DNA from: Candidatus Moraniibacteriota bacterium
Lineage (GTDB): Bacteria > Patescibacteriota > Minisyncoccia > Moranbacterales > UBA1568
DNA: 64,000 bases
Direction: 5' to 3'
Assembly: GCA_049289395.1 (NCBI GenBank)
Contig: JBATLQ010000045.1
Coordinates: 5,565-69,564 of the forward strand
Shown: piece by piece, positions 1 through 64,000 of the stretch
Layout: the number at the start of each line of letters is the position of its first letter
Position numbering within the stretch: position 1 is the stretch's first letter
Position numbers and translations under genes: made by a program
Notes under the pieces: generated by a model
Databases searched by the model: none
What the model saw: only the letters and a program-made list of their open reading frames with translations
What the model was told of the DNA's origin: nothing

Positions 1-1642
1 CATAGACACTTTGTTGGCAGTCGGAACGATAATTGACAGCTCTCCGTCAACACTAATTGACGCCGCTACGCCCTTGGGGAGAATAGCGACATTGAGATCG
101 GGGACATCGACTGGAGAACGAGCAAAGACATACTTGGCATAGTCCTTCTCGAAGGTAAACTCGAGGCGTTCGTAATCACCGCTCTGATTGACGACGGAGA
201 GGACTACATAGCGTGGCCCAGCCTTTGCTACGATGACAGTGATGCCATCCAGCTCGGGGGCTCGGGTAATCGCACATGCCTTGCCACCAAAGGGAACAAT
301 GAGAAATGTCGCCCCGAGCGCATCCTGCACTCCGACACCATCGAACCACTTCGTTGAATTCCGCAATGCCCCCCAGGTGTTTCCGGAAGACAAAAGCGGC
401 GTATTGAACATCGTGAGCACGAGTTCGGTGATACCACGATCACTCACAGCGAACAGTCGATCAGCAGACCGGAACAATCCATGGGCCTTGAGTGCGAAAG
501 AGAGCTCCATCGTCTTTCCCGATGCAGCCTCGACATACTTGAACCCAAGCACGCCATTCTCGATCGTACCGACGAGCCATCCCCTGTCAACCTTCACCAC
601 TTCGACATCGCGGGTCTTAACCACGCCAATAGTTTTCTTCATGGTGAGTTCGACAAGCGAACCATCAGCACACTGCACGACACCGCATGGCCAGACCCGA
701 AGAACAGGATTGCCAGTGGGAGCGTACAACTTCTCGAAGGCGAGTGAGCCCGTCGCGGTACTGACCACACGGAGAACGCGTGCCGCCTGCGCAACCTGTG
801 TCCCCACTTGAAGTGGTGATGGCGGAATGGAACGCTCACCGTGTTGAAACGCGGCCTCGTACCAGGAAAGTAGTGGTGTGGGAATACATGAGAAATCGCG
901 CACTGCCCTATTGAGAGTCACTCCAGGAGTGAAGACCGATTTATTTGCCTTCATTCTTTCGAGAAACTCGACCGGCTTGTAGCCCTGGAGCGTTCCTTTG
1001 TACGGGTGAGTCCCTGTGAAGAGCTGAAATGTAACAACCCCCCAAGCAAACCAGTCGCTTTCAACTGAGACCAGCTTGGTATGCCAATCGCGAATCGAAG
1101 GCATCTTGGCTACCGTAGGAGGAATTTGCCCTCCAAGCACCCACGAGTCGACATCAATCACCCTTGGTGAAGGTTTCGCCCTATCACCAAAGTTGACCAG
1201 CCAATTGAGTTCATTGGCATCGACCATAATCGCATTCGCCGCATGCGCATAGCGCACCGTATCATGCATACCACCTGCGAGAATCCTCGCCGACTCATCC
1301 GTGAAGCTTTCGCGTTGACGGAAATCATTCGTGAACACCCGCGACATCGGCTCACCTGCCGCAAAGGGCATGTAATAGCCAATGGGTTCACCGGAAGCCG
1401 CATCGCTAGCGATACCCTGCGGACCGACGATCGTCATATGCTTGATGAGTGCAAGCTGGCGGATCTTCTCGATCATGCCACGCTGCTTCATCTTGCCTGC
1501 GTTGATGTAAATCTTCACAATGGTGTCGCCAGTGCGATAGATGATGCCTTCACCACCCTGAGCCACATAATCATCGGGTCGGAGGGTGAAGGTTCCGCGT
1601 CCCTCAAGTGCTACTTTGCGAGTCTTGGTTTGAGTTGCCATG
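1..1642 (-). CDS. Ser/Thr protein kinase (TerY-P triad type); start at 1642, 3' end runs off window
   Basis: No in-window stop, so absent from ORF track. Manual translation from ATG (plus cat 1640-1642, GGAGAT RBS) gives MATQTKTRKV... with kinase-like motifs: G-rich loop QGGEGIIY, VKIY lysine, catalytic-loop-like HAANAIMVDANELNW, DVDSW and SDWFAWGVVTFQLFTG. Overlaps PP2C gene by 39 nt. Confidence 0.55.
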
Positions 1643-2545
1643 GATATCTCCTTGTTCAATCGGTTCGATCTCGACATGGATCACTGCATACGCAATGTCA
1701 TCCATCGGTCCTTTACCTTGGTTGCAGAAGTCCTTGAGTGCACGAATCATCCGGCGCTTCACGAATACGCCCTTCGTAGTCTTGAAGGAGAGGAGTGCGA
1801 TGACGACATCCTTCCAGTCGACGCCATCGACACGCAACACGCCATCGGTAAAGACAGCAATCACATCAATGTAATCTGTCAATGTTTCCTTGCTGATCGA
1901 TTGAGTGATGCCTCGCATACCATCGATAACAGCATGAGCCACCGTACCGCGGCAAACGAATTCTTTGCTGATGGGATCATAACTCCAATGCTCCTCGAAC
2001 AGAGCAGGGGTCGTCGGGTCGCCGTGCTCGCGAACATAGCCTGCCCCACCCGACTCTTCGCGATACTGTGGATAGAACGGCACCTTACCCCAATCGTATC
2101 GGAATATCGACACTGAACCATCTCGTGCCTTCGTAGCAATCACGCCATCCCCGACAAGGTGAATCACTCCTCCTTCTCTGGTGGCAAATGCGTAGCCACA
2201 GGTCGCCAGCATGTCATCTCGTGCCAGACCGAGTGCATGGCGCACCGTACCAAGTACGATACGCTGTTGTACGCCAACTTCAGTAACGACACCATGTTCA
2301 CCCGTATCCGATGAGAAATTGATATTGTCATGCCGGTCATAATAGGCACGGATTGCGGCGATAGAACCGAATGTGAGCACGCGTGCACCCATATCGGTCT
2401 CTCCGCCAGCAGAACACCCGTCCGAAATGACGGCACAGGCCATCCCATCCTCATACATCGAGAGCGCGTGATCCTGACAAGGCTTCCCGCTCCCGACATG
2501 CTCGCGTCCGATACTAAAGTGGTGGTCTGCAGAAAGTCTGATCAT
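1604..2545 (-). CDS. PP2C-family Ser/Thr protein phosphatase
   Basis: 313-aa ORF; metal-binding Asp-rich motifs (VISDGCSAGGETDMGAR, VFTDGV) typical of PP2C; strong SD AGGGAGGAGA upstream of ATG. Confidence 0.6.
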   Translation of the reverse strand: MIRLSADHHFSIGREHVGSGKPCQDHALSMYEDGMACAVISDGCSAGGETDMGARVLTFGSIAAIRAYYDRHDNINFSSDTGEHGVVTEVGVQQRIVLGTVRHALGLARDDMLATCGYAFATREGGVIHLVGDGVIATKARDGSVSIFRYDWGKVPFYPQYREESGGAGYVREHGDPTTPALFEEHWSYDPISKEFVCRGTVAHAVIDGMRGITQSISKETLTDYIDVIAVFTDGVLRVDGVDWKDVVIALLSFKTTKGVFVKRRMIRALKDFCNQGKGPMDDIAYAVIHVEIEPIEQGDIHGNSNQDSQSST

Positions 2546-2626
2546 TTGAATCTCCTCCCTCCGAATGAAAGAAAAAAGGGCAACGATTGACTCGCTGCCC
2601 CAGGTTGCTTGATGCCTCGCGCGCGA

Positions 2627-3385
2627 CTAGATTGTCGCGGCGATATTCTGACTCGGACCACCGGTACCGATCGCCTGCGATTGGCTCGAAATTGACTGAT
2701 CGATGAAGGCCCCCAGCTTGGCCAACTTGGCCGGGGTTGCCTCACCTGCATCGACATACTGCGTCATACCGGCCTCGGCATGAAATGTCTCGAGCGCCCG
2801 CTTGACACCAGACTCCATCGTATTGATGCCGATGAGAATCGAGATCATCGATTCGAGCTTCTCGCCCGTGACCGACTGCTCGAGCTCTTGGCGTACCATG
2901 TGCATGGTGGCGACCGAAGCGTTCTCACCGCCATCGGTGATGATGAAGGCAATGCCGTTGACGCCGAATTCCTGTTCGGTGAGTTCTTCGCCATACTTGT
3001 TCATCGCACCGACCCCGGAGTAGACCGCGTCGCAAAGCGGCGTCATGCCACCCGGATCCAAATCCGGGTAGGCGGCGACATCAATCTCGGCGAGGGGCTT
3101 GAAGCCATGAACTTCCTTCACACCGTTCGGGTACTTGTCCGAAAAGTAGATGACCCGCAGGAGCAGATTGTCACTCCGCGGCGACTTTTTGCAAGCAAGC
3201 ACAGCGGCTTCGAGCATCTTGCCCAGCTCGACCTTGAAACGAGCGGTCGAACCAGTCTCGTCCACCGCGATGGTGGCGAGGGTGTACTCGGATGCGCCGA
3301 GCGCGTCGAGCCGAGTTCCGCTGAAGCTGAAATTTCCAGCCAGCCGGTGTTGTTGCATATTGTCATCGTTCATCAAACGGGGCAT
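2627..3385 (-). CDS. von Willebrand factor A (vWA) domain protein, TerY-like
   Basis: 252 aa; MIDAS-like VDETGST near N-term and FIITDGGEN motif; AAGGAGAT RBS; sits directly upstream of PP2C and kinase genes. Confidence 0.6.
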   Translation of the reverse strand: MPRLMNDDNMQQHRLAGNFSFSGTRLDALGASEYTLATIAVDETGSTARFKVELGKMLEAAVLACKKSPRSDNLLLRVIYFSDKYPNGVKEVHGFKPLAEIDVAAYPDLDPGGMTPLCDAVYSGVGAMNKYGEELTEQEFGVNGIAFIITDGGENASVATMHMVRQELEQSVTGEKLESMISILIGINTMESGVKRALETFHAEAGMTQYVDAGEATPAKLAKLGAFIDQSISSQSQAIGTGGPSQNIAATI

Positions 3386-3428
3386 GTTGATCTCCTTGTT
3401 TCGGTTGGTTTGGGTGACGAATCACTGC

Positions 3429-4259
3429 TTAGCGCAGGAAATCGTCGGCGGTGGTGAGCGTCATGCCCTGAGACTGCATCGACTGCAGCCAGGCTTGGGC
3501 GATAGTCGGAAAATCCGGCGTACCCGGTCCCTGAGGAACCGGATGAGTGCAATCGGTGATGATGTGGAACTTCCTGATGTGTTCATCACCGATGTATTGC
3601 GCGATCTGATTGACCGTCCGCAGAACACAGTGCGACAGGGCTTCGCCGGCAACACCGATGATGTCGGCCTCGCGCATGACCTCAAGGAGACCGGTATTGA
3701 GCTGGGTTGACGGATCTTCGGGATCAGGAACTTCAGCCATGAGAGCACCGAAGTGTTCGGTGAACACATTGGTACCCTTGGTGACATAGTTCACATTGGC
3801 AAACTCCTTGCGCTCCCAAGCCTCGAGGGCGGCGAACAGATTCGCCTGCACGGCCGCGCCGGGCGTGCCGATGAGGCAGTGGTCCGGCCAGATGAGGTGA
3901 GCGTAGTTGCCCGGCGTGCTTTCCAGGGTACGACAGTACTCGAGAAGACGCTTGCGAAACGCGGGGTTACGCGGCGACCAGACGCCAGCCTCGATATCCT
4001 TGGCGAAGATGAGCGTGAACGGGTTCGGCATATTGCCGTCCTGGTCGCGCCACATGCCACGGTGCGAAACATCGATCACGCGGTGCGAATCGAGCGTCAC
4101 ATGAATGTCATCGAGCTTAGGACCGACCCGCCGGATCAGCCCGGCCAGACGATCCATGTCGGCATTAGCGCCGGGCACGGGAAGCGTCGAACTCGGGGAG
4201 TCCATGAAGTCGTTCTGGGGATCGATGATCATGAGGTGAACCTTCAGATTTTTTGACAT
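3429..4259 (-). CDS. isochorismatase-family cysteine hydrolase (nicotinamidase-like)
   Basis: N-terminal LMIIDPQNDF motif characteristic of isochorismatase/nicotinamidase fold; start chosen at MSKNLKV with GGAG RBS. Confidence 0.55.
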   Translation of the reverse strand: MSKNLKVHLMIIDPQNDFMDSPSSTLPVPGANADMDRLAGLIRRVGPKLDDIHVTLDSHRVIDVSHRGMWRDQDGNMPNPFTLIFAKDIEAGVWSPRNPAFRKRLLEYCRTLESTPGNYAHLIWPDHCLIGTPGAAVQANLFAALEAWERKEFANVNYVTKGTNVFTEHFGALMAEVPDPEDPSTQLNTGLLEVMREADIIGVAGEALSHCVLRTVNQIAQYIGDEHIRKFHIITDCTHPVPQGPGTPDFPTIAQAWLQSMQSQGMTLTTADDFLR

Positions 4260-4652
4260 GCTGAGATACTCCTGGGTTAATTGACATTGATATATCAGGA
4301 ACTTCGGGTGTCGAAACTCGCTCGTGATGAGTGAATTCCGACGATTTTCCTTCATTCCTATTGTTAAACAGCGTCCCAATAGCTGTAAAGCCTGGGGCAC
4401 TGTCTTACAAGGTGTTCCTTGAAAAACACTGCTCCGCGCTTTACTTTATGCACAACTACATCAACCTGAGAATCCAATCCACAACTCGCCCCTTCAGAGA
4501 AGGATGACATTACCATCTATGCAATATATTGTCAACCCCTGTTCCAGTTGTTCCATCACCCATTTTATAAAATTCTTCGCCAGCCCTTCTTTATACCCAT
4601 CCCACTACTAAGTGTAGTATATACACTATATATTTTCTGTCAAGGGAAACAT

Positions 4653-4682
4653 AAAAAAAATCCCTTCTCTGAAGGGATTTTG
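4653..4682. terminator. bidirectional intrinsic terminator downstream of ruvA
   Basis: A-run, stem TCCCTTC, loop TCT, stem GAAGGGA, then T-run. Confidence 0.6.
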
Positions 4683-4705
4683 GAATAGCAATCAAACCAG
4701 TGGCT

Positions 4706-5278
4706 CTATTTCTTCCCCAAATTTTTCAAGGCGTAACGAATGCGCTCGCCGGGAGTCGTGATATCAGTCGGAATATCTTTCAACGACTCCCTCGCCTGCG
4801 CTGCGGAGTAGCCGAGCGCCATGAGCCCCTCTACCGCATCCTGATCCGCGGAGATAGACGCGCGACCAGTCACTTCCGCCGCGGTCACTTTGTTCTGCAA
4901 TTCGACGATGATCTTCTCTGCCGTTTTCTTCCCGACGCCGGAGATCCGCGTGAGGATAGTCGGGTCGCGCTCTACTACCGCCGCACGGATCGTATTCGTA
5001 TCGGCGATAGAGAGGATGCCGAGTGCCATCTTCGGCCCGACGCCCGATACCGAGATGAGCAATTGAAATACATTCAATTCATCTTCTTCGAGAAATCCGA
5101 ACAACGCGAACTGATCCTCCCGCACATGCGTATGGATATGGAGCGTCACCTCGTCTCGTCCGGCGAGCTTGCCCAAGGCATACGCGGATACCATGACGAG
5201 ATACCCCACCCCATGCACATCGACGATGACCGATGTCCCCTTCATCCCGACGACTTTCCCTGTGAGCAGTGCGATCAT
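4706..5278 (-). CDS. ruvA: Holliday junction DNA helicase RuvA
   Basis: 190 aa; MIALLTGKV...SVSGVGPKMALGIL HhH motifs and C-terminal domain typical of RuvA. Confidence 0.85.
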   Translation of the reverse strand: MIALLTGKVVGMKGTSVIVDVHGVGYLVMVSAYALGKLAGRDEVTLHIHTHVREDQFALFGFLEEDELNVFQLLISVSGVGPKMALGILSIADTNTIRAAVVERDPTILTRISGVGKKTAEKIIVELQNKVTAAEVTGRASISADQDAVEGLMALGYSAAQARESLKDIPTDITTPGERIRYALKNLGKK

Positions 5279-5595
5279 AGTATTTCCTTCAATTTCCTCC
5301 TGCTGTTTCTATCTCCAGCATAAGGGGTGGTACAAAATGTACCCCAGTTGACAGAAAGCTCCAAATCTCGTGCTCGTATCTTTTTAATGTATTGCTTTAC
5401 ATCAGCGGAATCAGTAAGTACTCGAACGACATCAGCCACGGAGAAATACCATTGGTTATCATGCCAAGATCGGCGAACCTCTCTCTCTTCAAAAATCGCC
5501 AGGGCAGTTTTCATAACTTCAAACATTATTTTCTTCTTCAGTATAGCATTATCAATTGTTTTCGATGCCATCCCTTGCCAAAGGGGAAAATCCAT
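5275..5595 (-). CDS. Bro-N/KilA-N-like DNA-binding domain protein
   Basis: 106 aa; segment WHDNQWYFSVADVVRVLTDSADVKQYIKKI resembles Bro-N (phage antirepressor N-terminal) domain; overlaps ruvA start by 4 nt. Confidence 0.4.
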   Translation of the reverse strand: MDFPLWQGMASKTIDNAILKKKIMFEVMKTALAIFEEREVRRSWHDNQWYFSVADVVRVLTDSADVKQYIKKIRARDLELSVNWGTFCTTPYAGDRNSRRKLKEIL

Positions 5596-5686
5596 GGTAC
5601 AAAAGGATAGTCCTGTTTCAAAGAAAATCCGAAACTCTCACGGTAACGATTTTCATTTTTAATTTTAATTTCGAAATGACAACGCT

Positions 5687-5959
5687 ATGCCAATCAAGGA
5701 AAATGCGAGGAAATACATGCGCGTCACCAAGCGGAAGACCCTCCGTAACAAGATCGTGAAGGGTGTCGTAAAGAGCGCGGTGAAGAATACCCGTACAGCC
5801 GTCGCCTCGGGCGATGTCGCGACTATGAAAGAGACCTACCTCAAGGCGCAGAAAGCCATCGACAAAGCCGCCGCGAAGGGTATCATCAAGAAGAATACCG
5901 CAGCGAGGAAAAAATCCCGCCTCAACGCCGCCATCAAGAAAGCGAGCTTGAAGAAATAG
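5687..5959 (+). CDS. rpsT: 30S ribosomal protein S20
   Basis: 90 aa, Lys/Arg/Ala-rich; N-terminal IKENARKY and GIIKKNTAARKKSRL match S20 pattern; alternative start 5717 has better SD. Confidence 0.7.
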   Translation: MPIKENARKYMRVTKRKTLRNKIVKGVVKSAVKNTRTAVASGDVATMKETYLKAQKAIDKAAAKGIIKKNTAARKKSRLNAAIKKASLKK

Positions 5960-6017
5960 TATCTCGTATCCCTGCCCGTCCGGCAGGCGGGAAGTATTAT
6001 GTATTTTCTATACCGTA

Positions 6018-6050
6018 TGAAAAAAACTCACCAAGTGGTGAGTTTTTTTC
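6018..6050. terminator. bidirectional intrinsic terminator (rpsT / holA)
   Basis: A-run, ACTCACC, AAGT loop, GGTGAGT, then T7. Confidence 0.65.
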
Positions 6051-6083
6051 TGTTCATTGTTTCTTGTTCCCTGTTCCCTGATT

Positions 6084-7052
6084 TTAAAACTTCGCCACGA
6101 ACAAATACACCGCGAGGTCGGGACGGAGGGCGCCGGTCTTGATACGGGCATCCGCTTCGGCGAGGAATGCGAAGGATTTCTTCAATCGGTCCATCGGGAG
6201 CTTTGCTATCGCGGAGAGGCACTTGCGTACCGAATATTCCTTCATCCCTGTTTGATTCGCGATTGCCTGTGATTGGCGGATACCCCGGTCATACGCATCC
6301 CGCACCGAGACGAGGAGTCGCATTTGCCAGGCGCAGGATCCGAGTATGCGAAACGCGTCCTCGCCCTTCCCCAGCTCCCGCGCGAAGAGCTGTATCGCTC
6401 CATCGCGCCGCCCAGACACGATGAGGTCGAGTGCCTCGAACACCGTCCCACCCGGTGCAAAGGAAATAAACTCACGCAACTCGCCTTCAGATATATTCCC
6501 CTCGGATTTCAGGAAAGCAAGTTTCGCGATCTCACTCTCCAGACGATACATATTCGTCCCACACTCGAGGATAAGCGCGCGAAGTGCCGGAAGCGAGAGC
6601 GTCGCCATTGCATTCCGCTCAGCAAACAATTTCGACGCATACTGTTCCAATTCCTGTGGAAGCGGTTTTTCATTGAGCACGACAGGCTCCGCCTTTTTCG
6701 AAAGCAACACCTGAAGTTCATTTTTCTTCCTCAATTTTCCCGCCTCAGAAAAAAGGATATGAATGGATGCATCGGAAAAAAGTTCGGGGTGTGATTCCAA
6801 TGCCGTGCAAATGCGACCGGAAAAAAGTTCATTCGAGAGCACATTCCGAATCACGATCATCTTTTCTTCGGAAAATAATCCCGTCTGCCATGCCTCTTGC
6901 AAAACCCTCCAAGTATTCTCCTCCTCACCAGAAAGATCGAAATCAAGAATAAGTACCTGTGCCCCTTGGTGATGTGCTGAAAAATCAGCACGAAGCTCCC
7001 GCTCCCGACGCCTCACGAAATATTCGCTTTCCCCCGATAAAAATTGAATCAT
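6084..7052 (-). CDS. holA: DNA polymerase III delta subunit
   Basis: ~322 aa from MIQFLSGE; overall delta-subunit-like organisation (N-terminal clamp-loader fold, C-terminal helical domain); located near rpsT as in many bacteria. Confidence 0.5.
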   Translation of the reverse strand: MIQFLSGESEYFVRRRERELRADFSAHHQGAQVLILDFDLSGEEENTWRVLQEAWQTGLFSEEKMIVIRNVLSNELFSGRICTALESHPELFSDASIHILFSEAGKLRKKNELQVLLSKKAEPVVLNEKPLPQELEQYASKLFAERNAMATLSLPALRALILECGTNMYRLESEIAKLAFLKSEGNISEGELREFISFAPGGTVFEALDLIVSGRRDGAIQLFARELGKGEDAFRILGSCAWQMRLLVSVRDAYDRGIRQSQAIANQTGMKEYSVRKCLSAIAKLPMDRLKKSFAFLAEADARIKTGALRPDLAVYLFVAKF

Positions 7053-7097
7053 ACTTCCAGTATACCAAAAAGAGCGGTTCCCCGCTCTTTCTTTCAA

Positions 7098-7195
7098 TCA
7101 GCGGTCGTTCCACTTTTTGAGCGGTGCCTCCGCTGATGGAAAGCCTTGTTTTTCGAACAGCGGACGCACCGCCCGCAGGCGGAACGACCGCTCGC
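7098..7195. repeat. REP-like intergenic hairpin repeat, copy A (extended, with flanking 13-bp inverted repeat)
   Basis: Core GGTCGTTCCACTTTTTGAGCGGTGCCTCCGCTG shared with copies at 15381-15450, 20121-20175 and 55698-55790; CAGCGGTCGTTCC (7099-7111) pairs with GGAACGACCGCTC (7181-7193). Confidence 0.6.
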
Positions 7196-7256
7196 GCATA
7201 TTCTGAATTCCCTATTCCAAAGTCTACATTCTACATTCCACATTCTCTATTCTTCT

Positions 7257-8456
7257 TTATGCCTTCACTTCCCAGCTGAAGAGTTGCCCTGGCACCATGA
7301 CTTCCACCCAGATCTGCCCGGGAACGAATTTTATTTCCGATCCGCTCTCATCGTAGAAGAAGAGTTTGGAATCCGCTGACTTCCGGCTTTTCTTCCAAGT
7401 ACCCCGATATTCCTTGCCATTCATATAATACCGTGCGTCACCCGTTTCTGCCGTATCGAACCACGGATCACCGAATTGGAGATTGTTGTACCGACCGGAA
7501 ATATTTTTCGGTCCCGTCTTCTCCCAGTCCTCGAGTCCCGCCCAGGGATCCTGCACCCCCCTCGCCGTATAATCGACGGTCGCCATGATCTGCTCATTCT
7601 CCGCGATGGCGAGCACGATATTTTTCGGCGCGATTCGCTTGTTGTTGTTCCGATCGAGATCCGCCACTCCACCCCAAGTACGGAGGTAACTATTCGAGTC
7701 ACGATCATAGTCATACTCCACCTCCATCATTCCCGGGTACCCGAAACGGAGGTGTCCGCCAGCTGGTCGATCTTCCACCTTCGCATCTTCCTCGTGTGGA
7801 TACCCCGCGAATGAATTCGTATCACGATACTCGTATTTTTTTGCCGCGGCGAGGAGCTGTTCTCCCTTGATATATCCCGTATCTTCGCCTCTCATGAGAC
7901 CCGTCCGTTCTTTCCGGAAACAGAAATCATTCGCCGGCTTCCCACCCTGATTGTTGCAGTCCAAATTGTCGATCACACCATCGTCGAGCTTCTTCAGGGC
8001 AAACGCCGACCCGCCCCATCCGACGAACACCGCATCGAGCCCCTTCGCCACACTGATATAATCATGACGAGCACTGCGCATCGCACCGATCTCATCCGGA
8101 ATATCACACTGGTACACGCCGAGGAGTCGCGTCACGAATATGCCTTCCGCCGGATTCGGCATCTCGAATACCATGTCCGCCTGAGAAAATCCCGCGACCG
8201 GCCTCGCCTGTCTGTCTACCGGTTGCATCACGGCGAAAGCGCGCTTGTTCCAATTCGCACATGAAACACCGCTCATCGGGGAGACGGGTCCCGTATTCAC
8301 GGAACGAGGAGTAGCATCTGCGGATCCGTTCCGCGTAATCTCTATCGGCTTCACGCTCTGTCGCCTGAGCAGATCCTTCCCGAAAGAAAAATACGCGGCG
8401 GCGAGAGCGACCACCACAGCGACTACTCCTACCACCACCTTGTTTTTTGGCTCCAT
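7257..8456 (-). CDS. membrane-anchored secreted protein, DUF3048 (YerB)-like
   Basis: 399 aa with N-terminal TM helix (VVVGVVAVVVALAAAYF); family call by overall resemblance only. Confidence 0.35.
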   Translation of the reverse strand: MEPKNKVVVGVVAVVVALAAAYFSFGKDLLRRQSVKPIEITRNGSADATPRSVNTGPVSPMSGVSCANWNKRAFAVMQPVDRQARPVAGFSQADMVFEMPNPAEGIFVTRLLGVYQCDIPDEIGAMRSARHDYISVAKGLDAVFVGWGGSAFALKKLDDGVIDNLDCNNQGGKPANDFCFRKERTGLMRGEDTGYIKGEQLLAAAKKYEYRDTNSFAGYPHEEDAKVEDRPAGGHLRFGYPGMMEVEYDYDRDSNSYLRTWGGVADLDRNNNKRIAPKNIVLAIAENEQIMATVDYTARGVQDPWAGLEDWEKTGPKNISGRYNNLQFGDPWFDTAETGDARYYMNGKEYRGTWKKSRKSADSKLFFYDESGSEIKFVPGQIWVEVMVPGQLFSWEVKA

Positions 8457-8520
8457 ACTGTTTATATATTCGTACTATTTACTTTCACTATGGTATCACA
8501 ATTCACGCATTGCGAAAAAA

Positions 8521-9468
8521 TCACCGCTTCTTTCTCACATTCATGAGATCAAGAGGCTCAGCGAATTCCATCTGTTCAGATCGCACTGAAAGTTCCTCCG
8601 CTGTGGCACCCCGTGACACGAAATACTCCCGTGCCGCTCTAACCAAATGTTCCGGGACGCTCGCTCCTGCGCTGAGACCCACGATGGAAACGCTTTCGAG
8701 CCACGCCTGATCGAGTTGTCCGATATCGTCAATGAGGTATGCTGTGCACCCCGCGTCGCGCACCGTCTCCATCAGTCGCGTCGAATTCGAAGAGGACTGC
8801 GATCCGAGTATGAGCACGAGGTCACTCACCTTCGCAAGCCCCAAAATAGCCTCCTGCCGATTCGTCGTCGCATAACAAATATCAGAGAGCGGTGGCGCCA
8901 CGATCTGCGGATACTTCTTCTGCAGAGCCTCTATCACGATACCCGTATCAGAGACCGAGAGCGTCGTCTGTGTGAGATAGGCGAGTTTCTCCGGATTCCC
9001 GATCTCGAGTTTCTCCACATCTTCTGCGGTCTCGACGATGGGAATGTCCTTCTCAGTACTCTCAGCAATCACACCGATTCCTTCGATATGTCCGAGATGC
9101 CCGATATACACCACCTCGAATCCATCACGAAGGAATCTCTGCATTTCGAGATGCACCTTGGTCACTAGGGGACAGGTCGCATCGATCACGCGAATGCCAC
9201 GGCTCCGCGCCTCCGTGAAATGTGCTGGTGGCGACCCATGTGCAGAAAACACCGCGACTCCTCCATCTGGTATTTCCGATACCGACTCGATCGTGACAGC
9301 ACCCTTCTTCTCGAGTGCTTCCACGACATATTTATTGTGCACGATCTGATGCTTGACGAAGACCGGCGCGCCGAAAATCTCGATCGTATCCTCGACTGCC
9401 TTCACCGCCCGATCTACTCCGGCACAAAATCCTCGAGGAGACACGGATATGACTTTTTGTACATTCAT
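8521..9468 (-). CDS. ispH: 4-hydroxy-3-methylbut-2-enyl diphosphate reductase
   Basis: 315 aa; N-terminal SPRGFCAGVDRAV and conserved Cys/His pattern of IspH/LytB. Confidence 0.85.
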   Translation of the reverse strand: MNVQKVISVSPRGFCAGVDRAVKAVEDTIEIFGAPVFVKHQIVHNKYVVEALEKKGAVTIESVSEIPDGGVAVFSAHGSPPAHFTEARSRGIRVIDATCPLVTKVHLEMQRFLRDGFEVVYIGHLGHIEGIGVIAESTEKDIPIVETAEDVEKLEIGNPEKLAYLTQTTLSVSDTGIVIEALQKKYPQIVAPPLSDICYATTNRQEAILGLAKVSDLVLILGSQSSSNSTRLMETVRDAGCTAYLIDDIGQLDQAWLESVSIVGLSAGASVPEHLVRAAREYFVSRGATAEELSVRSEQMEFAEPLDLMNVRKKR

Positions 9469-9505
9469 TGAGTTTATTTATATGGTTTTCTATCAATCAA
9501 ACAGT

Positions 9506-9541
9506 ATCAAAAAAACAAGGGACTGGCGAGAAGCCGTCCCC
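9506..9541 (-). terminator. intrinsic terminator (minus strand) after small CDS 9559..9762
   Basis: minus strand reads GGGGACGGC-UUCUC-GCCAGUCCC then UUGUUUUUUUG. Confidence 0.6.
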
Positions 9542-9558
9542 ATGATACAAACTCGGTG

Positions 9559-9762
9559 TTACGAGTCAGCGAAAAACTCCTCTGGCGGGTGTTCTGCGAA
9601 AAGCAATCGCATACACACTCCATCAAAATCACTCCGAGGGAGAAAACATTGACAATCGGGATGTTTCGCGACATGTCCCCTGAGACATTCCCCCAAAGAA
9701 TCAACTTCCTCACTCTGCAGTGTGACAATTTTTCCCCCTACAACACACAAAGGCGCAGGCAT
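9559..9762 (-). CDS. small Cys-containing protein (67 aa) with own promoter, strong RBS and terminator
   Basis: AAGGAGAG 7 nt upstream of ATG; sigma70-like promoter upstream (rc TTGACA-17-TAGATT); terminator downstream; 5 Cys. Confidence 0.45.
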   Translation of the reverse strand: MPAPLCVVGGKIVTLQSEEVDSLGECLRGHVAKHPDCQCFLPRSDFDGVCMRLLFAEHPPEEFFADS

Positions 9763-9791
9763 GACACTCTCCTTCCGTTTTGAGATATCTC

Positions 9792-9820
9792 GAATCTACC
9801 CGACATTTGCAAGGGTGTCA
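9792..9820 (-). promoter_or_regulatory. sigma70-like promoter (minus strand) TTGACA-17nt-TAGATT
   Basis: plus-strand aatcta(9792-9797)...tgtcaa(9815-9820); reverse complement gives near-consensus -35/-10 with 17-nt spacer. Confidence 0.5.
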
Positions 9821-9871
9821 ATATGAAAAATCATGGGAGATGCCCGCAATTTCTCATTCTTGCACGCCACG

Positions 9872-10783
9872 CTAAAATAATTCCAATTGTCTCTTGATGC
9901 TCCTCCCAACACCATCCGCCTCCTCATACCTTGCTGCATCGATATCTTGTTTCTGAGCAAGGCGCCGCTGAATCAAAGCGAGTTGTTTCCGATAGATATT
10001 TGCTATTTCATATTTACCACATTCCTCTGCAAATCTCGAAAAACTCATCAATTGCTGAGCCACCTGATGGAGAATGAGCTTCTGCACGGGGTGCGTTGCA
10101 AACTCTTTTTTACGAGCATCATCAACCCACATCCGCGCGAGTTCAATCAGGTGCGACCGATCTACTCCGATGACCACTCGTGGCAAATTCTGATACACAC
10201 CCTTGTGATGCGATCGTTCCGACTCAAAGTACCTAATGTGAGCAAGCTCCCCTGCTGCGATCTCCTCTTTTATCTTTTCAATCTTCGATCGCAATTTCGT
10301 TTCTCCAAAAGTCACATCGACAGCGAGTCCCATATGGGTGAATTGATCCATGCCCTCATCAAACTCCACAATCAGATCAACTCCATTTTTCAAATCATCA
10401 TACCGCGATGTCTTTATCGTTCTGACACCATCACCGAACCAATTGCTCTGCTCGATATGCTCATACAAAATAGCTTCAATAATATCAGCATGAATTTTAT
10501 CGATATCTAATGTCTTCAAAAATTGTTGATTCATCTCTTCCGCCCATTCGATATCCGCTTTCACCACCTCCTGATCATATGGGGGGTCATGGGGATCATA
10601 TTTTGCATTGTCTTCGGGGTCGTGTTGGGGTAAAAATGATTCTGGCTTGATAGCCCCCTCGGCAATCTTCTTCTGCGCCTTCATATAGGCCTCACGAACA
10701 AATGGGAGCACTTCCCGGAGTATTTCCTCCGGAGTTCCATGTAATTTCTCCGATCTCGGTTCGCCAAACCCTTGTTCACTCAT
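9872..10783 (-). CDS. hypothetical protein (303 aa)
   Basis: long ORF with coding-like composition; no family recognised. Confidence 0.5.
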   Translation of the reverse strand: MSEQGFGEPRSEKLHGTPEEILREVLPFVREAYMKAQKKIAEGAIKPESFLPQHDPEDNAKYDPHDPPYDQEVVKADIEWAEEMNQQFLKTLDIDKIHADIIEAILYEHIEQSNWFGDGVRTIKTSRYDDLKNGVDLIVEFDEGMDQFTHMGLAVDVTFGETKLRSKIEKIKEEIAAGELAHIRYFESERSHHKGVYQNLPRVVIGVDRSHLIELARMWVDDARKKEFATHPVQKLILHQVAQQLMSFSRFAEECGKYEIANIYRKQLALIQRRLAQKQDIDAARYEEADGVGRSIKRQLELF

Positions 10784-10820
10784 ATTTTTGACATTTGAAA
10801 TTTGAAATTTAATATTGTTC

Positions 10821-13454
10821 TTAAATCTCTCCCCAATTCTTCCCGATAGCGGTCTCGACGATGAGGGGTACCGAGAGAGTATACGCGCTTTCCATCACTT
10901 TCTTCAAATCCTTCGCGAATGATTCGGCGGTATCCTCCTTCACTTCGAAAATAAGTTCGTCATGCACCTGGAGGAGCATCTTCACCCGAAACGCATCCCG
11001 ATTATATTCCCTCACGAGCTGTTCCGCCGCGAGCATGGAGAGTTTCATGATATCCGCCGCGAGTCCCTGCACCGGCATATTGATCGCCATGCGTTCCCCG
11101 CTCCGTGCCACCATCACATTCTCGCTCCGGATCTCCGGTACCGATCGTCGCCGCCCGAGCTCCGTCTCCACAAATCCTTTTTCACGCGCACTCACCTTCA
11201 TCGATTCCATGAATTCCGCGACCTTCGGAAACTTCGCGAAGTATGCCGTGATAAATTCACCCGCCTCCTTCTGCCCGATTTCCGCCGCCTGCGCGAGGCC
11301 GAATGCGCCCATGCCGTACATGAGTCCGAAGTTGAACACTTTCGCCTGCCGACGCATATCATTCGTTACCAATTCCGGCGCGACCCGAAACACGACCGCC
11401 CCCGTCGTCCGATGCACATCCTCGCCTTTCTGAAATGCCTCCACGAGCGCGGGGTCACCCGAGAGATGTGCCATGACCCGCAATTCGATCTGCGAATAAT
11501 CCGCCCCGACGAAGAGATATCCATCCTCCGCTTCGAATGCGCCACGAATCTTTTCGCTCCACGCATTGCGGGCGGGAATATTCTGCAAATTCGGATTGGA
11601 CGAAGAGAGTCGCCCCGTCGCCGCGACCGCCTGATGATAGGTCGTGTGAAGCCTCGACTGCGCATCGACGAGCGTCGGGAGTGCATCGAGATAGGTCGTC
11701 TTCAATTTGAAGAGCTCCCGATACTGTTCGATGAGTCCCGCGATCGGATATTCCGCTTTCAATTTGATGAGTTCCGGTGAGGCAGTCGAGATGCCCGTCT
11801 TCGTCTTCTTCACACCCGCGGTCGGAATTTTCAAATCGACGAAGAGAATTTCTGCGAGTTGCTTCGGTGAATTGATATTGAATTCCCGTCCCGCATATTT
11901 GTAGATCTCCTGCTCGAGTCCGGTAATTTCCAGGGTGAGCTCTACTGAGAGCGCGCGAAACTTTTCCGTATTCAACCGGATGCCATTTTCTTCCATCTCT
12001 GCGAGTATCGGAAGGAGTGGCATTTCAATTTGTTCGAATACCGTTCGCACCGTTTTCCCCCCGACCTGATCCTTCGCCATCTCATCCATCTGCTCTGCAA
12101 AATGTTTTTCCAATTGAAGCACCGCCCGCGCCTTCTCTCCGGCTCCGGAGATCTCCTCCATACCGAGCTCCGAGAGTATCAGCCGTTCGAATGACACATC
12201 ACTCCCAGCACTGAGGAGGTATGCCGCGATTTCCACATCGAAAGCGATATTTTTCACAGCTATCTTCTCTGCCGAAAGCCCATGCATGATCGCTTTCCCA
12301 TCGAAGGCCGCTTTTCCGATAGATTCATTTTCGAAAAACTTTTTCAGAAAGACTTTCGTTTCTTCATTCCAGATAATCACTCCCGTTGATTTCTCTGTCG
12401 AGAGGCCAACACTCTCGAGAGCCGAACCAAAGAGCGATCCCATACCCTTTTCCAACCACACCCCAACCCGCATATTCTCTCCAAGAAAATCATTATACTC
12501 TCCCTCTGTCTTGATATTTTTTACCTTCTTTGTTCCCTGTTCCCTGTTCCCTGTTCCTTGTTCCTTGTTCCCTGTTCCCTGTTCACTCCCTGGCAGTCGT
12601 TTCAACAAACTGAAAAATCCGAGCTCCTGCAATAATGCTCCGACGATTTTTTTGTCATAATCTTTCACCACACACTTCTCGAGGTCGAGGGTCACCGGCG
12701 CATCGATACGAATCGCGCCAAGCGTCTTACTGAGGAATGCCTGTTCCTTATCTGTTTCCAATTTCTTCCGCACGGATTCTTTCACTTCTGGCAGATGCGC
12801 ATAGATATTTTCGAGCGTGCCGAACCCTACAAGGAGATCCGTCGCCGTCTTCGCACCGATACCCGAGACGCCCGGGATATTGTCCGAATTGTCCCCGGCG
12901 AGTCCCTTGTAATCCGGAATCTGCGACGGAGTGAAACCATATTTCGCGACGACCGCCGGCACATCATAGAGAACCAGATCCTTCAGACCCTTCCGTATCG
13001 AGAATACCTTGATATGATCATCCACGAGTTGCAGTGCATCATTGTCCCCCGTCACGATGATCACTTCGACACCCTGCGCGCCCGCCTGCTTCGCGATACT
13101 CCCGACGCAATCATCCGCTTCGAATCCGGCGAGCTCGTAGATCGGGATATTCATCGCGCTGACCACCTCTTTCACCCGCGGAATCTGCGCGTACAAATCA
13201 TCCGGTGCTTTCGTCCGCGTCGCTTTGTAGTCCGTATACAATTCATCCCGAAAAGTCTTCCCTTTCAAATCGAAAGACGCCGCGATATATTCCGGATGAA
13301 ACTTCTCCAAAACCGAGAGAAGCGTCGAAGTAAACCCGTACACCGCATGCACCACCTCGCCTTGCTTCGTCGTGAGTGGCGGCAAAGCATGATAGGAGCG
13401 GTGAATCAGCGCGTTCCCATCGATGAGCACCAGTACTTTTTTCTTGTTTTCCAT
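10821..13454 (-). CDS. polA: DNA polymerase I (5'-3' exonuclease + polymerase domains) with low-complexity EQGTGN insertion
   Basis: 5'-nuclease motifs VLVLIDGNALIHRSYHAL; polymerase motifs RRQAKVFNFGLMYGM and LQVHDELIFEV; listed 13493 start is TTG, ATG at 13454 (MENKKKVLVLIDG) preferred. Confidence 0.85.
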   Translation of the reverse strand: MENKKKVLVLIDGNALIHRSYHALPPLTTKQGEVVHAVYGFTSTLLSVLEKFHPEYIAASFDLKGKTFRDELYTDYKATRTKAPDDLYAQIPRVKEVVSAMNIPIYELAGFEADDCVGSIAKQAGAQGVEVIIVTGDNDALQLVDDHIKVFSIRKGLKDLVLYDVPAVVAKYGFTPSQIPDYKGLAGDNSDNIPGVSGIGAKTATDLLVGFGTLENIYAHLPEVKESVRKKLETDKEQAFLSKTLGAIRIDAPVTLDLEKCVVKDYDKKIVGALLQELGFFSLLKRLPGSEQGTGNKEQGTGNREQGTKKVKNIKTEGEYNDFLGENMRVGVWLEKGMGSLFGSALESVGLSTEKSTGVIIWNEETKVFLKKFFENESIGKAAFDGKAIMHGLSAEKIAVKNIAFDVEIAAYLLSAGSDVSFERLILSELGMEEISGAGEKARAVLQLEKHFAEQMDEMAKDQVGGKTVRTVFEQIEMPLLPILAEMEENGIRLNTEKFRALSVELTLEITGLEQEIYKYAGREFNINSPKQLAEILFVDLKIPTAGVKKTKTGISTASPELIKLKAEYPIAGLIEQYRELFKLKTTYLDALPTLVDAQSRLHTTYHQAVAATGRLSSSNPNLQNIPARNAWSEKIRGAFEAEDGYLFVGADYSQIELRVMAHLSGDPALVEAFQKGEDVHRTTGAVVFRVAPELVTNDMRRQAKVFNFGLMYGMGAFGLAQAAEIGQKEAGEFITAYFAKFPKVAEFMESMKVSAREKGFVETELGRRRSVPEIRSENVMVARSGERMAINMPVQGLAADIMKLSMLAAEQLVREYNRDAFRVKMLLQVHDELIFEVKEDTAESFAKDLKKVMESAYTLSVPLIVETAIGKNWGEI
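12528..12590. repeat. heptamer microsatellite (TGTTCCY)x8 inside polA coding sequence
   Basis: tgttccc tgttccc tgttccc tgttcct tgttcct tgttccc tgttccc tgttcac; encodes EQGTGN[KR] repeats; 3 related heptamers also at 6058-6080. Confidence 0.8.
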
Positions 13455-13593
13455 ATCCGCAGTATAATCCGCCAAGAGATTTTCCGCTACCAACCACAGA
13501 CATTGACTGATTACTCATGATAAAAAAAGTGTCACCCACTTATTCGTTTTTTCCCAAAAGCATTTTCAACGCAACCAACCAGGAGGCATCACC

Positions 13594-13992
13594 ATGCAAC
13601 CCAGAGACATATTGAATACCGCAACAATTCTCTTTCTTGCCATCATGAAATCGTTCCTCGAATGGATCGTCATCATGATTATGGTCGTCATCACAATGAT
13701 AATGCTCTTTTCAGCGAACGAACCAGACGCCAATGCGACCCTTGAGTCTGGTGTTATCGAGATAATCATCGGCGGAGAATATGCGCTGGCGACCGGATTC
13801 TTTATCTGGAACACTCCCGCAAGGAATCACACCTTCTATTTCTTCCTCATGGGGGCATCCATCGTGATCGCCACGAGTGTCTATCTCCTCCTTGGTAGTT
13901 ACTTCGTATTCTGCCTCTTCCTCGGAAGTGTCGGGATCTGGTACCAAATCACCCTCACCCAGCTTCGGCCGGCGACAACGACTCCCGATTGA
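13594..13992 (+). CDS. hypothetical small membrane protein
   Basis: 132 aa, 3-4 hydrophobic helices; followed by terminator. Confidence 0.5.
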   Translation: MQPRDILNTATILFLAIMKSFLEWIVIMIMVVITMIMLFSANEPDANATLESGVIEIIIGGEYALATGFFIWNTPARNHTFYFFLMGASIVIATSVYLLLGSYFVFCLFLGSVGIWYQITLTQLRPATTTPD

Positions 13993-14037
13993 TGCAAACA
14001 ACGAACGAGCACTGGGTAATCACCCACACCCCTCGCC

Positions 14038-14072
14038 AACCCGCCGGCATCATCACGGCGGGTTTTTTATTT
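14038..14072 (+). terminator. intrinsic terminator
   Basis: CCCGCCGGC-loop-GGCGGG followed by TTTTTTATTTT. Confidence 0.65.
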
Positions 14073-14116
14073 TCACTCAAAGAAGAATAAGGAGTCCTAT
14101 AATTGGAAATTTCCCA

Positions 14117-14446
14117 CTATCGGCGGGCAGCGATGGCGAAATCGAGAAAATATTTCCGCCATGACTCTTTCGTCGAACCGTATATATTCTCACCGATGAA
14201 AAAATCGAGGAAAAGCTCGCGCGAACGCGCCACCTCTTTCAATCGTCCGAAATTCTTGGGATCTCCGAGCGTCATATCAAAAAGCTCCAACCCCCGGTAC
14301 AGTGCCGCCTCGGACTGAGCGAGATCGTTTTTCTCGCGTCCCCGCAGAGCGCGCTCTATCTCACTCCCGATATTGCCCATCTGCTCGACTAGCGAAAATT
14401 CGCACCAGTGCGAAGTAGAGAGATTTTTATGAAAAGCGGTTCTCAT
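14117..14446 (-). CDS. hypothetical protein (109 aa)
   Basis: ORF overlapping upstream gene stop by 4 nt (operon-like). Confidence 0.4.
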   Translation of the reverse strand: MRTAFHKNLSTSHWCEFSLVEQMGNIGSEIERALRGREKNDLAQSEAALYRGLELFDMTLGDPKNFGRLKEVARSRELFLDFFIGENIYGSTKESWRKYFLDFAIAARR

Positions 14447-14823
14447 AGCGCAACGAGTTCTTTCACGACCCCCCGTATCTTTTCCCGTATCTCTTCGCTT
14501 TCTACATTTCTACTCCTATTATTCTGGCGTGGACGCACATTGATCATCGAGTCGAATTCGAGAAAATCGCTTTCGTCATTATCCGGGTAGAAGTTGATGC
14601 CCCACAAATTCTCCTGTTTCGAGCCAGACTCGAGGAGTGCCGCTTCTTCATCGGCATGCATCTCAGCATCTACTGCCATACTGTGCTGCTCGATATCCAC
14701 CACCGCCTTCACGAGCCCACCGAACATCTTTTCAGACATCTCATGCAATTCGGCTCGGGTAACTTTTTCTCCAGGCTGTATGATTCTCATAAGTTTCTCA
14801 TGTGTATACCGGCAGTATATCAA
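14443..14823 (-). CDS. hypothetical protein (126 aa)
   Basis: ORF in operon with 14117..14446. Confidence 0.4.
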   Translation of the reverse strand: MIYCRYTHEKLMRIIQPGEKVTRAELHEMSEKMFGGLVKAVVDIEQHSMAVDAEMHADEEAALLESGSKQENLWGINFYPDNDESDFLEFDSMINVRPRQNNRSRNVESEEIREKIRGVVKELVAL

Positions 14824-14914
14824 GAAAGGATGTCATTCTCAATGATGGCGATCTCCCTCGTTTTTACTTGGATCTAAGAATTAGAATGCTTCGAGAACCT
14901 CAGCGAGCCATCGT

Positions 14915-15367
14915 TCATACCGGTTCACCAATAGATTCCACGCTTATTTCTCGTTCATTTTCAGAGAGCGTCCGAAGCGATATTTCGATCCTTTTCTCCG
15001 GAAGAAGTTCTGCGATACGATTCGGCCATTCGAGGAGGGTCACTCCATCCGGGTCGCTGATCCATTCCTCGAAACCGATTTCACGGAACTCTGGTGCGCC
15101 GAGGCGATACGCATCAGCATGATAGATATACTTAATACCGCTCTCAGTTGGCATCGTGAGGTCATATTGCTTCATGAGAATAAATGTCGGGCTGACGAAT
15201 GGTTTCTCTGCACCGAGCCCTTCGAGCAACCCCTGAATGAAGGTCGTCTTCCCAGCGCCGAGATTCCCTTCGAAACAGACGAGTGTCCCGGGTTTCAATG
15301 TGCGCGCAAAGTTCCTCCCGACTTCACGGGTTTCTTCGGCAGAATGTGTAGTAAATGTTTGAGTCAT
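14915..15367 (-). CDS. tsaE: tRNA threonylcarbamoyladenosine biosynthesis ATPase TsaE
   Basis: 150 aa; Walker A GNLGAGKTTF and SPTF motif typical of YjeE/TsaE. Confidence 0.8.
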   Translation of the reverse strand: MTQTFTTHSAEETREVGRNFARTLKPGTLVCFEGNLGAGKTTFIQGLLEGLGAEKPFVSPTFILMKQYDLTMPTESGIKYIYHADAYRLGAPEFREIGFEEWISDPDGVTLLEWPNRIAELLPEKRIEISLRTLSENEREISVESIGEPV

Positions 15368-15380
15368 AATAATTCCATAA

Positions 15381-15450
15381 AGAGAGTTGAGGGTTTTTAC
15401 AACGGTGGTTCCGCTTTTTGAGCGGTACGACCGCTGATTGAAAGAATCTT
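15381..15450. repeat. REP-like intergenic hairpin repeat, copy B
   Basis: agagagttgagggtttttacaacGGTGGTTCCGCTTTTTGAGCGGTACGACCGCTG; left flank shared with copy D. Confidence 0.6.
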
Positions 15451-15592
15451 ATTCACAAATACTAAGCCATAAATCACAAAAACGCCACATTTGACTTCCG
15501 CTCCATATCTTGGTACCGTACCCTCTTGCTTTATGCTGGGTTAAAGCGTTTTATTTTGACATTTGATATTTGGATTTTGAAATTTTCCCCGT

Positions 15593-16729
15593 ATGTCCCT
15601 CACTCCCGAACAGCAATTCACCGATCTCCTCAATCGCTCGCTCGAGCCCCTCATTCTCATCCCGAGGAATCCTTCCCTCGATGTCCTCTCATCGGCCTTC
15701 GCTCTCGGGCATTTCTTCGAGCGAAGGGGCGCCCATGCCACTCTCGTCGGCGAACAGATCAATGAAAAGGCTACAGGGCTCACCTTCCTCACTCGACCGA
15801 ACACCATGCTCGACGCGCTCACGGGTGCACGCGAATTCATCCTCGCCTTCAACACCGAGCGGAATCCCATCATCGGCATCCGGAGCGCGCAGGAGGAGAA
15901 TGAGTTCCGCGTCTATGTCACGCCGGAGCACGGCATCATCGACCCGCGGGACTTCTCTTTCGTGCCAGCACATTTCAAACACGACCTCGCCATCATCCTC
16001 GGCGCCGCGGATAAGGAAACGCTCGGCAAAACCTACACTGATAATCCGGACCTCTTCTACGAACTCCCCATCGTAAATATCGATTGTCATGCCGACAACG
16101 AACGATTCGCTCAGGTGAATCTCGTCGATATCACCGCGTCATCCGTCGCAGAGATCATCGGGAGAGTCCTCCTCGAAAACACCAAGCAAAAAATCGACCC
16201 GAGTATCGCCGAATGTCTCTATGCCGGTATCGTCGCCGCGACCGAAAGCTTCCAGAAACAAAATACTCAACCCAAAGCACTCGAGGTGAGTGGGAAGCTC
16301 CTCGACCTCGGTGTCGATCAGCAGAAAATCATCCGCGCACTCTATCGCAGTGACTCCCTCGCCCTCCTCAAACTCTGGGGTCGTGCCATGAGCACCATCC
16401 GCGAGGACGATACGATCCACCTGGTCTCTGCCACGGTCACCGCCGAAGATATCGTGCAGTCGCGCGCCCATCCCGACATCCTCCCGACCGTCCTTGATCG
16501 CATCAAACGACATTCCGCGACCGGGCAATTTTTCCTCCTCCTCGTACCCGAAATCTCCGGTGGCACCACCACCTATATCGAGGCGACCAATATCGACGCA
16601 CTCTTCCCGCTCCTCCAAAAACTCAGCCCGAAGGAAACTATTGGCGAGACATTCATCTTCTCCTTCCCTGACCTGACCCCCGAACAAACCGAGGAACACA
16701 TCCTCTCCCTCCTCACACCGAAAAAGTAA
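15593..16729 (+). CDS. DHH/DHHA1-family phosphoesterase-like protein (NrnA-like, motifs degenerate)
   Basis: 378 aa; NIDCHADN in place of canonical NIDHHxxN; C-terminal DHHA1-like GGGH replaced by GGTT. Confidence 0.5.
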   Translation: MSLTPEQQFTDLLNRSLEPLILIPRNPSLDVLSSAFALGHFFERRGAHATLVGEQINEKATGLTFLTRPNTMLDALTGAREFILAFNTERNPIIGIRSAQEENEFRVYVTPEHGIIDPRDFSFVPAHFKHDLAIILGAADKETLGKTYTDNPDLFYELPIVNIDCHADNERFAQVNLVDITASSVAEIIGRVLLENTKQKIDPSIAECLYAGIVAATESFQKQNTQPKALEVSGKLLDLGVDQQKIIRALYRSDSLALLKLWGRAMSTIREDDTIHLVSATVTAEDIVQSRAHPDILPTVLDRIKRHSATGQFFLLLVPEISGGTTTYIEATNIDALFPLLQKLSPKETIGETFIFSFPDLTPEQTEEHILSLLTPKK

Positions 16730-16789
16730 CATCAACCCAACGGTCGTGGTGATCATGTGACATTTCTCAAATTGTTTTTCATTCGCATC

Positions 16790-16817
16790 TACAGGGGTTG
16801 AACCCCTGTTTTTTGCG
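16790..16817 (+). terminator. intrinsic terminator
   Basis: CAGGGGTT-GA-AACCCCTG followed by TTTTTTG. Confidence 0.7.
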
Positions 16818-16970
16818 TATGATTCTTCATCTCTCTTTCCCACTCATTCTTTTCTCAAAATATGCTAAAATGAATGAAAAGAATTGCAAAAAAAATTTCC
16901 TCATCTCTATTATCCAACTTCTCACTATCTCTCCTAAACTCTCTCCTCTCAACTCTAATCTCTTCTCCCT

Positions 16971-19900
16971 ATGGTTCAAGTCATCCAAGGCACACAAAAC
17001 GACGATCTCTCGAAACAATCGAGTGAGCTCGATGAGCAACTCCAGAAAATAAAGACCGCTTCTATCGAAGAGGAGGCTTCGAGACTCGCTTCCGAATGCG
17101 GTCTCGCCTATGCTGACCTCCATCTCTTCCCCATCCTCGCCGAAGATATCCGGCTCGTGCCCGAAGAAGATGCAACCAAGTTGCAAATAGCCCTCTTCCA
17201 ACAAAGCGGGAAAACCGCTCATTTCGGCATGATAGAGCCTGGAAATGAGGACTCCCGAAATGCTATCACCAAGCTCTGCGAGAAAAATGATTGGAAGCCA
17301 GTGCTCCATGTCATCTCGCAGCCCTCTTTCGACAAGGCGATCGCTATCTATCACGATGCACCCCTCATCAAGAGCCTCGACCTCATGCGCGTCTCCCTCA
17401 CCGGAGCGGACCTCGAAAATTTCGAGAAGAATTTCGGCATGCTCCTCGACCTCGAACACACTTTCCAGAAGGTCTCCACCTCGCAGGTCATCGAAACTAT
17501 CCTCGCGGGGGCGAAACAAATGCGCGCGAGTGACATCCACCTCGAACCCGAAGAAGAGGCGACGCGCCTGCGCTACCGCATCGACGGCGTCCTCCAAGAC
17601 ATCGGAAAATTCCCGAAGTCCGTCTATCACCTCGCCACCTCCCGTATCAAGATGCTCGGGAAGATGCGACTCAATATCCGTGACCGTGCGCAGGACGGTC
17701 ATTTCTTCATCGACCTCGACGGGAAGCGCATCGACATCCGCGTGAACAGCATCCCCGGAAAATACGGCGAGAATATCAACATGCGACTCCTCTCCGCTGA
17801 TAGTCTCGTCGCCAAGGTAGAAGAACTCGGACTGCGCGGTCTCGCCTACGATGCCGTCCGTTCGGAAATCGGGAAGCCCCACGGCATGATTCTCAATACC
17901 GGACCGACCGGCTCCGGCAAGACGACCACCCTCTATACCCTCCTCGGTCAGATGAACGAACCCGGGAACAAGATCATCACCATCGAGGATCCGATCGAAT
18001 ACTCACTGAAGGGCATCGTCCAGACCGAAGTCGCCAAGGGTGGTCAATACACCTTCGCAGACGGCCTGCGCGCCATCGTTCGTCAGGATCCCGACATCAT
18101 CCTCGTCGGTGAGATTCGCGATGAAGAAACCGCTGACATCGCCGTGAACGCCGCCCTCACCGGACATCTCGTCCTCTCCACCCTCCATGCGAACAGTGCC
18201 TCCGCCGCCGTCCCCCGTCTCCTCGAACTCGGCATGAAACGAGAAATGATCACTTCATCCGTCAATTGTTTCATCGCGCAGAGGCTCGTCCGCGTTCTCT
18301 GTGATACTTGCAAAACCTCCTACGAACCCGCGAGAGAAACCGTCGATTCACTGAAAGAGCTTATCGCGATCATCTCTCCGAAATCGAAAGTAGACATTCC
18401 GAAAGAAATCCCCGTGCTCTGGAAATCCGTCGGCTGTCCCTCATGCAATATGACCGGATTCCGCGGCAGGAAGGGTATCTTCGAAGTCCTCCTCATGTCT
18501 CAGCCCGTGACGCAGGTCATCAATGACCTCGGCACCGAAGACGCGATACTCCGCACCGCCCTCGAAGACGGTATGGTGACTATGACGCAGGACGGGATCC
18601 TCAAATCGATCGAGGGTCTCACCACGCTCGAAGAAGTGTGGCGCGTCGCGGATCAAGCCGACATCCTCCGTGATATCTACAATGAACTCATGCCGAGCGC
18701 GCTCTCTCGCTCCTCGGTCATACCAACGCCACTCCTCGAAAAGGTCAAGGCACATCTCGGCAACTTCACTGATTTCTCCGCGTTCACGAAAGAGCTCCCT
18801 CAGAACGAATTCTTCCGTGCTATTTTCGCTGCGGCACTGCTCCTCCGTGCTGGCGACATCCACCTGGAGCCGACCGATACCGAAGTGCTCGTCAGGCTCC
18901 GCATCGATGGCATCCTCCAAACTGTCACCACTTTCCCGAAAAATAATTACCCGGCGATCCTCGGTGAAGTAAAACTCTGGGCCGGACTGAAGTCAGGAGA
19001 GCAAGCGGGCGTCGTCGATGGACGATTCTCTATCTCCATCGAAGAACCATTTGAGAATATTACCAATGTGCAGACCGACATCCGCCTCTCCATCATCCTC
19101 GGCGGTTTCGGTGAGACATCTGTCATGCGACTCCTCAGTAAGAATGCGGTGAAACTCGAACTCTCTTCCCTCCATATCCGCAAAGAAAATCTCGCGCGCA
19201 TCGAGGCCGCGATAAAGAAGCCGAATGGCATGATCCTCAATACCGGACCAACTGGCTCCGGCAAGACGACGACGCTCTACAGTATTCTTTCGGGACTCAA
19301 CAAACCCGAAGTGAAGATTATCACCGTCGAAGATCCGATCGAATACCAAATGCCCGGCATACTCCAAACTCAGGTGAACAATGAACAAGGCTATTCCTTC
19401 GCGCAGGCACTCCGTGCACTCCTCCGTCAAAATCCTGACATCATGATGATCGGTGAAATCCGCGATGAAGAGACCGCCCAGATTGCCGTGCAAGCCGCTA
19501 TCACGGGACACCTCGTCCTCTCCACTCTCCATGCGAACTCTGCCGCCGGTGCTATCCCCCGCATGCTCAATATGGGCGTCACCGGAGACGACCTCGCCAA
19601 TGCCGGGAACTGCTTCATCGCACAGAGACTCGTGCGACATCTCTGCGAGAACTGTCGCGAAGCAGTCACGCCGACTACAGAAGAGGCGACACTCATCGAA
19701 AACTATCTGAGTAAAATCACGCCAGCATCCGGTATCGAAAAGCCAAGCGCCGAAAAAATCTACCAAGCGAGGGGTTGCGAGAAATGTAACGGCACAGGAT
19801 ACACCGGACAAATCGTTCTCTCCGAAGCACTCACCGTCGATCAGTCCATCGAGGAACTCATCTCGCACAACGCACTCGCTTCTGAAATCGAAGCGAAGGC

Positions 19901-20000
19901 AATCGAAGGTGGTATGGTCAGCCTCGCTCAAGACGGCATCCTCGCCGCCCTCGAAGGTCGCACCACCCTCGCCGAAGTCGCCCGCGTGACGGAGGAGTAA
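16971..20000 (+). CDS. pilB: type IV pilus/T2SS assembly ATPase PilB/GspE, tandem-duplicated fusion (two complete ATPase cores)
   Basis: 1009 aa; two Walker A LNTGPTGSGKTTTLY (nt ~17895 and ~19240), two Walker B DIILVGEIRDEETA/DIMMIGEIRDEETA, two His boxes GHLVLSTLHAN, two tetra-Cys clusters; one N-terminal T2SSE_N-like domain. Confidence 0.85.
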   Translation: MVQVIQGTQNDDLSKQSSELDEQLQKIKTASIEEEASRLASECGLAYADLHLFPILAEDIRLVPEEDATKLQIALFQQSGKTAHFGMIEPGNEDSRNAITKLCEKNDWKPVLHVISQPSFDKAIAIYHDAPLIKSLDLMRVSLTGADLENFEKNFGMLLDLEHTFQKVSTSQVIETILAGAKQMRASDIHLEPEEEATRLRYRIDGVLQDIGKFPKSVYHLATSRIKMLGKMRLNIRDRAQDGHFFIDLDGKRIDIRVNSIPGKYGENINMRLLSADSLVAKVEELGLRGLAYDAVRSEIGKPHGMILNTGPTGSGKTTTLYTLLGQMNEPGNKIITIEDPIEYSLKGIVQTEVAKGGQYTFADGLRAIVRQDPDIILVGEIRDEETADIAVNAALTGHLVLSTLHANSASAAVPRLLELGMKREMITSSVNCFIAQRLVRVLCDTCKTSYEPARETVDSLKELIAIISPKSKVDIPKEIPVLWKSVGCPSCNMTGFRGRKGIFEVLLMSQPVTQVINDLGTEDAILRTALEDGMVTMTQDGILKSIEGLTTLEEVWRVADQADILRDIYNELMPSALSRSSVIPTPLLEKVKAHLGNFTDFSAFTKELPQNEFFRAIFAAALLLRAGDIHLEPTDTEVLVRLRIDGILQTVTTFPKNNYPAILGEVKLWAGLKSGEQAGVVDGRFSISIEEPFENITNVQTDIRLSIILGGFGETSVMRLLSKNAVKLELSSLHIRKENLARIEAAIKKPNGMILNTGPTGSGKTTTLYSILSGLNKPEVKIITVEDPIEYQMPGILQTQVNNEQGYSFAQALRALLRQNPDIMMIGEIRDEETAQIAVQAAITGHLVLSTLHANSAAGAIPRMLNMGVTGDDLANAGNCFIAQRLVRHLCENCREAVTPTTEEATLIENYLSKITPASGIEKPSAEKIYQARGCEKCNGTGYTGQIVLSEALTVDQSIEELISHNALASEIEAKAIEGGMVSLAQDGILAALEGRTTLAEVARVTEE

Positions 20001-20039
20001 GGCAAGAGAGCCTAGGGCTCTTAGAGAATTTAGAGCTTT

Positions 20040-20230
20040 TAGGAACAAAAAAAAGAGACTTCATCACGAAGCCTCTTTTAATTGTCTGCAAGAGAGGGGA
20101 TAAAATGAAACCAAAAAGGAGCGAGAGCGGTCGTTCCCCTTTTTGAGGGGTGCGACCGCTGTTTCCAAAAAGTAAATTTGAGAAACCAAAAGAGACTTCG
20201 TGATGAAGCCTCTTTTACTTATAATTTACA
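20040..20230. repeat. composite repeat region: two inverted hairpin copies flanking REP-like copy C (20121-20175)
   Basis: aaaagagacttcATCACgaagcctctttt (20050-20080) and aaaagagacttcGTGATgaagcctctttt (20188-20216), loops mutually reverse-complementary; core GCGGTCGTTCCCCTTTTTGAGGGGTGCGACCGCTG between. Confidence 0.6.
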
Positions 20231-20251
20231 AATAAAAAAAGGAGGCTCGTT

Positions 20252-20601
20252 TTAAAAGCCTCCATTCACTTCGTCCCGGCGCGATTTACGACACCGAGAA
20301 GCGGTGCCCGATGCTGTCTCGTCAGTGAGCTTGCTCAAAACGACGAAGCTACCCACCGGAATGCCAATCCTCAACTGTTCGCGAGGAAGGGTCAGGATCA
20401 CCCCGCCGAATTCACCTTCATCCTCGGGTTCCACAAACTCGAGAGTCACAGCATTCCCGAAGCGCTCAAAGAATTCGCCTTCGTCCAGGTCTACAGGCGC
20501 AATCCGCGAAGCATCCAGTACGACCGGACCATTCCCGCCTGCATCTTGTTCGATGCTGACGGCATCCGTTTCCAGCAAGCCCATTCGTTCCAACATACAC
20601 T
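20252..20601 (-). CDS. small acidic hypothetical protein (~116 aa)
   Basis: start MKCMLERMG with strong SD (AGGAGGG); listed 195-aa ORF is an upstream extension through a structured leader. Confidence 0.45.
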
Positions 20602-20846
20602 TCATGATGCTACCCTCCTTCGTGGTTGAACAAAAAAATAGAAACCCAGTCGAACTGAAGACAATCCACAGACATAGGAGCCCACGGGAAGGATCAGCGT
20701 CGAGGTATGGCCCAGCCGAAACCAGCCCACCCGATCTTGACAAAAAGATCCCATAACTGAAGGGAAAAGATAGTGCCCTCCAGCTGTCTTCAGTTAGACT
20801 GGATTTCCATTTGAAATGCAATCGAAACAAACCCACCACATTTTCA
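20602..20846 (-). promoter_or_regulatory. structured ~245-nt 5' leader (candidate cis-regulatory RNA)
   Basis: 17-bp closing stem CAGTCGAACTGAAGACA (20647-20663) / TGTCTTCAGTTAGACTG (20785-20801) enclosing 121 nt with internal GATCTT-gacaaa-AAGATC hairpin; U-run before RBS on minus strand. Confidence 0.3.
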
Positions 20847-20860
20847 AAATACGACCCTGT

Positions 20861-20889
20861 ATACTAGCATAGCTTTGATTTTATGTCAA
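20861..20889 (-). promoter_or_regulatory. sigma70-like promoter (minus) TTGACA-17-TAGTAT
   Basis: plus atacta 20861-20866 and tgtcaa 20884-20889; 17-nt spacer. Confidence 0.5.
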
Positions 20890-20977
20890 CCCCGTTTCAA
20901 ATTTCATCAAAAAACATGCACTTTTGGCTTATAAAAGGCATAATACAATGAATCACACAATAGATACCAATCATTAT

Positions 20978-21006
20978 TTGAAATCGGGGTCAACAGGTGC
21001 TAAAAT
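20978..21006 (+). promoter_or_regulatory. sigma70-like promoter for ruvB TTGAAA-17-TAAAAT
   Basis: TTGAAA 20978-20983, 17-nt spacer, TAAAAT 21001-21006; ~95 nt upstream of ruvB ATG. Confidence 0.5.
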
Positions 21007-21100
21007 AGCGGTATCAAGGTATATTTTCCCCTTATTTTCAGGTATTTTTTCTCTTATCTCTAAAAACTCTAAGAGCCCTAAACCCTAAGTCTCTATTGTC

Positions 21101-22111
21101 ATGCTCACCTCATCCGTCGAACAAAATGAAGATGTCGTTCTCGACAATACACTCCGCCCTCAGACCTTCGCGGAGTATATCGGTCAGGAAAAGATCAAAG
21201 CGAATCTCGCTCTCTTCATCGAGGCGGCGCGTCGTCGTGGAGAAAACATCGAGCATGTTCTCCTCTACGGATCCGCCGGACTCGGGAAGACCACCCTCGC
21301 CAATATCATCGCCAAAGAAATGGGGGTCAATATCCGCATCACCTCGGGTCCCGCCATCGAGAAAGTCGGCGACCTCGGATCCATACTCACCAATCTCGAA
21401 CCGGGCGATGTCCTCTTCATCGATGAGATCCACCGGCTGAATAAATCCATCGAAGAAGTGCTCTATCCCGCGATGGAGGATTACAAACTCGACATCGTCA
21501 TCGGCAAAGGGCCCTCCGCCCGTACGCTCCAGCTCGACCTCCCGAAGTTCACCCTCATCGGTGCCACCACCAAGCTCGGTTCTCTCTCCAATCCCCTCCG
21601 CAACCGTTTCGGATCCATCCATCGCCTCGAATTCTATGAACCGGCCGAAATCAAACAAATCGTGAAACGATCCTCACGAATTCTTGGCGTCGAACTCGAT
21701 GAAGAAGGCGCGGATGTCATCGCCCGCTCCAGCCGTCAGACCCCGCGCGTCGCTAATCGCATACTGAAACGCGTTCGGGACTACGCGCAGGTACATCGCA
21801 ACAACACCATCGACTCTGCCTCCGCCAAAGAAGCACTCGACCTCTTCGAAATTGATCACCTCGGACTCGAACCGACCGATCATCATATCCTCCGCTCCCT
21901 CATACAGAAATTCCGCGGTGGTCCCGCCGGCATCCAGGCCATCGCCGCGGTCGTCGGTGAAGAAATACGCACCGTCGAAGAAGTCTACGAACCCTATCTC
22001 ATCCAGCTCGGCTTCCTCGCCCGCACCCCGCGCGGTCGCGTCGTCACCCCCGAAGGCTACCAACACATGAACATCCCCATGCCCGCAAATCATCAAGATA
22101 AATTGATGTAA
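21101..22111 (+). CDS. ruvB: Holliday junction DNA helicase RuvB
   Basis: 336 aa; Walker [15 protein letters not shown], Walker [11 protein letters not shown], sensor motifs; typical RuvB. Confidence 0.9.
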
Positions 22112-22130
22112 AGAGCTTATCTCATATGGT

Positions 22131-22652
22131 ATGTCGAAATCACTGAATATACAATTTGAAAAAGCCGTGCGAATTCTGGCAGAGTATATGCCGGTATCAG
22201 ATGAAAACAGCAGAAAGCCTATCATGTTTCACGACATCCGTGTTGGTGTCTATCTGTACGAACATGGGTATTCAGAAGATATCGTGTTGGCTGGCATCTT
22301 GCATGATACGCTCGAGTGGTCGGGTGCCGACGAGCAACTCTTGAGAGATGAGTTCGGCGATACGGTGGTGAAATTGGTTCTCGCGAGCACCAAAGATGAT
22401 ACCATCGCAGATAAGATAGAAAAAACAAACGAGCTGATTCAACGATGCGTGCAAAACGGACAAGATGCTCTCATTGTAAAAACTGCTGATATTATCGATA
22501 GTTTCAAGTGGTATTCCAGTCAGAACAACGAAGACGAATTGAAAAACCATTGCATGAAGAATGCCGACGCTATTTTTAAATTCAAACCGAAAAATTTTGA
22601 CGACAAGATATTCGACGAGCTGAAAAGTTGGCAAGAGCGATCCGCAAGTTAA
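22131..22652 (+). CDS. HD-domain phosphohydrolase (small (p)ppGpp-hydrolase-like)
   Basis: 173 aa; HDIRV...LHDTLE HD motifs resembling RelA/SpoT-type hydrolase domain. Confidence 0.5.
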   Translation: MSKSLNIQFEKAVRILAEYMPVSDENSRKPIMFHDIRVGVYLYEHGYSEDIVLAGILHDTLEWSGADEQLLRDEFGDTVVKLVLASTKDDTIADKIEKTNELIQRCVQNGQDALIVKTADIIDSFKWYSSQNNEDELKNHCMKNADAIFKFKPKNFDDKIFDELKSWQERSAS

Positions 22653-22748
22653 TCTCAACATCCCCATGCCCATCGGTCACCAGAATACATTGAGTATCTC
22701 AAAAACACACTCTCGCGCCTGCCTGCTTAGGCTCTTAGTATGGCATCA

Positions 22749-23021
22749 CTACCGATCCTTGGCGGTATGCCACACCTGGAGAATTTCGATAGTATCTTCT
22801 TTGATACGATAGGAAACGAGGTAGTGTTTCTGTATGACCAATTCACGCATATTCTCTTTCGCCCCCGATCGTCCGAGATAAGGAAACCATCTCAGATTAT
22901 CCACCTGATCAAAAATTTCATGCACAAAAGAAATGGCGCGATCTTTGTTATCTCGCGCGATGTAGAGCGCGATACGATCCATATCATGAAGCCCCCGCTT
23001 CAACCATTTAATGCTTCGCAT
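22749..23021 (-). CDS. type II toxin, ParE/RelE family
   Basis: 90 aa; C-terminal YRIKEDTIEILQVWHTAKDR pattern typical of ParE/RelE; overlaps upstream antitoxin gene by 14 nt. Confidence 0.65.
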   Translation of the reverse strand: MRSIKWLKRGLHDMDRIALYIARDNKDRAISFVHEIFDQVDNLRWFPYLGRSGAKENMRELVIQKHYLVSYRIKEDTIEILQVWHTAKDR

Positions 23022-23238
23022 ATCCCCATTTTTTCATGATTGCCTCCACCTCTTTTTTCGAAGCGAATTTTCCGGCATCCGCATCCTTCATTGCTTGTTT
23101 CAAGTCTTTCAGTTGCGGAATGCGCCACGCCAAATATTCCTCCACCGCCACATGCGCAACCGAAGAAATAGACGATCCGGTCAATTCGGCGAATCGACCG
23201 ATTTTTTCCTTCAATTCATCGGACACCCGCAGTGTCAT
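23008..23238 (-). CDS. type II antitoxin (RHH/ParD-like)
   Basis: ~76 aa from MTLRVSDELKEKIGRFA; small, precedes and overlaps toxin gene. Confidence 0.55.
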   Translation of the reverse strand: MTLRVSDELKEKIGRFAELTGSSISSVAHVAVEEYLAWRIPQLKDLKQAMKDADAGKFASKKEVEAIMKKWGYAKH

Positions 23239-23409
23239 GGTATTCTGCTTCGTTCTCACACCCATACAAGAATGTATTACATATGATTACATTATAATCA
23301 TATCAGGAGATACTAAAGCGGTCAATATACTGTTCCCCTGTATGCGACCGTAACTTTCCGAAAATGCCTCCAAGGCGTATACTAGAGAAAATAAATCCAA
23401 AAAATTCCT

Positions 23410-23682
23410 ATGCATTCTCTCTTCGGTATTCTCTATGCGATCATGTTCCTCATCTTCGTCAGTGGCGCGGTGTTCATCGTCTACCACCTCCTCCGATACT
23501 CACCGACGCGGGTCGGGGCGACGATGAGCGTCACCCTCTTCCTCTCGGTCTTCCTCGTCCTCCTCTTCACGAATGCGATGCTCTTTTTCATGCTCCCGCT
23601 CGATACCTTTTTCCCGGGCATCGACATCCCTTCCATGGACTTCACTTCTGGCTCCACTGGCTTCGGTCCGTTTTCACGATAG
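23410..23682 (+). CDS. hypothetical membrane protein (90 aa)
   Basis: two long hydrophobic helices. Confidence 0.4.
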   Translation: MHSLFGILYAIMFLIFVSGAVFIVYHLLRYSPTRVGATMSVTLFLSVFLVLLFTNAMLFFMLPLDTFFPGIDIPSMDFTSGSTGFGPFSR

Positions 23683-23777
23683 GTTCACCTCCCGTACCTC
23701 TCATCTACTCTCTCATCTCATATCTATTCTCTAATCTCTCATATCTCACCTCTCAACTCTAATCTCTTCCTCTTCCT

Positions 23778-24314
23778 ATGCAACCACTCGATAATTTTCT
23801 CTCAACTGAAGAAAAAGTGCTGAAAGTATCCCATCGGCACTGGTTCGATATCCTCATGCACTTCGCCTCTATCATCGCGCTCATGGGGATGGTATTCCTT
23901 TCCTTCGTCGCGCTCCCCGCATTTTTCCCCGACCTCCTCGCTTCGGAATACGGTCGATTCTTCCTCTTCATCGAAAACACCATCGTCCTCCTCAGCTGGA
24001 TCTATTTCTTCCTCATTTGGATCGATGTCTGGTTCGACACCTGGATCATCACCGATGACCGCATCATCAACATCGAACAGAGCGGGCTCTTCTCACGCGA
24101 GGTGAGCGAACTGAAGCTCGCAAGGGTTCAGGATGTCTCCGTCGAAGTGCATGGATTCTTCCAAACTTTTCTCAATTATGGCGATGTACACATCCAGAGC
24201 GCTGGCGAAGAGGAGCGGTTCCAATTCCGCTCCGTCCCCGACCCATACGGCGTGAAGAATATCATCATGAACCATGTCCGCACCTACGGGAACAAACATC
24301 CAGATCAACAGTAA
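23778..24314 (+). CDS. bacterial PH-domain (YdbS/YdbT-like) membrane protein
   Basis: 178 aa; two N-terminal TM helices then ITDDRIINIEQSGLFSREVSELKLARVQDVSVE beta-rich segment typical of bPH_2. Confidence 0.5.
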   Translation: MQPLDNFLSTEEKVLKVSHRHWFDILMHFASIIALMGMVFLSFVALPAFFPDLLASEYGRFFLFIENTIVLLSWIYFFLIWIDVWFDTWIITDDRIINIEQSGLFSREVSELKLARVQDVSVEVHGFFQTFLNYGDVHIQSAGEEERFQFRSVPDPYGVKNIIMNHVRTYGNKHPDQQ

Positions 24315-24464
24315 ATCCCCACTTGAACAAACGCCTGAAATCAGCTAAGATGAAGGCGTTTTATTTTCCTCGAGTTATCCGATTATCTCAAGGACTTTCA
24401 TTTTTGTATTAAAATTGGTTTTAATCTCTATTCTCTATTCTCTATTCTATATTCTTCTGAAAGT

Positions 24465-25181
24465 ATGAGCGGACACTCCCACTGGGCTACCCACAAACAC
24501 CACAAAGGCATCATGGACGCCAAACGAGGCGCCATCTTCACGAAATTCGGCCGCCTCATCTCCATCGCCGCACGCGAAGGCGGTGATCCGGATATGAATT
24601 ACAAGCTCCGCCTCGCCATCGACAATGCGCGTGGGGTCAACATGCCGAAAGAAAATATCGAACGCGCCATAAAAATAGGCACCGGGGAAAATAAGGACAG
24701 CGCCATCATCGAAGAAGTACTATACGAGGCATATGGACCGAATCAGGTCGCCCTCCTCATCGAAGGACTCACCGATAACAAGAACCGCGCCGTCAGTGAA
24801 GTGAAGACCCTCCTCACGAAGAATGGCGGGAAATTCGTTCCATCAGGTTCGATTTCCTTCATGTTCAAACGATGCGGCTTCATCGTCTTCTCTCTCGAGA
24901 AATACCCTACCGATACCCTCGAGATGGAAACGATCGAATCCGGTGCAGATGATTTCAAGGTAGAAGAGGAAGTCTTCGTCGTCATCACCAAGGTCGAAGA
25001 CCTCCAGACGGTCAAAACCTACTTCGAAGGGAAAAAATTCATCCCGGAGTCAGCATCCCTCGGCTATCTCCCCACACAAACCGTCACCCTCTCCGATGAA
25101 GACCTCGAGGAATACTTCAAACTCAAAGAAATCCTCGAAGACAACGCTGATGTCTCGACCGTCTGGGACAATTTGCAGTGA
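24465..25181 (+). CDS. yebC: YebC/PmpR-family transcriptional regulator
   Basis: 238 aa; N-terminal MSGHSHWATHKHHKG signature. Confidence 0.85.
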   Translation: MSGHSHWATHKHHKGIMDAKRGAIFTKFGRLISIAAREGGDPDMNYKLRLAIDNARGVNMPKENIERAIKIGTGENKDSAIIEEVLYEAYGPNQVALLIEGLTDNKNRAVSEVKTLLTKNGGKFVPSGSISFMFKRCGFIVFSLEKYPTDTLEMETIESGADDFKVEEEVFVVITKVEDLQTVKTYFEGKKFIPESASLGYLPTQTVTLSDEDLEEYFKLKEILEDNADVSTVWDNLQ

Positions 25182-25333
25182 GCAGTAAACAGGGAGCAAT
25201 GAGCACGAAACCAGAAATACAGCGGTCTCTCCGCTGTATTTTGTTTTGAGAAAAAACCTTTCTGCTCTATCCTATAAACATCCTCTTTCTCTTTTTTTTG
25301 TTCACTGTTCGCTGTTAATTGTTATCTGATTTT

Positions 25334-25828
25334 ATGCGTATCCTCGGTATCGATCCTGGCACGGCGACGGTAGGGTGGGCGGTCATTGATTTAACGGCTG
25401 GCAAAATTGGCATCGTCGATTTCGGTCATATCAGCACCTCACCCAAGACGCCCATGACGGAGCGACTCTTAGAGATTTCCAAGGATTTGGAAGAAATTAT
25501 CACGAAATATGAGCCCGAGGAGGCAGGAGTGGAAGAACTCTTCTTCGCGAAGAATGTGAAAACCGCCATGACGGTGAGCCAAGCCCGTGGCGCGATACTC
25601 TTGACTCTAGAGAGATTTTGTGTCAATATATTCGAGTACAAACCAAATGAAATAAAACTTTCCCTCACGGGCTACGGGAGGGCGGACAAGCCACAAATGC
25701 AGGAAATGGTGAAAGCGATACTCAAACTGAAATCCATACCGAAACCGGACGATGCCGCCGATGCCTGCGCCATCGCCATCTGCCATGCGAATAGTAGGAA
25801 AATGAAAACACTGCAGGCATCAAAATAA
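25334..25828 (+). CDS. ruvC: crossover junction endodeoxyribonuclease RuvC
   Basis: MRILGIDPGTATVGWAV N-terminus (RNase H-like fold with catalytic Asp), ~164 aa; downstream of yebC as in many bacteria. Confidence 0.85.
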   Translation: MRILGIDPGTATVGWAVIDLTAGKIGIVDFGHISTSPKTPMTERLLEISKDLEEIITKYEPEEAGVEELFFAKNVKTAMTVSQARGAILLTLERFCVNIFEYKPNEIKLSLTGYGRADKPQMQEMVKAILKLKSIPKPDDAADACAIAICHANSRKMKTLQASK

Positions 25829-25964
25829 TCCCTTCTGACTAGTCTGTTTTTATTTTTATTCATAAAGTAACCAGTTATTTGTAACTAGTAACTTGGAAAA
25901 AGGGCGCGTTCGCGATATGCGTCTTCAATTACCAGTTACCAATTACGAGTTTCTCAATTAGCCT

Positions 25965-26621
25965 ATGCCCATTCATCCTCTCATCGCCTTTTTCGTAGAA
26001 TCCGGCGTGCCACTCCAGACGGTGGCACTCCTTCTCTTCCTCCCCATTATCGCGACCCTCGTCGCTCTTTTCCGTCAAATTGTCGGCATCAAGGCATTCG
26101 GCATCTACACGCCATCCATCATCACTTTCGCGCTCCTCGCTTTCGATCCAAATGGCGTGAAGTATGGCATCGCTATTTTCATCGCGGTCATCGTGGTCGG
26201 CATGCTCTCGCGCTGGTTCCTCAAGCGATTTCGCCTCCTCTATCTCCCTCGTGTCGCCATCACGCTTTCCATCGTCTCCCTTTCTATTCTCGGCATCCTC
26301 GTCCTCGGTGGTACGCAGAACCGTACCGGACTCGCTTCCGTATCCATATTTCCCCTCCTCATCATGATCACGCTCGCGGAGAAATTCGTCGCGACGCAGA
26401 TTGAGAAGGGTACAAGGGTGGCTCTTATCCTCGCCATGGAAACACTCGTCATCTCTATCGTCGGGTATGCACTCCTCAGATGGAATGCGCTCCTCCAAAT
26501 CATCCTCGCCTTCCCCTGGCTCATCCTCCTCACCTTTATCGTCAATATCCTCCTCGGGAAATGGACCGGGCTTCGGCTTACGGAATACATTCGCTTCCGG
26601 AAAATTATCAAGCACCTATAA
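25965..26621 (+). CDS. 7-TM integral membrane protein accompanying ATP-grasp enzymes
   Basis: 218 aa, seven hydrophobic helices; immediately upstream of ATP-grasp genes. Confidence 0.55.
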   Translation: MPIHPLIAFFVESGVPLQTVALLLFLPIIATLVALFRQIVGIKAFGIYTPSIITFALLAFDPNGVKYGIAIFIAVIVVGMLSRWFLKRFRLLYLPRVAITLSIVSLSILGILVLGGTQNRTGLASVSIFPLLIMITLAEKFVATQIEKGTRVALILAMETLVISIVGYALLRWNALLQIILAFPWLILLTFIVNILLGKWTGLRLTEYIRFRKIIKHL

Positions 26622-26675
26622 GAAATCTTTCTCGTTCGATGCTCCATGTTGTATGTTTCATGTTGACTGATCCGT

Positions 26676-28112
26676 ATGTTTGAATTTTTCGCGAAAAGTA
26701 GGAAGCTCCTCGGCATGAACGCGCGCAATCTCGGGTATGTGCGCTCTTTCAACAGAAAGCGTGGCATGCGCATCGCTGATCACAAACTCCTCTGCAAACG
26801 CATTCTCGCGAAAAACAATCTGCCCGTATCGACGCTCATCGCGAAAATCCATACGACAGAGGAGCTCGAGACTTTCGATTGGAATGCTCTCCCAAATAGC
26901 TTTGTGCTGAAACCAAATCGCGGCTTCGGCGGTGAAGGGATCCTCGTCGTCTATGGCAAGAAACGATCCGATCCTGCCCGCAATGCTTCGCATAGCGATG
27001 CAGGCGGGGCATGGGTGAAGGCCGACGGCTCCATCGTCACCATCGATGATATCAAGACTCATATCCGCAACATTCTCGATGGTTCATTCTCCCTCTCCAA
27101 TACTCCCGATTCCGCGTTTTTCGAAGAGCGACTCAAACTTCTCAAGCTCTTCAAGCCCTACGCATTCAAAGGCATCCCCGATATCCGCGTGATTGTTTTC
27201 AATAAAATACCCATCATGGCGATGCTCCGTCTCCCAACGCGTGCCTCCGATGGCAAGGCGAATCTCCAACAAGGCGCTATCGGACTCGGCATCGATATGG
27301 CGACCGGCACCACGACGACCGCCATCCAGGGGAAGGGCTCCATCATCGAATACGCACCCGGGACGAGACTCCCGCTCTCCGGTATCAAGATCCCCTATTG
27401 GAAAAAAATCCTCACCATGTCCGTCCAAGCACAGGAAATTTCCGGTCTCGGTTTTCTCGGAGCGGATATCGCGATCGATCGCGACCTTGGCCCCGTCATC
27501 CTCGAGCTCAACGCGCGCCCCGGACTCTCCATACAACTCGCGAATCTCTCCGGGCTGAAGGAGCGCCTCGATCGCGTGAAGGGATTGAAAATAAAAACCG
27601 TGGAGAAGGGTATCCGTGTCGGCATGGATCTCTTCGGCGGTGAGATCGAGGAAGAACTGGAAGAAATTTCCGGCCGTCGCGTCATCGGATGTATCGAAAA
27701 GGTGAAGCTGATTGGAAAAGACGGAAAGGAAATCGAGGTCGAGGCAAAAATCGATACCGGTGCCGATTCAACTTCGATCGATACCGAACTCGCGAAAAAG
27801 CTTGGTTTCTCCGATGTACTAGAGTTTTTTGAAACTATCCCGGAACCTAAAACAGACAACCAGGATGATATACGAAAAATGTCTGACGCCTACGACATAA
27901 GATATAAAAATGCTCACCCAGACCTCCGGGCTATCGTCTTCGCTCGCTCCGCGAATGGACTCAGCATGCGCCCAAAAGTAGAAGTATCACTCATCATAGA
28001 TACCGTCGAGATTTCCGCTCGCACCACCATCATCGATCGATCACGCCTCGAATACCCCGTAATCATTGGAAGAAAAAATCTCTCTAAATTTCTTGTTGAT
28101 GTAAATAAATAA
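26676..28112 (+). CDS. ATP-grasp amidoligase (RimK-related) fused to C-terminal retropepsin-like (DUF785/RimK-associated protease-like) domain
   Basis: 478 aa; ATP-grasp C-terminal motif ILELNARPGLS; C-terminal region with AKIDTGADSTSID and LIIDTVEIS Asp-Thr-Gly-like motifs. Confidence 0.55.
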   Translation: MFEFFAKSRKLLGMNARNLGYVRSFNRKRGMRIADHKLLCKRILAKNNLPVSTLIAKIHTTEELETFDWNALPNSFVLKPNRGFGGEGILVVYGKKRSDPARNASHSDAGGAWVKADGSIVTIDDIKTHIRNILDGSFSLSNTPDSAFFEERLKLLKLFKPYAFKGIPDIRVIVFNKIPIMAMLRLPTRASDGKANLQQGAIGLGIDMATGTTTTAIQGKGSIIEYAPGTRLPLSGIKIPYWKKILTMSVQAQEISGLGFLGADIAIDRDLGPVILELNARPGLSIQLANLSGLKERLDRVKGLKIKTVEKGIRVGMDLFGGEIEEELEEISGRRVIGCIEKVKLIGKDGKEIEVEAKIDTGADSTSIDTELAKKLGFSDVLEFFETIPEPKTDNQDDIRKMSDAYDIRYKNAHPDLRAIVFARSANGLSMRPKVEVSLIIDTVEISARTTIIDRSRLEYPVIIGRKNLSKFLVDVNK

Positions 28113-28120
28113 AAAAACTT

Positions 28121-29062
28121 ATGACAAAAAATTCCCTCATTATCATCAGAGAGGCTGAACACATCGGCCTCAAGGTAGAAATTATTTCCGACAAAAAAAA
28201 CCTTTTTGTCATTCATGGAAAAAACAAGTCTCTCACTGTGTGTGAACTATTTTCCATAACACTCGATCCTGCTGGCGAAGCTTACCGACTCTCTAAAGAC
28301 AAGGTCCTGACCTACCTTCTTTGGGAGCGAGCCAATATACCATTTCCAAAGTATTATCACTTCAAGAATCACGCCGACTTTCAAGAGAAATGCCACAATA
28401 TTCACTTTGAATACCCGCTCATCCTCAAAGAAGGCGGTGGTTCAAAAAGCATTAATGTCCATATGGATATTCAATCGATACATCAACTAAAAAAATCAGC
28501 CGCCAGCTATACAAAGGAGTTTCTCGCTCAACAAATGATCATCGGGAAAGAATACCGGCTCCTCCTCCACCAAGGGAGCCTCCTTGGTGCCCTCCTTCTC
28601 ATTCATCCGCATATCATCGGGGATGGAGAGCATACCATACATGAGCTCATCGAGATGGCAAATCACAATAAAGAAAAGAAGCTTGTTTTGGATAAAAATT
28701 CACTTGCCATACTTCAAAACGATGGCCTCTCCCCAGAAAGTATTCCTCAAAAAAATAAAAAGATTTTTCTCCAAAAAAACTCCCGCCTTTCCCAAGGGGG
28801 GGAATCACATGACTGCACTGACATCGTGCACCCAGAAATACTACGCTTGGCCAAAAAAGCTATTGAAGCAACCAACCTCGGTCTCGGTGGGCTCGACCTC
28901 ATCTGTGATGACATAACCCTCCCCCCAGCAAATCAAAAATTCATGTTCCTTGAAGTAAATACCTACCCTGATCTCAGTATCCACTATGAGCCCACTCACG
29001 GCTCCCCCCAGCCAGTCGCCAAACTTATTCTTGAAAATATTTTCGATGCCAACGCACAATAA
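28121..29062 (+). CDS. ATP-grasp family ligase
   Basis: 313 aa; C-terminal FLEVNTYPDLSIHYEP ATP-grasp motif; AT-rich gene. Confidence 0.5.
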   Translation: MTKNSLIIIREAEHIGLKVEIISDKKNLFVIHGKNKSLTVCELFSITLDPAGEAYRLSKDKVLTYLLWERANIPFPKYYHFKNHADFQEKCHNIHFEYPLILKEGGGSKSINVHMDIQSIHQLKKSAASYTKEFLAQQMIIGKEYRLLLHQGSLLGALLLIHPHIIGDGEHTIHELIEMANHNKEKKLVLDKNSLAILQNDGLSPESIPQKNKKIFLQKNSRLSQGGESHDCTDIVHPEILRLAKKAIEATNLGLGGLDLICDDITLPPANQKFMFLEVNTYPDLSIHYEPTHGSPQPVAKLILENIFDANAQ

Positions 29063-29101
29063 AAGCACTCGGAACGATTGATTTTAACACACCTTGTCAC
29101 T

Positions 29102-29983
29102 ATGCCAAAAAAACTACACTTTCTTATCATAATGGGAAAAACAGGCCCAAATCATATCGACATAATTAATGCAATCACTGACGCTGGGCACATAAGTCAT
29201 ACATTTAGCATCAACGATGCTACCATCAAAATTATTCAGGGAAAAGAAGTTGTATTTTTCCAAGAATACCCGCTCTCATTTTTCGACATCATTATACCGC
29301 GCACCATACAAACAAACCTCAGTCTCGGAAGATTTATACTCTGCCAAGCTAGGGCAGAACAATTTGTTCTTGATGAATGCATCGCACATCGTGATACCTT
29401 TGGGAAAATATCCCAAGGTAAAGCGCTCCTCGATAAAAAAATAAATCACCCAAAAACTATTTATACCGCAAATGCCGATGCTCTTCCCCTTATAATAAAC
29501 GCACTTTCATTCCCTTGTGTTGCAAAACCAGTATCAGGTCGACAAGGGGCTGGCGTAACACTCGTAAGAGACCAGAACGAAGCAATTAAAATTATTAAGG
29601 AACACGCTATGGGCTATCTCTTCCAAGAATACCTCCCAATTCAATTCGACTATCGGATATTCGTAGTTGGGGGAAAAGCAATTGGGGGGATACAAAGACA
29701 TATCTCTAAAAATGACTTCCGCACCAATGCCTCTGTTGGATCCGAGGTCACAAACACAAAAATGACAGCCGCCCTGCGCTCCACAGCGATTCAGGCCACA
29801 GCTGTTTTTGGGTACGACATTGCAGGAGTAGACATAGCCATTGTCAATGGGAGGCATTATGTTTTTGAAGTAAACCGCTCTCCTCAATGGCAAGCATTCA
29901 AAAAAGCAACTGGGATAAATCCTGCCAAACATATTATCGAGTATGCTATTAAAAAACATCATAAAAAACATCGAGCGGCTTGA
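29102..29983 (+). CDS. RimK-like alpha-L-glutamate ligase (ATP-grasp)
   Basis: CVAKPVSGRQGAGV, DYRIFVVGGKAIGGIQR, IAGVDIAIV and FEVNRSPQWQ match RimK-type motifs. Confidence 0.65.
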   Translation: MPKKLHFLIIMGKTGPNHIDIINAITDAGHISHTFSINDATIKIIQGKEVVFFQEYPLSFFDIIIPRTIQTNLSLGRFILCQARAEQFVLDECIAHRDTFGKISQGKALLDKKINHPKTIYTANADALPLIINALSFPCVAKPVSGRQGAGVTLVRDQNEAIKIIKEHAMGYLFQEYLPIQFDYRIFVVGGKAIGGIQRHISKNDFRTNASVGSEVTNTKMTAALRSTAIQATAVFGYDIAGVDIAIVNGRHYVFEVNRSPQWQAFKKATGINPAKHIIEYAIKKHHKKHRAA

Positions 29984-30058
29984 AAGAATTGAAAAAACAA
30001 TCTTTTTCCTGTACCATAAGCATATTCCTGGGAAATTTTTCCTTTGAGAAAATGCTCT

Positions 30059-32614
30059 ATGCCGATCATACACTTCTTTCGCCCAAAGCGATCCGCGCTT
30101 AAGCCCCCGGCTGAGAAAAGCGCTGAGAAGCGCTCAAAAATGCGCCGTTTTTTTCGTTTTTCTCTGAAACTCAGCCTTTTCATTTTCATTCTTGGCGTAC
30201 TCGCGACTGTCGGCATTTTCGCCTATATCGCGAAGGATCTCCCGAGTCCGGGGAAGGTGAACAAGCGATTCATCGCCGAATCGACGAAAATCTACGATCG
30301 CACCGGTGAACATCTCCTCTATGAAGTTCATGGCGAGGAGAAACGCACGCTCATTCCCTTCTCCGAAATGCCCGAGAGTCTCCGCGCCGCCACGCTCACC
30401 CTCGAGGATCAGGACTTCTATTCACATCACGGCATCAAACTCACCTCTATCGTCCGCGCTATCGTGAAGGATGTCCTCCATCAGGGTGCCGCGCAGGGGG
30501 GATCCACTATCACCCAGCAATTCGTGAAGAATTCCCTCCTCACGAACGAAAAGACGCTCATCCGAAAAGTGAAGGAAGTCATCCTCTCCATCGAAGTCGA
30601 ACAAAAATTCTCCAAAGACGAAATACTCGAAATGTATCTCAATGAAATCCCCTATGGCTCGAATGCCTATGGCATCGAAGCGGCTACCCAGACTTATTTC
30701 GGGAAACACGCGAAGGAGCTCTCTCTCGATGAAGCCGCCATCCTCGCGTCCCTCCCCAAGGCACCGAGTACCTATTCCCCCTACGGCTCGCGAACCGAAC
30801 AACTGAAAATCCGCCAGGAAGTCGCCATCAAGAACATGGCGAGACTCGGATATATCACTGAGGATCAGGCGAAAGAAGCGATCGCCGTCGATGTCTTGAA
30901 AAAAATTCTGCCACAGAAAAACATCATCGCGGCACCTCATTTCGTGATGTTCGTGAAAGAATATCTCGATCAGAAGTATGGCGAGCTCTCGATCGAACAG
31001 AGTGGTCTCCGGGTGTACACCACGCTCGATTGGGACAAACAGATGGCGGCAGAACAAGCGGTTCGCGAGGGTGCGGAAAAGAATATGAAGTGGAAGGCGA
31101 GCAACGCCGCGCTCGTCGCCATGGATCCGAAGACCGGACAGATCCTCGCCATGGTCGGATCCAAGGATTATTTCGACAGTGCCATCGATGGACAGGTCAA
31201 TGTCACCATCCGCGAACGACAACCGGGGTCATCCATGAAGCCCTATATCTACCTCACCGCTTTCGAGAAAGGCTATTCCCCCGACACACTCCTCTACGAT
31301 ACGCCGACGCAATTCGATACCAATGAAGAAAAGAAATACGAACCGCAGAATTATGATGGCAAGTTTCGCGGTCCCATATCGATGAAGGAAGCCCTCCCGC
31401 AGTCGCTCAATATCCCCGCCGTAAAAACCCTCTACCTCGTCGGGGTGAATGATGCCGTCAAGACTGCGAAAAATCTCGGCATCACCACACTCAACTACCC
31501 CGATCGCTACGGACTCTCCCTCGTCCTCGGCGGTGGCGAAGTGAAGCTCATCGATCATGTGCACGCCTACGCATCGCTCGCCGCCGGAGGGGTGAAACGC
31601 CAGCAGAGCGCGCTCCTGCGGGTAGAAGATGCGCATGGGAACATCCTCGAAGAATATAAGAGTGACCCCGGAGAGCGCGTCATCGAAGAAAAGTATGTCG
31701 CCATCCTCGATCATGTCATGTCGACGAATGCTTACCGCGCGCCCGTCTTCGGAGAAAATAATCCACTCCGCTTCGACAATCGACAAGTCGCCGCGAAAAC
31801 CGGTACGACCAATGAGTTCCGTGACGCCTGGACAGTCGGGTTCGCACCATCGATCGCGGTCGGCGTGTGGGTCGGCAATAACAACAACGACCCGATGACT
31901 CCCGGAGCAGACGGCTCCATCGTCGCCGCTCCGATTTGGCGAGCCTTCATGGACAAGGCACTCGTGAACACCCCTATCGAGAATTTCCCCGAATACAAAC
32001 CGGAGGATACTGAGAACAAGGACGCCGTCGACAAACCCCTCATGAATGGAAAAGTGGATTCGAAAGAAAATGTGAAAGTGTGCAAGATAAAAAGTGACAA
32101 ATACTGCCTCGCGAACGATTACTGTCGAGATAAGGACATCGAGAAGAAAACATTCGTCTCGAGTCACGACATCCTCTCGTATGTCAATCGCGATGATCCC
32201 ACCGGAGCCATCCCGGACAAGCCGGACCGCGACTCGCAGTATAAAGGGTGGGAAAAGGGAGTGAAAGACTGGTACTCGGATCAGAAGAAAATCATTCTCG
32301 GCGATCCACCGAAGGACAGCTGTACCCAAGACGACTTCTCCCAATACAAACCTTCCGTCACCATCTCCACCTCTGGTGATGCTTCTTCGTCGAGCATCAC
32401 CCTCAGCGTCTCCTCCGACGCTCCGTATGGCGTCCGGAGTGTCTCCTATGAAGTGGATGGCAAGGATGCCGGATCATCCACGAGTAAGCCCTACAGCGTC
32501 TCGTACGATATTCCCGCTGACAAAAACAACTCCACCATCTCGGTAGAAGCAAAACTCGAGGATAGCAATGGAAACACCACAACCGCATCGAAAAATATCT
32601 CGGTTCACTACTAA
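30059..32614 (+). CDS. class A penicillin-binding protein (transglycosylase + transpeptidase) with C-terminal extension
   Basis: GT51 motif TLEDQDFYSHHGI; transpeptidase motifs SSMKP (SxxK), SLN (SxN), KTGTT (KTG); N-terminal TM anchor; listed 30044 start is TTG. Confidence 0.85.
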   Translation: MPIIHFFRPKRSALKPPAEKSAEKRSKMRRFFRFSLKLSLFIFILGVLATVGIFAYIAKDLPSPGKVNKRFIAESTKIYDRTGEHLLYEVHGEEKRTLIPFSEMPESLRAATLTLEDQDFYSHHGIKLTSIVRAIVKDVLHQGAAQGGSTITQQFVKNSLLTNEKTLIRKVKEVILSIEVEQKFSKDEILEMYLNEIPYGSNAYGIEAATQTYFGKHAKELSLDEAAILASLPKAPSTYSPYGSRTEQLKIRQEVAIKNMARLGYITEDQAKEAIAVDVLKKILPQKNIIAAPHFVMFVKEYLDQKYGELSIEQSGLRVYTTLDWDKQMAAEQAVREGAEKNMKWKASNAALVAMDPKTGQILAMVGSKDYFDSAIDGQVNVTIRERQPGSSMKPYIYLTAFEKGYSPDTLLYDTPTQFDTNEEKKYEPQNYDGKFRGPISMKEALPQSLNIPAVKTLYLVGVNDAVKTAKNLGITTLNYPDRYGLSLVLGGGEVKLIDHVHAYASLAAGGVKRQQSALLRVEDAHGNILEEYKSDPGERVIEEKYVAILDHVMSTNAYRAPVFGENNPLRFDNRQVAAKTGTTNEFRDAWTVGFAPSIAVGVWVGNNNNDPMTPGADGSIVAAPIWRAFMDKALVNTPIENFPEYKPEDTENKDAVDKPLMNGKVDSKENVKVCKIKSDKYCLANDYCRDKDIEKKTFVSSHDILSYVNRDDPTGAIPDKPDRDSQYKGWEKGVKDWYSDQKKIILGDPPKDSCTQDDFSQYKPSVTISTSGDASSSSITLSVSSDAPYGVRSVSYEVDGKDAGSSTSKPYSVSYDIPADKNNSTISVEAKLEDSNGNTTTASKNISVHY

Positions 32615-32714
32615 GGCAAAATCTCTTCAAAAAACACTCCGGAAATCGGAGTGTTTTTTTAATGCGAAGCGCTAAGAGATACTGTCGACATTCCTTCCAT
32701 ACATCTCTCAATCA

Positions 32715-33599
32715 CTATCGCTTGAAGTCCGCACTGATTTTCCAAATACCTTTTTCACGGAATGCTGGGATCGTCTGATGCCTTGCCGCATTCGATATCC
32801 CTGACGCAGGCACATCATGCTTCTTCGCGTATTGAGCAAGAGTAATGATATCACCACCCTTCATATAGGTAATTCTTTTGTTCATCGATTCCATGAGAGC
32901 AAGCGTCACTACTCGCTCCATGGAGCTCGTATCACCGTCATTTCGATACTCTCCAAATGTTTTGTAATATTTCGATTTTTCCTTATCCCGAATAATAATC
33001 GATGGAAGTCCGAGTTGAAACATCTGATAATTCATGAGCACCCGACCAATGCGACCATTCCCATCGCAAAACGGATGGATTGTCTCGAAATCCAAATGGA
33101 ACTTCGCGATCTTATCCAAAAAATACGCGTCAATGTTTCCGGAGTATTCCAGAAGAAGCGAGCCGATCATATGTTCGACGCGCTCCGGTGCCGGTGCCAC
33201 ATGTGTCCCCACGCGGACATACTCTCCGGTCTTGCGAAATCGTCCCGCATACTCATCATTGATTCCGCCGAGGAGCATCTGATGGAGGAAGAGCATGAGC
33301 TCCTTATCAACACTCTTTTCCTGAGACTTGGTCCGGATATAATTCATAACCCGTGCCAAATTCTTCGCCTCGAAAATTTCACGGACACTGACATCCCGAG
33401 ACACCTCCATTTCCAAGAGAATCTTCTCCGTTTCCCGAAGCGTCAGCGTCGAATTCTCGATAGCATTCGAATTGTAGACACTCTCTGGAATTTCCGCTTC
33501 ATCCAAGAGGACAAGCAAGGACTCCTTCCCTTTGCGCAAGGTATCATATTCGTTCTTCAGTACCTGAAGACGCTTCCTGATATGTGCTGATGTAGCCAT
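32715..33599 (-). CDS. Fic-family protein (AMPylase/ Fic-DOC)
   Basis: 294 aa; canonical Fic motif HPFCDGNGRIGR. Confidence 0.8.
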   Translation of the reverse strand: MATSAHIRKRLQVLKNEYDTLRKGKESLLVLLDEAEIPESVYNSNAIENSTLTLRETEKILLEMEVSRDVSVREIFEAKNLARVMNYIRTKSQEKSVDKELMLFLHQMLLGGINDEYAGRFRKTGEYVRVGTHVAPAPERVEHMIGSLLLEYSGNIDAYFLDKIAKFHLDFETIHPFCDGNGRIGRVLMNYQMFQLGLPSIIIRDKEKSKYYKTFGEYRNDGDTSSMERVVTLALMESMNKRITYMKGGDIITLAQYAKKHDVPASGISNAARHQTIPAFREKGIWKISADFKR

Positions 33600-33604
33600 A
33601 TTTT

Positions 33605-33697
33605 TTCGTGAATTGTATGTATAAAGTATACATCATTCACGATTTATTGTCAATAATTCGTGAATTTTAGTGAAAAATAGACAATATTCACGATTTA
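33605..33697. promoter_or_regulatory. palindrome-rich operator/promoter region upstream of fic
   Basis: TTCGTGAAT (33605-33613, 33657-33665) paired with ATTCACGA (33643-33650, 33686-33693); inner palindromes TGTATA...TATACA and TTATTGTCAATAA. Confidence 0.45.
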
Positions 33698-33901
33698 TGG
33701 AACCAATTTCTCAGGTTTGTTTACAATCACCCATCTTTACCCCTCCAGAAAATTGTTTGGAAGCCTTGCCTCCAAACAGTCAAGATACATTTCCCCCCTT
33801 CTCTTCTTTGAGACGGAACTTCACGATCTTTCGGATCAGTGCGAGCGGGAGCTTCCCTCCGAGCGGGAATTGGAAATCGGATGGCACCCAACAACAGCTT
33901 T

Positions 33902-34261
33902 CTAGTTCTCCAAAGAATCCAAATACTCCTGTATCAATCCCCTGTCCTCATTTTCTTTCTCACCCTTGTAGTACAGCTCGATAAAATCTATCAGGACAAC
34001 TTCTCCGTTATCAATATTATGCGCGTAAATAATACGAAACAATGACTGCCCCTTCAGCGACGCGCAAGAAAGCCGCACCTTGAAAATAGTAATACATCCG
34101 TTATCCGAAATATGCAGCCTGTTCCAATGCTTGCTTCCATTGCCAAGTGGCAACACCCTCAAAACATCCTGGAGCTTGCTGAGATCGCTCTGCAATGATC
34201 TGTATTTCTTACTCAATCGCTTTAGTTCCTTCGAAAATTTCTGTGATTGCCGGAATTCCAT
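33902..34261 (-). CDS. type II toxin, RelE/ParE superfamily (HigB-like)
   Basis: ~120 aa from MEFRQSQKF; C-terminal RIIYAHNIDNGEVVLIDFIELYYKGEK pattern; 20 nt downstream of HTH-DUF4065 gene. Confidence 0.5.
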   Translation of the reverse strand: MEFRQSQKFSKELKRLSKKYRSLQSDLSKLQDVLRVLPLGNGSKHWNRLHISDNGCITIFKVRLSCASLKGQSLFRIIYAHNIDNGEVVLIDFIELYYKGEKENEDRGLIQEYLDSLEN

Positions 34262-34280
34262 ATGTCTGTTCGGTGCAGTA

Positions 34281-34997
34281 TTACAATTCATTATACTGTC
34301 GTACAGACAATTTCTCCGGGCGATAGAAAACATGATCGTACTCGATATTCTTCCCATCCTCTGCGGCAAACCACGGCGTATCCTCATGCGAAAGTACCGA
34401 GAGCTCCGCAGCACTCTTCTCTCCATATCGCGCCAGCACACTATCGATCATCGTCATTTCCTGAGCACTCAGACTGCTCAAGTCTGCATGGCGATGTGGC
34501 AGAAATTTCCTCTGCTCATAAGTAAAGTACGCACTCTTCACTTCTTCCAATTCTCCACTTTTCTTCATCTCCTCCACGACACTCACGAATTCCCTCGGCG
34601 TCGGACCATGATGATTCTTGATATAGGTCAGTCCCATGAGTTGATCCTCGTACTTCTCATAGTAATCAAAGTCGATGAAATAGAGGAGCTTATAGAGCAC
34701 AGTCATACCGACATTCGGCTTCCCTGCCGTCTTTTCCAAGACATACAGAAAAACCTGCTTGAATTTCTCAAGTTTCTTCTGCGGAATACTGACACGCATA
34801 TCCCCCTTCGGAGATACATGATCCCTCACGATACCGAAAATCTCTTGAATCTTCCATTCTTCCACCTTGGTCAATTTCCGCTCATTATTTTCAACCTTGG
34901 CCAAAGTCGGACGGGAAATATCCAAACGCTTCGCAAGCTCTCCCTGCGACATGCCATATTCTTCCCGCAATTTTCGTACATCAATTTTCTGGGACAT
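34281..34997 (-). CDS. antitoxin-like HTH (XRE) + DUF4065 (Panacea/SocA-like) domain protein
   Basis: N-terminal HTH MSQGELAKRLDISRPTLAKVENNER; DUF4065-like LYKLLYFIDFDYYEKYEDQLMGLTYIKNHHGP. Confidence 0.55.
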   Translation of the reverse strand: MSQKIDVRKLREEYGMSQGELAKRLDISRPTLAKVENNERKLTKVEEWKIQEIFGIVRDHVSPKGDMRVSIPQKKLEKFKQVFLYVLEKTAGKPNVGMTVLYKLLYFIDFDYYEKYEDQLMGLTYIKNHHGPTPREFVSVVEEMKKSGELEEVKSAYFTYEQRKFLPHRHADLSSLSAQEMTMIDSVLARYGEKSAAELSVLSHEDTPWFAAEDGKNIEYDHVFYRPEKLSVRQYNEL

Positions 34998-35188
34998 AAT
35001 ACTTTTTTTAGTACCTTAATAATACCACCCTTTCTATCACTCTGCAAAGAATTTGTCAATATATAGTAATAATTTACACAATTACTTTACAAAATAAACC
35101 TAATAATATACAATGATGCTGTCGAATGAGGGGGAACCCTCTCAACGGTCGGGTTCGGCTAATAAACACAATAATCCAAACAAACGGT

Positions 35189-35377
35189 ATGGCAATGTAT
35201 CGCCTCAAAAAAGATGCCAATAGACAATATTACTGGATTTTGCAATCTAGCGAAAATCGTAAGATTGTCGCTATGAGTAGCGAATCATACGATTCCAAGC
35301 AGGGAGCTCTCAACTCCATCAGCTGGACAAAAGCAAACGCAGACAAAGCGGGATTCGAAGATAATACTCAGCTTTAA
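35189..35377 (+). CDS. YegP/DUF1508-family small protein
   Basis: MAMYRLKKDANRQYYWILQSSENRKIVAMSSESYDSKQGALNSI matches UPF0339 repeat. Confidence 0.6.
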   Translation: MAMYRLKKDANRQYYWILQSSENRKIVAMSSESYDSKQGALNSISWTKANADKAGFEDNTQL

Positions 35378-35412
35378 ATTCGCTTCAAAGAGAAAAATGA
35401 AAATAAAAATCT

Positions 35413-35452
35413 AAAAAGAGGGCGTGTATTGAGACACGACCTCTTTTTTACT
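35413..35452 (+). terminator. intrinsic terminator
   Basis: AGAGGGCGTGT-attgag-ACACGACCTCT followed by TTTTTT. Confidence 0.55.
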
Positions 35453-35610
35453 TCCCTACCCCCACACTAAAGGCTTCTTGAAGAATGGATTGCTCGAGGC
35501 GGTCGAGCACGCCGGAGCAGAGGTATTCCTCATTCGCTTCTCCTTATGATATTCAGACATACGTTTCACTTACGAGTTACATATTTTGGTATGTAACTAC
35601 AAAAAGGAAC

Positions 35611-36021
35611 TCAATCACTCTTCCGATCTCCTATGACTTGTATATCTGTGACACGGATATTCTCCAGACACTTCGAGTCACCATAGTACTCGCAATCATC
35701 AGGCTCTTTCTCTCCTGTTATTTTAAATACACCGTTTTCATTTTCCCTCACATATTTTACATAATCATCAATCCTTTTTTCATCATCCATCTTTTCAATC
35801 ATTGCAAAGAACCATGGATGATCCTCAAACTCATCTAGTACCCTTCCTTGTTCGATATCATAGTAAGAGAATCGCACATCCCCCGATGTTGAAACTCTTG
35901 AAAGAACGCCATATCTTTCTACAAAAGAACTCCTCCCTGCATTATGTATATTCACCCACAAAATAGAAGCCGCAATAGCAACAAGAAGGAATATTGAAAT
36001 ATAGAGTGAATTTTTTTTCAT
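35611..36021 (-). CDS. hypothetical secreted/membrane-anchored protein
   Basis: signal-peptide-like MKKNSLYISIFLLVAIAASILW; last gene of minus-strand operon. Confidence 0.4.
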   Translation of the reverse strand: MKKNSLYISIFLLVAIAASILWVNIHNAGRSSFVERYGVLSRVSTSGDVRFSYYDIEQGRVLDEFEDHPWFFAMIEKMDDEKRIDDYVKYVRENENGVFKITGEKEPDDCEYYGDSKCLENIRVTDIQVIGDRKSD

Positions 36022-36025
36022 GATA

Positions 36026-36784
36026 TTATTCCATTTTGGATAAAACTTTAATTTCATTCGCCATCCTTATCCATTCTGCATTACTTATTCCATGTGCCAT
36101 TGGATGAGGTATTACAAAATAATTGATGCCTTCCTTTTTACAATAATGAAATCCCTCCGACTTCTTAAATTGACACTTCGCTATTTCAATCCAATGAGGA
36201 AGGTACATAAATGAACAGAAAATTACAGTGGTTGGTCGATGCTTGCTGATATATTTTTGATACAACTTAATCCTCATTGGCATTACCTCCTGAAAATACA
36301 CCCCTCGTGTCATCAAATAATCAATTTTAAAATTAAAATAAACCCAATCCAGCTCGCGTATTGAGCTCGATGGTAATGGCATTAGATCAAGAATACAATG
36401 ATTGCTATCTCGTCGACCAAATCTCGTTTTCTGATATTCTCTCACAATTTCAGTAGTCACAGATTGCTCCTCAAAGGCAAGCAACATGGTGATCAGCTTA
36501 CTCCAAGTTCTTTGAATAGGAGGTCGTTCCCCTAAAAAATATCTTATGTGATCTGGGACATCCGTCATGTCATCACAAATATCAACAACCAAACTATCCT
36601 TTGTTGCTTTGAAGCGAGGCTTCAGATCTTCTAATTCGCCAGCAAACCCCTCTTCCATACACACAAACCAAATATTTGAGTCAATATTTCCATAACCCAA
36701 AAAATTATTGATCCTATTTTCTATAAGTTCTTTCGAAATCATTGCTTTTTTGAAGAAATATTTTTCAATTCCACTTATGAACAC
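36026..36784 (-). CDS. hypothetical protein with uracil-DNA-glycosylase-fold-like motifs (divergent)
   Basis: GYGNIDSNIWFVCMEEGF resembles UDG family-4 motif GEGxpxArlMfVGEAPG; NHCILDLMPLP resembles NvVKCRPP; C-terminal VIPHPMAHGISN resembles HPSxLLRN; by-eye only. Confidence 0.3.
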   Translation of the reverse strand: MFISGIEKYFFKKAMISKELIENRINNFLGYGNIDSNIWFVCMEEGFAGELEDLKPRFKATKDSLVVDICDDMTDVPDHIRYFLGERPPIQRTWSKLITMLLAFEEQSVTTEIVREYQKTRFGRRDSNHCILDLMPLPSSSIRELDWVYFNFKIDYLMTRGVYFQEVMPMRIKLYQKYISKHRPTTVIFCSFMYLPHWIEIAKCQFKKSEGFHYCKKEGINYFVIPHPMAHGISNAEWIRMANEIKVLSKME

Positions 36785-36895
36785 ACGGATTCCGTGTTCG
36801 CCTCCCCTTGTAGTATTCGGACATAGTGGTTAGTGATAAAAAATGGTATCTAGCCTCTCTTCTATTTTTGGATTGTTGAACATAATTCTTCTTAT

Positions 36896-38887
36896 TTATC
36901 CTTTTGAGGTGATAGCCTCCTTCTTGAGACTTAGAATCCTATTCACAACCTTTTCGAGAGACGCACTGCTTTCCCCTGCTGCTTTTGCGCTAGTTATAAT
37001 ATCAGTAACTATATTCGGATTCTTTATTGCGTGTTTCTTCTTTGTTACTCCATACTTTTTCTGACATTCCACAAGAATCCTTTCAAATTCAACAGTGCCG
37101 ATTTCCTCACAAAGAGTGCTTTCAAGTTTGTCTTTAAAGCACGAAAATTTATCTTCAATATATGCTGGCCATTCCTCCTCAATACTACCGACCAATCTGA
37201 GCAATTTTTTATTCTCATCAGGATTCGCCTTTCCATCTGCTTTTCCACACAACTCACACGCTCCAGATGTCTCGCCTTTTCCATAATCGCCATCCCAAAC
37301 TATATATGTCGGTATTCCTAATTTTGTGAAAATTATGTACGGTCTATCTATATTCGTTTTTCCTCCACAAGGAATTATAGAAAATCCATCCCCCTCCAAT
37401 TCGTGCCCCATTGCTTTTGCGGTACCCAATATAGCCGCCCTATCATCTTCACCCTCAACAAGAATATTCGCATCAGCAAAAAATCCCTCATTCATCCAAG
37501 GCGTCATTATGGCGTGAAGCCTGGGAATCAAACTGGCTCCAGTATACTGTTGTCCGCGCTTCCCGTCAGCTTCCCAGCTAGCTAAAGCAACTTCATCTAG
37601 TGTCGTATGAATAACCTTTGTTATTTTCGGTTTCTCCACCTCGTTTACTAACTTACGAAAAAGCCTTATCTGGTCAATCCTATCGATGCCCACAAAATGA
37701 GGAGAGTGAGTACAATATATAATTTGAGTGTTATCGGCTACTCCTGGCATTTTTCCGTCTGCTAACTGTCTTAGTATTTTTGCCAAATGTCTCTGTCTAT
37801 TCGGATGCTGATAAATTTCTGGCTCCTCGATTGCCAAAATAAGCGTGGGTAAATCCGTTTCAGTTACTCCTTCATCGGTCTTTGCACTCTTAACTTGTTC
37901 CATTGCCAAATGCTGAAGTAGGGTCAAAATAAATGCTCGCTGTAGCCCGTGCCCGGTTTTTTCAACTGACGACTCAAATCCGTCTTCAATCAGCTTTATA
38001 TCAGCTTGTGGCATAGGCATAGTAATGCCGGCAAGTGGAAGCCAATTCAATCCAACTTGAGCATTTGGAACATAAATCTTCATCGTTTCAGTCATCTGTT
38101 TTTCTAGAACCTTCAATTCAGTAAGCTTTTCAGGATCCATTATTTCCTTATACTTTTCCTCGGTCTTATTTTTCAATTTAACATACTCCTCCTTTCTCAC
38201 AAGAACACTTCTTACAACCAAATCCATCAAGCGAGAAAACGTAGAGCTTTTTCCATCTTCAATATCAATACCCGCATTACGAACAGCAGGTATAAAGAGA
38301 AACTGCGAAAACTTTCCCAGATAACCCTTCGCCACGCTCTTAAAACCGAAAAATTGTCCGTCATCTCTCATACGAACACATTGTGTACGATTCTCATTCT
38401 CCCATTTATCCAACTCAATTACAGTTGTCTGATTCTTCCAATCCGGCAATCTCTGATATTTTTCATTTTTTTTTAATTCAACATATTTCTCTTTCTTGTC
38501 TCTCGCTGAAGAAGCATTCCTCACTGAAGCGAAATCTGGATTCTGCAAACTTGCACCGTGATACTTAAAACTCGGTTTACCATCAGTCCAATCAATTACA
38601 AGCTCAATAGTTAATTTGTCGTCCTGTAAATAAGAACCAAAAAGACGTTTTGCTTCTTCTGAAAGCTTTTTATATGTAACGGCTACGACTATAGGCGATG
38701 ATGTATCCTTATTATAATAATCATCCTGTTTAATGCTTTGAGAAAAAGCATAAAATATCTCAAGCGCCTTCAGGAAAGTCGACTTTCCTGTCCCATTTGC
38801 CCCAACCAATGCCGTCAGATCCTCCAAATAAACTTCTTCATCCAATAGCGATCTATAATTTTTAATTAAAACAGATTCAATCAACAT
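36896..38887 (-). CDS. OLD-family ATP-dependent nuclease (ABC-type ATPase + C-terminal Toprim)
   Basis: 663 aa; Walker A LVGANGTGKST, Walker B LILAIEEPEIYQHP, H-loop IIYCTHSPHF; C-terminal Toprim motifs ILVEGEDD and IVWDGDYGKGE. Confidence 0.7.
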   Translation of the reverse strand: MLIESVLIKNYRSLLDEEVYLEDLTALVGANGTGKSTFLKALEIFYAFSQSIKQDDYYNKDTSSPIVVAVTYKKLSEEAKRLFGSYLQDDKLTIELVIDWTDGKPSFKYHGASLQNPDFASVRNASSARDKKEKYVELKKNEKYQRLPDWKNQTTVIELDKWENENRTQCVRMRDDGQFFGFKSVAKGYLGKFSQFLFIPAVRNAGIDIEDGKSSTFSRLMDLVVRSVLVRKEEYVKLKNKTEEKYKEIMDPEKLTELKVLEKQMTETMKIYVPNAQVGLNWLPLAGITMPMPQADIKLIEDGFESSVEKTGHGLQRAFILTLLQHLAMEQVKSAKTDEGVTETDLPTLILAIEEPEIYQHPNRQRHLAKILRQLADGKMPGVADNTQIIYCTHSPHFVGIDRIDQIRLFRKLVNEVEKPKITKVIHTTLDEVALASWEADGKRGQQYTGASLIPRLHAIMTPWMNEGFFADANILVEGEDDRAAILGTAKAMGHELEGDGFSIIPCGGKTNIDRPYIIFTKLGIPTYIVWDGDYGKGETSGACELCGKADGKANPDENKKLLRLVGSIEEEWPAYIEDKFSCFKDKLESTLCEEIGTVEFERILVECQKKYGVTKKKHAIKNPNIVTDIITSAKAAGESSASLEKVVNRILSLKKEAITSKG

Positions 38888-38946
38888 ACATGAAAAATCA
38901 AAAAGGGATAAGTCTATTTGCTATATAAATTAAATCAATTAGTTTT

Positions 38947-39168
38947 TTAAAATTTGGATTGGTATCTTGGTTTATATTTGTTAATATAAGCATTCAAACC
39001 ATTATGCTCGCACGCTAATCTTTTCATATTTTCAATATGATTCGATCCTGCACTCATGTATGTATAGATATAAACTGATCCATCATGAAATTGGACTTTG
39101 ATATAGTCATTACCAATTTCAAAAGCATCTACATTTGAATCACCATCTCTATCATTATATGGTTGCAT
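38947..39168 (-). CDS. KTSC-domain small protein
   Basis: 73 aa; IKVQFHDGSVYIYTYMSAG matches KTSC pattern. Confidence 0.4.
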   Translation of the reverse strand: MQPYNDRDGDSNVDAFEIGNDYIKVQFHDGSVYIYTYMSAGSNHIENMKRLACEHNGLNAYINKYKPRYQSKF

Positions 39169-39182
39169 ATAATTTCTATTTA

Positions 39183-39911
39183 TTACGAAATGAATTTAGT
39201 GGTCGCTTCAACAAGCTTAACAAAGCATTGTTTTATATCAGTCCAATCATTACTATTTATCTCCACTTTGTCGCCATCATTATAATTTTTAATATTAGCA
39301 CTAAATACCCTTGTCGCACTTACAAATTTCTTATCTATAATACCTCCTTTATGCACCAACACATGCCTAAGTTCCAAATAAAAACATATCTTTTTCTCAA
39401 TCTCATCTTCCAAGGAAATATTTTTTGATAAATATTTTTCAAAATTTCTTTTTATTGCCTGAAAATCCTGAAAATTAGGCTTTACTTTTTCAAGAACAAG
39501 CCTGCCAAATCCACCCCGATAGGTAAGTTTATTTTTAACTAGTTCAGCCAAAGTAATTTTTATCCCTTCTAACTCTTTATTTTCCAGATTGATTCCATTG
39601 AAACCATTCAAAGCATTTTCAAAATACTTCTTCAGAGTCGCCTCTAAACTTGAAACTGCAAGGATACACATTTGCGAGTATATAACTTTAAAATTGTTTT
39701 CAATTGATCTATTGTTAATATTTTCCAGTCCGCTCTTCGCATTATCCAAAGCTATTTTCACAGTTGTTTGTATTCCAGAAGTATTAATCGCTACAGTCAA
39801 GGCTTGAACTGCCATATCTTTAATCAAACTTGGTGTCCGTTCAAGTTTATCGATATCAGCAAGTTCTTTTTTAAAATTCTTGAGGTAATCAGTCGTTGGC
39901 AATCTTGACAT
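39183..39911 (-). CDS. hypothetical protein with HEPN-like R-x4-H motif
   Basis: 242 aa, mostly helical; ELRHVLVHKGG fits HEPN Rx4-6H signature; first gene of operon. Confidence 0.35.
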   Translation of the reverse strand: MSRLPTTDYLKNFKKELADIDKLERTPSLIKDMAVQALTVAINTSGIQTTVKIALDNAKSGLENINNRSIENNFKVIYSQMCILAVSSLEATLKKYFENALNGFNGINLENKELEGIKITLAELVKNKLTYRGGFGRLVLEKVKPNFQDFQAIKRNFEKYLSKNISLEDEIEKKICFYLELRHVLVHKGGIIDKKFVSATRVFSANIKNYNDGDKVEINSNDWTDIKQCFVKLVEATTKFIS

Positions 39912-39963
39912 ATTTTTTTATACAAACATCCATTATAAAAATCCTTTTTAAACTCCTTTCTTA

Positions 39964-39994
39964 TGAAAACAAACACCCCGGAAGTCCGGGGTGA
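39964..39994 (-). terminator. intrinsic terminator (minus strand) separating DpnI-like operon from OLD operon
   Basis: perfect 9-bp stem CACCCCGGA-AGT-TCCGGGGTG; on minus strand followed by UUUGUUUUC. Confidence 0.5.
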
Positions 39995-40140
39995 TGGAAT
40001 AATCTTGCGAATATGGCTCTTTCCTTTCTTCTTTTTCTATTTAGGATGGGTTTTATTTTTTGTTAGTCCTAGCATACCACAACATGTGAAAAAATACAAG
40101 TGTCAAATCTTTTGAAAAATAAACAAATTTTCATACATAA

Positions 40141-40356
40141 TTATGAACCTGTCCAATCCTCTCTGCACTGTGCGCACCGTTCATTGCCAGTATGATCAAA
40201 ACAGTCAGTAAATTTGTTCGGCTCATATCTTTGCTCATCTTCATTCCAAAAAAACTCGTCATCAATGAGTGTCTCGACAAGCTTTCTTTCTGCTCCGCAA
40301 TGCTGGCAAGCATGCCTAGGAAAATTTTTTGTTTGTACATCCATATTCCCGATCAT
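40141..40356 (-). CDS. small zinc-ribbon protein (71 aa)
   Basis: CQHCG...CAQC Cys pairs; 15 nt downstream of DpnI-like gene. Confidence 0.35.
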   Translation of the reverse strand: MIGNMDVQTKNFPRHACQHCGAERKLVETLIDDEFFWNEDEQRYEPNKFTDCFDHTGNERCAQCREDWTGS

Positions 40357-40371
40357 TGATCGAAAACAAAT

Positions 40372-41139
40372 CTATGTCAAACGATACTGTCCATAACCAA
40401 CAAACTCCAGATAACCCTTATTCCTCAAAATCTGTAACTGTTGCCTTATTTTAGGTCTTATATTTTTGTTTTCAGGATGAATTATAGATAAATCGTACTC
40501 GAAAGCATACATATCCTGTAGGGTAAATTTCTTTTGATTGAGTGAATCAATACAATTCATAATATCCAAGATCCACCCTTTGCTATCCGATTTTTTAATT
40601 TTTTTCAAAAATAATGTCTTCTGCCATTTTTCCAGTACGCTCTTTTTATCCGTCTCTTTCCCATTTTCTACATAGAATATTTGTCCAGCCTTTGGAATCT
40701 TTGAGAATAAAATATTCGAGCCAATCCAGCCAGCGCGTCTGGCATTTTCTCTGAGTGGTTTCCTTTTTTCAATAATCTCGGAGATAAAAAAATGTTTCGG
40801 TATAACAAAAAAATCATACACCTTTGAGGCTTCAGCTATATACCCCATAAAAAAGAAATTTGGTTTTTCTGATGAATTGATTCTTTTGATCATTTGAGAA
40901 TAGGCTCCGGCGGAAACCTTTTTACCAATTTTCCCATTTTTAGATTTTAACTCAAAGTCTTCAACACATGTTTTACAATAAAAATCAGCAACTGGTTTAT
41001 TATTACCATAATTGTAAATACCATTGCCACAATTCGGACAATAAATCTCATGAAGCACCCATGCCTCACTTAAAACACGAGCTTTTTGAGAAACACTCCT
41101 ATACTGAATCGCTAATTTCGTATCAAAAAATAAATTCAT
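40372..41139 (-). CDS. DpnI-like (Dam-replacing family) methyl-directed restriction endonuclease
   Basis: 255 aa; SQKARVLSEAWVLHEIYCPNCGN, ADFYCKTCVEDFELKSK (PD-ExK-like with Zn ribbon), NFFFMGY, RRAGWIGSNI and C-terminal winged-helix-like IRQQLQILRNKGYLEF, as remembered for DpnI. Confidence 0.55.
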   Translation of the reverse strand: MNLFFDTKLAIQYRSVSQKARVLSEAWVLHEIYCPNCGNGIYNYGNNKPVADFYCKTCVEDFELKSKNGKIGKKVSAGAYSQMIKRINSSEKPNFFFMGYIAEASKVYDFFVIPKHFFISEIIEKRKPLRENARRAGWIGSNILFSKIPKAGQIFYVENGKETDKKSVLEKWQKTLFLKKIKKSDSKGWILDIMNCIDSLNQKKFTLQDMYAFEYDLSIIHPENKNIRPKIRQQLQILRNKGYLEFVGYGQYRLT

Positions 41140-41235
41140 AATTGATGATCAATAATCTCCACTGAAAACTCATTTCATAAATGAAATGGTGTCACTATGA
41201 CAAACAATCCTATTTGTCCAAGAACCAATCCATAA

Positions 41236-41694
41236 TCAGAGATTAATTTGATACTGCAGTCGCCTTGTCTTAATCCGCTGATTTAATTCTTCAGATGTCA
41301 ACATTGCGTACCCCTTGCTTTCCGGGTGAAGGCTGACGAAACAAAAACGGTACTGCTTACCCAGTTTATCTGCTAATCGAAACTCATTTTCTGTTGCGCC
41401 AAAGAAAAATCCATCAGGATTATTAACGAGTTTTTTCTGAGTTGTTTTAAGTTCAATCAATACAATCTGCTCAAATGGAACATCCATAATACTCATACCA
41501 CTTACCATTGGAAGAAGAACGAGATCAAATGCACGAGAAAATGTCATTGGCAAATCAAGGCGCCTCAAAATCTCCTTTCGTTCTTCTTTGCTTGGCTTCT
41601 TAAAGCGAGCATCTGATTCAAGTAAAAAATCAACCGCTGATGTCTCGGTTATATTATTCTTAATTGTTGCGCCATATGAATGTTGGTGTGCCAC
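41236..41694 (-). CDS. PD-(D/E)XK-like nuclease superfamily protein (152 aa)
   Basis: AFDLVLLP ... IVLIELKTT matches D...ExK core. Confidence 0.35.
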   Translation of the reverse strand: MAHQHSYGATIKNNITETSAVDFLLESDARFKKPSKEERKEILRRLDLPMTFSRAFDLVLLPMVSGMSIMDVPFEQIVLIELKTTQKKLVNNPDGFFFGATENEFRLADKLGKQYRFCFVSLHPESKGYAMLTSEELNQRIKTRRLQYQINL

Positions 41695-41937
41695 GATCTG
41701 ATTAGATCATACAAAAGCACCCAGATCAAGATCGCCACCAGAAAACTATTCCCCATAATAAAAATTCCCCCATTCTCCCACCCCAGTCGGAATAGCACAA
41801 GTTCCGACGGGAGAAACAAAAAAATCCCTTCTCGGTGGGAATTTCATCCTATTTTCTCTCCCCAGTGACCTTACATGTGGTGTGCCCCAGTTACATTCCG
41901 AATGATGTAACGGGGCAGGCGGGGTAAACCACCCTAT

Positions 41938-42474
41938 TTATTCAGCAACAAATCGAATCGAGATCTTTTTGTCCATATACTGTCGAAGGTGTCCGATGAG
42001 AGTCGCAGCGACCTCATTCATTTCCATACTTTCAACTTCTTTCAATATGGTAATTTCAGCCAAATCTTCGCTCGTCTCATCGTTGATAATCGTAATCACA
42101 CCAGGCCTCTTCCCTATGACGATAGATTTCAATACTCCTTTCTCTTTTTTGGTTATCTTCAATTCATCAACCATCATGCTGTATGTTTCTGCTGCTGTTT
42201 CATAATCCTTTTTCGACTCAACCAGCCCTGCTATCCTATTGACGGCTAAGCCATTCTTCATATGCTCACCCATTATTTTCGATAGTGAAAAAACCTCCTC
42301 ACGGGGAGCCTGCTTCAATTCCAATTCTTCGAGAGAAAGCCCCATCGCCAGCTGATATGAAACGAAAAGTTCCTCGCTACTGATATTGTTGCTTTTCGAA
42401 AAAGATATTATCTCTTCCAACTGCTTCTCTTGCGGATCATCTCCCGTCTTCGGAAACTCCATTGGATTTTTCAT
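41938..42474 (-). CDS. hypothetical protein (178 aa)
   Basis: ORF with coding-like composition, acidic; no family recognised. Confidence 0.4.
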   Translation of the reverse strand: MKNPMEFPKTGDDPQEKQLEEIISFSKSNNISSEELFVSYQLAMGLSLEELELKQAPREEVFSLSKIMGEHMKNGLAVNRIAGLVESKKDYETAAETYSMMVDELKITKKEKGVLKSIVIGKRPGVITIINDETSEDLAEITILKEVESMEMNEVAATLIGHLRQYMDKKISIRFVAE

Positions 42475-42697
42475 ACTATATTTGTTATTTCTTCCAATCC
42501 CGAATTACTACCCCACCGCGGACGCGGGTGACCACTACTTTTTGCTTCTCTCTCCATCCAAGCTCGCGGACGAGCTCAATCGGGAGCGTCAGCCCAATAG
42601 ACTTTCCACCGAGTTTGGTAAGTTTCCGAACGCTTTTATCCGTTGCTTGTTTTGGCATAATATTTTCTTTAGTTTATCGCCTCATTTTCAGTCCCCC

Positions 42698-42726
42698 TTG
42701 TCAATTTTGTCAATATTTGGTATATT
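42698..42726 (+). promoter_or_regulatory. sigma70-like promoter TTGTCA-17-TATATT
   Basis: TTGTCA 42698-42703, spacer attttgtcaatatttgg, TATATT 42721-42726. Confidence 0.5.
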
Positions 42727-42732
42727 CTAGTT

Positions 42733-42790
42733 GGTCGCGAGGAAACCCGCGCCCATCAAAATGGAGTCTCCTTGGGAGGCTCTTTTTTGA
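42733..42790 (+). ncRNA. candidate ~55-nt small RNA (promoter-to-terminator unit), antisense to 3' end of DUF3800 gene
   Basis: promoter above; terminator hairpin GAGUCUCC-UUG-GGAGGCUC (one G.U) then UUUUUU at 42765-42790; a GCGAGG/CCCGCG 5' hairpin. Confidence 0.3.
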
Positions 42791-43565
42791 TATTCTCCTT
42801 GATATTCTCCAAAGTTAATGGAAAAACTTTCAATCCAATTCCTAAGCAATCCCCTTTTACCTTCAAGAGCTTTGGATAAGTGATATCACTATAGCGCCAA
42901 TATTCTTCTGGCTTTTTCCCATACTCAAAAATATGATACACGGGATAGCAATAGAGATCAGCTATTTGTATTCCGACAGTATCCTCGGAAGTCGAATACA
43001 GAAGCTTTTCAACGATATTCGGACACTTTTTCCATATATCCCCATCCCTCCATCGCATCATATGATGAATATCCTTAAGAGAATCACCGATAAATGATTT
43101 TTCAACTGTTCCGACACGAGGATCAATCACACAGAGACCGAGCGAATTCCGCTCTTTCAAAAATCGCTGAAATCTTTCGAGGAGATAGAGGTATGCTATC
43201 TCATATGGATTCTGTGATGGGTATTGTTTCCAATAAGCATCCTTATTAATCACTATGGCTATCAATGTGATTGGCAGGGAAACCAAGTATGCCTTTATAT
43301 CAGCCTCAAGTTGATTATACATTTCTCGATCATGCAGTTTGAGCGGCGATTCCTGTTCCAAGTCGGGATTCGCATACCGAAGGAAGTTTGATTTGATTTC
43401 AAGATCTTCATTCTGAAAATATTTCTTTTTGATTACACGGAGATCTTCTTCAACTTTCACGCGGTCCGAATCATTGATGATGCATCCAGTCAAAACCAAA
43501 AACTGCTTTCCTTTTTGAGAAAGCGGTATAGTATCACCCGATTCATCTATATACATGAGATACAT
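42756..43565 (-). CDS. DUF3800-family protein
   Basis: 269 aa; N-terminal MYLMYIDESGD hallmark of DUF3800. Confidence 0.6.
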   Translation of the reverse strand: MYLMYIDESGDTIPLSQKGKQFLVLTGCIINDSDRVKVEEDLRVIKKKYFQNEDLEIKSNFLRYANPDLEQESPLKLHDREMYNQLEADIKAYLVSLPITLIAIVINKDAYWKQYPSQNPYEIAYLYLLERFQRFLKERNSLGLCVIDPRVGTVEKSFIGDSLKDIHHMMRWRDGDIWKKCPNIVEKLLYSTSEDTVGIQIADLYCYPVYHIFEYGKKPEEYWRYSDITYPKLLKVKGDCLGIGLKVFPLTLENIKENIKKEPPKETPF

Positions 43566-43723
43566 GGATTTCTACGATATGCGTCTACCAATATAATTAC
43601 ATACCTCGTTACATATATCCTATCACCTCCCCATTCCCACGGCAATTTACGCCGAGTCCCTTTATGAAGGGAATTTCATCGCTCTTGAAAGCAAAAATCC
43701 GCCACTCGGGCGGATATTTTCCA

Positions 43724-44020
43724 CTAATCCATGCTCACCTTGATCTCGCGTATCGCTTCGAGGCCGAGCATGGAATTCGTTTTTTCGGCGATATTCTTTC
43801 TATTGAGCCAGATTTCACTCGCCCAGAGGGAACTCCGGAAGCCGACGAAGAGCTTTTTCTCCTTATAGAACCTCGGTTCTATATTTTCCTCACCCCTCGT
43901 CCCATATTCCGCGTGGATCACCTTATTGAAAACCGAGAAAATCGTCTTTTCATCGATTTCTTTCAGCTCTTTCGGTGCTTGAAAGTTCTTTTTTTCGAGA
44001 TATTGTCTGAGATCAAGCAT
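43724..44020 (-). CDS. DUF721/DciA-like small protein
   Basis: 98 aa; RSSLWASEIWLNRKNIAEKTNSMLGLEAIREIKV resembles DUF721; immediately downstream of dnaN. Confidence 0.5.
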   Translation of the reverse strand: MLDLRQYLEKKNFQAPKELKEIDEKTIFSVFNKVIHAEYGTRGEENIEPRFYKEKKLFVGFRSSLWASEIWLNRKNIAEKTNSMLGLEAIREIKVSMD

Positions 44021-44033
44021 ACAAGTGGCTCCA

Positions 44034-45185
44034 TTATTTCCGAATAGGCATCGCTATATAGAGGAAATGCTGTTTTTTCTCACCATCCACATCGTTCATA
44101 CGGAAAGCGACCGGCGTATGGGGAGTATTACACTGGAGCGTCACCTTCTCACCCTGGAGGATATTGAGCCCGTCGAGGATATATTTCGGATTAAACGAGA
44201 TCGCCATATCCGTATCACCCTGTATATCCGCCGAAAGAGTGACTTTATTCTCTCCAATCTCCTGAGAGAGCGATGCGACCACTACTTTCCCCTCCTGTGG
44301 AAGAAGAGTAAAAATAATTTCTCCTGCTGATTGGGAAGAAAAGACACTTCCCACCCGAACCGCCCGCAAGAGCTCCTCTCGGTCGAATACCACTTGGGAG
44401 GAAAACTTCTGTGGAATAATCTGCTTATAATCAGGATATTTCCCATTGATGAGTCGGGATATGATCTGTATTTCATCTACCTGGAAGAATATCTGATTCT
44501 CATGTAAGGCTATTTTCACCCACTCGCTCTCGGGAGTGATGCTCCGCTGAAGCTCCTGGAGAGTCGCCGCGGGGATGATGAGTGATGGGTGACTCTCGAT
44601 AAATGTGTGGTATTTTTCATTTTCACCCATATTTTCCAGAGGAAATATCTCCTCGCCGAGGCGAAAGCTATCCGTCGCCGCAAAATGAATTTCTTTCTCA
44701 AAGAAGAATGCATGTACTCCTGTGAGTTCGAGGCGACTATCCGTCAGTGAAACACATGGGAGAAGCCTTGAAAAGGCATTTTTCAGGGATTGTGCTGGGA
44801 GATTGAAGAAATATTCTCCATCATACTGTGGGATGAGAGGGAAGTCCTTCGCATCAAGCCCTTTTATTTTCATCTCATACCCACCACTCACGATTTTCAG
44901 GAAACTTCCCGTGGTCTCGAAAGAGAGGACATCCTGAAGAGGGAGATTGTGGATAAAATTCGAAAGGAGTTTGGCGGGAATCGTAATCCGACCCTCTTCC
45001 TCAATTTTCCCACCGACATAGGCGATAACACCGATTTCGAGGTTGGTTGCAGAGAGTTTGAGCCGCCCGCCTTTTGTTTCCAAAAGAAAGTTTCCGAGAA
45101 TCGGCAGAGTTGATTGCCTCCCGACGACTCGTTCGAGGATATTGATCGCATGAATGATATTTTCTTGGGTACAGAGGAGTTTCAT
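44034..45185 (-). CDS. dnaN: DNA polymerase III beta sliding clamp
   Basis: 383 aa; MKLLCTQENIIHAINILERVVGRQSTLPILGNFLLE N-terminus typical of DnaN; three-domain length. Confidence 0.9.
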   Translation of the reverse strand: MKLLCTQENIIHAINILERVVGRQSTLPILGNFLLETKGGRLKLSATNLEIGVIAYVGGKIEEEGRITIPAKLLSNFIHNLPLQDVLSFETTGSFLKIVSGGYEMKIKGLDAKDFPLIPQYDGEYFFNLPAQSLKNAFSRLLPCVSLTDSRLELTGVHAFFFEKEIHFAATDSFRLGEEIFPLENMGENEKYHTFIESHPSLIIPAATLQELQRSITPESEWVKIALHENQIFFQVDEIQIISRLINGKYPDYKQIIPQKFSSQVVFDREELLRAVRVGSVFSSQSAGEIIFTLLPQEGKVVVASLSQEIGENKVTLSADIQGDTDMAISFNPKYILDGLNILQGEKVTLQCNTPHTPVAFRMNDVDGEKKQHFLYIAMPIRK

Positions 45186-45444
45186 AGGAGTATCTTTAAG
45201 AGTAAGGTTTCTTCTTTAATTATTTAAAAAAATTATTTATTACTATTAGGGGTGTGAATTGGTGGATAAGTGGATTATATGGCTTATGATAAGGATGAAA
45301 AAAGATGGGAGTAGGGAGGGTATTGGTGTGTAGGGGATGTGGGTTAGGTGTGATGGATGGGAATAGGTATGGGAATGATTTTTTTATACACGATACAAGG
45401 GGAGTTTAGGAGGGGTTATTCAGGGTTATACACATATTATACCG
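45186..45444. other. candidate oriC (dnaA-dnaN intergenic): AT-rich unwinding element plus DnaA-box-like motifs
   Basis: AT-rich ttaattatttaaaaaaattatttattactatt (45207-45243); GGTGGATAAG and GTGGATTAT close to TGTGGATAA; G/T-rich degenerate repeats; gene-orientation switch around this locus. Confidence 0.5.
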
Positions 45445-46875
45445 TCATGAGTAATAGAGTCGTTCTTTCAGGGTGTGGATTTCTTCTTTGAGTTTCGGAT
45501 CCTCTTCGGTACTCTTGTGGATTTTCTCGAAAGCGTGGAGTGCGGTAGTGTGATCCCTTCCTCCGAATACGGCGCCGATGCTCGAGAAGGATGTTTGGAG
45601 TTCACTTCGCATGAGGTACATCGCCATCTGTCTCGGGTGAGAAACCTCTTTCTTTCGCCCTTTTTTCACGAGGTTCACTCGTTCGATCTTGTAGTGTTCT
45701 TCGATCACCCTGAAAATATCATCCAAACTGAGATTTTTCTTGGTTTGGAGGATGAGCTCGGAAAGGATTTTCTCGGTGGCGGATGGTGATGGGGTGAGTT
45801 TATGAAATTCGCAGTAGGCGATGACCCTATTGAGAGCGCCTTCGAGCTCGCGGACATTCTGCGTGATGTTTTCAGCGATATAATGGATGGATTCTCGATC
45901 TATTTCGAATCCTTTTTCCCGCATTTTCGCCTCGAGGATGGCGATGCGTGTCTCATAATTCGGACGGCTGATATCGGTGATCATACCTCCTTTGAAACGC
46001 GAGCGGAGCCGGTCTTCGAGTGTGGCGATGGCGTGTGGCGGGCGGTCGCTCGAGATGACGATCTGCTTATTGAGCTGGTAGAGGGCGTTAAAGATATGGA
46101 AAAACTCGGATTGAGTCTTTTCTCTGCCAGAAAGGAATTGGACATCATCGATGATGAGGAGATCGATGCCTTGGTAATAGTTCTTGAATTGATCGACTTT
46201 TTGATTTTTTATGGAATCGACGAGCTCGGTCGTGAAGCGTTCCGAGGTGATATATTTTATCTTTTTCTCCGGATGGTGTTTGGTGAGCTCATTGCCGATA
46301 GATTGGAGGAGATGTGTTTTCCCGAGCCCGACGCCGCCATAGATGAAGAGGGGGTTGTACACCATTCCAGGGTTTTGGGAGACCGTGAAGCATGCCGCCC
46401 GAGCGAGCTCGTTATTTTCGGAGACGATGAAGTTCTCGAAGGTATATCGGTGGTTGAGATTGGAATGGTGAACTACTGGCGACCGATCCATGACGATAGG
46501 TGTTGGGTGTACAGCCGGTGGATAACCAGGGTGAATGTCGAAAGAGGGCTTATTCTGAGGGGCTTTAATGGCGTCAAAAGAACGAGGTGATACAGATGAA
46601 TCAGTCCCTCCTGGTATTGAGTGGGTCCCTATTTGCAGGACACACTGGATACTCTTGATATCCTCGTGGTGAATTTTTCGGAGAGACTTCAGGAGATAGA
46701 GGTTGTATTTATTCTCCAACCATTCTTTGGTAAATCCATTCGGAACGCCGACCGTTACTATCCCATCATCGATATTGAGGATGCGGGTGTCCTTGAACCA
46801 GGTAAGAAAATTCGCACGGGAAATAGAGAGTTCCATTTCCCCGAGCACGGCTTTCCAGAGGTCTTCGTGTGTCAT
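45445..46875 (-). CDS. dnaA: chromosomal replication initiator DnaA
   Basis: AAA+ motifs GGVGLGKTHLLQSIGNE, DLLIIDDVQFL, C-terminal DNA-binding domain; ATG at 46875 (MTHEDLWKAV). Confidence 0.9.
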   Translation of the reverse strand: MTHEDLWKAVLGEMELSISRANFLTWFKDTRILNIDDGIVTVGVPNGFTKEWLENKYNLYLLKSLRKIHHEDIKSIQCVLQIGTHSIPGGTDSSVSPRSFDAIKAPQNKPSFDIHPGYPPAVHPTPIVMDRSPVVHHSNLNHRYTFENFIVSENNELARAACFTVSQNPGMVYNPLFIYGGVGLGKTHLLQSIGNELTKHHPEKKIKYITSERFTTELVDSIKNQKVDQFKNYYQGIDLLIIDDVQFLSGREKTQSEFFHIFNALYQLNKQIVISSDRPPHAIATLEDRLRSRFKGGMITDISRPNYETRIAILEAKMREKGFEIDRESIHYIAENITQNVRELEGALNRVIAYCEFHKLTPSPSATEKILSELILQTKKNLSLDDIFRVIEEHYKIERVNLVKKGRKKEVSHPRQMAMYLMRSELQTSFSSIGAVFGGRDHTTALHAFEKIHKSTEEDPKLKEEIHTLKERLYYS

Positions 46876-47015
46876 AGGGAATACAAGGGAATGAAATATA
46901 GGTAAATATATCATGACGGCACAATTCTATCGAGTGGGGCGGTGCATATCCGGTGTATAAGTAGGGAGGATGCGTGTGTCTGCCCGCATTGCTACGCAAA
47001 GCGTTGCGGGCGGGA

Positions 47016-47044
47016 TTGACACATTCGGAGAAAAGGCGTATTCT
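47016..47044 (+). promoter_or_regulatory. sigma70-like promoter for rpmH TTGACA-17-TATTCT
   Basis: TTGACA 47016-47021, 17-nt spacer, TATTCT 47039-47044, ~28 nt upstream of rpmH ATG. Confidence 0.55.
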
Positions 47045-47072
47045 AGTCCTGTTACTCATTGACGGTATTTGT

Positions 47073-47213
47073 ATGGCTACCAAGAGAACCTATCAACCGA
47101 AAAAACTTCGCAGGGCACGACGGCATGGCTTTCTCGAGCGGATGTCGACTCCAGGAGGGCGGGCGGTTGTCGCCAAGCGACGGCGGGAAGGACGCAAGAA
47201 ACTGACCGTTTGA
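47073..47213 (+). CDS. rpmH: 50S ribosomal protein L34
   Basis: [46 protein letters not shown] near-canonical L34. Confidence 0.9.
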
Positions 47214-47223
47214 CTCACAGGCT

Positions 47224-47556
47224 ATGGTGTCACCAGGATTCCGACTGCGAAAAAATGCTGATATAGAGAGGGTTTTTCGAAAGGGGAAACCCTTTTTTTC
47301 TGTTTTTCTGGGATGCCGGTTCGTCGCTACTCCAGGTGCTCCTCTCGCCGCTTTTTCGGTTTCGAAGAAGCAATTTCCCACCGCAGTGGAGCGAAATCGT
47401 CTGAAACGACGCCTCCGGGAGTCATTTCGGGCACATTTGAAATTAGGGCTTGTTTCAGCCGGTGAATATGTTTTTTTCTTCACGAAACAGGCGAAAAACC
47501 CCTCATGTCAAGAAATACGAGATGCGATGCGAGCCATTTTCGCGAAAATACGCTAA
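47224..47556 (+). CDS. rnpA: RNase P protein component
   Basis: 110 aa basic protein; RLRKNADIERVFRKGK motif; follows rpmH. Confidence 0.8.
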   Translation: MVSPGFRLRKNADIERVFRKGKPFFSVFLGCRFVATPGAPLAAFSVSKKQFPTAVERNRLKRRLRESFRAHLKLGLVSAGEYVFFFTKQAKNPSCQEIRDAMRAIFAKIR

Positions 47557-47586
47557 GATAGGGGAAGGATAATATAATTGTAAAAA

Positions 47587-48321
47587 ATGGGTATGGGTGA
47601 ACTCTTTCATGTGGTTGTTTCGCAACCAATTTATAATGCACTGGTCTTTTTTTACAATGTCATACCAGGGAGCGATTTCGGTCTCGCGGTGATAGCAACG
47701 ACTATCCTCCTTCGTATTTTATTCATTCCTCTGTACAAGAAGCAGTTGGAGTCCCAGCGGGAAATGCAGATACTCCAGCCGAAGATCAAGGAACTCCAGA
47801 AACAGTACAAGGGGGACAAGGCGAAATTGAATGAAATGCAGATGAAGCTCTACCAAGAGCATGGGGTGAACCCGCTCGGAGGGTGTCTCCCGATTATTGT
47901 GCAGGTTATTTTCCTCATCGCTATTTATCAAGTGATTATCGGTATCTCCAATGGAGGTTTCCTCGCGAATGGAGCAGATCTCTATCGATTTGTATCGAAT
48001 CCGGGAGAAATCGCGCATCATTTCTTCGGTATCGCTGATTTAGCGAAGCCGAGCTATCTTTTCGCCGCCCTCGCCGCCCTCGCGCAGTTCTATCAGGTGA
48101 AAATGATGCTCGATGCTCAGAAGACAGATCAGCCGGCGAAGAAAGTGGATGATTCGACGGAACCGGACTTCATGGCTATCATGAATAAGCAGATGCTCTT
48201 CATCGGTCCTGGCATGACACTCTTCATCGGGGCGACCTTCCCAGCAGCACTTTCCTTGTATTGGCTTGTTTCCACGGTATTTACGATTGTTCAACAGATA
48301 TTCATTTTTAAGAAGAAGTGA
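47587..48321 (+). CDS. yidC: membrane protein insertase YidC (short form)
   Basis: 244 aa, multi-TM; conserved position after rnpA. Confidence 0.75.
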   Translation: MGMGELFHVVVSQPIYNALVFFYNVIPGSDFGLAVIATTILLRILFIPLYKKQLESQREMQILQPKIKELQKQYKGDKAKLNEMQMKLYQEHGVNPLGGCLPIIVQVIFLIAIYQVIIGISNGGFLANGADLYRFVSNPGEIAHHFFGIADLAKPSYLFAALAALAQFYQVKMMLDAQKTDQPAKKVDDSTEPDFMAIMNKQMLFIGPGMTLFIGATFPAALSLYWLVSTVFTIVQQIFIFKKK

Positions 48322-48325
48322 TGGT

Positions 48326-48787
48326 ATGGATACACTACTCATAGTTCAGGAAGAATCAGAAAACCTCCTCCAAAAAATGGGGTTTCCGGCCGAAGTGGTC
48401 GCCACGAGTATGGGCGAACGGAGCTATTCCATTCGCATTACGGTGAGTGACGGGTCCAAGCTCCTCATCGGTTCGCACGGAGTCGCGCTCTCTGCTCTCC
48501 AGTATGTCATGCGATCGATATTGACGAGGAAATTGCAGGAGCGAATCGATGTGCTCGTCGATGTGAATGGATATTGGGAAGAAAAGAGGCCACTCCTCGA
48601 ACGGGAAGCCTTGGCAGCAGAAGAAGAGGTACTCCGGACGGGACATCCTGCAATTCTTCGTCCGATGCTTCCATACGAGCGGAAGGTCATCCATACATTC
48701 CTCGTCGCGCGGAATAAGGTCACCACTGAAAGCTCTGGTCATGGTGAAGACCGGAAAGTCATCATCAAGGCACTTTCCGATATGTGA
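48326..48787 (+). CDS. Jag/KhpB-like RNA-binding protein (KH/R3H)
   Basis: ~153 aa; R3H-like ERKVIHTFLVARNKVTTESSGHGEDRKVIIK; follows yidC. Confidence 0.7.
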   Translation: MDTLLIVQEESENLLQKMGFPAEVVATSMGERSYSIRITVSDGSKLLIGSHGVALSALQYVMRSILTRKLQERIDVLVDVNGYWEEKRPLLEREALAAEEEVLRTGHPAILRPMLPYERKVIHTFLVARNKVTTESSGHGEDRKVIIKALSDM

Positions 48788-48788
48788 G

Positions 48789-48925
48789 GGAAAACACAAA
48801 AATGAAAAACACAGAAACCAAACAAAGCACAATTCTCAAAGCACAAGCAGGAACAAACTTGTGTTTTGGCTTTTGGTTATCGTGCTTTGTTTGGATTTTG
48901 TGATTTGAGTTTTGTGCTTTTTTCT
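48789..48925. repeat. CA/GT-rich palindromic ~135-bp intergenic repeat, copy X
   Basis: shares gaaaacacaaa, ccaaacaaagcacaa and gtgctttgtttgg...tttgtgatttgag...ttgtgc with 56995-57128 (opposite orientation); internal arms CCAAACAAAGCAC/GTGCTTTGTTTGG. Confidence 0.65.
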
Positions 48926-50269
48926 ATGGCTCTCGCCCGTAAAATTGCCTACAATGTGGTAATCGTTTCTGTCCTGAAGGTGGCATCGACCGTGCTTCTC
49001 TCGCTTTTTTCGATTAAACTCATTACCGGTTACTTGGGACAGGAGGGCTTCGGTCAGTATGCGACCGTGCTCGCCTTTTTCGCTTTCTTTTCGGCGATTG
49101 CGGATCTCGGCATCGGTATGATCACCGTGCGGGAGATTTCTCGTCCACAGGCGGATGAAAAGCGCATTTTGGGAAATGTGCTTTCCCTTCGCCTTTTGTC
49201 ATCTGGGGGTATTTTTCTTTTGTCGCCATTCCTTATTTTTTTCTTCGGGTACCCGGCGGAGCTGAAGGAGGGCATTCTCATCGCCGCGTTCGCGATTATT
49301 TTCTCGACGATGTCCCTCGTCCTCAATGGTATTTTCCAAAAGCGGGTGGCGATGCAGGAGGTCGCGATGATCGAGTTTATCGGCAAGATTCTCCAGGTAG
49401 CATTCATCGCATTCGCCGTCGCGAAGGACTGGGGATTCCTCTCTATCGTTTCGGCCATCCTCGTTTCCATGAGCTTCAATGCAGTGAGTGTGTTCCTGAT
49501 GAGCCGTCGTCATATCCGGTTTCCACTGCGTTTCGAACGGGCATATTGGAAAGAGTTTCTCCGGGAATCGTATCCTTTGGGGGTGACGGCCATCATCACT
49601 TTCCTGTATTTCAAATTCGATACCATTATTCTTTCGGTACTGCGCCCCGCCACGGATGTGGGTATTTACAATGTCGCGTACAAGATCATGGAGAATCTTA
49701 TTTTCTTTCCGGCGATGCTCGCGGGGCTCATCATCCCCCTCCTTTCCAAGCACCTCCTCTCCAACCGGAAGAAATTCGATATGATTGCCTCGAAAACATT
49801 CAAAGTATTTCTCATTATCGTCCTGCCGATTGCGGTCGGGACGCTCTTTCTCGCCGAGGATATCATCCTCATCGTGAGTGGACCCTCATTTCTCGCTTCA
49901 GCGGAGGTACTCCGCGTGCTCGTCGTTTCCCTTTTCTTCATTTTCTTCGGACACTTTTTCAATATGATACTGCTCGTTTCCAATGCGCAGAAAAAGCTCA
50001 TGTGGACGCTCTCATTCGCCGCTCTGTTCAATATTGCCCTTAATCTCTTTCTCATCCCGCGATTTTCGTATATGGGAGCGGCTTTCGCATCGGCTTCGAC
50101 GGAGGCATTCGTCGTCCTCACGGCATCTTTCATCGCATTCCGTCACATCGGGTATCGACCGTCATTTCAGGGGGTTCCTCCCCTTATCATTGCCAGTTTC
50201 GGTATGGCAATTTTTCTCTTCCTTCTTCATGGGAAACCCCCTTTCTTCTCCTCGGTCTTGGCGCGGTGA
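48926..50269 (+). CDS. polysaccharide/lipid-linked oligosaccharide flippase (MOP superfamily, Wzx/MurJ-like)
   Basis: ~447 aa multi-TM; start moved to MALARKIAYN because upstream part lies in repeat X. Confidence 0.6.
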   Translation: MALARKIAYNVVIVSVLKVASTVLLSLFSIKLITGYLGQEGFGQYATVLAFFAFFSAIADLGIGMITVREISRPQADEKRILGNVLSLRLLSSGGIFLLSPFLIFFFGYPAELKEGILIAAFAIIFSTMSLVLNGIFQKRVAMQEVAMIEFIGKILQVAFIAFAVAKDWGFLSIVSAILVSMSFNAVSVFLMSRRHIRFPLRFERAYWKEFLRESYPLGVTAIITFLYFKFDTIILSVLRPATDVGIYNVAYKIMENLIFFPAMLAGLIIPLLSKHLLSNRKKFDMIASKTFKVFLIIVLPIAVGTLFLAEDIILIVSGPSFLASAEVLRVLVVSLFFIFFGHFFNMILLVSNAQKKLMWTLSFAALFNIALNLFLIPRFSYMGAAFASASTEAFVVLTASFIAFRHIGYRPSFQGVPPLIIASFGMAIFLFLLHGKPPFFSSVLAR

Positions 50270-50396
50270 TTCTCTATGGTGTGCTCTTGTGGCTCTGTAA
50301 TGGGGTGACGAAGGAAGAGATGGACATCATTCTCTCTGGACGCAGGCTCGCCCGCGAGTCTCAATCGGCTGAGCACACCGAGACCATTGTTTAGTA

Positions 50397-51275
50397 ATGG
50401 AGCTCATCATGGATACCGCTCCCCTCGTGGCAATTATTGTCCTCAATTACAACGGGAAAGACTGTCTTTCGCATGCTTTAGGGTCGCTTCAAAGGCTTGA
50501 TTATGTGGCGAAGAAAATAATTGTCGTCGATAATAATTCGCGGGATGGATCCTTCGAAACCGCAAAAATTACTTTTCCTCACGGTGTTTTTTTGAAAAAT
50601 ACGGCGAATGTGGGTTTCGCGGCGGGTATGAATGTCGGTATCCGGGAGGCATTCCGACTCGGCGCGAAATATATCTGGCTGTTCAATAACGATGCATCTG
50701 CCGATGCCTCGACGCTGACTTGGCTCGTGCGTTTTTGTGAAAGCCGAGGAGATGTGGGTGCGGTGAGTCCAGTGATTACTGATGCATTGGGGAATACTTG
50801 GTTTGCGGTCGGGGAAATATCGTACCTCCGTATGCGGGCGTATCATGATACGAAAGTAAGGGGTTCGCGCCCATATCAGAGCGAATATTTGTCGGGGTGT
50901 GCACTCTTTCTCCCTTCGGCCGTGCTTCGGGAGGGAGGGCTTTTAGATGAGCGGTATTTCCTCTATTATGAAGACGCGGATCTCTCTCTGCGGATACGGA
51001 AATCCGGGAAGAAATTGTTCGTCCTTCCGACAGCTCGGGTAGCGCACGGAGAGCAGAGCGAGAAGAAGTCTTCGGAGAAGATCTATTACTTGGTTTTGTC
51101 GGGACTGCTCTTCTTTCGCGAGCATACGCCCCTCCACCTGCGTCCATTTGTATGGGCATTCTCTCGGTTGCGCCGATTCAAAAATTTTCTGGATGTTGTA
51201 TTGAAACGGGAGAAGGCTGATATGGTCGCCCGTGCGTATAAAGAATATGATCGAACACAACATACGGATTCCTAG
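50397..51275 (+). CDS. family-2 glycosyltransferase
   Basis: VAIIVLNYNGKDCL and DNNSRDGS motifs typical of GT2. Confidence 0.7.
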   Translation: MELIMDTAPLVAIIVLNYNGKDCLSHALGSLQRLDYVAKKIIVVDNNSRDGSFETAKITFPHGVFLKNTANVGFAAGMNVGIREAFRLGAKYIWLFNNDASADASTLTWLVRFCESRGDVGAVSPVITDALGNTWFAVGEISYLRMRAYHDTKVRGSRPYQSEYLSGCALFLPSAVLREGGLLDERYFLYYEDADLSLRIRKSGKKLFVLPTARVAHGEQSEKKSSEKIYYLVLSGLLFFREHTPLHLRPFVWAFSRLRRFKNFLDVVLKREKADMVARAYKEYDRTQHTDS

Positions 51276-52035
51276 GCTCTCTCTCGTCTTCGTGAATTAT
51301 CGGAGTATTTTTCATCTCTCCCAATCACTTCGATCACTCGAAAAAGAGCCATCTTCTCAACAGGAGAGAGAGATCATCGTCGTGAATCAGGATGTATCAG
51401 AGCGAAAGGCGATGGAGATGTTCGCAAAACAGCGGGGGTTTCGATTGATTCACCGAGAGAATCTCGGCTTTGCTTCGGGTGCCAATGCGGGGGCGGCTGT
51501 AGCTACCGGAGCGTATCTCGCCTTCCTCAATCCAGATACATACTACTCTTCGGGAAGTTTCGAAGAGATACTGCAGATATTTGAAGTGGATGATCATGTG
51601 GGACTTGTCGGCGCGACACTCTGCGATGCGGATGGTCATCCAGAGAAATGGAGCAAAGGGCGTTTTCTTACGCTCTCACGGCTCGTGATGAATAATATAA
51701 TTCCGGAGGCCTTTTTTCCGAAGAGAGGAATTGATTGGGTGAGTGGAGGAGCCCTCTTTATACGGAAGAGTTTGTTTCACTCCTTATGTGGTTTCAGTGA
51801 AGACTTCTTCCTCTACTTCGAGGATATGGATTTCTGCGCTCGGGTGAGGCAGGCGGGGTATTCGGTTCAGTCCAGTCAATCCTTGCAATTTACACATGCC
51901 GGAGGGAAGAGTTGTGCATCGAAATCCATACGAAAGAAGCATTTTTTCGATTCCCAAAGGAGATATTTCAGGAAACATCGACCTTTTTGGGAGCAGAGGG
52001 TGCACTTTTTCTTGCAGGGAATAAAAATATGGTAG
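51247..52035 (+). CDS. family-2 glycosyltransferase
   Basis: SLVFVNYRS...VVNQDVSE and DxD-like motifs; overlaps previous gene. Confidence 0.6.
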   Translation: MIEHNIRIPRLSLVFVNYRSIFHLSQSLRSLEKEPSSQQEREIIVVNQDVSERKAMEMFAKQRGFRLIHRENLGFASGANAGAAVATGAYLAFLNPDTYYSSGSFEEILQIFEVDDHVGLVGATLCDADGHPEKWSKGRFLTLSRLVMNNIIPEAFFPKRGIDWVSGGALFIRKSLFHSLCGFSEDFFLYFEDMDFCARVRQAGYSVQSSQSLQFTHAGGKSCASKSIRKKHFFDSQRRYFRKHRPFWEQRVHFFLQGIKIW

Positions 52036-53330
52036 AACGGTCAGATTTCATACAAAGATTAGTATTCCTCTTTTTTCTCATCCTCCCGTTTCAGTTCGCG
52101 CTGAATCCATCGGAGGGTTTTGATGTGGCACTTTCTCGGGTCGCCGTACTGGTGATAGGCGGGCTATTCCTCCTGGAGCGATTGCGGGATGGTTCATGGA
52201 TGCTCCCCGCGAGGAGAGATCTTTTTTTCTGCATGGGATTCATTTTCCTTGCCATACTCTCCCTTTTGTGGGCGCGGGAACCTCTCTGGACACTTCGCAA
52301 GGTATTTTTTTTGATTTCCTTTCTCCCACTCTGGTTTCTTCTCTCGGATATGTTTGTACGGAGAGGAGTGGTCGCGGTGAGGGATATTGCCTCTGGATTT
52401 TTCTTCGGTTCAGTTGCTGGGGCGGTCGTCGCGCTCTTGCAATTTTCCTCCCAATTCGTTTTTTCTCTGGATCGCGTGCTCGATTTTTGGTTGAGCAGAA
52501 TGTACCCTATTTTCCTCGGAGAGACATTTGCACAATCAGTTGCCATACATCCTAGTCTCCTCGTAAATATCGCCGGGAAAACGATTTTACGAGCCGTAGG
52601 GGTCTTCCCAGACCCGCATGTGGCGGCATTTTATTTCGGGATGGCGATACCATTCGGCGTGTGGCTTGGCATGACCGCTGTACCAACGAAAAGAACCATT
52701 TTCTTTCTCGGAACGGGCATTCTTTTTCTCGCTGACCTCTGCACTTTTTCTCGTGGCGGGTATGTCGGACTCTTCGTGATGCTCATTTTTTTCGGAGCGT
52801 TTTCCTTCTCTCATATGCGGGAACGGATATCATTTCGACAGAAGAAAAAAATCGCATTGGTGATGATGGTAATCCTCCTATTCTCTCTTCTTATCGCCCC
52901 GGTACGAAATCGTTTGATGGATACACTTTCTGTGACAGAAGGTTCCAACAGCGCGAGAATCGCCCTCTGGGGAGAAGCAATCTCCCATATCAAAGAGCGG
53001 CCACTTCTCGGATACGGTCTCGGGAATTACCCCCTGCAGGTGAAGCCGAGTACCGAGTATCGCGAGCCGATTTATATTCACAATATCTATTTGGATATAT
53101 GGGCGGACCTCGGGCTTATCGGACTCATTTTCTTCCTCGGTATGTTCCTCCTCCCGGTCGCCGTATTCTTTGTTCGTGGGAGCTTTTCGAGCATTGCTTT
53201 CCCTGCCGTGCTCGCGCTCGTTCTCTTCCTCGCGCACTCTTTTTTCGAGGATATCCTTTTTTCCGTGCATATTTTCCCGGTGCTCCTGTTCCTCATCGTG
53301 ACGATCTCATGGTATAACAAGGAACAATGA
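52029..53330 (+). CDS. O-antigen ligase/polymerase-like (Wzy_C) membrane protein
   Basis: ~433 aa, 10+ TM helices with large periplasmic loop; IHNIYLDIWADLGLIG motif. Confidence 0.55.
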   Translation: MVERSDFIQRLVFLFFLILPFQFALNPSEGFDVALSRVAVLVIGGLFLLERLRDGSWMLPARRDLFFCMGFIFLAILSLLWAREPLWTLRKVFFLISFLPLWFLLSDMFVRRGVVAVRDIASGFFFGSVAGAVVALLQFSSQFVFSLDRVLDFWLSRMYPIFLGETFAQSVAIHPSLLVNIAGKTILRAVGVFPDPHVAAFYFGMAIPFGVWLGMTAVPTKRTIFFLGTGILFLADLCTFSRGGYVGLFVMLIFFGAFSFSHMRERISFRQKKKIALVMMVILLFSLLIAPVRNRLMDTLSVTEGSNSARIALWGEAISHIKERPLLGYGLGNYPLQVKPSTEYREPIYIHNIYLDIWADLGLIGLIFFLGMFLLPVAVFFVRGSFSSIAFPAVLALVLFLAHSFFEDILFSVHIFPVLLFLIVTISWYNKEQ

Positions 53331-54593
53331 ATGGCGTGTATGAAACAAGATTTTATTGAGAAAATTTTTATAGGGTCACTGCTTGCTGTACCACTGCTCG
53401 TTATTTTCGCCACAGAAAAAGTGGTGCTCTTTGGCATACCACTCTATGCGCCAGAGGTGTTCACCATTTTCGCGCTTGGGAGTCTCCTCATGAGAGAGCG
53501 GAGTGTCTGCTTCATTCATCCCCGCATGGGCATTCTTTTTCTCGCTCTCTTCCTCATCGCCGTCGGTCTTGGCATCGGGGCGCTCTCGAATGACACGACT
53601 CTGCATGGATATGGTCGTATGAAGAGCTGGTTTGTCTTCCCACTCCTCTATGGAAGCATGCTCGCGTTTTCTTTGAGGAGAAACATGCTTTCCAGAGAGG
53701 ATATTTTTCGTTCAGTATTTTTTGGCGGGATATTGGTGGGTATGGCTACTTTCGTGAGTATCTTTTCGGGTGGAGGATTTTCGTATGATCACCGGTTACA
53801 TGGATTTTTCTCTTCCCCGAATCAGCTTGCCCTCCTCCTCGGAACAGCGCTTATCATAGGTGTTTTCCTCGCGATTTCTCTCTGGGGAAAGCCAGGGAAA
53901 GAACGACTCACCATTCTTTTTGGGGTATTGTTCCTCGGAATGCTTCTCCTTCTCACGCAATCGTATACAGTTCTTTTTTCTTTGATGATGGTCGCCGGCA
54001 TTGGAATCGCGAGGTATCGACATCGTTTTTCGCGGAGACAAGTCGTGATTTTTTCCCTCGGATCCATTCTGTGTGTCGGGATACTCCTCACCTTGAGTTA
54101 TCCGAAATGGCAGAGCATCATAACTTCCGATGAACGATCTTCGATCGCATCACGAGGTATGATCTGGCAGTCGGCACTTCAAATGATCAGGGAGCATCCG
54201 TTGATTGGCATTGGACCGGGAAATTTTCAGAGGGAATATATCGCATATCAACAGTATTTCCCGCCCTATCTCGAGTGGTCGGCGCCACATCCACATAATG
54301 CATTTCTCGATCTGTGGTTGGAAGGTGGATTGTTCGCTGTCATCGGGTTCGCCCTCTTCTTTTGGCACTGGCTAGCGTCCTCGGCGCGGGATTTCTTTGC
54401 TAAAAAAAAGGAGGATGCTGTTCGTGCACTCCCCTTCTTCCTCGGAATATATTTTTTTCTGACGGGGCTCACGGATGTCTCATTCCTCGGGAATGATCTC
54501 GCCTATTTTTTTACCACTGCTTTCGTTTTGAGCCTTTTCTTGATGCGGGAGTCTACAGATGTATCTGATAGGCTTTCCCATCACGGCGATTGA
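53331..54593 (+). CDS. O-antigen ligase/polymerase-like (Wzy_C) membrane protein, paralog
   Basis: 420 aa multi-TM; HPHNAFLDLWLEGGLFA motif parallel to previous gene. Confidence 0.55.
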   Translation: MACMKQDFIEKIFIGSLLAVPLLVIFATEKVVLFGIPLYAPEVFTIFALGSLLMRERSVCFIHPRMGILFLALFLIAVGLGIGALSNDTTLHGYGRMKSWFVFPLLYGSMLAFSLRRNMLSREDIFRSVFFGGILVGMATFVSIFSGGGFSYDHRLHGFFSSPNQLALLLGTALIIGVFLAISLWGKPGKERLTILFGVLFLGMLLLLTQSYTVLFSLMMVAGIGIARYRHRFSRRQVVIFSLGSILCVGILLTLSYPKWQSIITSDERSSIASRGMIWQSALQMIREHPLIGIGPGNFQREYIAYQQYFPPYLEWSAPHPHNAFLDLWLEGGLFAVIGFALFFWHWLASSARDFFAKKKEDAVRALPFFLGIYFFLTGLTDVSFLGNDLAYFFTTAFVLSLFLMRESTDVSDRLSHHGD

Positions 54594-55695
54594 AGAAATA
54601 GAGGGTATCTTCTTTGGGTGAGAGGAAGAGATTGATACTGTCGAATTCCGTACCGATGTCGTTCCCTTCGATGATGCGTTCTCTTTTCCCTGTTTCGAAG
54701 CTCAGTTTCCAGAAAGTATCCGTCGTCTGAAGTTTCTTCGAGAAGTAATCATTCGGCAGGGTGATATTTTCGGGAAGAGAACCAGGAAGGGCGTAGTAGA
54801 GGGACTTTCCATCCGATGACCAGACCGCCTTGGAGACGAGGGTTGGGATGATGAGGGGCGTGAACTCGCCACCATTTTTGTTCATGGTCGCGAGGGAAAT
54901 TTGAGAAGTCCCTTTCTCTTGTAGGAAAGAAACGAGCACTTTCTCCCCATCGGGTGACCAGAGGTAATCTCCGCCGAAGCGATCAGCGAGCAAGGTCTTC
55001 GTATTGGTTCCAGAAGAAGATGCGGTTTGAAACACACTCTTCTCGAGCCCATTCGGACGATTCCAAAAGGAAACATCCGAGCTCTTCGGTACGGGCGCAG
55101 TGAAAACATTCTTTACAGGAAGAGCGATGATTTCCTTCCACTCGCTTCCATCTGGATTGGAGATGTTGACGCTCGCGGTTCCGGATTCGGAGGTGTATTG
55201 ATAGAACATCTTATCACCGAGATTGGAGAAAGAGGGGTATTTCAGATTTTCTTTCAGTGGGAGCACTTCTTTCGATGGGAGCGTGATGAGATGCCAGCGG
55301 AGTGTGGTGTTCTCGATGAGGACGAGTGCCCGCATTTTGCTATGTGCCCAAACGACCTCTACTGGCGTACCAGGGAGGTTATCGATGAGTACGCTCGATT
55401 CCTCCGTTTCCAAGGAAATTTTCTTGAGAGAGCGATTATCAGTGGAAAAATAGGCAAGCTCTGCATCAGAGAGGACGGTCGCCCCGACATTTTTTTCCTT
55501 GATGATGGCTTCAATTTTCGAAACGGGAGTGGTTTTCGGTGGCGTATTGGTGAAGGTATTTTCGGCAGAAGGATCTTTTTCTGGAGTGGCGACTTTGGGA
55601 TCGAGCGGATTATTGCGATACGCGAAATGATACACCCCGAAAAAGATGAGGGTGAGGATGAAGAGCCCGAGCGAGATAAAGAAAAATGTTTTCAT
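54553..55695 (-). CDS. membrane-anchored beta-propeller (TolB/PD40-like) protein
   Basis: N-terminal TM anchor; repeated YxxSPDGKxLxF-like segments. Confidence 0.4.
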   Translation of the reverse strand: MKTFFFISLGLFILTLIFFGVYHFAYRNNPLDPKVATPEKDPSAENTFTNTPPKTTPVSKIEAIIKEKNVGATVLSDAELAYFSTDNRSLKKISLETEESSVLIDNLPGTPVEVVWAHSKMRALVLIENTTLRWHLITLPSKEVLPLKENLKYPSFSNLGDKMFYQYTSESGTASVNISNPDGSEWKEIIALPVKNVFTAPVPKSSDVSFWNRPNGLEKSVFQTASSSGTNTKTLLADRFGGDYLWSPDGEKVLVSFLQEKGTSQISLATMNKNGGEFTPLIIPTLVSKAVWSSDGKSLYYALPGSLPENITLPNDYFSKKLQTTDTFWKLSFETGKRERIIEGNDIGTEFDSINLFLSPKEDTLYFFNRRDGKAYQIHL

Positions 55696-55697
55696 GA

Positions 55698-55790
55698 AAG
55701 AGAGTTGAGGGTTTTTTACAACGCCTGCCTGCCGGTAGACAGGGTGGTTCCGCTTTTTGAGCGGTGCCCCCGCTGTAAAAAACTTCTTCT
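55698..55790. repeat. REP-like intergenic hairpin repeat, copy D
   Basis: agagagttgagggttttttacaac...GGGTGGTTCCGCTTTTTGAGCGGTGCCCCCGCTG. Confidence 0.6.
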
Positions 55791-55809
55791 TGAGAATATA
55801 GGGAGGCTC

Positions 55810-56934
55810 CTAGAGACTACAGCAATTTGTTTGGTCACTGATATGAATATGGGGATATGGTCCGGCTGTTTCATCATTGACTCTCCCTCCGCATGCATTT
55901 CCAGCTTGCTTCAGACTTTCGACGATGGACAAGTCCATGCCGCCACCCGAATTTTTTACGGAGAAATCAGCCGCATGAGATTTGTTGCAGGCATCACTTC
56001 TTTGTGAGACCCCCCCTCCATAGTGACAGGATGTTTGAGCGTGGGCGCAGGGAGGCTTACTCCAGTTATTTTTACAATTTGAAAAACCGGCGCTATCCGA
56101 GATGCTGGTTATTCTGGCGCTCGGGTATTTCTCGTGTATGCAGGCGAGCAGATCGGAGAGTGGTTGTGATGCATCATTGCATTGAGAATTGTTTATGCCT
56201 GATACGGATAACCCACCACAACCACTCCCTGTTCCGGCGGTCGGCATAGGAGCAGTAGCCCCTGGCGTAGAGGCGCCACCGGTACCACTCCTGGAGACGG
56301 TTGGGAGCTTCAGATTCACGAGGTCGGGGTTGATGACATAGAGGATGAGGTAGGATGCGAGCGCGAGGACGAGCCCGATGAGAGCATCTTGCATAATACT
56401 TTTCGCCGATCCCATTTTCGAGGTATTGGCAGCGGAGAGCATATACATGAAGGCACCGACGAGGAACATGAAGAGCGCGCAGAGACCCACGATCCAAATG
56501 GCGAGCTTGTAGATGGCGCTGAGATATGCCGAGAAACTGAGATTCGTCGAATCAATCCCAGGAAGTTTCTCGAGGAGGGTATAGTTGAGGGATGGGTTAG
56601 CGGATGTCCCTGCGGATACTCTAATGGAGCTTAATGCTTGATTCTGCAGTATGGGGTCTTTGATGGTTGATTGGATATGACTTGCTTGTATCTTTTGTGC
56701 GTCTTGATCGCTAGTGACGCAACAGGATCCCTGGGATTTCCCGTTTGAATTGCATTCGCCAACCTTCTGTCTGATCCAGCAACCAGTGAGTGCGCAGTGA
56801 CCTCCGTTATCTTCGCAAATTTTGCTTTCAATGATGAGGCTGGCATCCGCAGCGGAGGTTGATGGGGAAAATACAAAAAAGGCAAGGAACACCAAAACGA
56901 GGGATGGGGTATTTATTTTTGAGAAATGTATCAT
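55810..56934 (-). CDS. secreted Cys-rich protein with central hydrophobic segment
   Basis: signal peptide LVLVFLAFFVFSPSTSA; many Cys (CEDNGGHCALTGCWI..., CCSL C-term); central TM-like AIWIVGLCALFMFLVGAFMYML; Gly/Thr/Ser/Pro linker. Confidence 0.45.
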   Translation of the reverse strand: MIHFSKINTPSLVLVFLAFFVFSPSTSAADASLIIESKICEDNGGHCALTGCWIRQKVGECNSNGKSQGSCCVTSDQDAQKIQASHIQSTIKDPILQNQALSSIRVSAGTSANPSLNYTLLEKLPGIDSTNLSFSAYLSAIYKLAIWIVGLCALFMFLVGAFMYMLSAANTSKMGSAKSIMQDALIGLVLALASYLILYVINPDLVNLKLPTVSRSGTGGASTPGATAPMPTAGTGSGCGGLSVSGINNSQCNDASQPLSDLLACIHEKYPSARITSISDSAGFSNCKNNWSKPPCAHAQTSCHYGGGVSQRSDACNKSHAADFSVKNSGGGMDLSIVESLKQAGNACGGRVNDETAGPYPHIHISDQTNCCSL

Positions 56935-56994
56935 AGTGTTTTGCACTTAGTATACAACAAAAAAAAAATCCCGACGATACCCTTCATACTGAAG

Positions 56995-57128
56995 AGAAAA
57001 CACAAAGCTCAAATCACAAAAGCCAAACAAAGCACAACACAAAAAAACACAAACGCCCTGTCTCGTTTGTGCTTTGATGAATGTGTTTTGTCTGGTCTTT
57101 GTGTTTTTCGTACTTTGTGCTTTTTGAA
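56995..57128. repeat. CA/GT-rich palindromic ~135-bp intergenic repeat, copy Y
   Basis: see copy X; 67-aa ORF 56947..57150(-) shares ALFGFCDLSFV with the extension of ORF 48866. Confidence 0.65.
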
Positions 57129-57130
57129 TA

Positions 57131-58174
57131 TCAGAAATCCCAACTCCCATTCAAACTCGAAGACTGCGTATAATTGACGACGGTCGTTTCGAAGAAATTG
57201 CCCTTGTCGCTATTGGTATCCTGGAGTCGGTCGAGGTGTTTGTAGGGATTGTCGATGGTTTCCGGATAGAGTGGATCCATATTGAGCATGGCGAGGCGCT
57301 TGTTGGCGAGCCACTTGGTGTATCCTTCGGTCGTCTCGCCGTTGATACCCGGGATGCGGTCGCCGAGAATATGCTTCCCCCACTCGATTTCCTGGTTCAC
57401 CGCCTCGGTCATCATCTCGCGAATAATGGTTTCATCGAAAATATCAGGAAATTCTTTCTTGATCTCGCGGAGGAGATTGGAGAAGATAGTGATATGCGTG
57501 AGCTCGTCACGGCGAATATAGCTGATCATCCGACCGGTCGCGAGCATCTTCATATTGTCCGTCAGGGTGTCGAAGAAAGCGAAGCCATTGTAGAAATAGA
57601 GTGCTTCGAGGAGGAAATTCGCGACCACCGAACGGAAAAATGTCTTATCCGTGGGTGACTCGATGAAATCCTGATAGATCTGACCGATGTACTCATTCCT
57701 TTCGAGAAGTATTTTGTCGCTCCTCCAGAAATAATAGATCTCATCTCGTTCCTTGCTGTCCACGACGGATTCGAGGATGGTGGCATAGGATTGCGAGTGA
57801 ATGGCTTCCTGATAGGCTTGGATGGCGAGGATGAGGTTCACTTCCGGCGAGGTGATGTAATCCGAGAGATGCGGGAGATTTACGGTTTGGATGGAGTCGA
57901 GGAAGATGAGGAAGGAGAGAATTCCTTTGTAGGCATGTTGTTCCTCGGCTGAGAGGTCACTGTGAAACATGCGGGCATCGTCTTTCAATCCCGAAACTTT
58001 CTCCGGTACCCAGAAGTTGCCAATCATGACCTGATAAAGCGATTTCGCCCAGGGGTATTTCACGGCATTCAAGTTGAAGAGTCCCGTAGTGGAGCCTTTG
58101 ATGATGGTTCTCGCCTCGACGGCGTCGTCCCCCTTCGGATTGAAGAGGAGGTTTTGGAGCATTTTTTCGGTCAT
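57131..58174 (-). CDS. nrdB: ribonucleotide reductase class I small subunit (R2)
   Basis: diiron-site motifs incl. QAYQEAIHSQSY and FxxxE/H helices; ~347 aa from MTEKML. Confidence 0.85.
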   Translation of the reverse strand: MTEKMLQNLLFNPKGDDAVEARTIIKGSTTGLFNLNAVKYPWAKSLYQVMIGNFWVPEKVSGLKDDARMFHSDLSAEEQHAYKGILSFLIFLDSIQTVNLPHLSDYITSPEVNLILAIQAYQEAIHSQSYATILESVVDSKERDEIYYFWRSDKILLERNEYIGQIYQDFIESPTDKTFFRSVVANFLLEALYFYNGFAFFDTLTDNMKMLATGRMISYIRRDELTHITIFSNLLREIKKEFPDIFDETIIREMMTEAVNQEIEWGKHILGDRIPGINGETTEGYTKWLANKRLAMLNMDPLYPETIDNPYKHLDRLQDTNSDKGNFFETTVVNYTQSSSLNGSWDF

Positions 58175-58232
58175 ATTCAGCCTACAAATTACGAATAAAT
58201 TACTACAAATATACAAATTCTACAAATAGCTC

Positions 58233-58631
58233 TTAGTAAAGGTTGAGTATTCTCATGGAGCGCACTCCCTCAGGTGTAAAATTTGCAAGAATGGCGAGCT
58301 TTTTTTGTGTGACATGGAGATATCCTTTCACTTGCTCAATATTGCTTTTTGAGAAGTGATGCCCCTTTTTTATTTCAAGGACAATTCTATCATCGATCAG
58401 AAAGTCAAGGAAGTACCTCCCGATAGACTCTCCTCGTATAGTTATTTCGTAGGGAACTTGGCTCTTGAATGGGATATTCTTTTTTGTGAGAGCCTTTTCT
58501 ATGGCTCGTTGATAATATTTCTCTTGTAAACCGGTGCCAAGCTCGTTGTCGACTTCATAGAGGATTCCGACAATAGCATAACTGAGATCCTTGTAGATCA
58601 CTTTTTCTCCCGATGTCCTGCCCCGATCCAT
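58233..58631 (-). CDS. GxxExxY-family protein (PD-(D/E)XK_3)
   Basis: 132 aa; KDLSYAIVGILYEV...LDFLIDDRIVLEIKK...ILANF matches GxxExxY pattern; between nrdA and nrdB. Confidence 0.55.
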   Translation of the reverse strand: MDRGRTSGEKVIYKDLSYAIVGILYEVDNELGTGLQEKYYQRAIEKALTKKNIPFKSQVPYEITIRGESIGRYFLDFLIDDRIVLEIKKGHHFSKSNIEQVKGYLHVTQKKLAILANFTPEGVRSMRILNLY

Positions 58632-58676
58632 ATTCGTAGAATTTGTATATTTGTATCTCGATTTGTAATTTGTAGG

Positions 58677-61292
58677 TTATCCGCTGCAGGAAACACAGTT
58701 TTCCTTGATTTCACCCGAGAGGCTGCGGACATAATAGACGGTCTTGATGCCCTGGCTCCAGGCGGAAACATAGTGGGTATAGAGTTGCGCGGGGCTGGTT
58801 TTCGATGGGTCGATCATCCATTCGAAGCTGATACTCTGATCCACCCAGCGATAGATGACCGCCATCATACTGATGACATCGGTCATCTCCATATTCACAT
58901 ATTCCTTGTAGTACCAGAAATTCTCCTTGGAGAGTTTCGGAGCGACGCGGACGGTCGGTGCAGAGAGATTGGTCTCGACGAAGTATCGCTTGTAAATCGG
59001 AAGGAGGGCCGCAGTGGTGCCGACGACTCCGGCGGTGGAGGTATTTGGTGCTGGAGCGGTATGATAGGCGAAACGGACGCCATGCTGCTTCATATCATCG
59101 AAGAGCGCTGACCAATCCGCTTTGAACGGAGTGTTCTGTTCATACCAGGATCGATCCCGACCGAGGAGTAGCCCCTTGGAGTACTCACTCCCTTTGTAGA
59201 GAGAGTACTGCCCGCGCTCTTTCGCGATATCGATTGAGGCACGATAAGTGTGGAAGGTATATCGTTCGAAGAGTCGATCCACCTCAATCCTCGCCTCCTC
59301 GGTGTCGTAGGCGATCTTCCTCGTCGCGAGGTACTCGGCGAGACCGAGATAGCCGAGACCGACACTCCGATACCGCATAGCGGTTCGTTCCGCTTCCTTG
59401 ATTGGGTAGTAATTGAGTGTGATGACATTGTCGAGAATGCGCATGACGACCGGGAAGACGGCAGCGATGACGGATGGTTCGAAGACGGTGGCGACATTGA
59501 TCGAGGCGAGATTGCAGACGACGAGGTCGCCCGGGTCATACTTGATCATGATTTTGCCATCCTCGATGGTCTCCTCGATGAATTTGCTCGCGGAAGTATT
59601 CTGACAGATTTCCGTGCAGAGTTGGGTCGAGTAGATGTTGCCTGCATGCTTGTTCGGATTGAGGCGATTGACGGTATCGCGGAAAAACACATACGGCATG
59701 CCGGTCTCTACCGTCGTCTTCAGGAATTTCTTGAAGAGATCTTTCGCAGGGACGGTTTTCTTCATGGTGAGTCTGGCATCTTTCTCGAGCTCGAGGTAAA
59801 AGGCATTGAAGTCTTCATTGAAGAAGTCTTGCAGGGATTTCCCATAGAAACTCTTCACCTCGTGCGGGTCGAAGAGTGACCACTCGCCCCCTGCCTCGAG
59901 TCGTTTCATGAAGAGATCGGGGATGGAGACTGCCGGGAAAATGTCGAATGCTTTTGCCCTGATATCCCCCGTTTCGGTCTGGAGATCGAGAAAGTCGTGG
60001 ATGTCGCAGTGCCAGATATCGAGCGTGACGGATATGGCACCCAGCCGTGACCCGAGCTGATTCACCGCAGAAGCAGTATCATTGATGACCTTGACCCAGG
60101 GATTGACGCCTCCGGACATCCCGCGCACCTTCCGGATCATGCCCCCACGCGCGCGGATATTACCCAGGTAGACGCCGACGCCTCCGCCGAATTTCGATAT
60201 TTGCGCCATATTTTCGATGGCATGGTAGATGCCACGGAGATCATCATCTACATTGATCTTGAAACAGCTGGAGAGTTGATTGTAATTCGTCCGCGCATTG
60301 AGGAGGGTCGGTGTCGGGAGAGAAATCCGCTGTTTGGAGCAGTGTTCGTAGATTTGCAGGGCGAAGGCGAGGCGAGTTTCCTTCTTCTCTGGAATCGCGA
60401 GAAAGAGCGCGAGCGACATGTACATTTCTTGCGGGAGTTCCTTCACGACTTTGTTCGGATTGAGGAGATAGCGCTTCACAAATGAAACGATAGTCGTGTA
60501 TTCATAGCTCTCATCGGTTGCCATGGAGAGATGTCGTCCTGCTTCGAGGATATCTTCTGGTGAGTAGTATTGGTAGAAGTCCTTGTAATAGAGACCTTCT
60601 TTGATATAGTCGTCGAAAAATGCCTTGTAGGACTTCGGAGTATAGATCTCCCTTTGCGTAAGCCCGCGATTTTTCGTCGCTTGCTTGTAGAGACCGCCGA
60701 GGAGTATTCGTGCCGCGACATTCTGCCAAATGATATTCTCCACCGTGACGAGGTCGATGCAGGTTTTGACCAGCATCTTTTCGATATCGGCAGTCTTGAT
60801 ATCTTCGACGAGATTTTTTTTGAAAGCGTCCATGAGATCTTCGAAGCGACAGTATTCCTCGAATCCTTTGGCAGCACGGTCGAAGACGAGGCGGAGCTTG
60901 TTGAGGTCGAATGTCTCCTTCGATCCGTCGGACTTGGTTACTTTCAGGGTTTGTTTCTCGAATTCACGGACGAGCTCTTCTTTCTTTTCCTCGCGCTCTT
61001 CATTGCGTGCTCCGCGATAGAGGATGTAGGCTTTCGCGACTTCGAAATGATTGAGTTTGACCAGGTGCCGTTCGACGACATCCTGAATATCCTCGACGGA
61101 AGGAATGCGGTTGATGAAGATATCATTGAAGACATGCTCGATATCGTGGATGACCGCATCAGTTACCTCGGGGATGAAATCCTTGTCTATTTCTCCGATG
61201 GCGTCGCAGGCGAGTTCGATAGCATGATCGATCCGTGTGCGGTCGAAGTCGATGATTTCTCCGTCGCGTTTTTTGATTTTTTCGATGGGCAT
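58677..61292 (-). CDS. nrdA: ribonucleotide reductase class I large subunit with N-terminal ATP-cone
   Basis: ~872 aa from MPIEKIKKRDGEI (ATP-cone); catalytic motifs incl. active-site Cys/Asn/Glu region, C-terminal CVSCSG tail. Confidence 0.85.
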   Translation of the reverse strand: MPIEKIKKRDGEIIDFDRTRIDHAIELACDAIGEIDKDFIPEVTDAVIHDIEHVFNDIFINRIPSVEDIQDVVERHLVKLNHFEVAKAYILYRGARNEEREEKKEELVREFEKQTLKVTKSDGSKETFDLNKLRLVFDRAAKGFEEYCRFEDLMDAFKKNLVEDIKTADIEKMLVKTCIDLVTVENIIWQNVAARILLGGLYKQATKNRGLTQREIYTPKSYKAFFDDYIKEGLYYKDFYQYYSPEDILEAGRHLSMATDESYEYTTIVSFVKRYLLNPNKVVKELPQEMYMSLALFLAIPEKKETRLAFALQIYEHCSKQRISLPTPTLLNARTNYNQLSSCFKINVDDDLRGIYHAIENMAQISKFGGGVGVYLGNIRARGGMIRKVRGMSGGVNPWVKVINDTASAVNQLGSRLGAISVTLDIWHCDIHDFLDLQTETGDIRAKAFDIFPAVSIPDLFMKRLEAGGEWSLFDPHEVKSFYGKSLQDFFNEDFNAFYLELEKDARLTMKKTVPAKDLFKKFLKTTVETGMPYVFFRDTVNRLNPNKHAGNIYSTQLCTEICQNTSASKFIEETIEDGKIMIKYDPGDLVVCNLASINVATVFEPSVIAAVFPVVMRILDNVITLNYYPIKEAERTAMRYRSVGLGYLGLAEYLATRKIAYDTEEARIEVDRLFERYTFHTYRASIDIAKERGQYSLYKGSEYSKGLLLGRDRSWYEQNTPFKADWSALFDDMKQHGVRFAYHTAPAPNTSTAGVVGTTAALLPIYKRYFVETNLSAPTVRVAPKLSKENFWYYKEYVNMEMTDVISMMAVIYRWVDQSISFEWMIDPSKTSPAQLYTHYVSAWSQGIKTVYYVRSLSGEIKENCVSCSG

Positions 61293-61387
61293 AGGGGGAG
61301 AGGTTAGAGTTGAGAGATGAGAGGGAGAAAGAACTTCTCCGAGAGGTATCCCGAATTTATTGAAAGAGAATATTTTTTGGAAGAAGG

Positions 61388-61963
61388 CTATGCTGTGAGG
61401 CGGGATTCGACGGTGTTCCAATCGATGGCATTCATGAATGCCGAGAGGTAATCGGCTCGTTTGATACCGTAATCAAGCATAAAAGCATGTTCGAAGACAT
61501 CCATGACGAGAAGTGGTGTCGTCCCCGCGAGGTGTCCCCCGTCGTGTTCATTCACCCAGACATTGAGGACTGTGCTTGTCTCGGTGTCTTGTGTGAGGAT
61601 GACCCAGCCAATGCCACGCATCGCTCCGATAGCGAGGAAGTTTTTTTGCCAGTTCTCGATACTTCCAAATGTTTTTTCGATGGCTTCTTTGAGTGCTCCT
61701 TCAGAGATGCTCGCCGGAGATTTCGTCATGTTTCCGAAGTAGAGTTCATGGAGCCGCATGCCATTCCATTCCCAACCGAAACGACGCTGGAGTTCGGAGT
61801 ATTCCGGAGTCCCGGGCTCTTTGGAGTCGAGAAACTCGAGAAGTGTATTGGTGTTCTTCACATAGCCTTCGTAGAGCGTGAAGTGATTCGTGAGGAGCGC
61901 ATCACTGAGGCCAGGGAGGCCGAGGAGATGCTTGAAATCTTTGATTTTGTAGATATCTGGCAT
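61388..61963 (-). CDS. sodA: Fe/Mn superoxide dismutase
   Basis: ~191 aa from MPDIYKIKDF; metal-ligand motif DVFEHAFMLDY (canonical DVWEHAYY). Confidence 0.85.
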   Translation of the reverse strand: MPDIYKIKDFKHLLGLPGLSDALLTNHFTLYEGYVKNTNTLLEFLDSKEPGTPEYSELQRRFGWEWNGMRLHELYFGNMTKSPASISEGALKEAIEKTFGSIENWQKNFLAIGAMRGIGWVILTQDTETSTVLNVWVNEHDGGHLAGTTPLLVMDVFEHAFMLDYGIKRADYLSAFMNAIDWNTVESRLTA

Positions 61964-62030
61964 ATGGTCGCAATGAGAATAGTTAATGGTTTCTATTTGT
62001 ATATTTGTACAGATTTGTAATTTGTAGGCA

Positions 62031-62639
62031 CTATATTTTCCCGACGAGATCGACACCGGGCTTCAGTGTCCGGTCCCCTTTCTTCCAGTTGGCAGGGCAG
62101 ACCTGACCCGGATGCTCTTTGACGAAGATTGCCGCTTCGAGCTTGCGGAGGGTTTCCTTGGTGTTACGACCGATGTCGTTCGAGTTGATCTCTATTGCCT
62201 GGAGAACCCCATTGGTATCGATGATGAAGGTGCCACGAAGAGAGAGGCCTCCATCGGGGGTAAGGTCGAGACCTTCCTCGGGGATATGGACACCGAAAGC
62301 TTTGGCGAGTTTCGCGGTCGGGTCAGCAGCCATCGGATAGGTGATTTGTTTGATAGCGGGAGAGAAATCATGCCATGCTTTGTGAACGAAGACGGTATCG
62401 GTACTGACGGAGATTACTTCCGCGCCGAGCGCTTTGAAAGCATCATAATTTTGGGCGAGTTCCTCGAGTTCCGTTGGGCAGACGAAGGTGAAGTCGGCGG
62501 GATAGAAAACGACGACGACCCACTTGCCGAGGAGGTCGGAAAATTTCATCTTTCGGAATGATTCGTCCTGAAAATATTCGAACTCGAAATCAGGGACGAC
62601 CTGTCCGATGGTGACGGTCTGGATTGCTGTTTCTTCCAT
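62031..62639 (-). CDS. 2-Cys peroxiredoxin (AhpC/TSA family)
   Basis: 202 aa; peroxidatic motif FTFVCPTE. Confidence 0.85.
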   Translation of the reverse strand: MEETAIQTVTIGQVVPDFEFEYFQDESFRKMKFSDLLGKWVVVVFYPADFTFVCPTELEELAQNYDAFKALGAEVISVSTDTVFVHKAWHDFSPAIKQITYPMAADPTAKLAKAFGVHIPEEGLDLTPDGGLSLRGTFIIDTNGVLQAIEINSNDIGRNTKETLRKLEAAIFVKEHPGQVCPANWKKGDRTLKPGVDLVGKI

Positions 62640-63102
62640 ACTCTTTTTGTGTAAAAAATTATAAGTAACGGTTCATATTCTCATGTCTCGAGAAAATATA
62701 CAGATTTCAGGCGAAAACCCTGCATCAGTGAGGAGGAATACCTTGATATTCCGACGAGCTGTAAAGGGTTTGCAGACGAAATCTGTGTATTTTATCAGAC
62801 AAGCGTTTTTTTGTTTTGTATACGCGGTGAGAATGTGAACAGTTACTGAAGTCACGAGGATTTTTTCGCGACGCTGTATCATCATAGATGACCCTGTTTT
62901 CTTCTGTCAAATGTCCGTTCTAGGGGCGTGTTACGGGAACACAAAAACCGAAAAAATCAAGTATTAGAATGAAAAAGAAACAATATGTAGTAGGTATTTC
63001 TTCATTTATGGCACAAGATGAATTTTCCACCGATAGAATCTTGGTTCGAAAAAACGGCGCCTTGAAGCGCAGTCAAACCGTTGAGGATTCGGTAATGGAA
63101 GG

Positions 63103-64000
63103 TTATGGATGACCGACTGGCGATGCGCTCTCACCCTGAGCGAAAGAGGTGATATTGTGGAGCGTGGTGTCGAGGATACGGCGGAGAGCCTCTTCGCTGT
63201 AGAAACCGATATGCGGGGTAAAGACGACATTGTCGCGACTGAGGAGATCGTGATTTTGCTCCAGCTGTCTCGCTTTTGCGGGGTTGCAATTTTCGTGACT
63301 CTGCACGCACTGATTCTCTTCCTTGATAGACTCTTCACCTTCGAGGACATCGAGCCCGGCACCCGAGAGGATATGCTGGTCGAGTGCTTTGATGATCGCC
63401 CCATTGTCCACGACGCCACCGCGGGAGGTGTTGATGAGGAGACTTCCTTTTTTCAGTGACGAGAGGTTGTTTTCATTGATGAGGTGATGCGTATGTTCGT
63501 TGTACGGAACATGGAGCGTCACGATGTCTGATTGTGAAAGTACTTCAGAGAGAGGCGCGTAGTTGAAATGAAGTATCTCGGAGAGAAAGATATCATGACT
63601 GGTGTCATGTGCGATGACATGCATGCCGAAACCTTTGGCGATGCGAATGACATGGAGTCCGATGCGTCCCGTTCCAATGACACCGAGCGTCTTGTCTTTC
63701 AGGTCGAATCCGATGAGTCCTTCTATGGAGAAATCTCCTTTCAATCCGCGGGTATAGGACTTGTGGACATTGCGCGAGAGTGCGAGGATGAGGGCAAATG
63801 TGTGTTCTGCGACGGTGTTTTCTCCGTAATGGGGCACATTGGTCACATTGATGCCGTGTTTTTTGCAGGCAATCATGTCGATATGGTCGAATCCGGTGGA
63901 ACGGGTCGCGATGAATCGAAGTACGGGGAGTTGTTTCAGGATATCCTCGCTGACTGAGGAATAAATGAAGACTGAGATACATTCACACTCCTTGGCGAGA
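63103..64000 (-). CDS. D-isomer-specific 2-hydroxyacid dehydrogenase; N-terminus beyond window
   Basis: NAD-binding GVIGTGRIGLHV, catalytic His region FTPHIG; frame continues upstream of listed Met to window edge. Confidence 0.7.
   Translation of the reverse strand, partial: LAKECECISVFIYSSVSEDILKQLPVLRFIATRSTGFDHIDMIACKKHGINVTNVPHYGENTVAEHTFALILALSRNVHKSYTRGLKGDFSIEGLIGFDLKDKTLGVIGTGRIGLHVIRIAKGFGMHVIAHDTSHDIFLSEILHFNYAPLSEVLSQSDIVTLHVPYNEHTHHLINENNLSSLKKGSLLINTSRGGVVDNGAIIKALDQHILSGAGLDVLEGEESIKEENQCVQSHENCNPAKARQLEQNHDLLSRDNVVFTPHIGFYSEEALRRILDTTLHNITSFAQGESASPVGHP

Follow-up and report, generated by a model that had tools for sequence, protein, structure and literature searches.

A mobile UDG-fold gene with a Glu-Glu loop in a Moranbacterales defence island: a candidate base-excising anti-phage glycosylase

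The window, meaning the whole 64,000-nucleotide stretch of DNA analysed here, comes from a metagenome-assembled genome of the candidate phyla radiation (CPR) and carries a defence island close to the replication origin. The origin is marked by dnaA (45445-46914), dnaN (44034-45185) and a switch in GC skew near 44 kb. The island's predicted genes lie nearly all on the minus strand and encode a DUF3800 protein, DpnI, unknown genes, an OLD-family nuclease, a UDG-fold protein, a 136-aa protein, an HTH-SocA/Panacea module and a SoFic-like Fic protein. The features that matter for the argument are listed below, with residues numbered along the 238-aa UDG-fold protein from its corrected start.

32715-43657, minus strand: low-GC (33-46%) mosaic defence island between dnaN and the PBP1A gene
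36896-38887, minus strand: OLD-family ATPase-TOPRIM nuclease, 663 aa, MFZ1720043.1 (AAA_15 2e-46, OLD-like_TOPRIM 6e-18, PADLOC Old 5e-55)
35621-36831, minus strand: two-gene cassette of 1.2 kb, 79% identical in DNA (blastn) to the unrelated metagenome contig L004
36784-36830, minus strand: remnant of a PD-(D/E)XK nuclease gene, 47 nt of its 5' end (MSEYYKG(K/R)RTRN...), single copy in the window
36743-36784, minus strand: spurious 14-codon N-terminal extension from a GTG that lies inside the PD-(D/E)XK remnant, seen in no homologue
36026-36742, minus strand: UDG-fold gene, 238 aa, ATG start, stop codon TAA at 36026-36028
36647-36661, minus strand: motif 1 loop C28-M-E30-E31-G32, after strand beta1 (24-28 in the model)
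36368-36400, minus strand: strand beta2 (115-119 in the model) and its loop, H115-C-I-L-D119-L-M-P-L-P-S125
36089-36109, minus strand: motif 2, P212-H213-P214-M-A-H-G218 (HPS-like), after the last core strand (206-211 in the model)
35611-36021, minus strand: 136-aa gene with a hydrophobic N-terminal segment, downstream, 5 nt after the UDG-fold stop codon

The initial annotation had placed the UDG-fold gene at 36026-36784. An open reading frame of 252 codons does run over that span on the minus strand from a GTG, but the true start lies at 36742. Eight close homologues (47-94% identity, 236-277 aa) were found among 5.8 billion proteins, and 8/8 start at the internal ATG, which is M15 of the listed frame. 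Because of these starts, and because the upstream DNA is left over from another gene and contains a recombination breakpoint, we take the gene to be 36026-36742. The 47-nt element occurs twice in L004, once upstream of the UDG-fold homologue and once at the genuine start of a PDDEXK_1 gene (L004 10299). The remnant is the upstream edge of a mobile cassette.

The same-strand gene array and the doubled element in L004 also raised the idea of an integron cassette. We rejected it: the element proved to be where a PD-(D/E)XK gene starts and not an attC site, and the window has it once. A search for a repeat family across 32-44.5 kb of the window found none. Promoter and terminator scans were uninformative, with counts like those of shuffled sequence; the one plausible terminator, at 35438-35423, is downstream of the 136-aa gene.

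Two relatives reveal how the gene travels. The sister strain L081 carries a UDG-fold protein 94% identical to the 238-aa protein, and its DNA matches the window at 95-98% identity over the dnaN side (45278-43728), the PBP side (32614-30514) and a block at 36825-33906 that spans the SocA module as well as the UDG-fold and 136-aa genes. Where the window has 6.8 kb from 43657 to 36825, with the OLD and DpnI genes among them, L081 has 2.9 kb that code for an HTH-M78 peptidase protein and an Mrr-type nuclease (Mrr_cat). L004 shares only 36831-35621 with the window. Its UDG-fold homologue has 66% amino-acid identity, and its cassette lies behind a type I hsdR gene. In all three contexts of this closest clade (3/3), the UDG-fold gene sits directly downstream of a defence nuclease: OLD in the window, Mrr_cat in L081 and type I HsdR in L004. 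The UDG-fold gene is an accessory gene that moves as a small cassette between defence islands, and defence-island embedding holds for the window's clade.

The small downstream gene accompanies it within this clade. The 136-aa protein has 88% amino-acid identity to the product of L004 8722-9129, and a 137-aa gene (5913-6326) lies directly downstream of the UDG-fold homologue in L081, within the block, whose DNA identity is 95%. Beside family members outside the closest clade, no such gene was seen. The 136-aa protein gave no family match above threshold, and its hydrophobic N-terminal segment suggests a membrane or secreted protein.

The upstream OLD gene is a less faithful companion. It lies on the same strand as the UDG-fold gene with a gap of 153 nt, and a search between the two found no terminator-like hairpin. 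We nevertheless rejected an operon of the two, since the breakpoint at 36825 falls between them and the relatives carry Mrr or HsdR instead of OLD. A phmmer search within ~10 kb of ~70 other family loci, covering 1,170 flanking ORFs, found no OLD homologue. The earlier advice to consider the protein apart from any operon was thus sound, for the upstream OLD is not a conserved neighbour.

By sequence, the protein lies beyond current curated models. With the 238-aa protein, searches of Pfam, NCBIfam and PADLOC up to E 1 and of PHROGs up to E 0.001 came back empty, and phmmer and hmmsearch of PDB sequences with the protein and two family profiles returned nothing significant. It does not reach the gathering threshold of the Pfam UDG family PF03167. 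Among 136 family members, 28 match PF03167 weakly (best E 9e-4), and the next commonest Pfam family is matched by 3/136. The best relevant PDB match of a 136-member profile was the family-4 UDG 4zbx at a non-significant E of 0.6; this sub-threshold alignment pairs WfiGmEeGg with MFVGEAPGE and iPHPva with tYHPAA.

Structure prediction tells the same story. An AF2 model from a nine-sequence alignment reached a mean pLDDT of 92.2 and a pTM of 0.90, with no segment below 50. The initial annotation had proposed structure comparison as a check for UDG-fold similarity, and in a Foldseek search of the PDB the 50 best matches all belong to the UDG superfamily. They include TDG, the family-4 UDGs of S. 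tokodaii and T. maritima, MUG and UdgX, with TDG the best (E 6.7e-4, TM 0.49/0.58). Against BFVD, a phage 'UDG-like domain-containing protein' led the list (E 1.5e-4), and wherever one of the 20 best matches carries a name, it is that of a UDG-like protein or a phage family-A DNA polymerase. The structural alignment covers ~140-150 of the 238 residues, and the remainder consists of helical insertions, chiefly between motif 1 and beta2. The model has an alpha/beta fold built around a central parallel sheet, and it places the motif 1 loop directly after beta1 and the H-P motif after the last core strand, as a UDG fold requires. Since sequence and structure evidence agree, we assign the protein to the UDG superfamily at the level of fold. 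The earlier reading as a divergent UDG-superfamily-like protein is supported, with the refinement that this is no family-4 UDG: families 5, 2 and 4 score nearly equally, GE(A/G)PG is missing, and there is no conserved four-cysteine set for an Fe-S cluster.

The three motif matches to family-4 UDGs that had been picked out by eye are all present and in order: CMEEGF (residues 28-33, nt 36661-36644), SNHCILDLMPLPS (residues 113-125) and IPHPMAHG (residues 211-218). The 136-member family alignment, from which all conservation counts here are taken, reveals which parts of them are under constraint. In motif 1, the reported replacement of GE(A/G)PG by CMEEGF is real, and the consensus across the family is G-M-E-E-G. 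E30 is present in 135/136 members, E31 in 120/136 and G32 in 120/136, while position 28 is G in 128/136 and C in the 238-aa protein and four others. We know of no described UDG family with a Glu-Glu catalytic loop. The second match had been called NxxKCRPP-like. Such a motif is there, but N114 is kept in only 44/136 members, and what is conserved instead is the acidic character of residue 119, the last of beta2, together with P-L-P. This acidic residue occurs in 134/136 members (E in 120, D in 14; D119 in the 238-aa protein) and leads into an L-x-P-L-P-S pattern in which P122, L123 and P124 are each found in 125-129/136. In motif 2, H213 is kept in 129/136 and P214 in 121/136. Other near-invariant residues are G16, G18, W25, D54, Q77, T79, W80, Q104, W133, R146, Y149, R157, Y176 and W184.

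In UDG families 4 and 5, four conserved cysteines ligate a [4Fe-4S] cluster. Among the 136 members here, only one cysteine column exceeds 50%, and C116 (65%) is the only one above 11%. Without a conserved four-Cys set, the family does not carry the signature of such a cluster.

What the conserved residues do can be proposed from their positions. By motif register, GMEEG pairs with GQDPY of family 1, GINPG of family 2, GMNPG of family 3 and GEAPG of family 4, which would put E30 on the catalytic Asp/Asn slot of families 1-3; we base this mapping, like that of D119, on secondary structure and motif register together with alignments below threshold (E 0.18-0.6). We infer that the C28-M-E-E-G loop activates the water and that the acidic residue 119 stands where uracil glycosylases have their base-reading Asn. 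A pocket tuned to uracil then seems unlikely. The altered loop looks like a different catalytic solution, based on a carboxylate, rather than a dead site, and the conserved residues point to an active enzyme on a non-uracil base over a dead binding module. The initial annotation had offered two fates for such a protein, repurposing for binding or for a different base; with the Glu nearly invariant and the His of the HP motif kept, the different base appears to fit better.

The 238-aa protein belongs to a large family that has gone unannotated. When 1.84 billion cluster representatives were searched with a profile, 1,688 proteins matched at E<=1e-3, and 1,049 still did at E<=1e-10; the family comprises ~1,700 clusters at 50% identity. 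Nearly all members are 230-260 aa long. No Pfam, NCBIfam, PADLOC or PHROG model describes the family, and the sources name its members 'hypothetical protein', apart from one UniRef cluster name that starts 'Uracil DNA glycosyla...'. Among 185,579 species genomes we located 71 family loci with the patterns used, and these fall in CPR phyla, Chloroflexota, Cyanobacteria, Proteobacteria, Planctomycetota and Bacteroidota. Some genomes hold two copies. Viral contigs yielded 2 family loci among 2.9 million, and in tblastn neither the 238-aa protein nor a central family member matched anything in annotated plasmid and phage records.

The gene evolves faster than its neighbours. Its dN/dS is 0.43 against L081 and 0.26 against L004, where SocA and dnaN stand at 0.06-0.07 and the 136-aa gene at 0.13. 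Although the numbers are small, replacements in the protein concentrate at residues 126-137 and 193-199.

Outside the window's clade, the neighbourhoods are varied. At ten CPR loci the surroundings are conserved and include a TerS-like HTH gene as well as DNA-methylase genes (ParB-fused in the locus L016). At 6/10 of these loci the family gene lies between a large serine integrase (phrog_95) and the TerS-like and DNA-methylase genes, a placement that indicates a prophage-like element. Among 139 immediate neighbours, the commonest Pfam families are DNA methylase, IS/TerS-type HTH, serine recombinase, ResIII, UvrD and PD-(D/E)XK, and three other family members adjoin UvrD-PD-(D/E)XK helicase-nucleases. 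Elsewhere, a Maritalea locus has candidate defence genes nearby, a Microbulbifer locus has glnA (glutamine synthetase) and DUF305 as neighbours, and PADLOC found no matches at the Roseovarius and Cyclobacterium loci. In a distant Chloroflexota branch the family gene sits among dehydrogenase genes. We also looked for a canonical UDG in the retrieved family loci and found none.

From these observations we propose that the protein is a stand-alone monofunctional glycosylase that excises a non-canonical, probably cytosine-type base from invading DNA and leaves replication-blocking abasic sites, a reading to which we give about even chances. The enzyme would be catalytically active and work alone, with an enlarged pocket into which it would flip the non-canonical base of the invading (phage) DNA. 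Glu30, in the place that Asp64 holds in E. coli UNG and Asn140 in TDG, would activate the attacking water, and His213 would stabilise the leaving base. The acidic residue 119, replacing the uracil-reading Asn, would read an exocyclic amino group, and for that reason a modified base of the cytosine type would be preferred to uracil or thymine. Human UNG with the change N204D at the Asn reportedly acquires the ability to excise cytosine. The abasic sites of Brig1 and Brig3 block invader replication or are cut by host AP endonucleases, and those left here would meet the same two ends.

Several observations count against a defence glycosylase: the neighbours in several isolates are ordinary or unknown genes, the distant Chloroflexota branch has dehydrogenase genes around it, the 238-aa protein matches nothing in PADLOC, PHROGs or the plasmid and phage records, viral contigs hold just the 2 loci, and the 238-aa protein has Cys for Gly at the start of motif 1.

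Defence glycosylases already described offer the closest comparisons. Brig1 is an anti-phage alpha-glucosyl-5hmC DNA glycosylase (Hossain et al. 2024, PMC11078745), and it requires E147 within 'ILNFELYPWHS' (PMC11078745). We rejected membership of the Brig1 family at the sequence level: BLASTP gave E>=10, and hhalign was non-significant for the family profile against both Brig1 (E 0.18) and a 38-member Brig1 profile (E 0.25). The sole stretch that hhalign matched sets 'LLELmPLPS' of the family on 'FELYPWHS' of Brig1, with residue 119 on E147, in a sub-threshold alignment. Motif 1 of Brig1 is GLNPG with a nearly invariant N72, whereas the family has GMEEG and the 238-aa protein CMEEG. Brig1 lacks the HP motif, whereas the family keeps H213-Pro. 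Moreover, Brig1 homologues are mostly actinobacterial, unlike this family with its members in CPR, Chloroflexota, Cyanobacteria and Proteobacteria.

Brig3, a 5hmC DNA glycosylase of the UDG superfamily that requires D127 (GenBank PX942695; Mejia-Pitta et al. 2026 preprint, 10.64898/2026.02.25.707755), offers likenesses. It too is a defence-island enzyme of similar size. It has an essential acidic D127 near the flipped base where the family is acidic at 119, and an aromatic-lined pocket where the family has invariant aromatic residues. Asp127 of Brig3 may be the counterpart of the family's acidic residue 119. Compared by description only, Brig3 differs in its loop, N50-P51-S52 of the Asn type against E-E-G in the family. 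Brig3 has an N225 wedge, and it is paired with the deglucosylase BapA, whereas no such partner was found near the family. No Brig3-like chain appeared when PDB sequences were searched with two family profiles.

Brig2 is an integron-borne UDG-like defence protein against modified-thymidine phages (Getz et al. 2025 preprint, 10.1101/2025.10.29.685425). Its identity to Brig1 is at most 20% (10.1101/2025.10.29.685425). It resembles the 238-aa protein as a UDG-fold, low-GC, mobile-element-associated single gene. The spread of Brig2 (735 in Pseudomonadota, 274 in Bacillota, 1 in Cyanobacteriota and none in CPR) differs markedly from that of this family, which argues weakly, in a comparison made by description only, against membership.

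Nor does the family fall within the classical UDG families. The family 4/5 UDGs 1L9G, 4ZBX and 2D3Y carry GE(A/G)PG or GLAPA where this family has GMEEG, and the 238-aa protein is ~85 residues longer than they are, mainly through helical insertions. Family 4 UDGs have an Asn at the end of beta2 (N..KCRPP), whereas this family has Glu or Asp. Motif 1, the Fe-S cysteines and the beta2 Asn all speak against a family 4 or 5 UDG. TDG/MUG (family 2) and SMUG1 (family 3) share the same G-hydrophobic-X-x-G pattern with a polar catalytic residue third (GINPG, GMNPG), but the UDG-fold family departs from them in the third position, where a carboxylate takes over from Asn, and in the fourth, which is not Pro, and it shows no significant sequence similarity to either. 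On these comparisons, we see the 238-aa protein as resembling the Brig-type defence glycosylases: not a categorically new kind, but one with a family-specific Glu-Glu loop.

An everyday role in repair deserves the first hearing among the alternatives, although we consider it unlikely. The protein would then be a UDG of a new family that rids the cell's own DNA of a spontaneous lesion (uracil, hypoxanthine, xanthine, or a pyrimidine that has been oxidised or alkylated), with its position in the island incidental. The shared fold and the retained catalytic-type residues suit such a role, as do the ordinary or uninformative neighbours in several isolates, and CPR bacteria, with their reduced genomes, might rely on repair enzymes of an unusual kind. 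Repair and defence are also not sharply separated, for Brig1 and Brig3 both retain residual uracil activity. A housekeeping enzyme, however, sits poorly with a very patchy and rare distribution that includes two copies in some genomes, with a 1.2-kb cassette that moves between unrelated genomes, with a position next to integrases and restriction genes, and with a gene that evolves faster than its neighbours. The uracil-reading Asn has also given way to Glu or Asp in 134/136 members.

Quite improbable, in our estimate, is a catalytically dead UDG-fold module, one that would bind or sense a particular DNA feature but excise no base and might serve as a sensor or blocker. The canonical GE(A/G)PG, GQDPY and GxNPG motifs are indeed absent as such, and UDG-like domains without known glycosylase activity do exist, such as those fused to phage family-A polymerases among the fold matches. 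Yet a near-invariant Glu at what the register makes the catalytic position, together with the conserved H213 and acidic 119, is the pattern expected of a selected active site, and we found no conserved partner that could serve as effector.

A two-gene system with OLD, analogous to Gabija GajA-GajB, in which the glycosylase-like protein marks DNA and OLD cuts it, is very unlikely. The shared strand, the 153-nt gap free of terminator-like hairpins and the three family members beside UvrD-PD-(D/E)XK helicase-nucleases speak for such a pair, but the L081 homology breaks at 36825 between the two genes and leads to an Mrr-type gene, the upstream gene in L004 is a type I hsdR, and OLD adjacency, which a Gabija-like OLD system would conserve, does not recur near other family members. 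We give equally little credence to a toxic glycosylase acting on normal bases such as cytosine and kept in check by the product of the small gene downstream, much as toxin-antitoxin or abortive-infection modules work: Asp or Glu for the uracil-reading Asn can open the pocket to cytosine (human UNG N204D reportedly gains cytosine excision) and the small gene 5 nt past the stop codon does co-travel in the closest clade, but the hydrophobic N-terminus of the 136-aa protein suggests a membrane or secreted protein, its gene is restricted to the closest relatives, and most family members stand alone.

The defence glycosylase can be framed more broadly, as the first member of a new UDG-superfamily family with a GMEEG loop, an acidic base reader and no Fe-S cluster, which would provide single-gene anti-phage excision of a modified, probably cytosine-type base in CPR and other bacteria. 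We hold this fuller proposal tentatively, with somewhat more doubt than belief. The interest of the family is moderate to good, because it is large and unannotated and because a simple experiment could define a new glycosylase specificity. Base-excising defence enzymes are very recent (Brig1 in 2024, Brig2 in 2025, Brig3 in 2026), and each new family so far has revealed another phage DNA modification as its target. If active, the UDG-fold family would broaden the known chemistry of the UDG fold, offer a potential reagent to map a modified base, and give a handle on DNA modifications in phages of uncultivated CPR bacteria. If the proposal is true, glycosylase-based immunity gains a family independent of Brig1, and phages of CPR bacteria carry hypermodified DNA.

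The UDG-fold gene is part of a defence island of mosaic structure and low GC content, which lies immediately downstream of dnaN, beside the replication origin. The island carries a Fic gene (SoFic/PDC-S04-like), an HTH-SocA/Panacea gene, an OLD nuclease (ATPase-TOPRIM), DpnI, DUF3800 and several unknown ORFs. The following features are those discussed here.

32715-43657, mosaic low-GC defence island
33902-34441 (-), 179-aa ORF, its start overlapped by the next gene
34281-34997 (-), HTH_3 + SocA/Panacea-domain protein
35611-36021 (-), 136-aa protein, travelling with the UDG-fold gene
36784-36830 (-), 47-nt fragment immediately upstream of the UDG-fold gene
38947-39168 (-), unknown 73-aa ORF between DpnI and OLD
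39183-39911 (-), unknown 242-aa ORF between DpnI and OLD

Comparison with the contig of a sister strain (L081) revealed that entire island segments have been exchanged between the two. The stretch at 43657-36825 is replaced there by a segment carrying HTH-M78 and Mrr, and the Fic gene is missing from the sister strain. In the block common to both, the sister strain encodes a 127-aa gene at the position matching the 179-aa ORF. This ORF and the overlapping SocA/Panacea gene (33902-34997) probably constitute a Panacea-type toxin-antitoxin pair. Of the two ORFs lying between DpnI and OLD, the 73-aa one encodes a protein that weakly matches PDC-M49B of PADLOC (E 8e-4); the product of the 242-aa one has no match in Pfam, PADLOC or NCBIfam.

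Elsewhere in the window, three ATP-grasp genes cluster upstream of a PBP1A gene (26676-29983, +): one encodes a sugar-transfer-associated ATP-grasp joined to a Zn-protease-like domain, and the other two are RimK-like. This cluster bears no relation to the UDG-fold gene.

The 136-aa protein is more strongly conserved than its UDG-fold companion when the window is compared with L004, a more distant metagenome contig that shares the two-gene cassette. Amino acid identity is 88% for the 136-aa protein versus 66% for the UDG-fold protein, and dN/dS is 0.13 for its gene versus 0.26. A segment at the N-terminus of the 136-aa protein is hydrophobic, and the protein has been assigned to no family; it is possibly an independent membrane-associated exclusion protein.

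The 47-nt fragment, MSEYYKGKRTRN, corresponds to the 5' end of a PD-(D/E)XK nuclease gene. L004 contains the same sequence twice (7917-7963 and 10298-10344) as a direct repeat bracketing a 2.4-kb four-gene block, and the second copy is the true start of a PDDEXK_1 gene. It looks as if a cassette was inserted, or recombination took place, at the start of the PD-(D/E)XK gene and left this sequence behind.

Beyond these contigs, family members adjoin a gene for a UvrD-helicase of ~730-1,040 aa at three loci (L026 and L035 (Syntrophaceae MAG), and L011), too few to call an association. These helicases give GajB-like PADLOC matches, and the L035 protein, scanned individually, also carries a C-terminal PD-(D/E)XK nuclease domain; a pooled scan of neighbours returned three UvrD and three PDDEXK_1 matches. 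In Chloroflexota/Dehalococcoidia (L063-L075), members of a remote family branch (profile E of about 1e-33) are repeatedly situated downstream of a gene for an Ldh_2-type dehydrogenase, with genes for SDR and aldo-keto reductases close by. Because these surroundings are metabolic rather than mobile, the function may differ in this branch.
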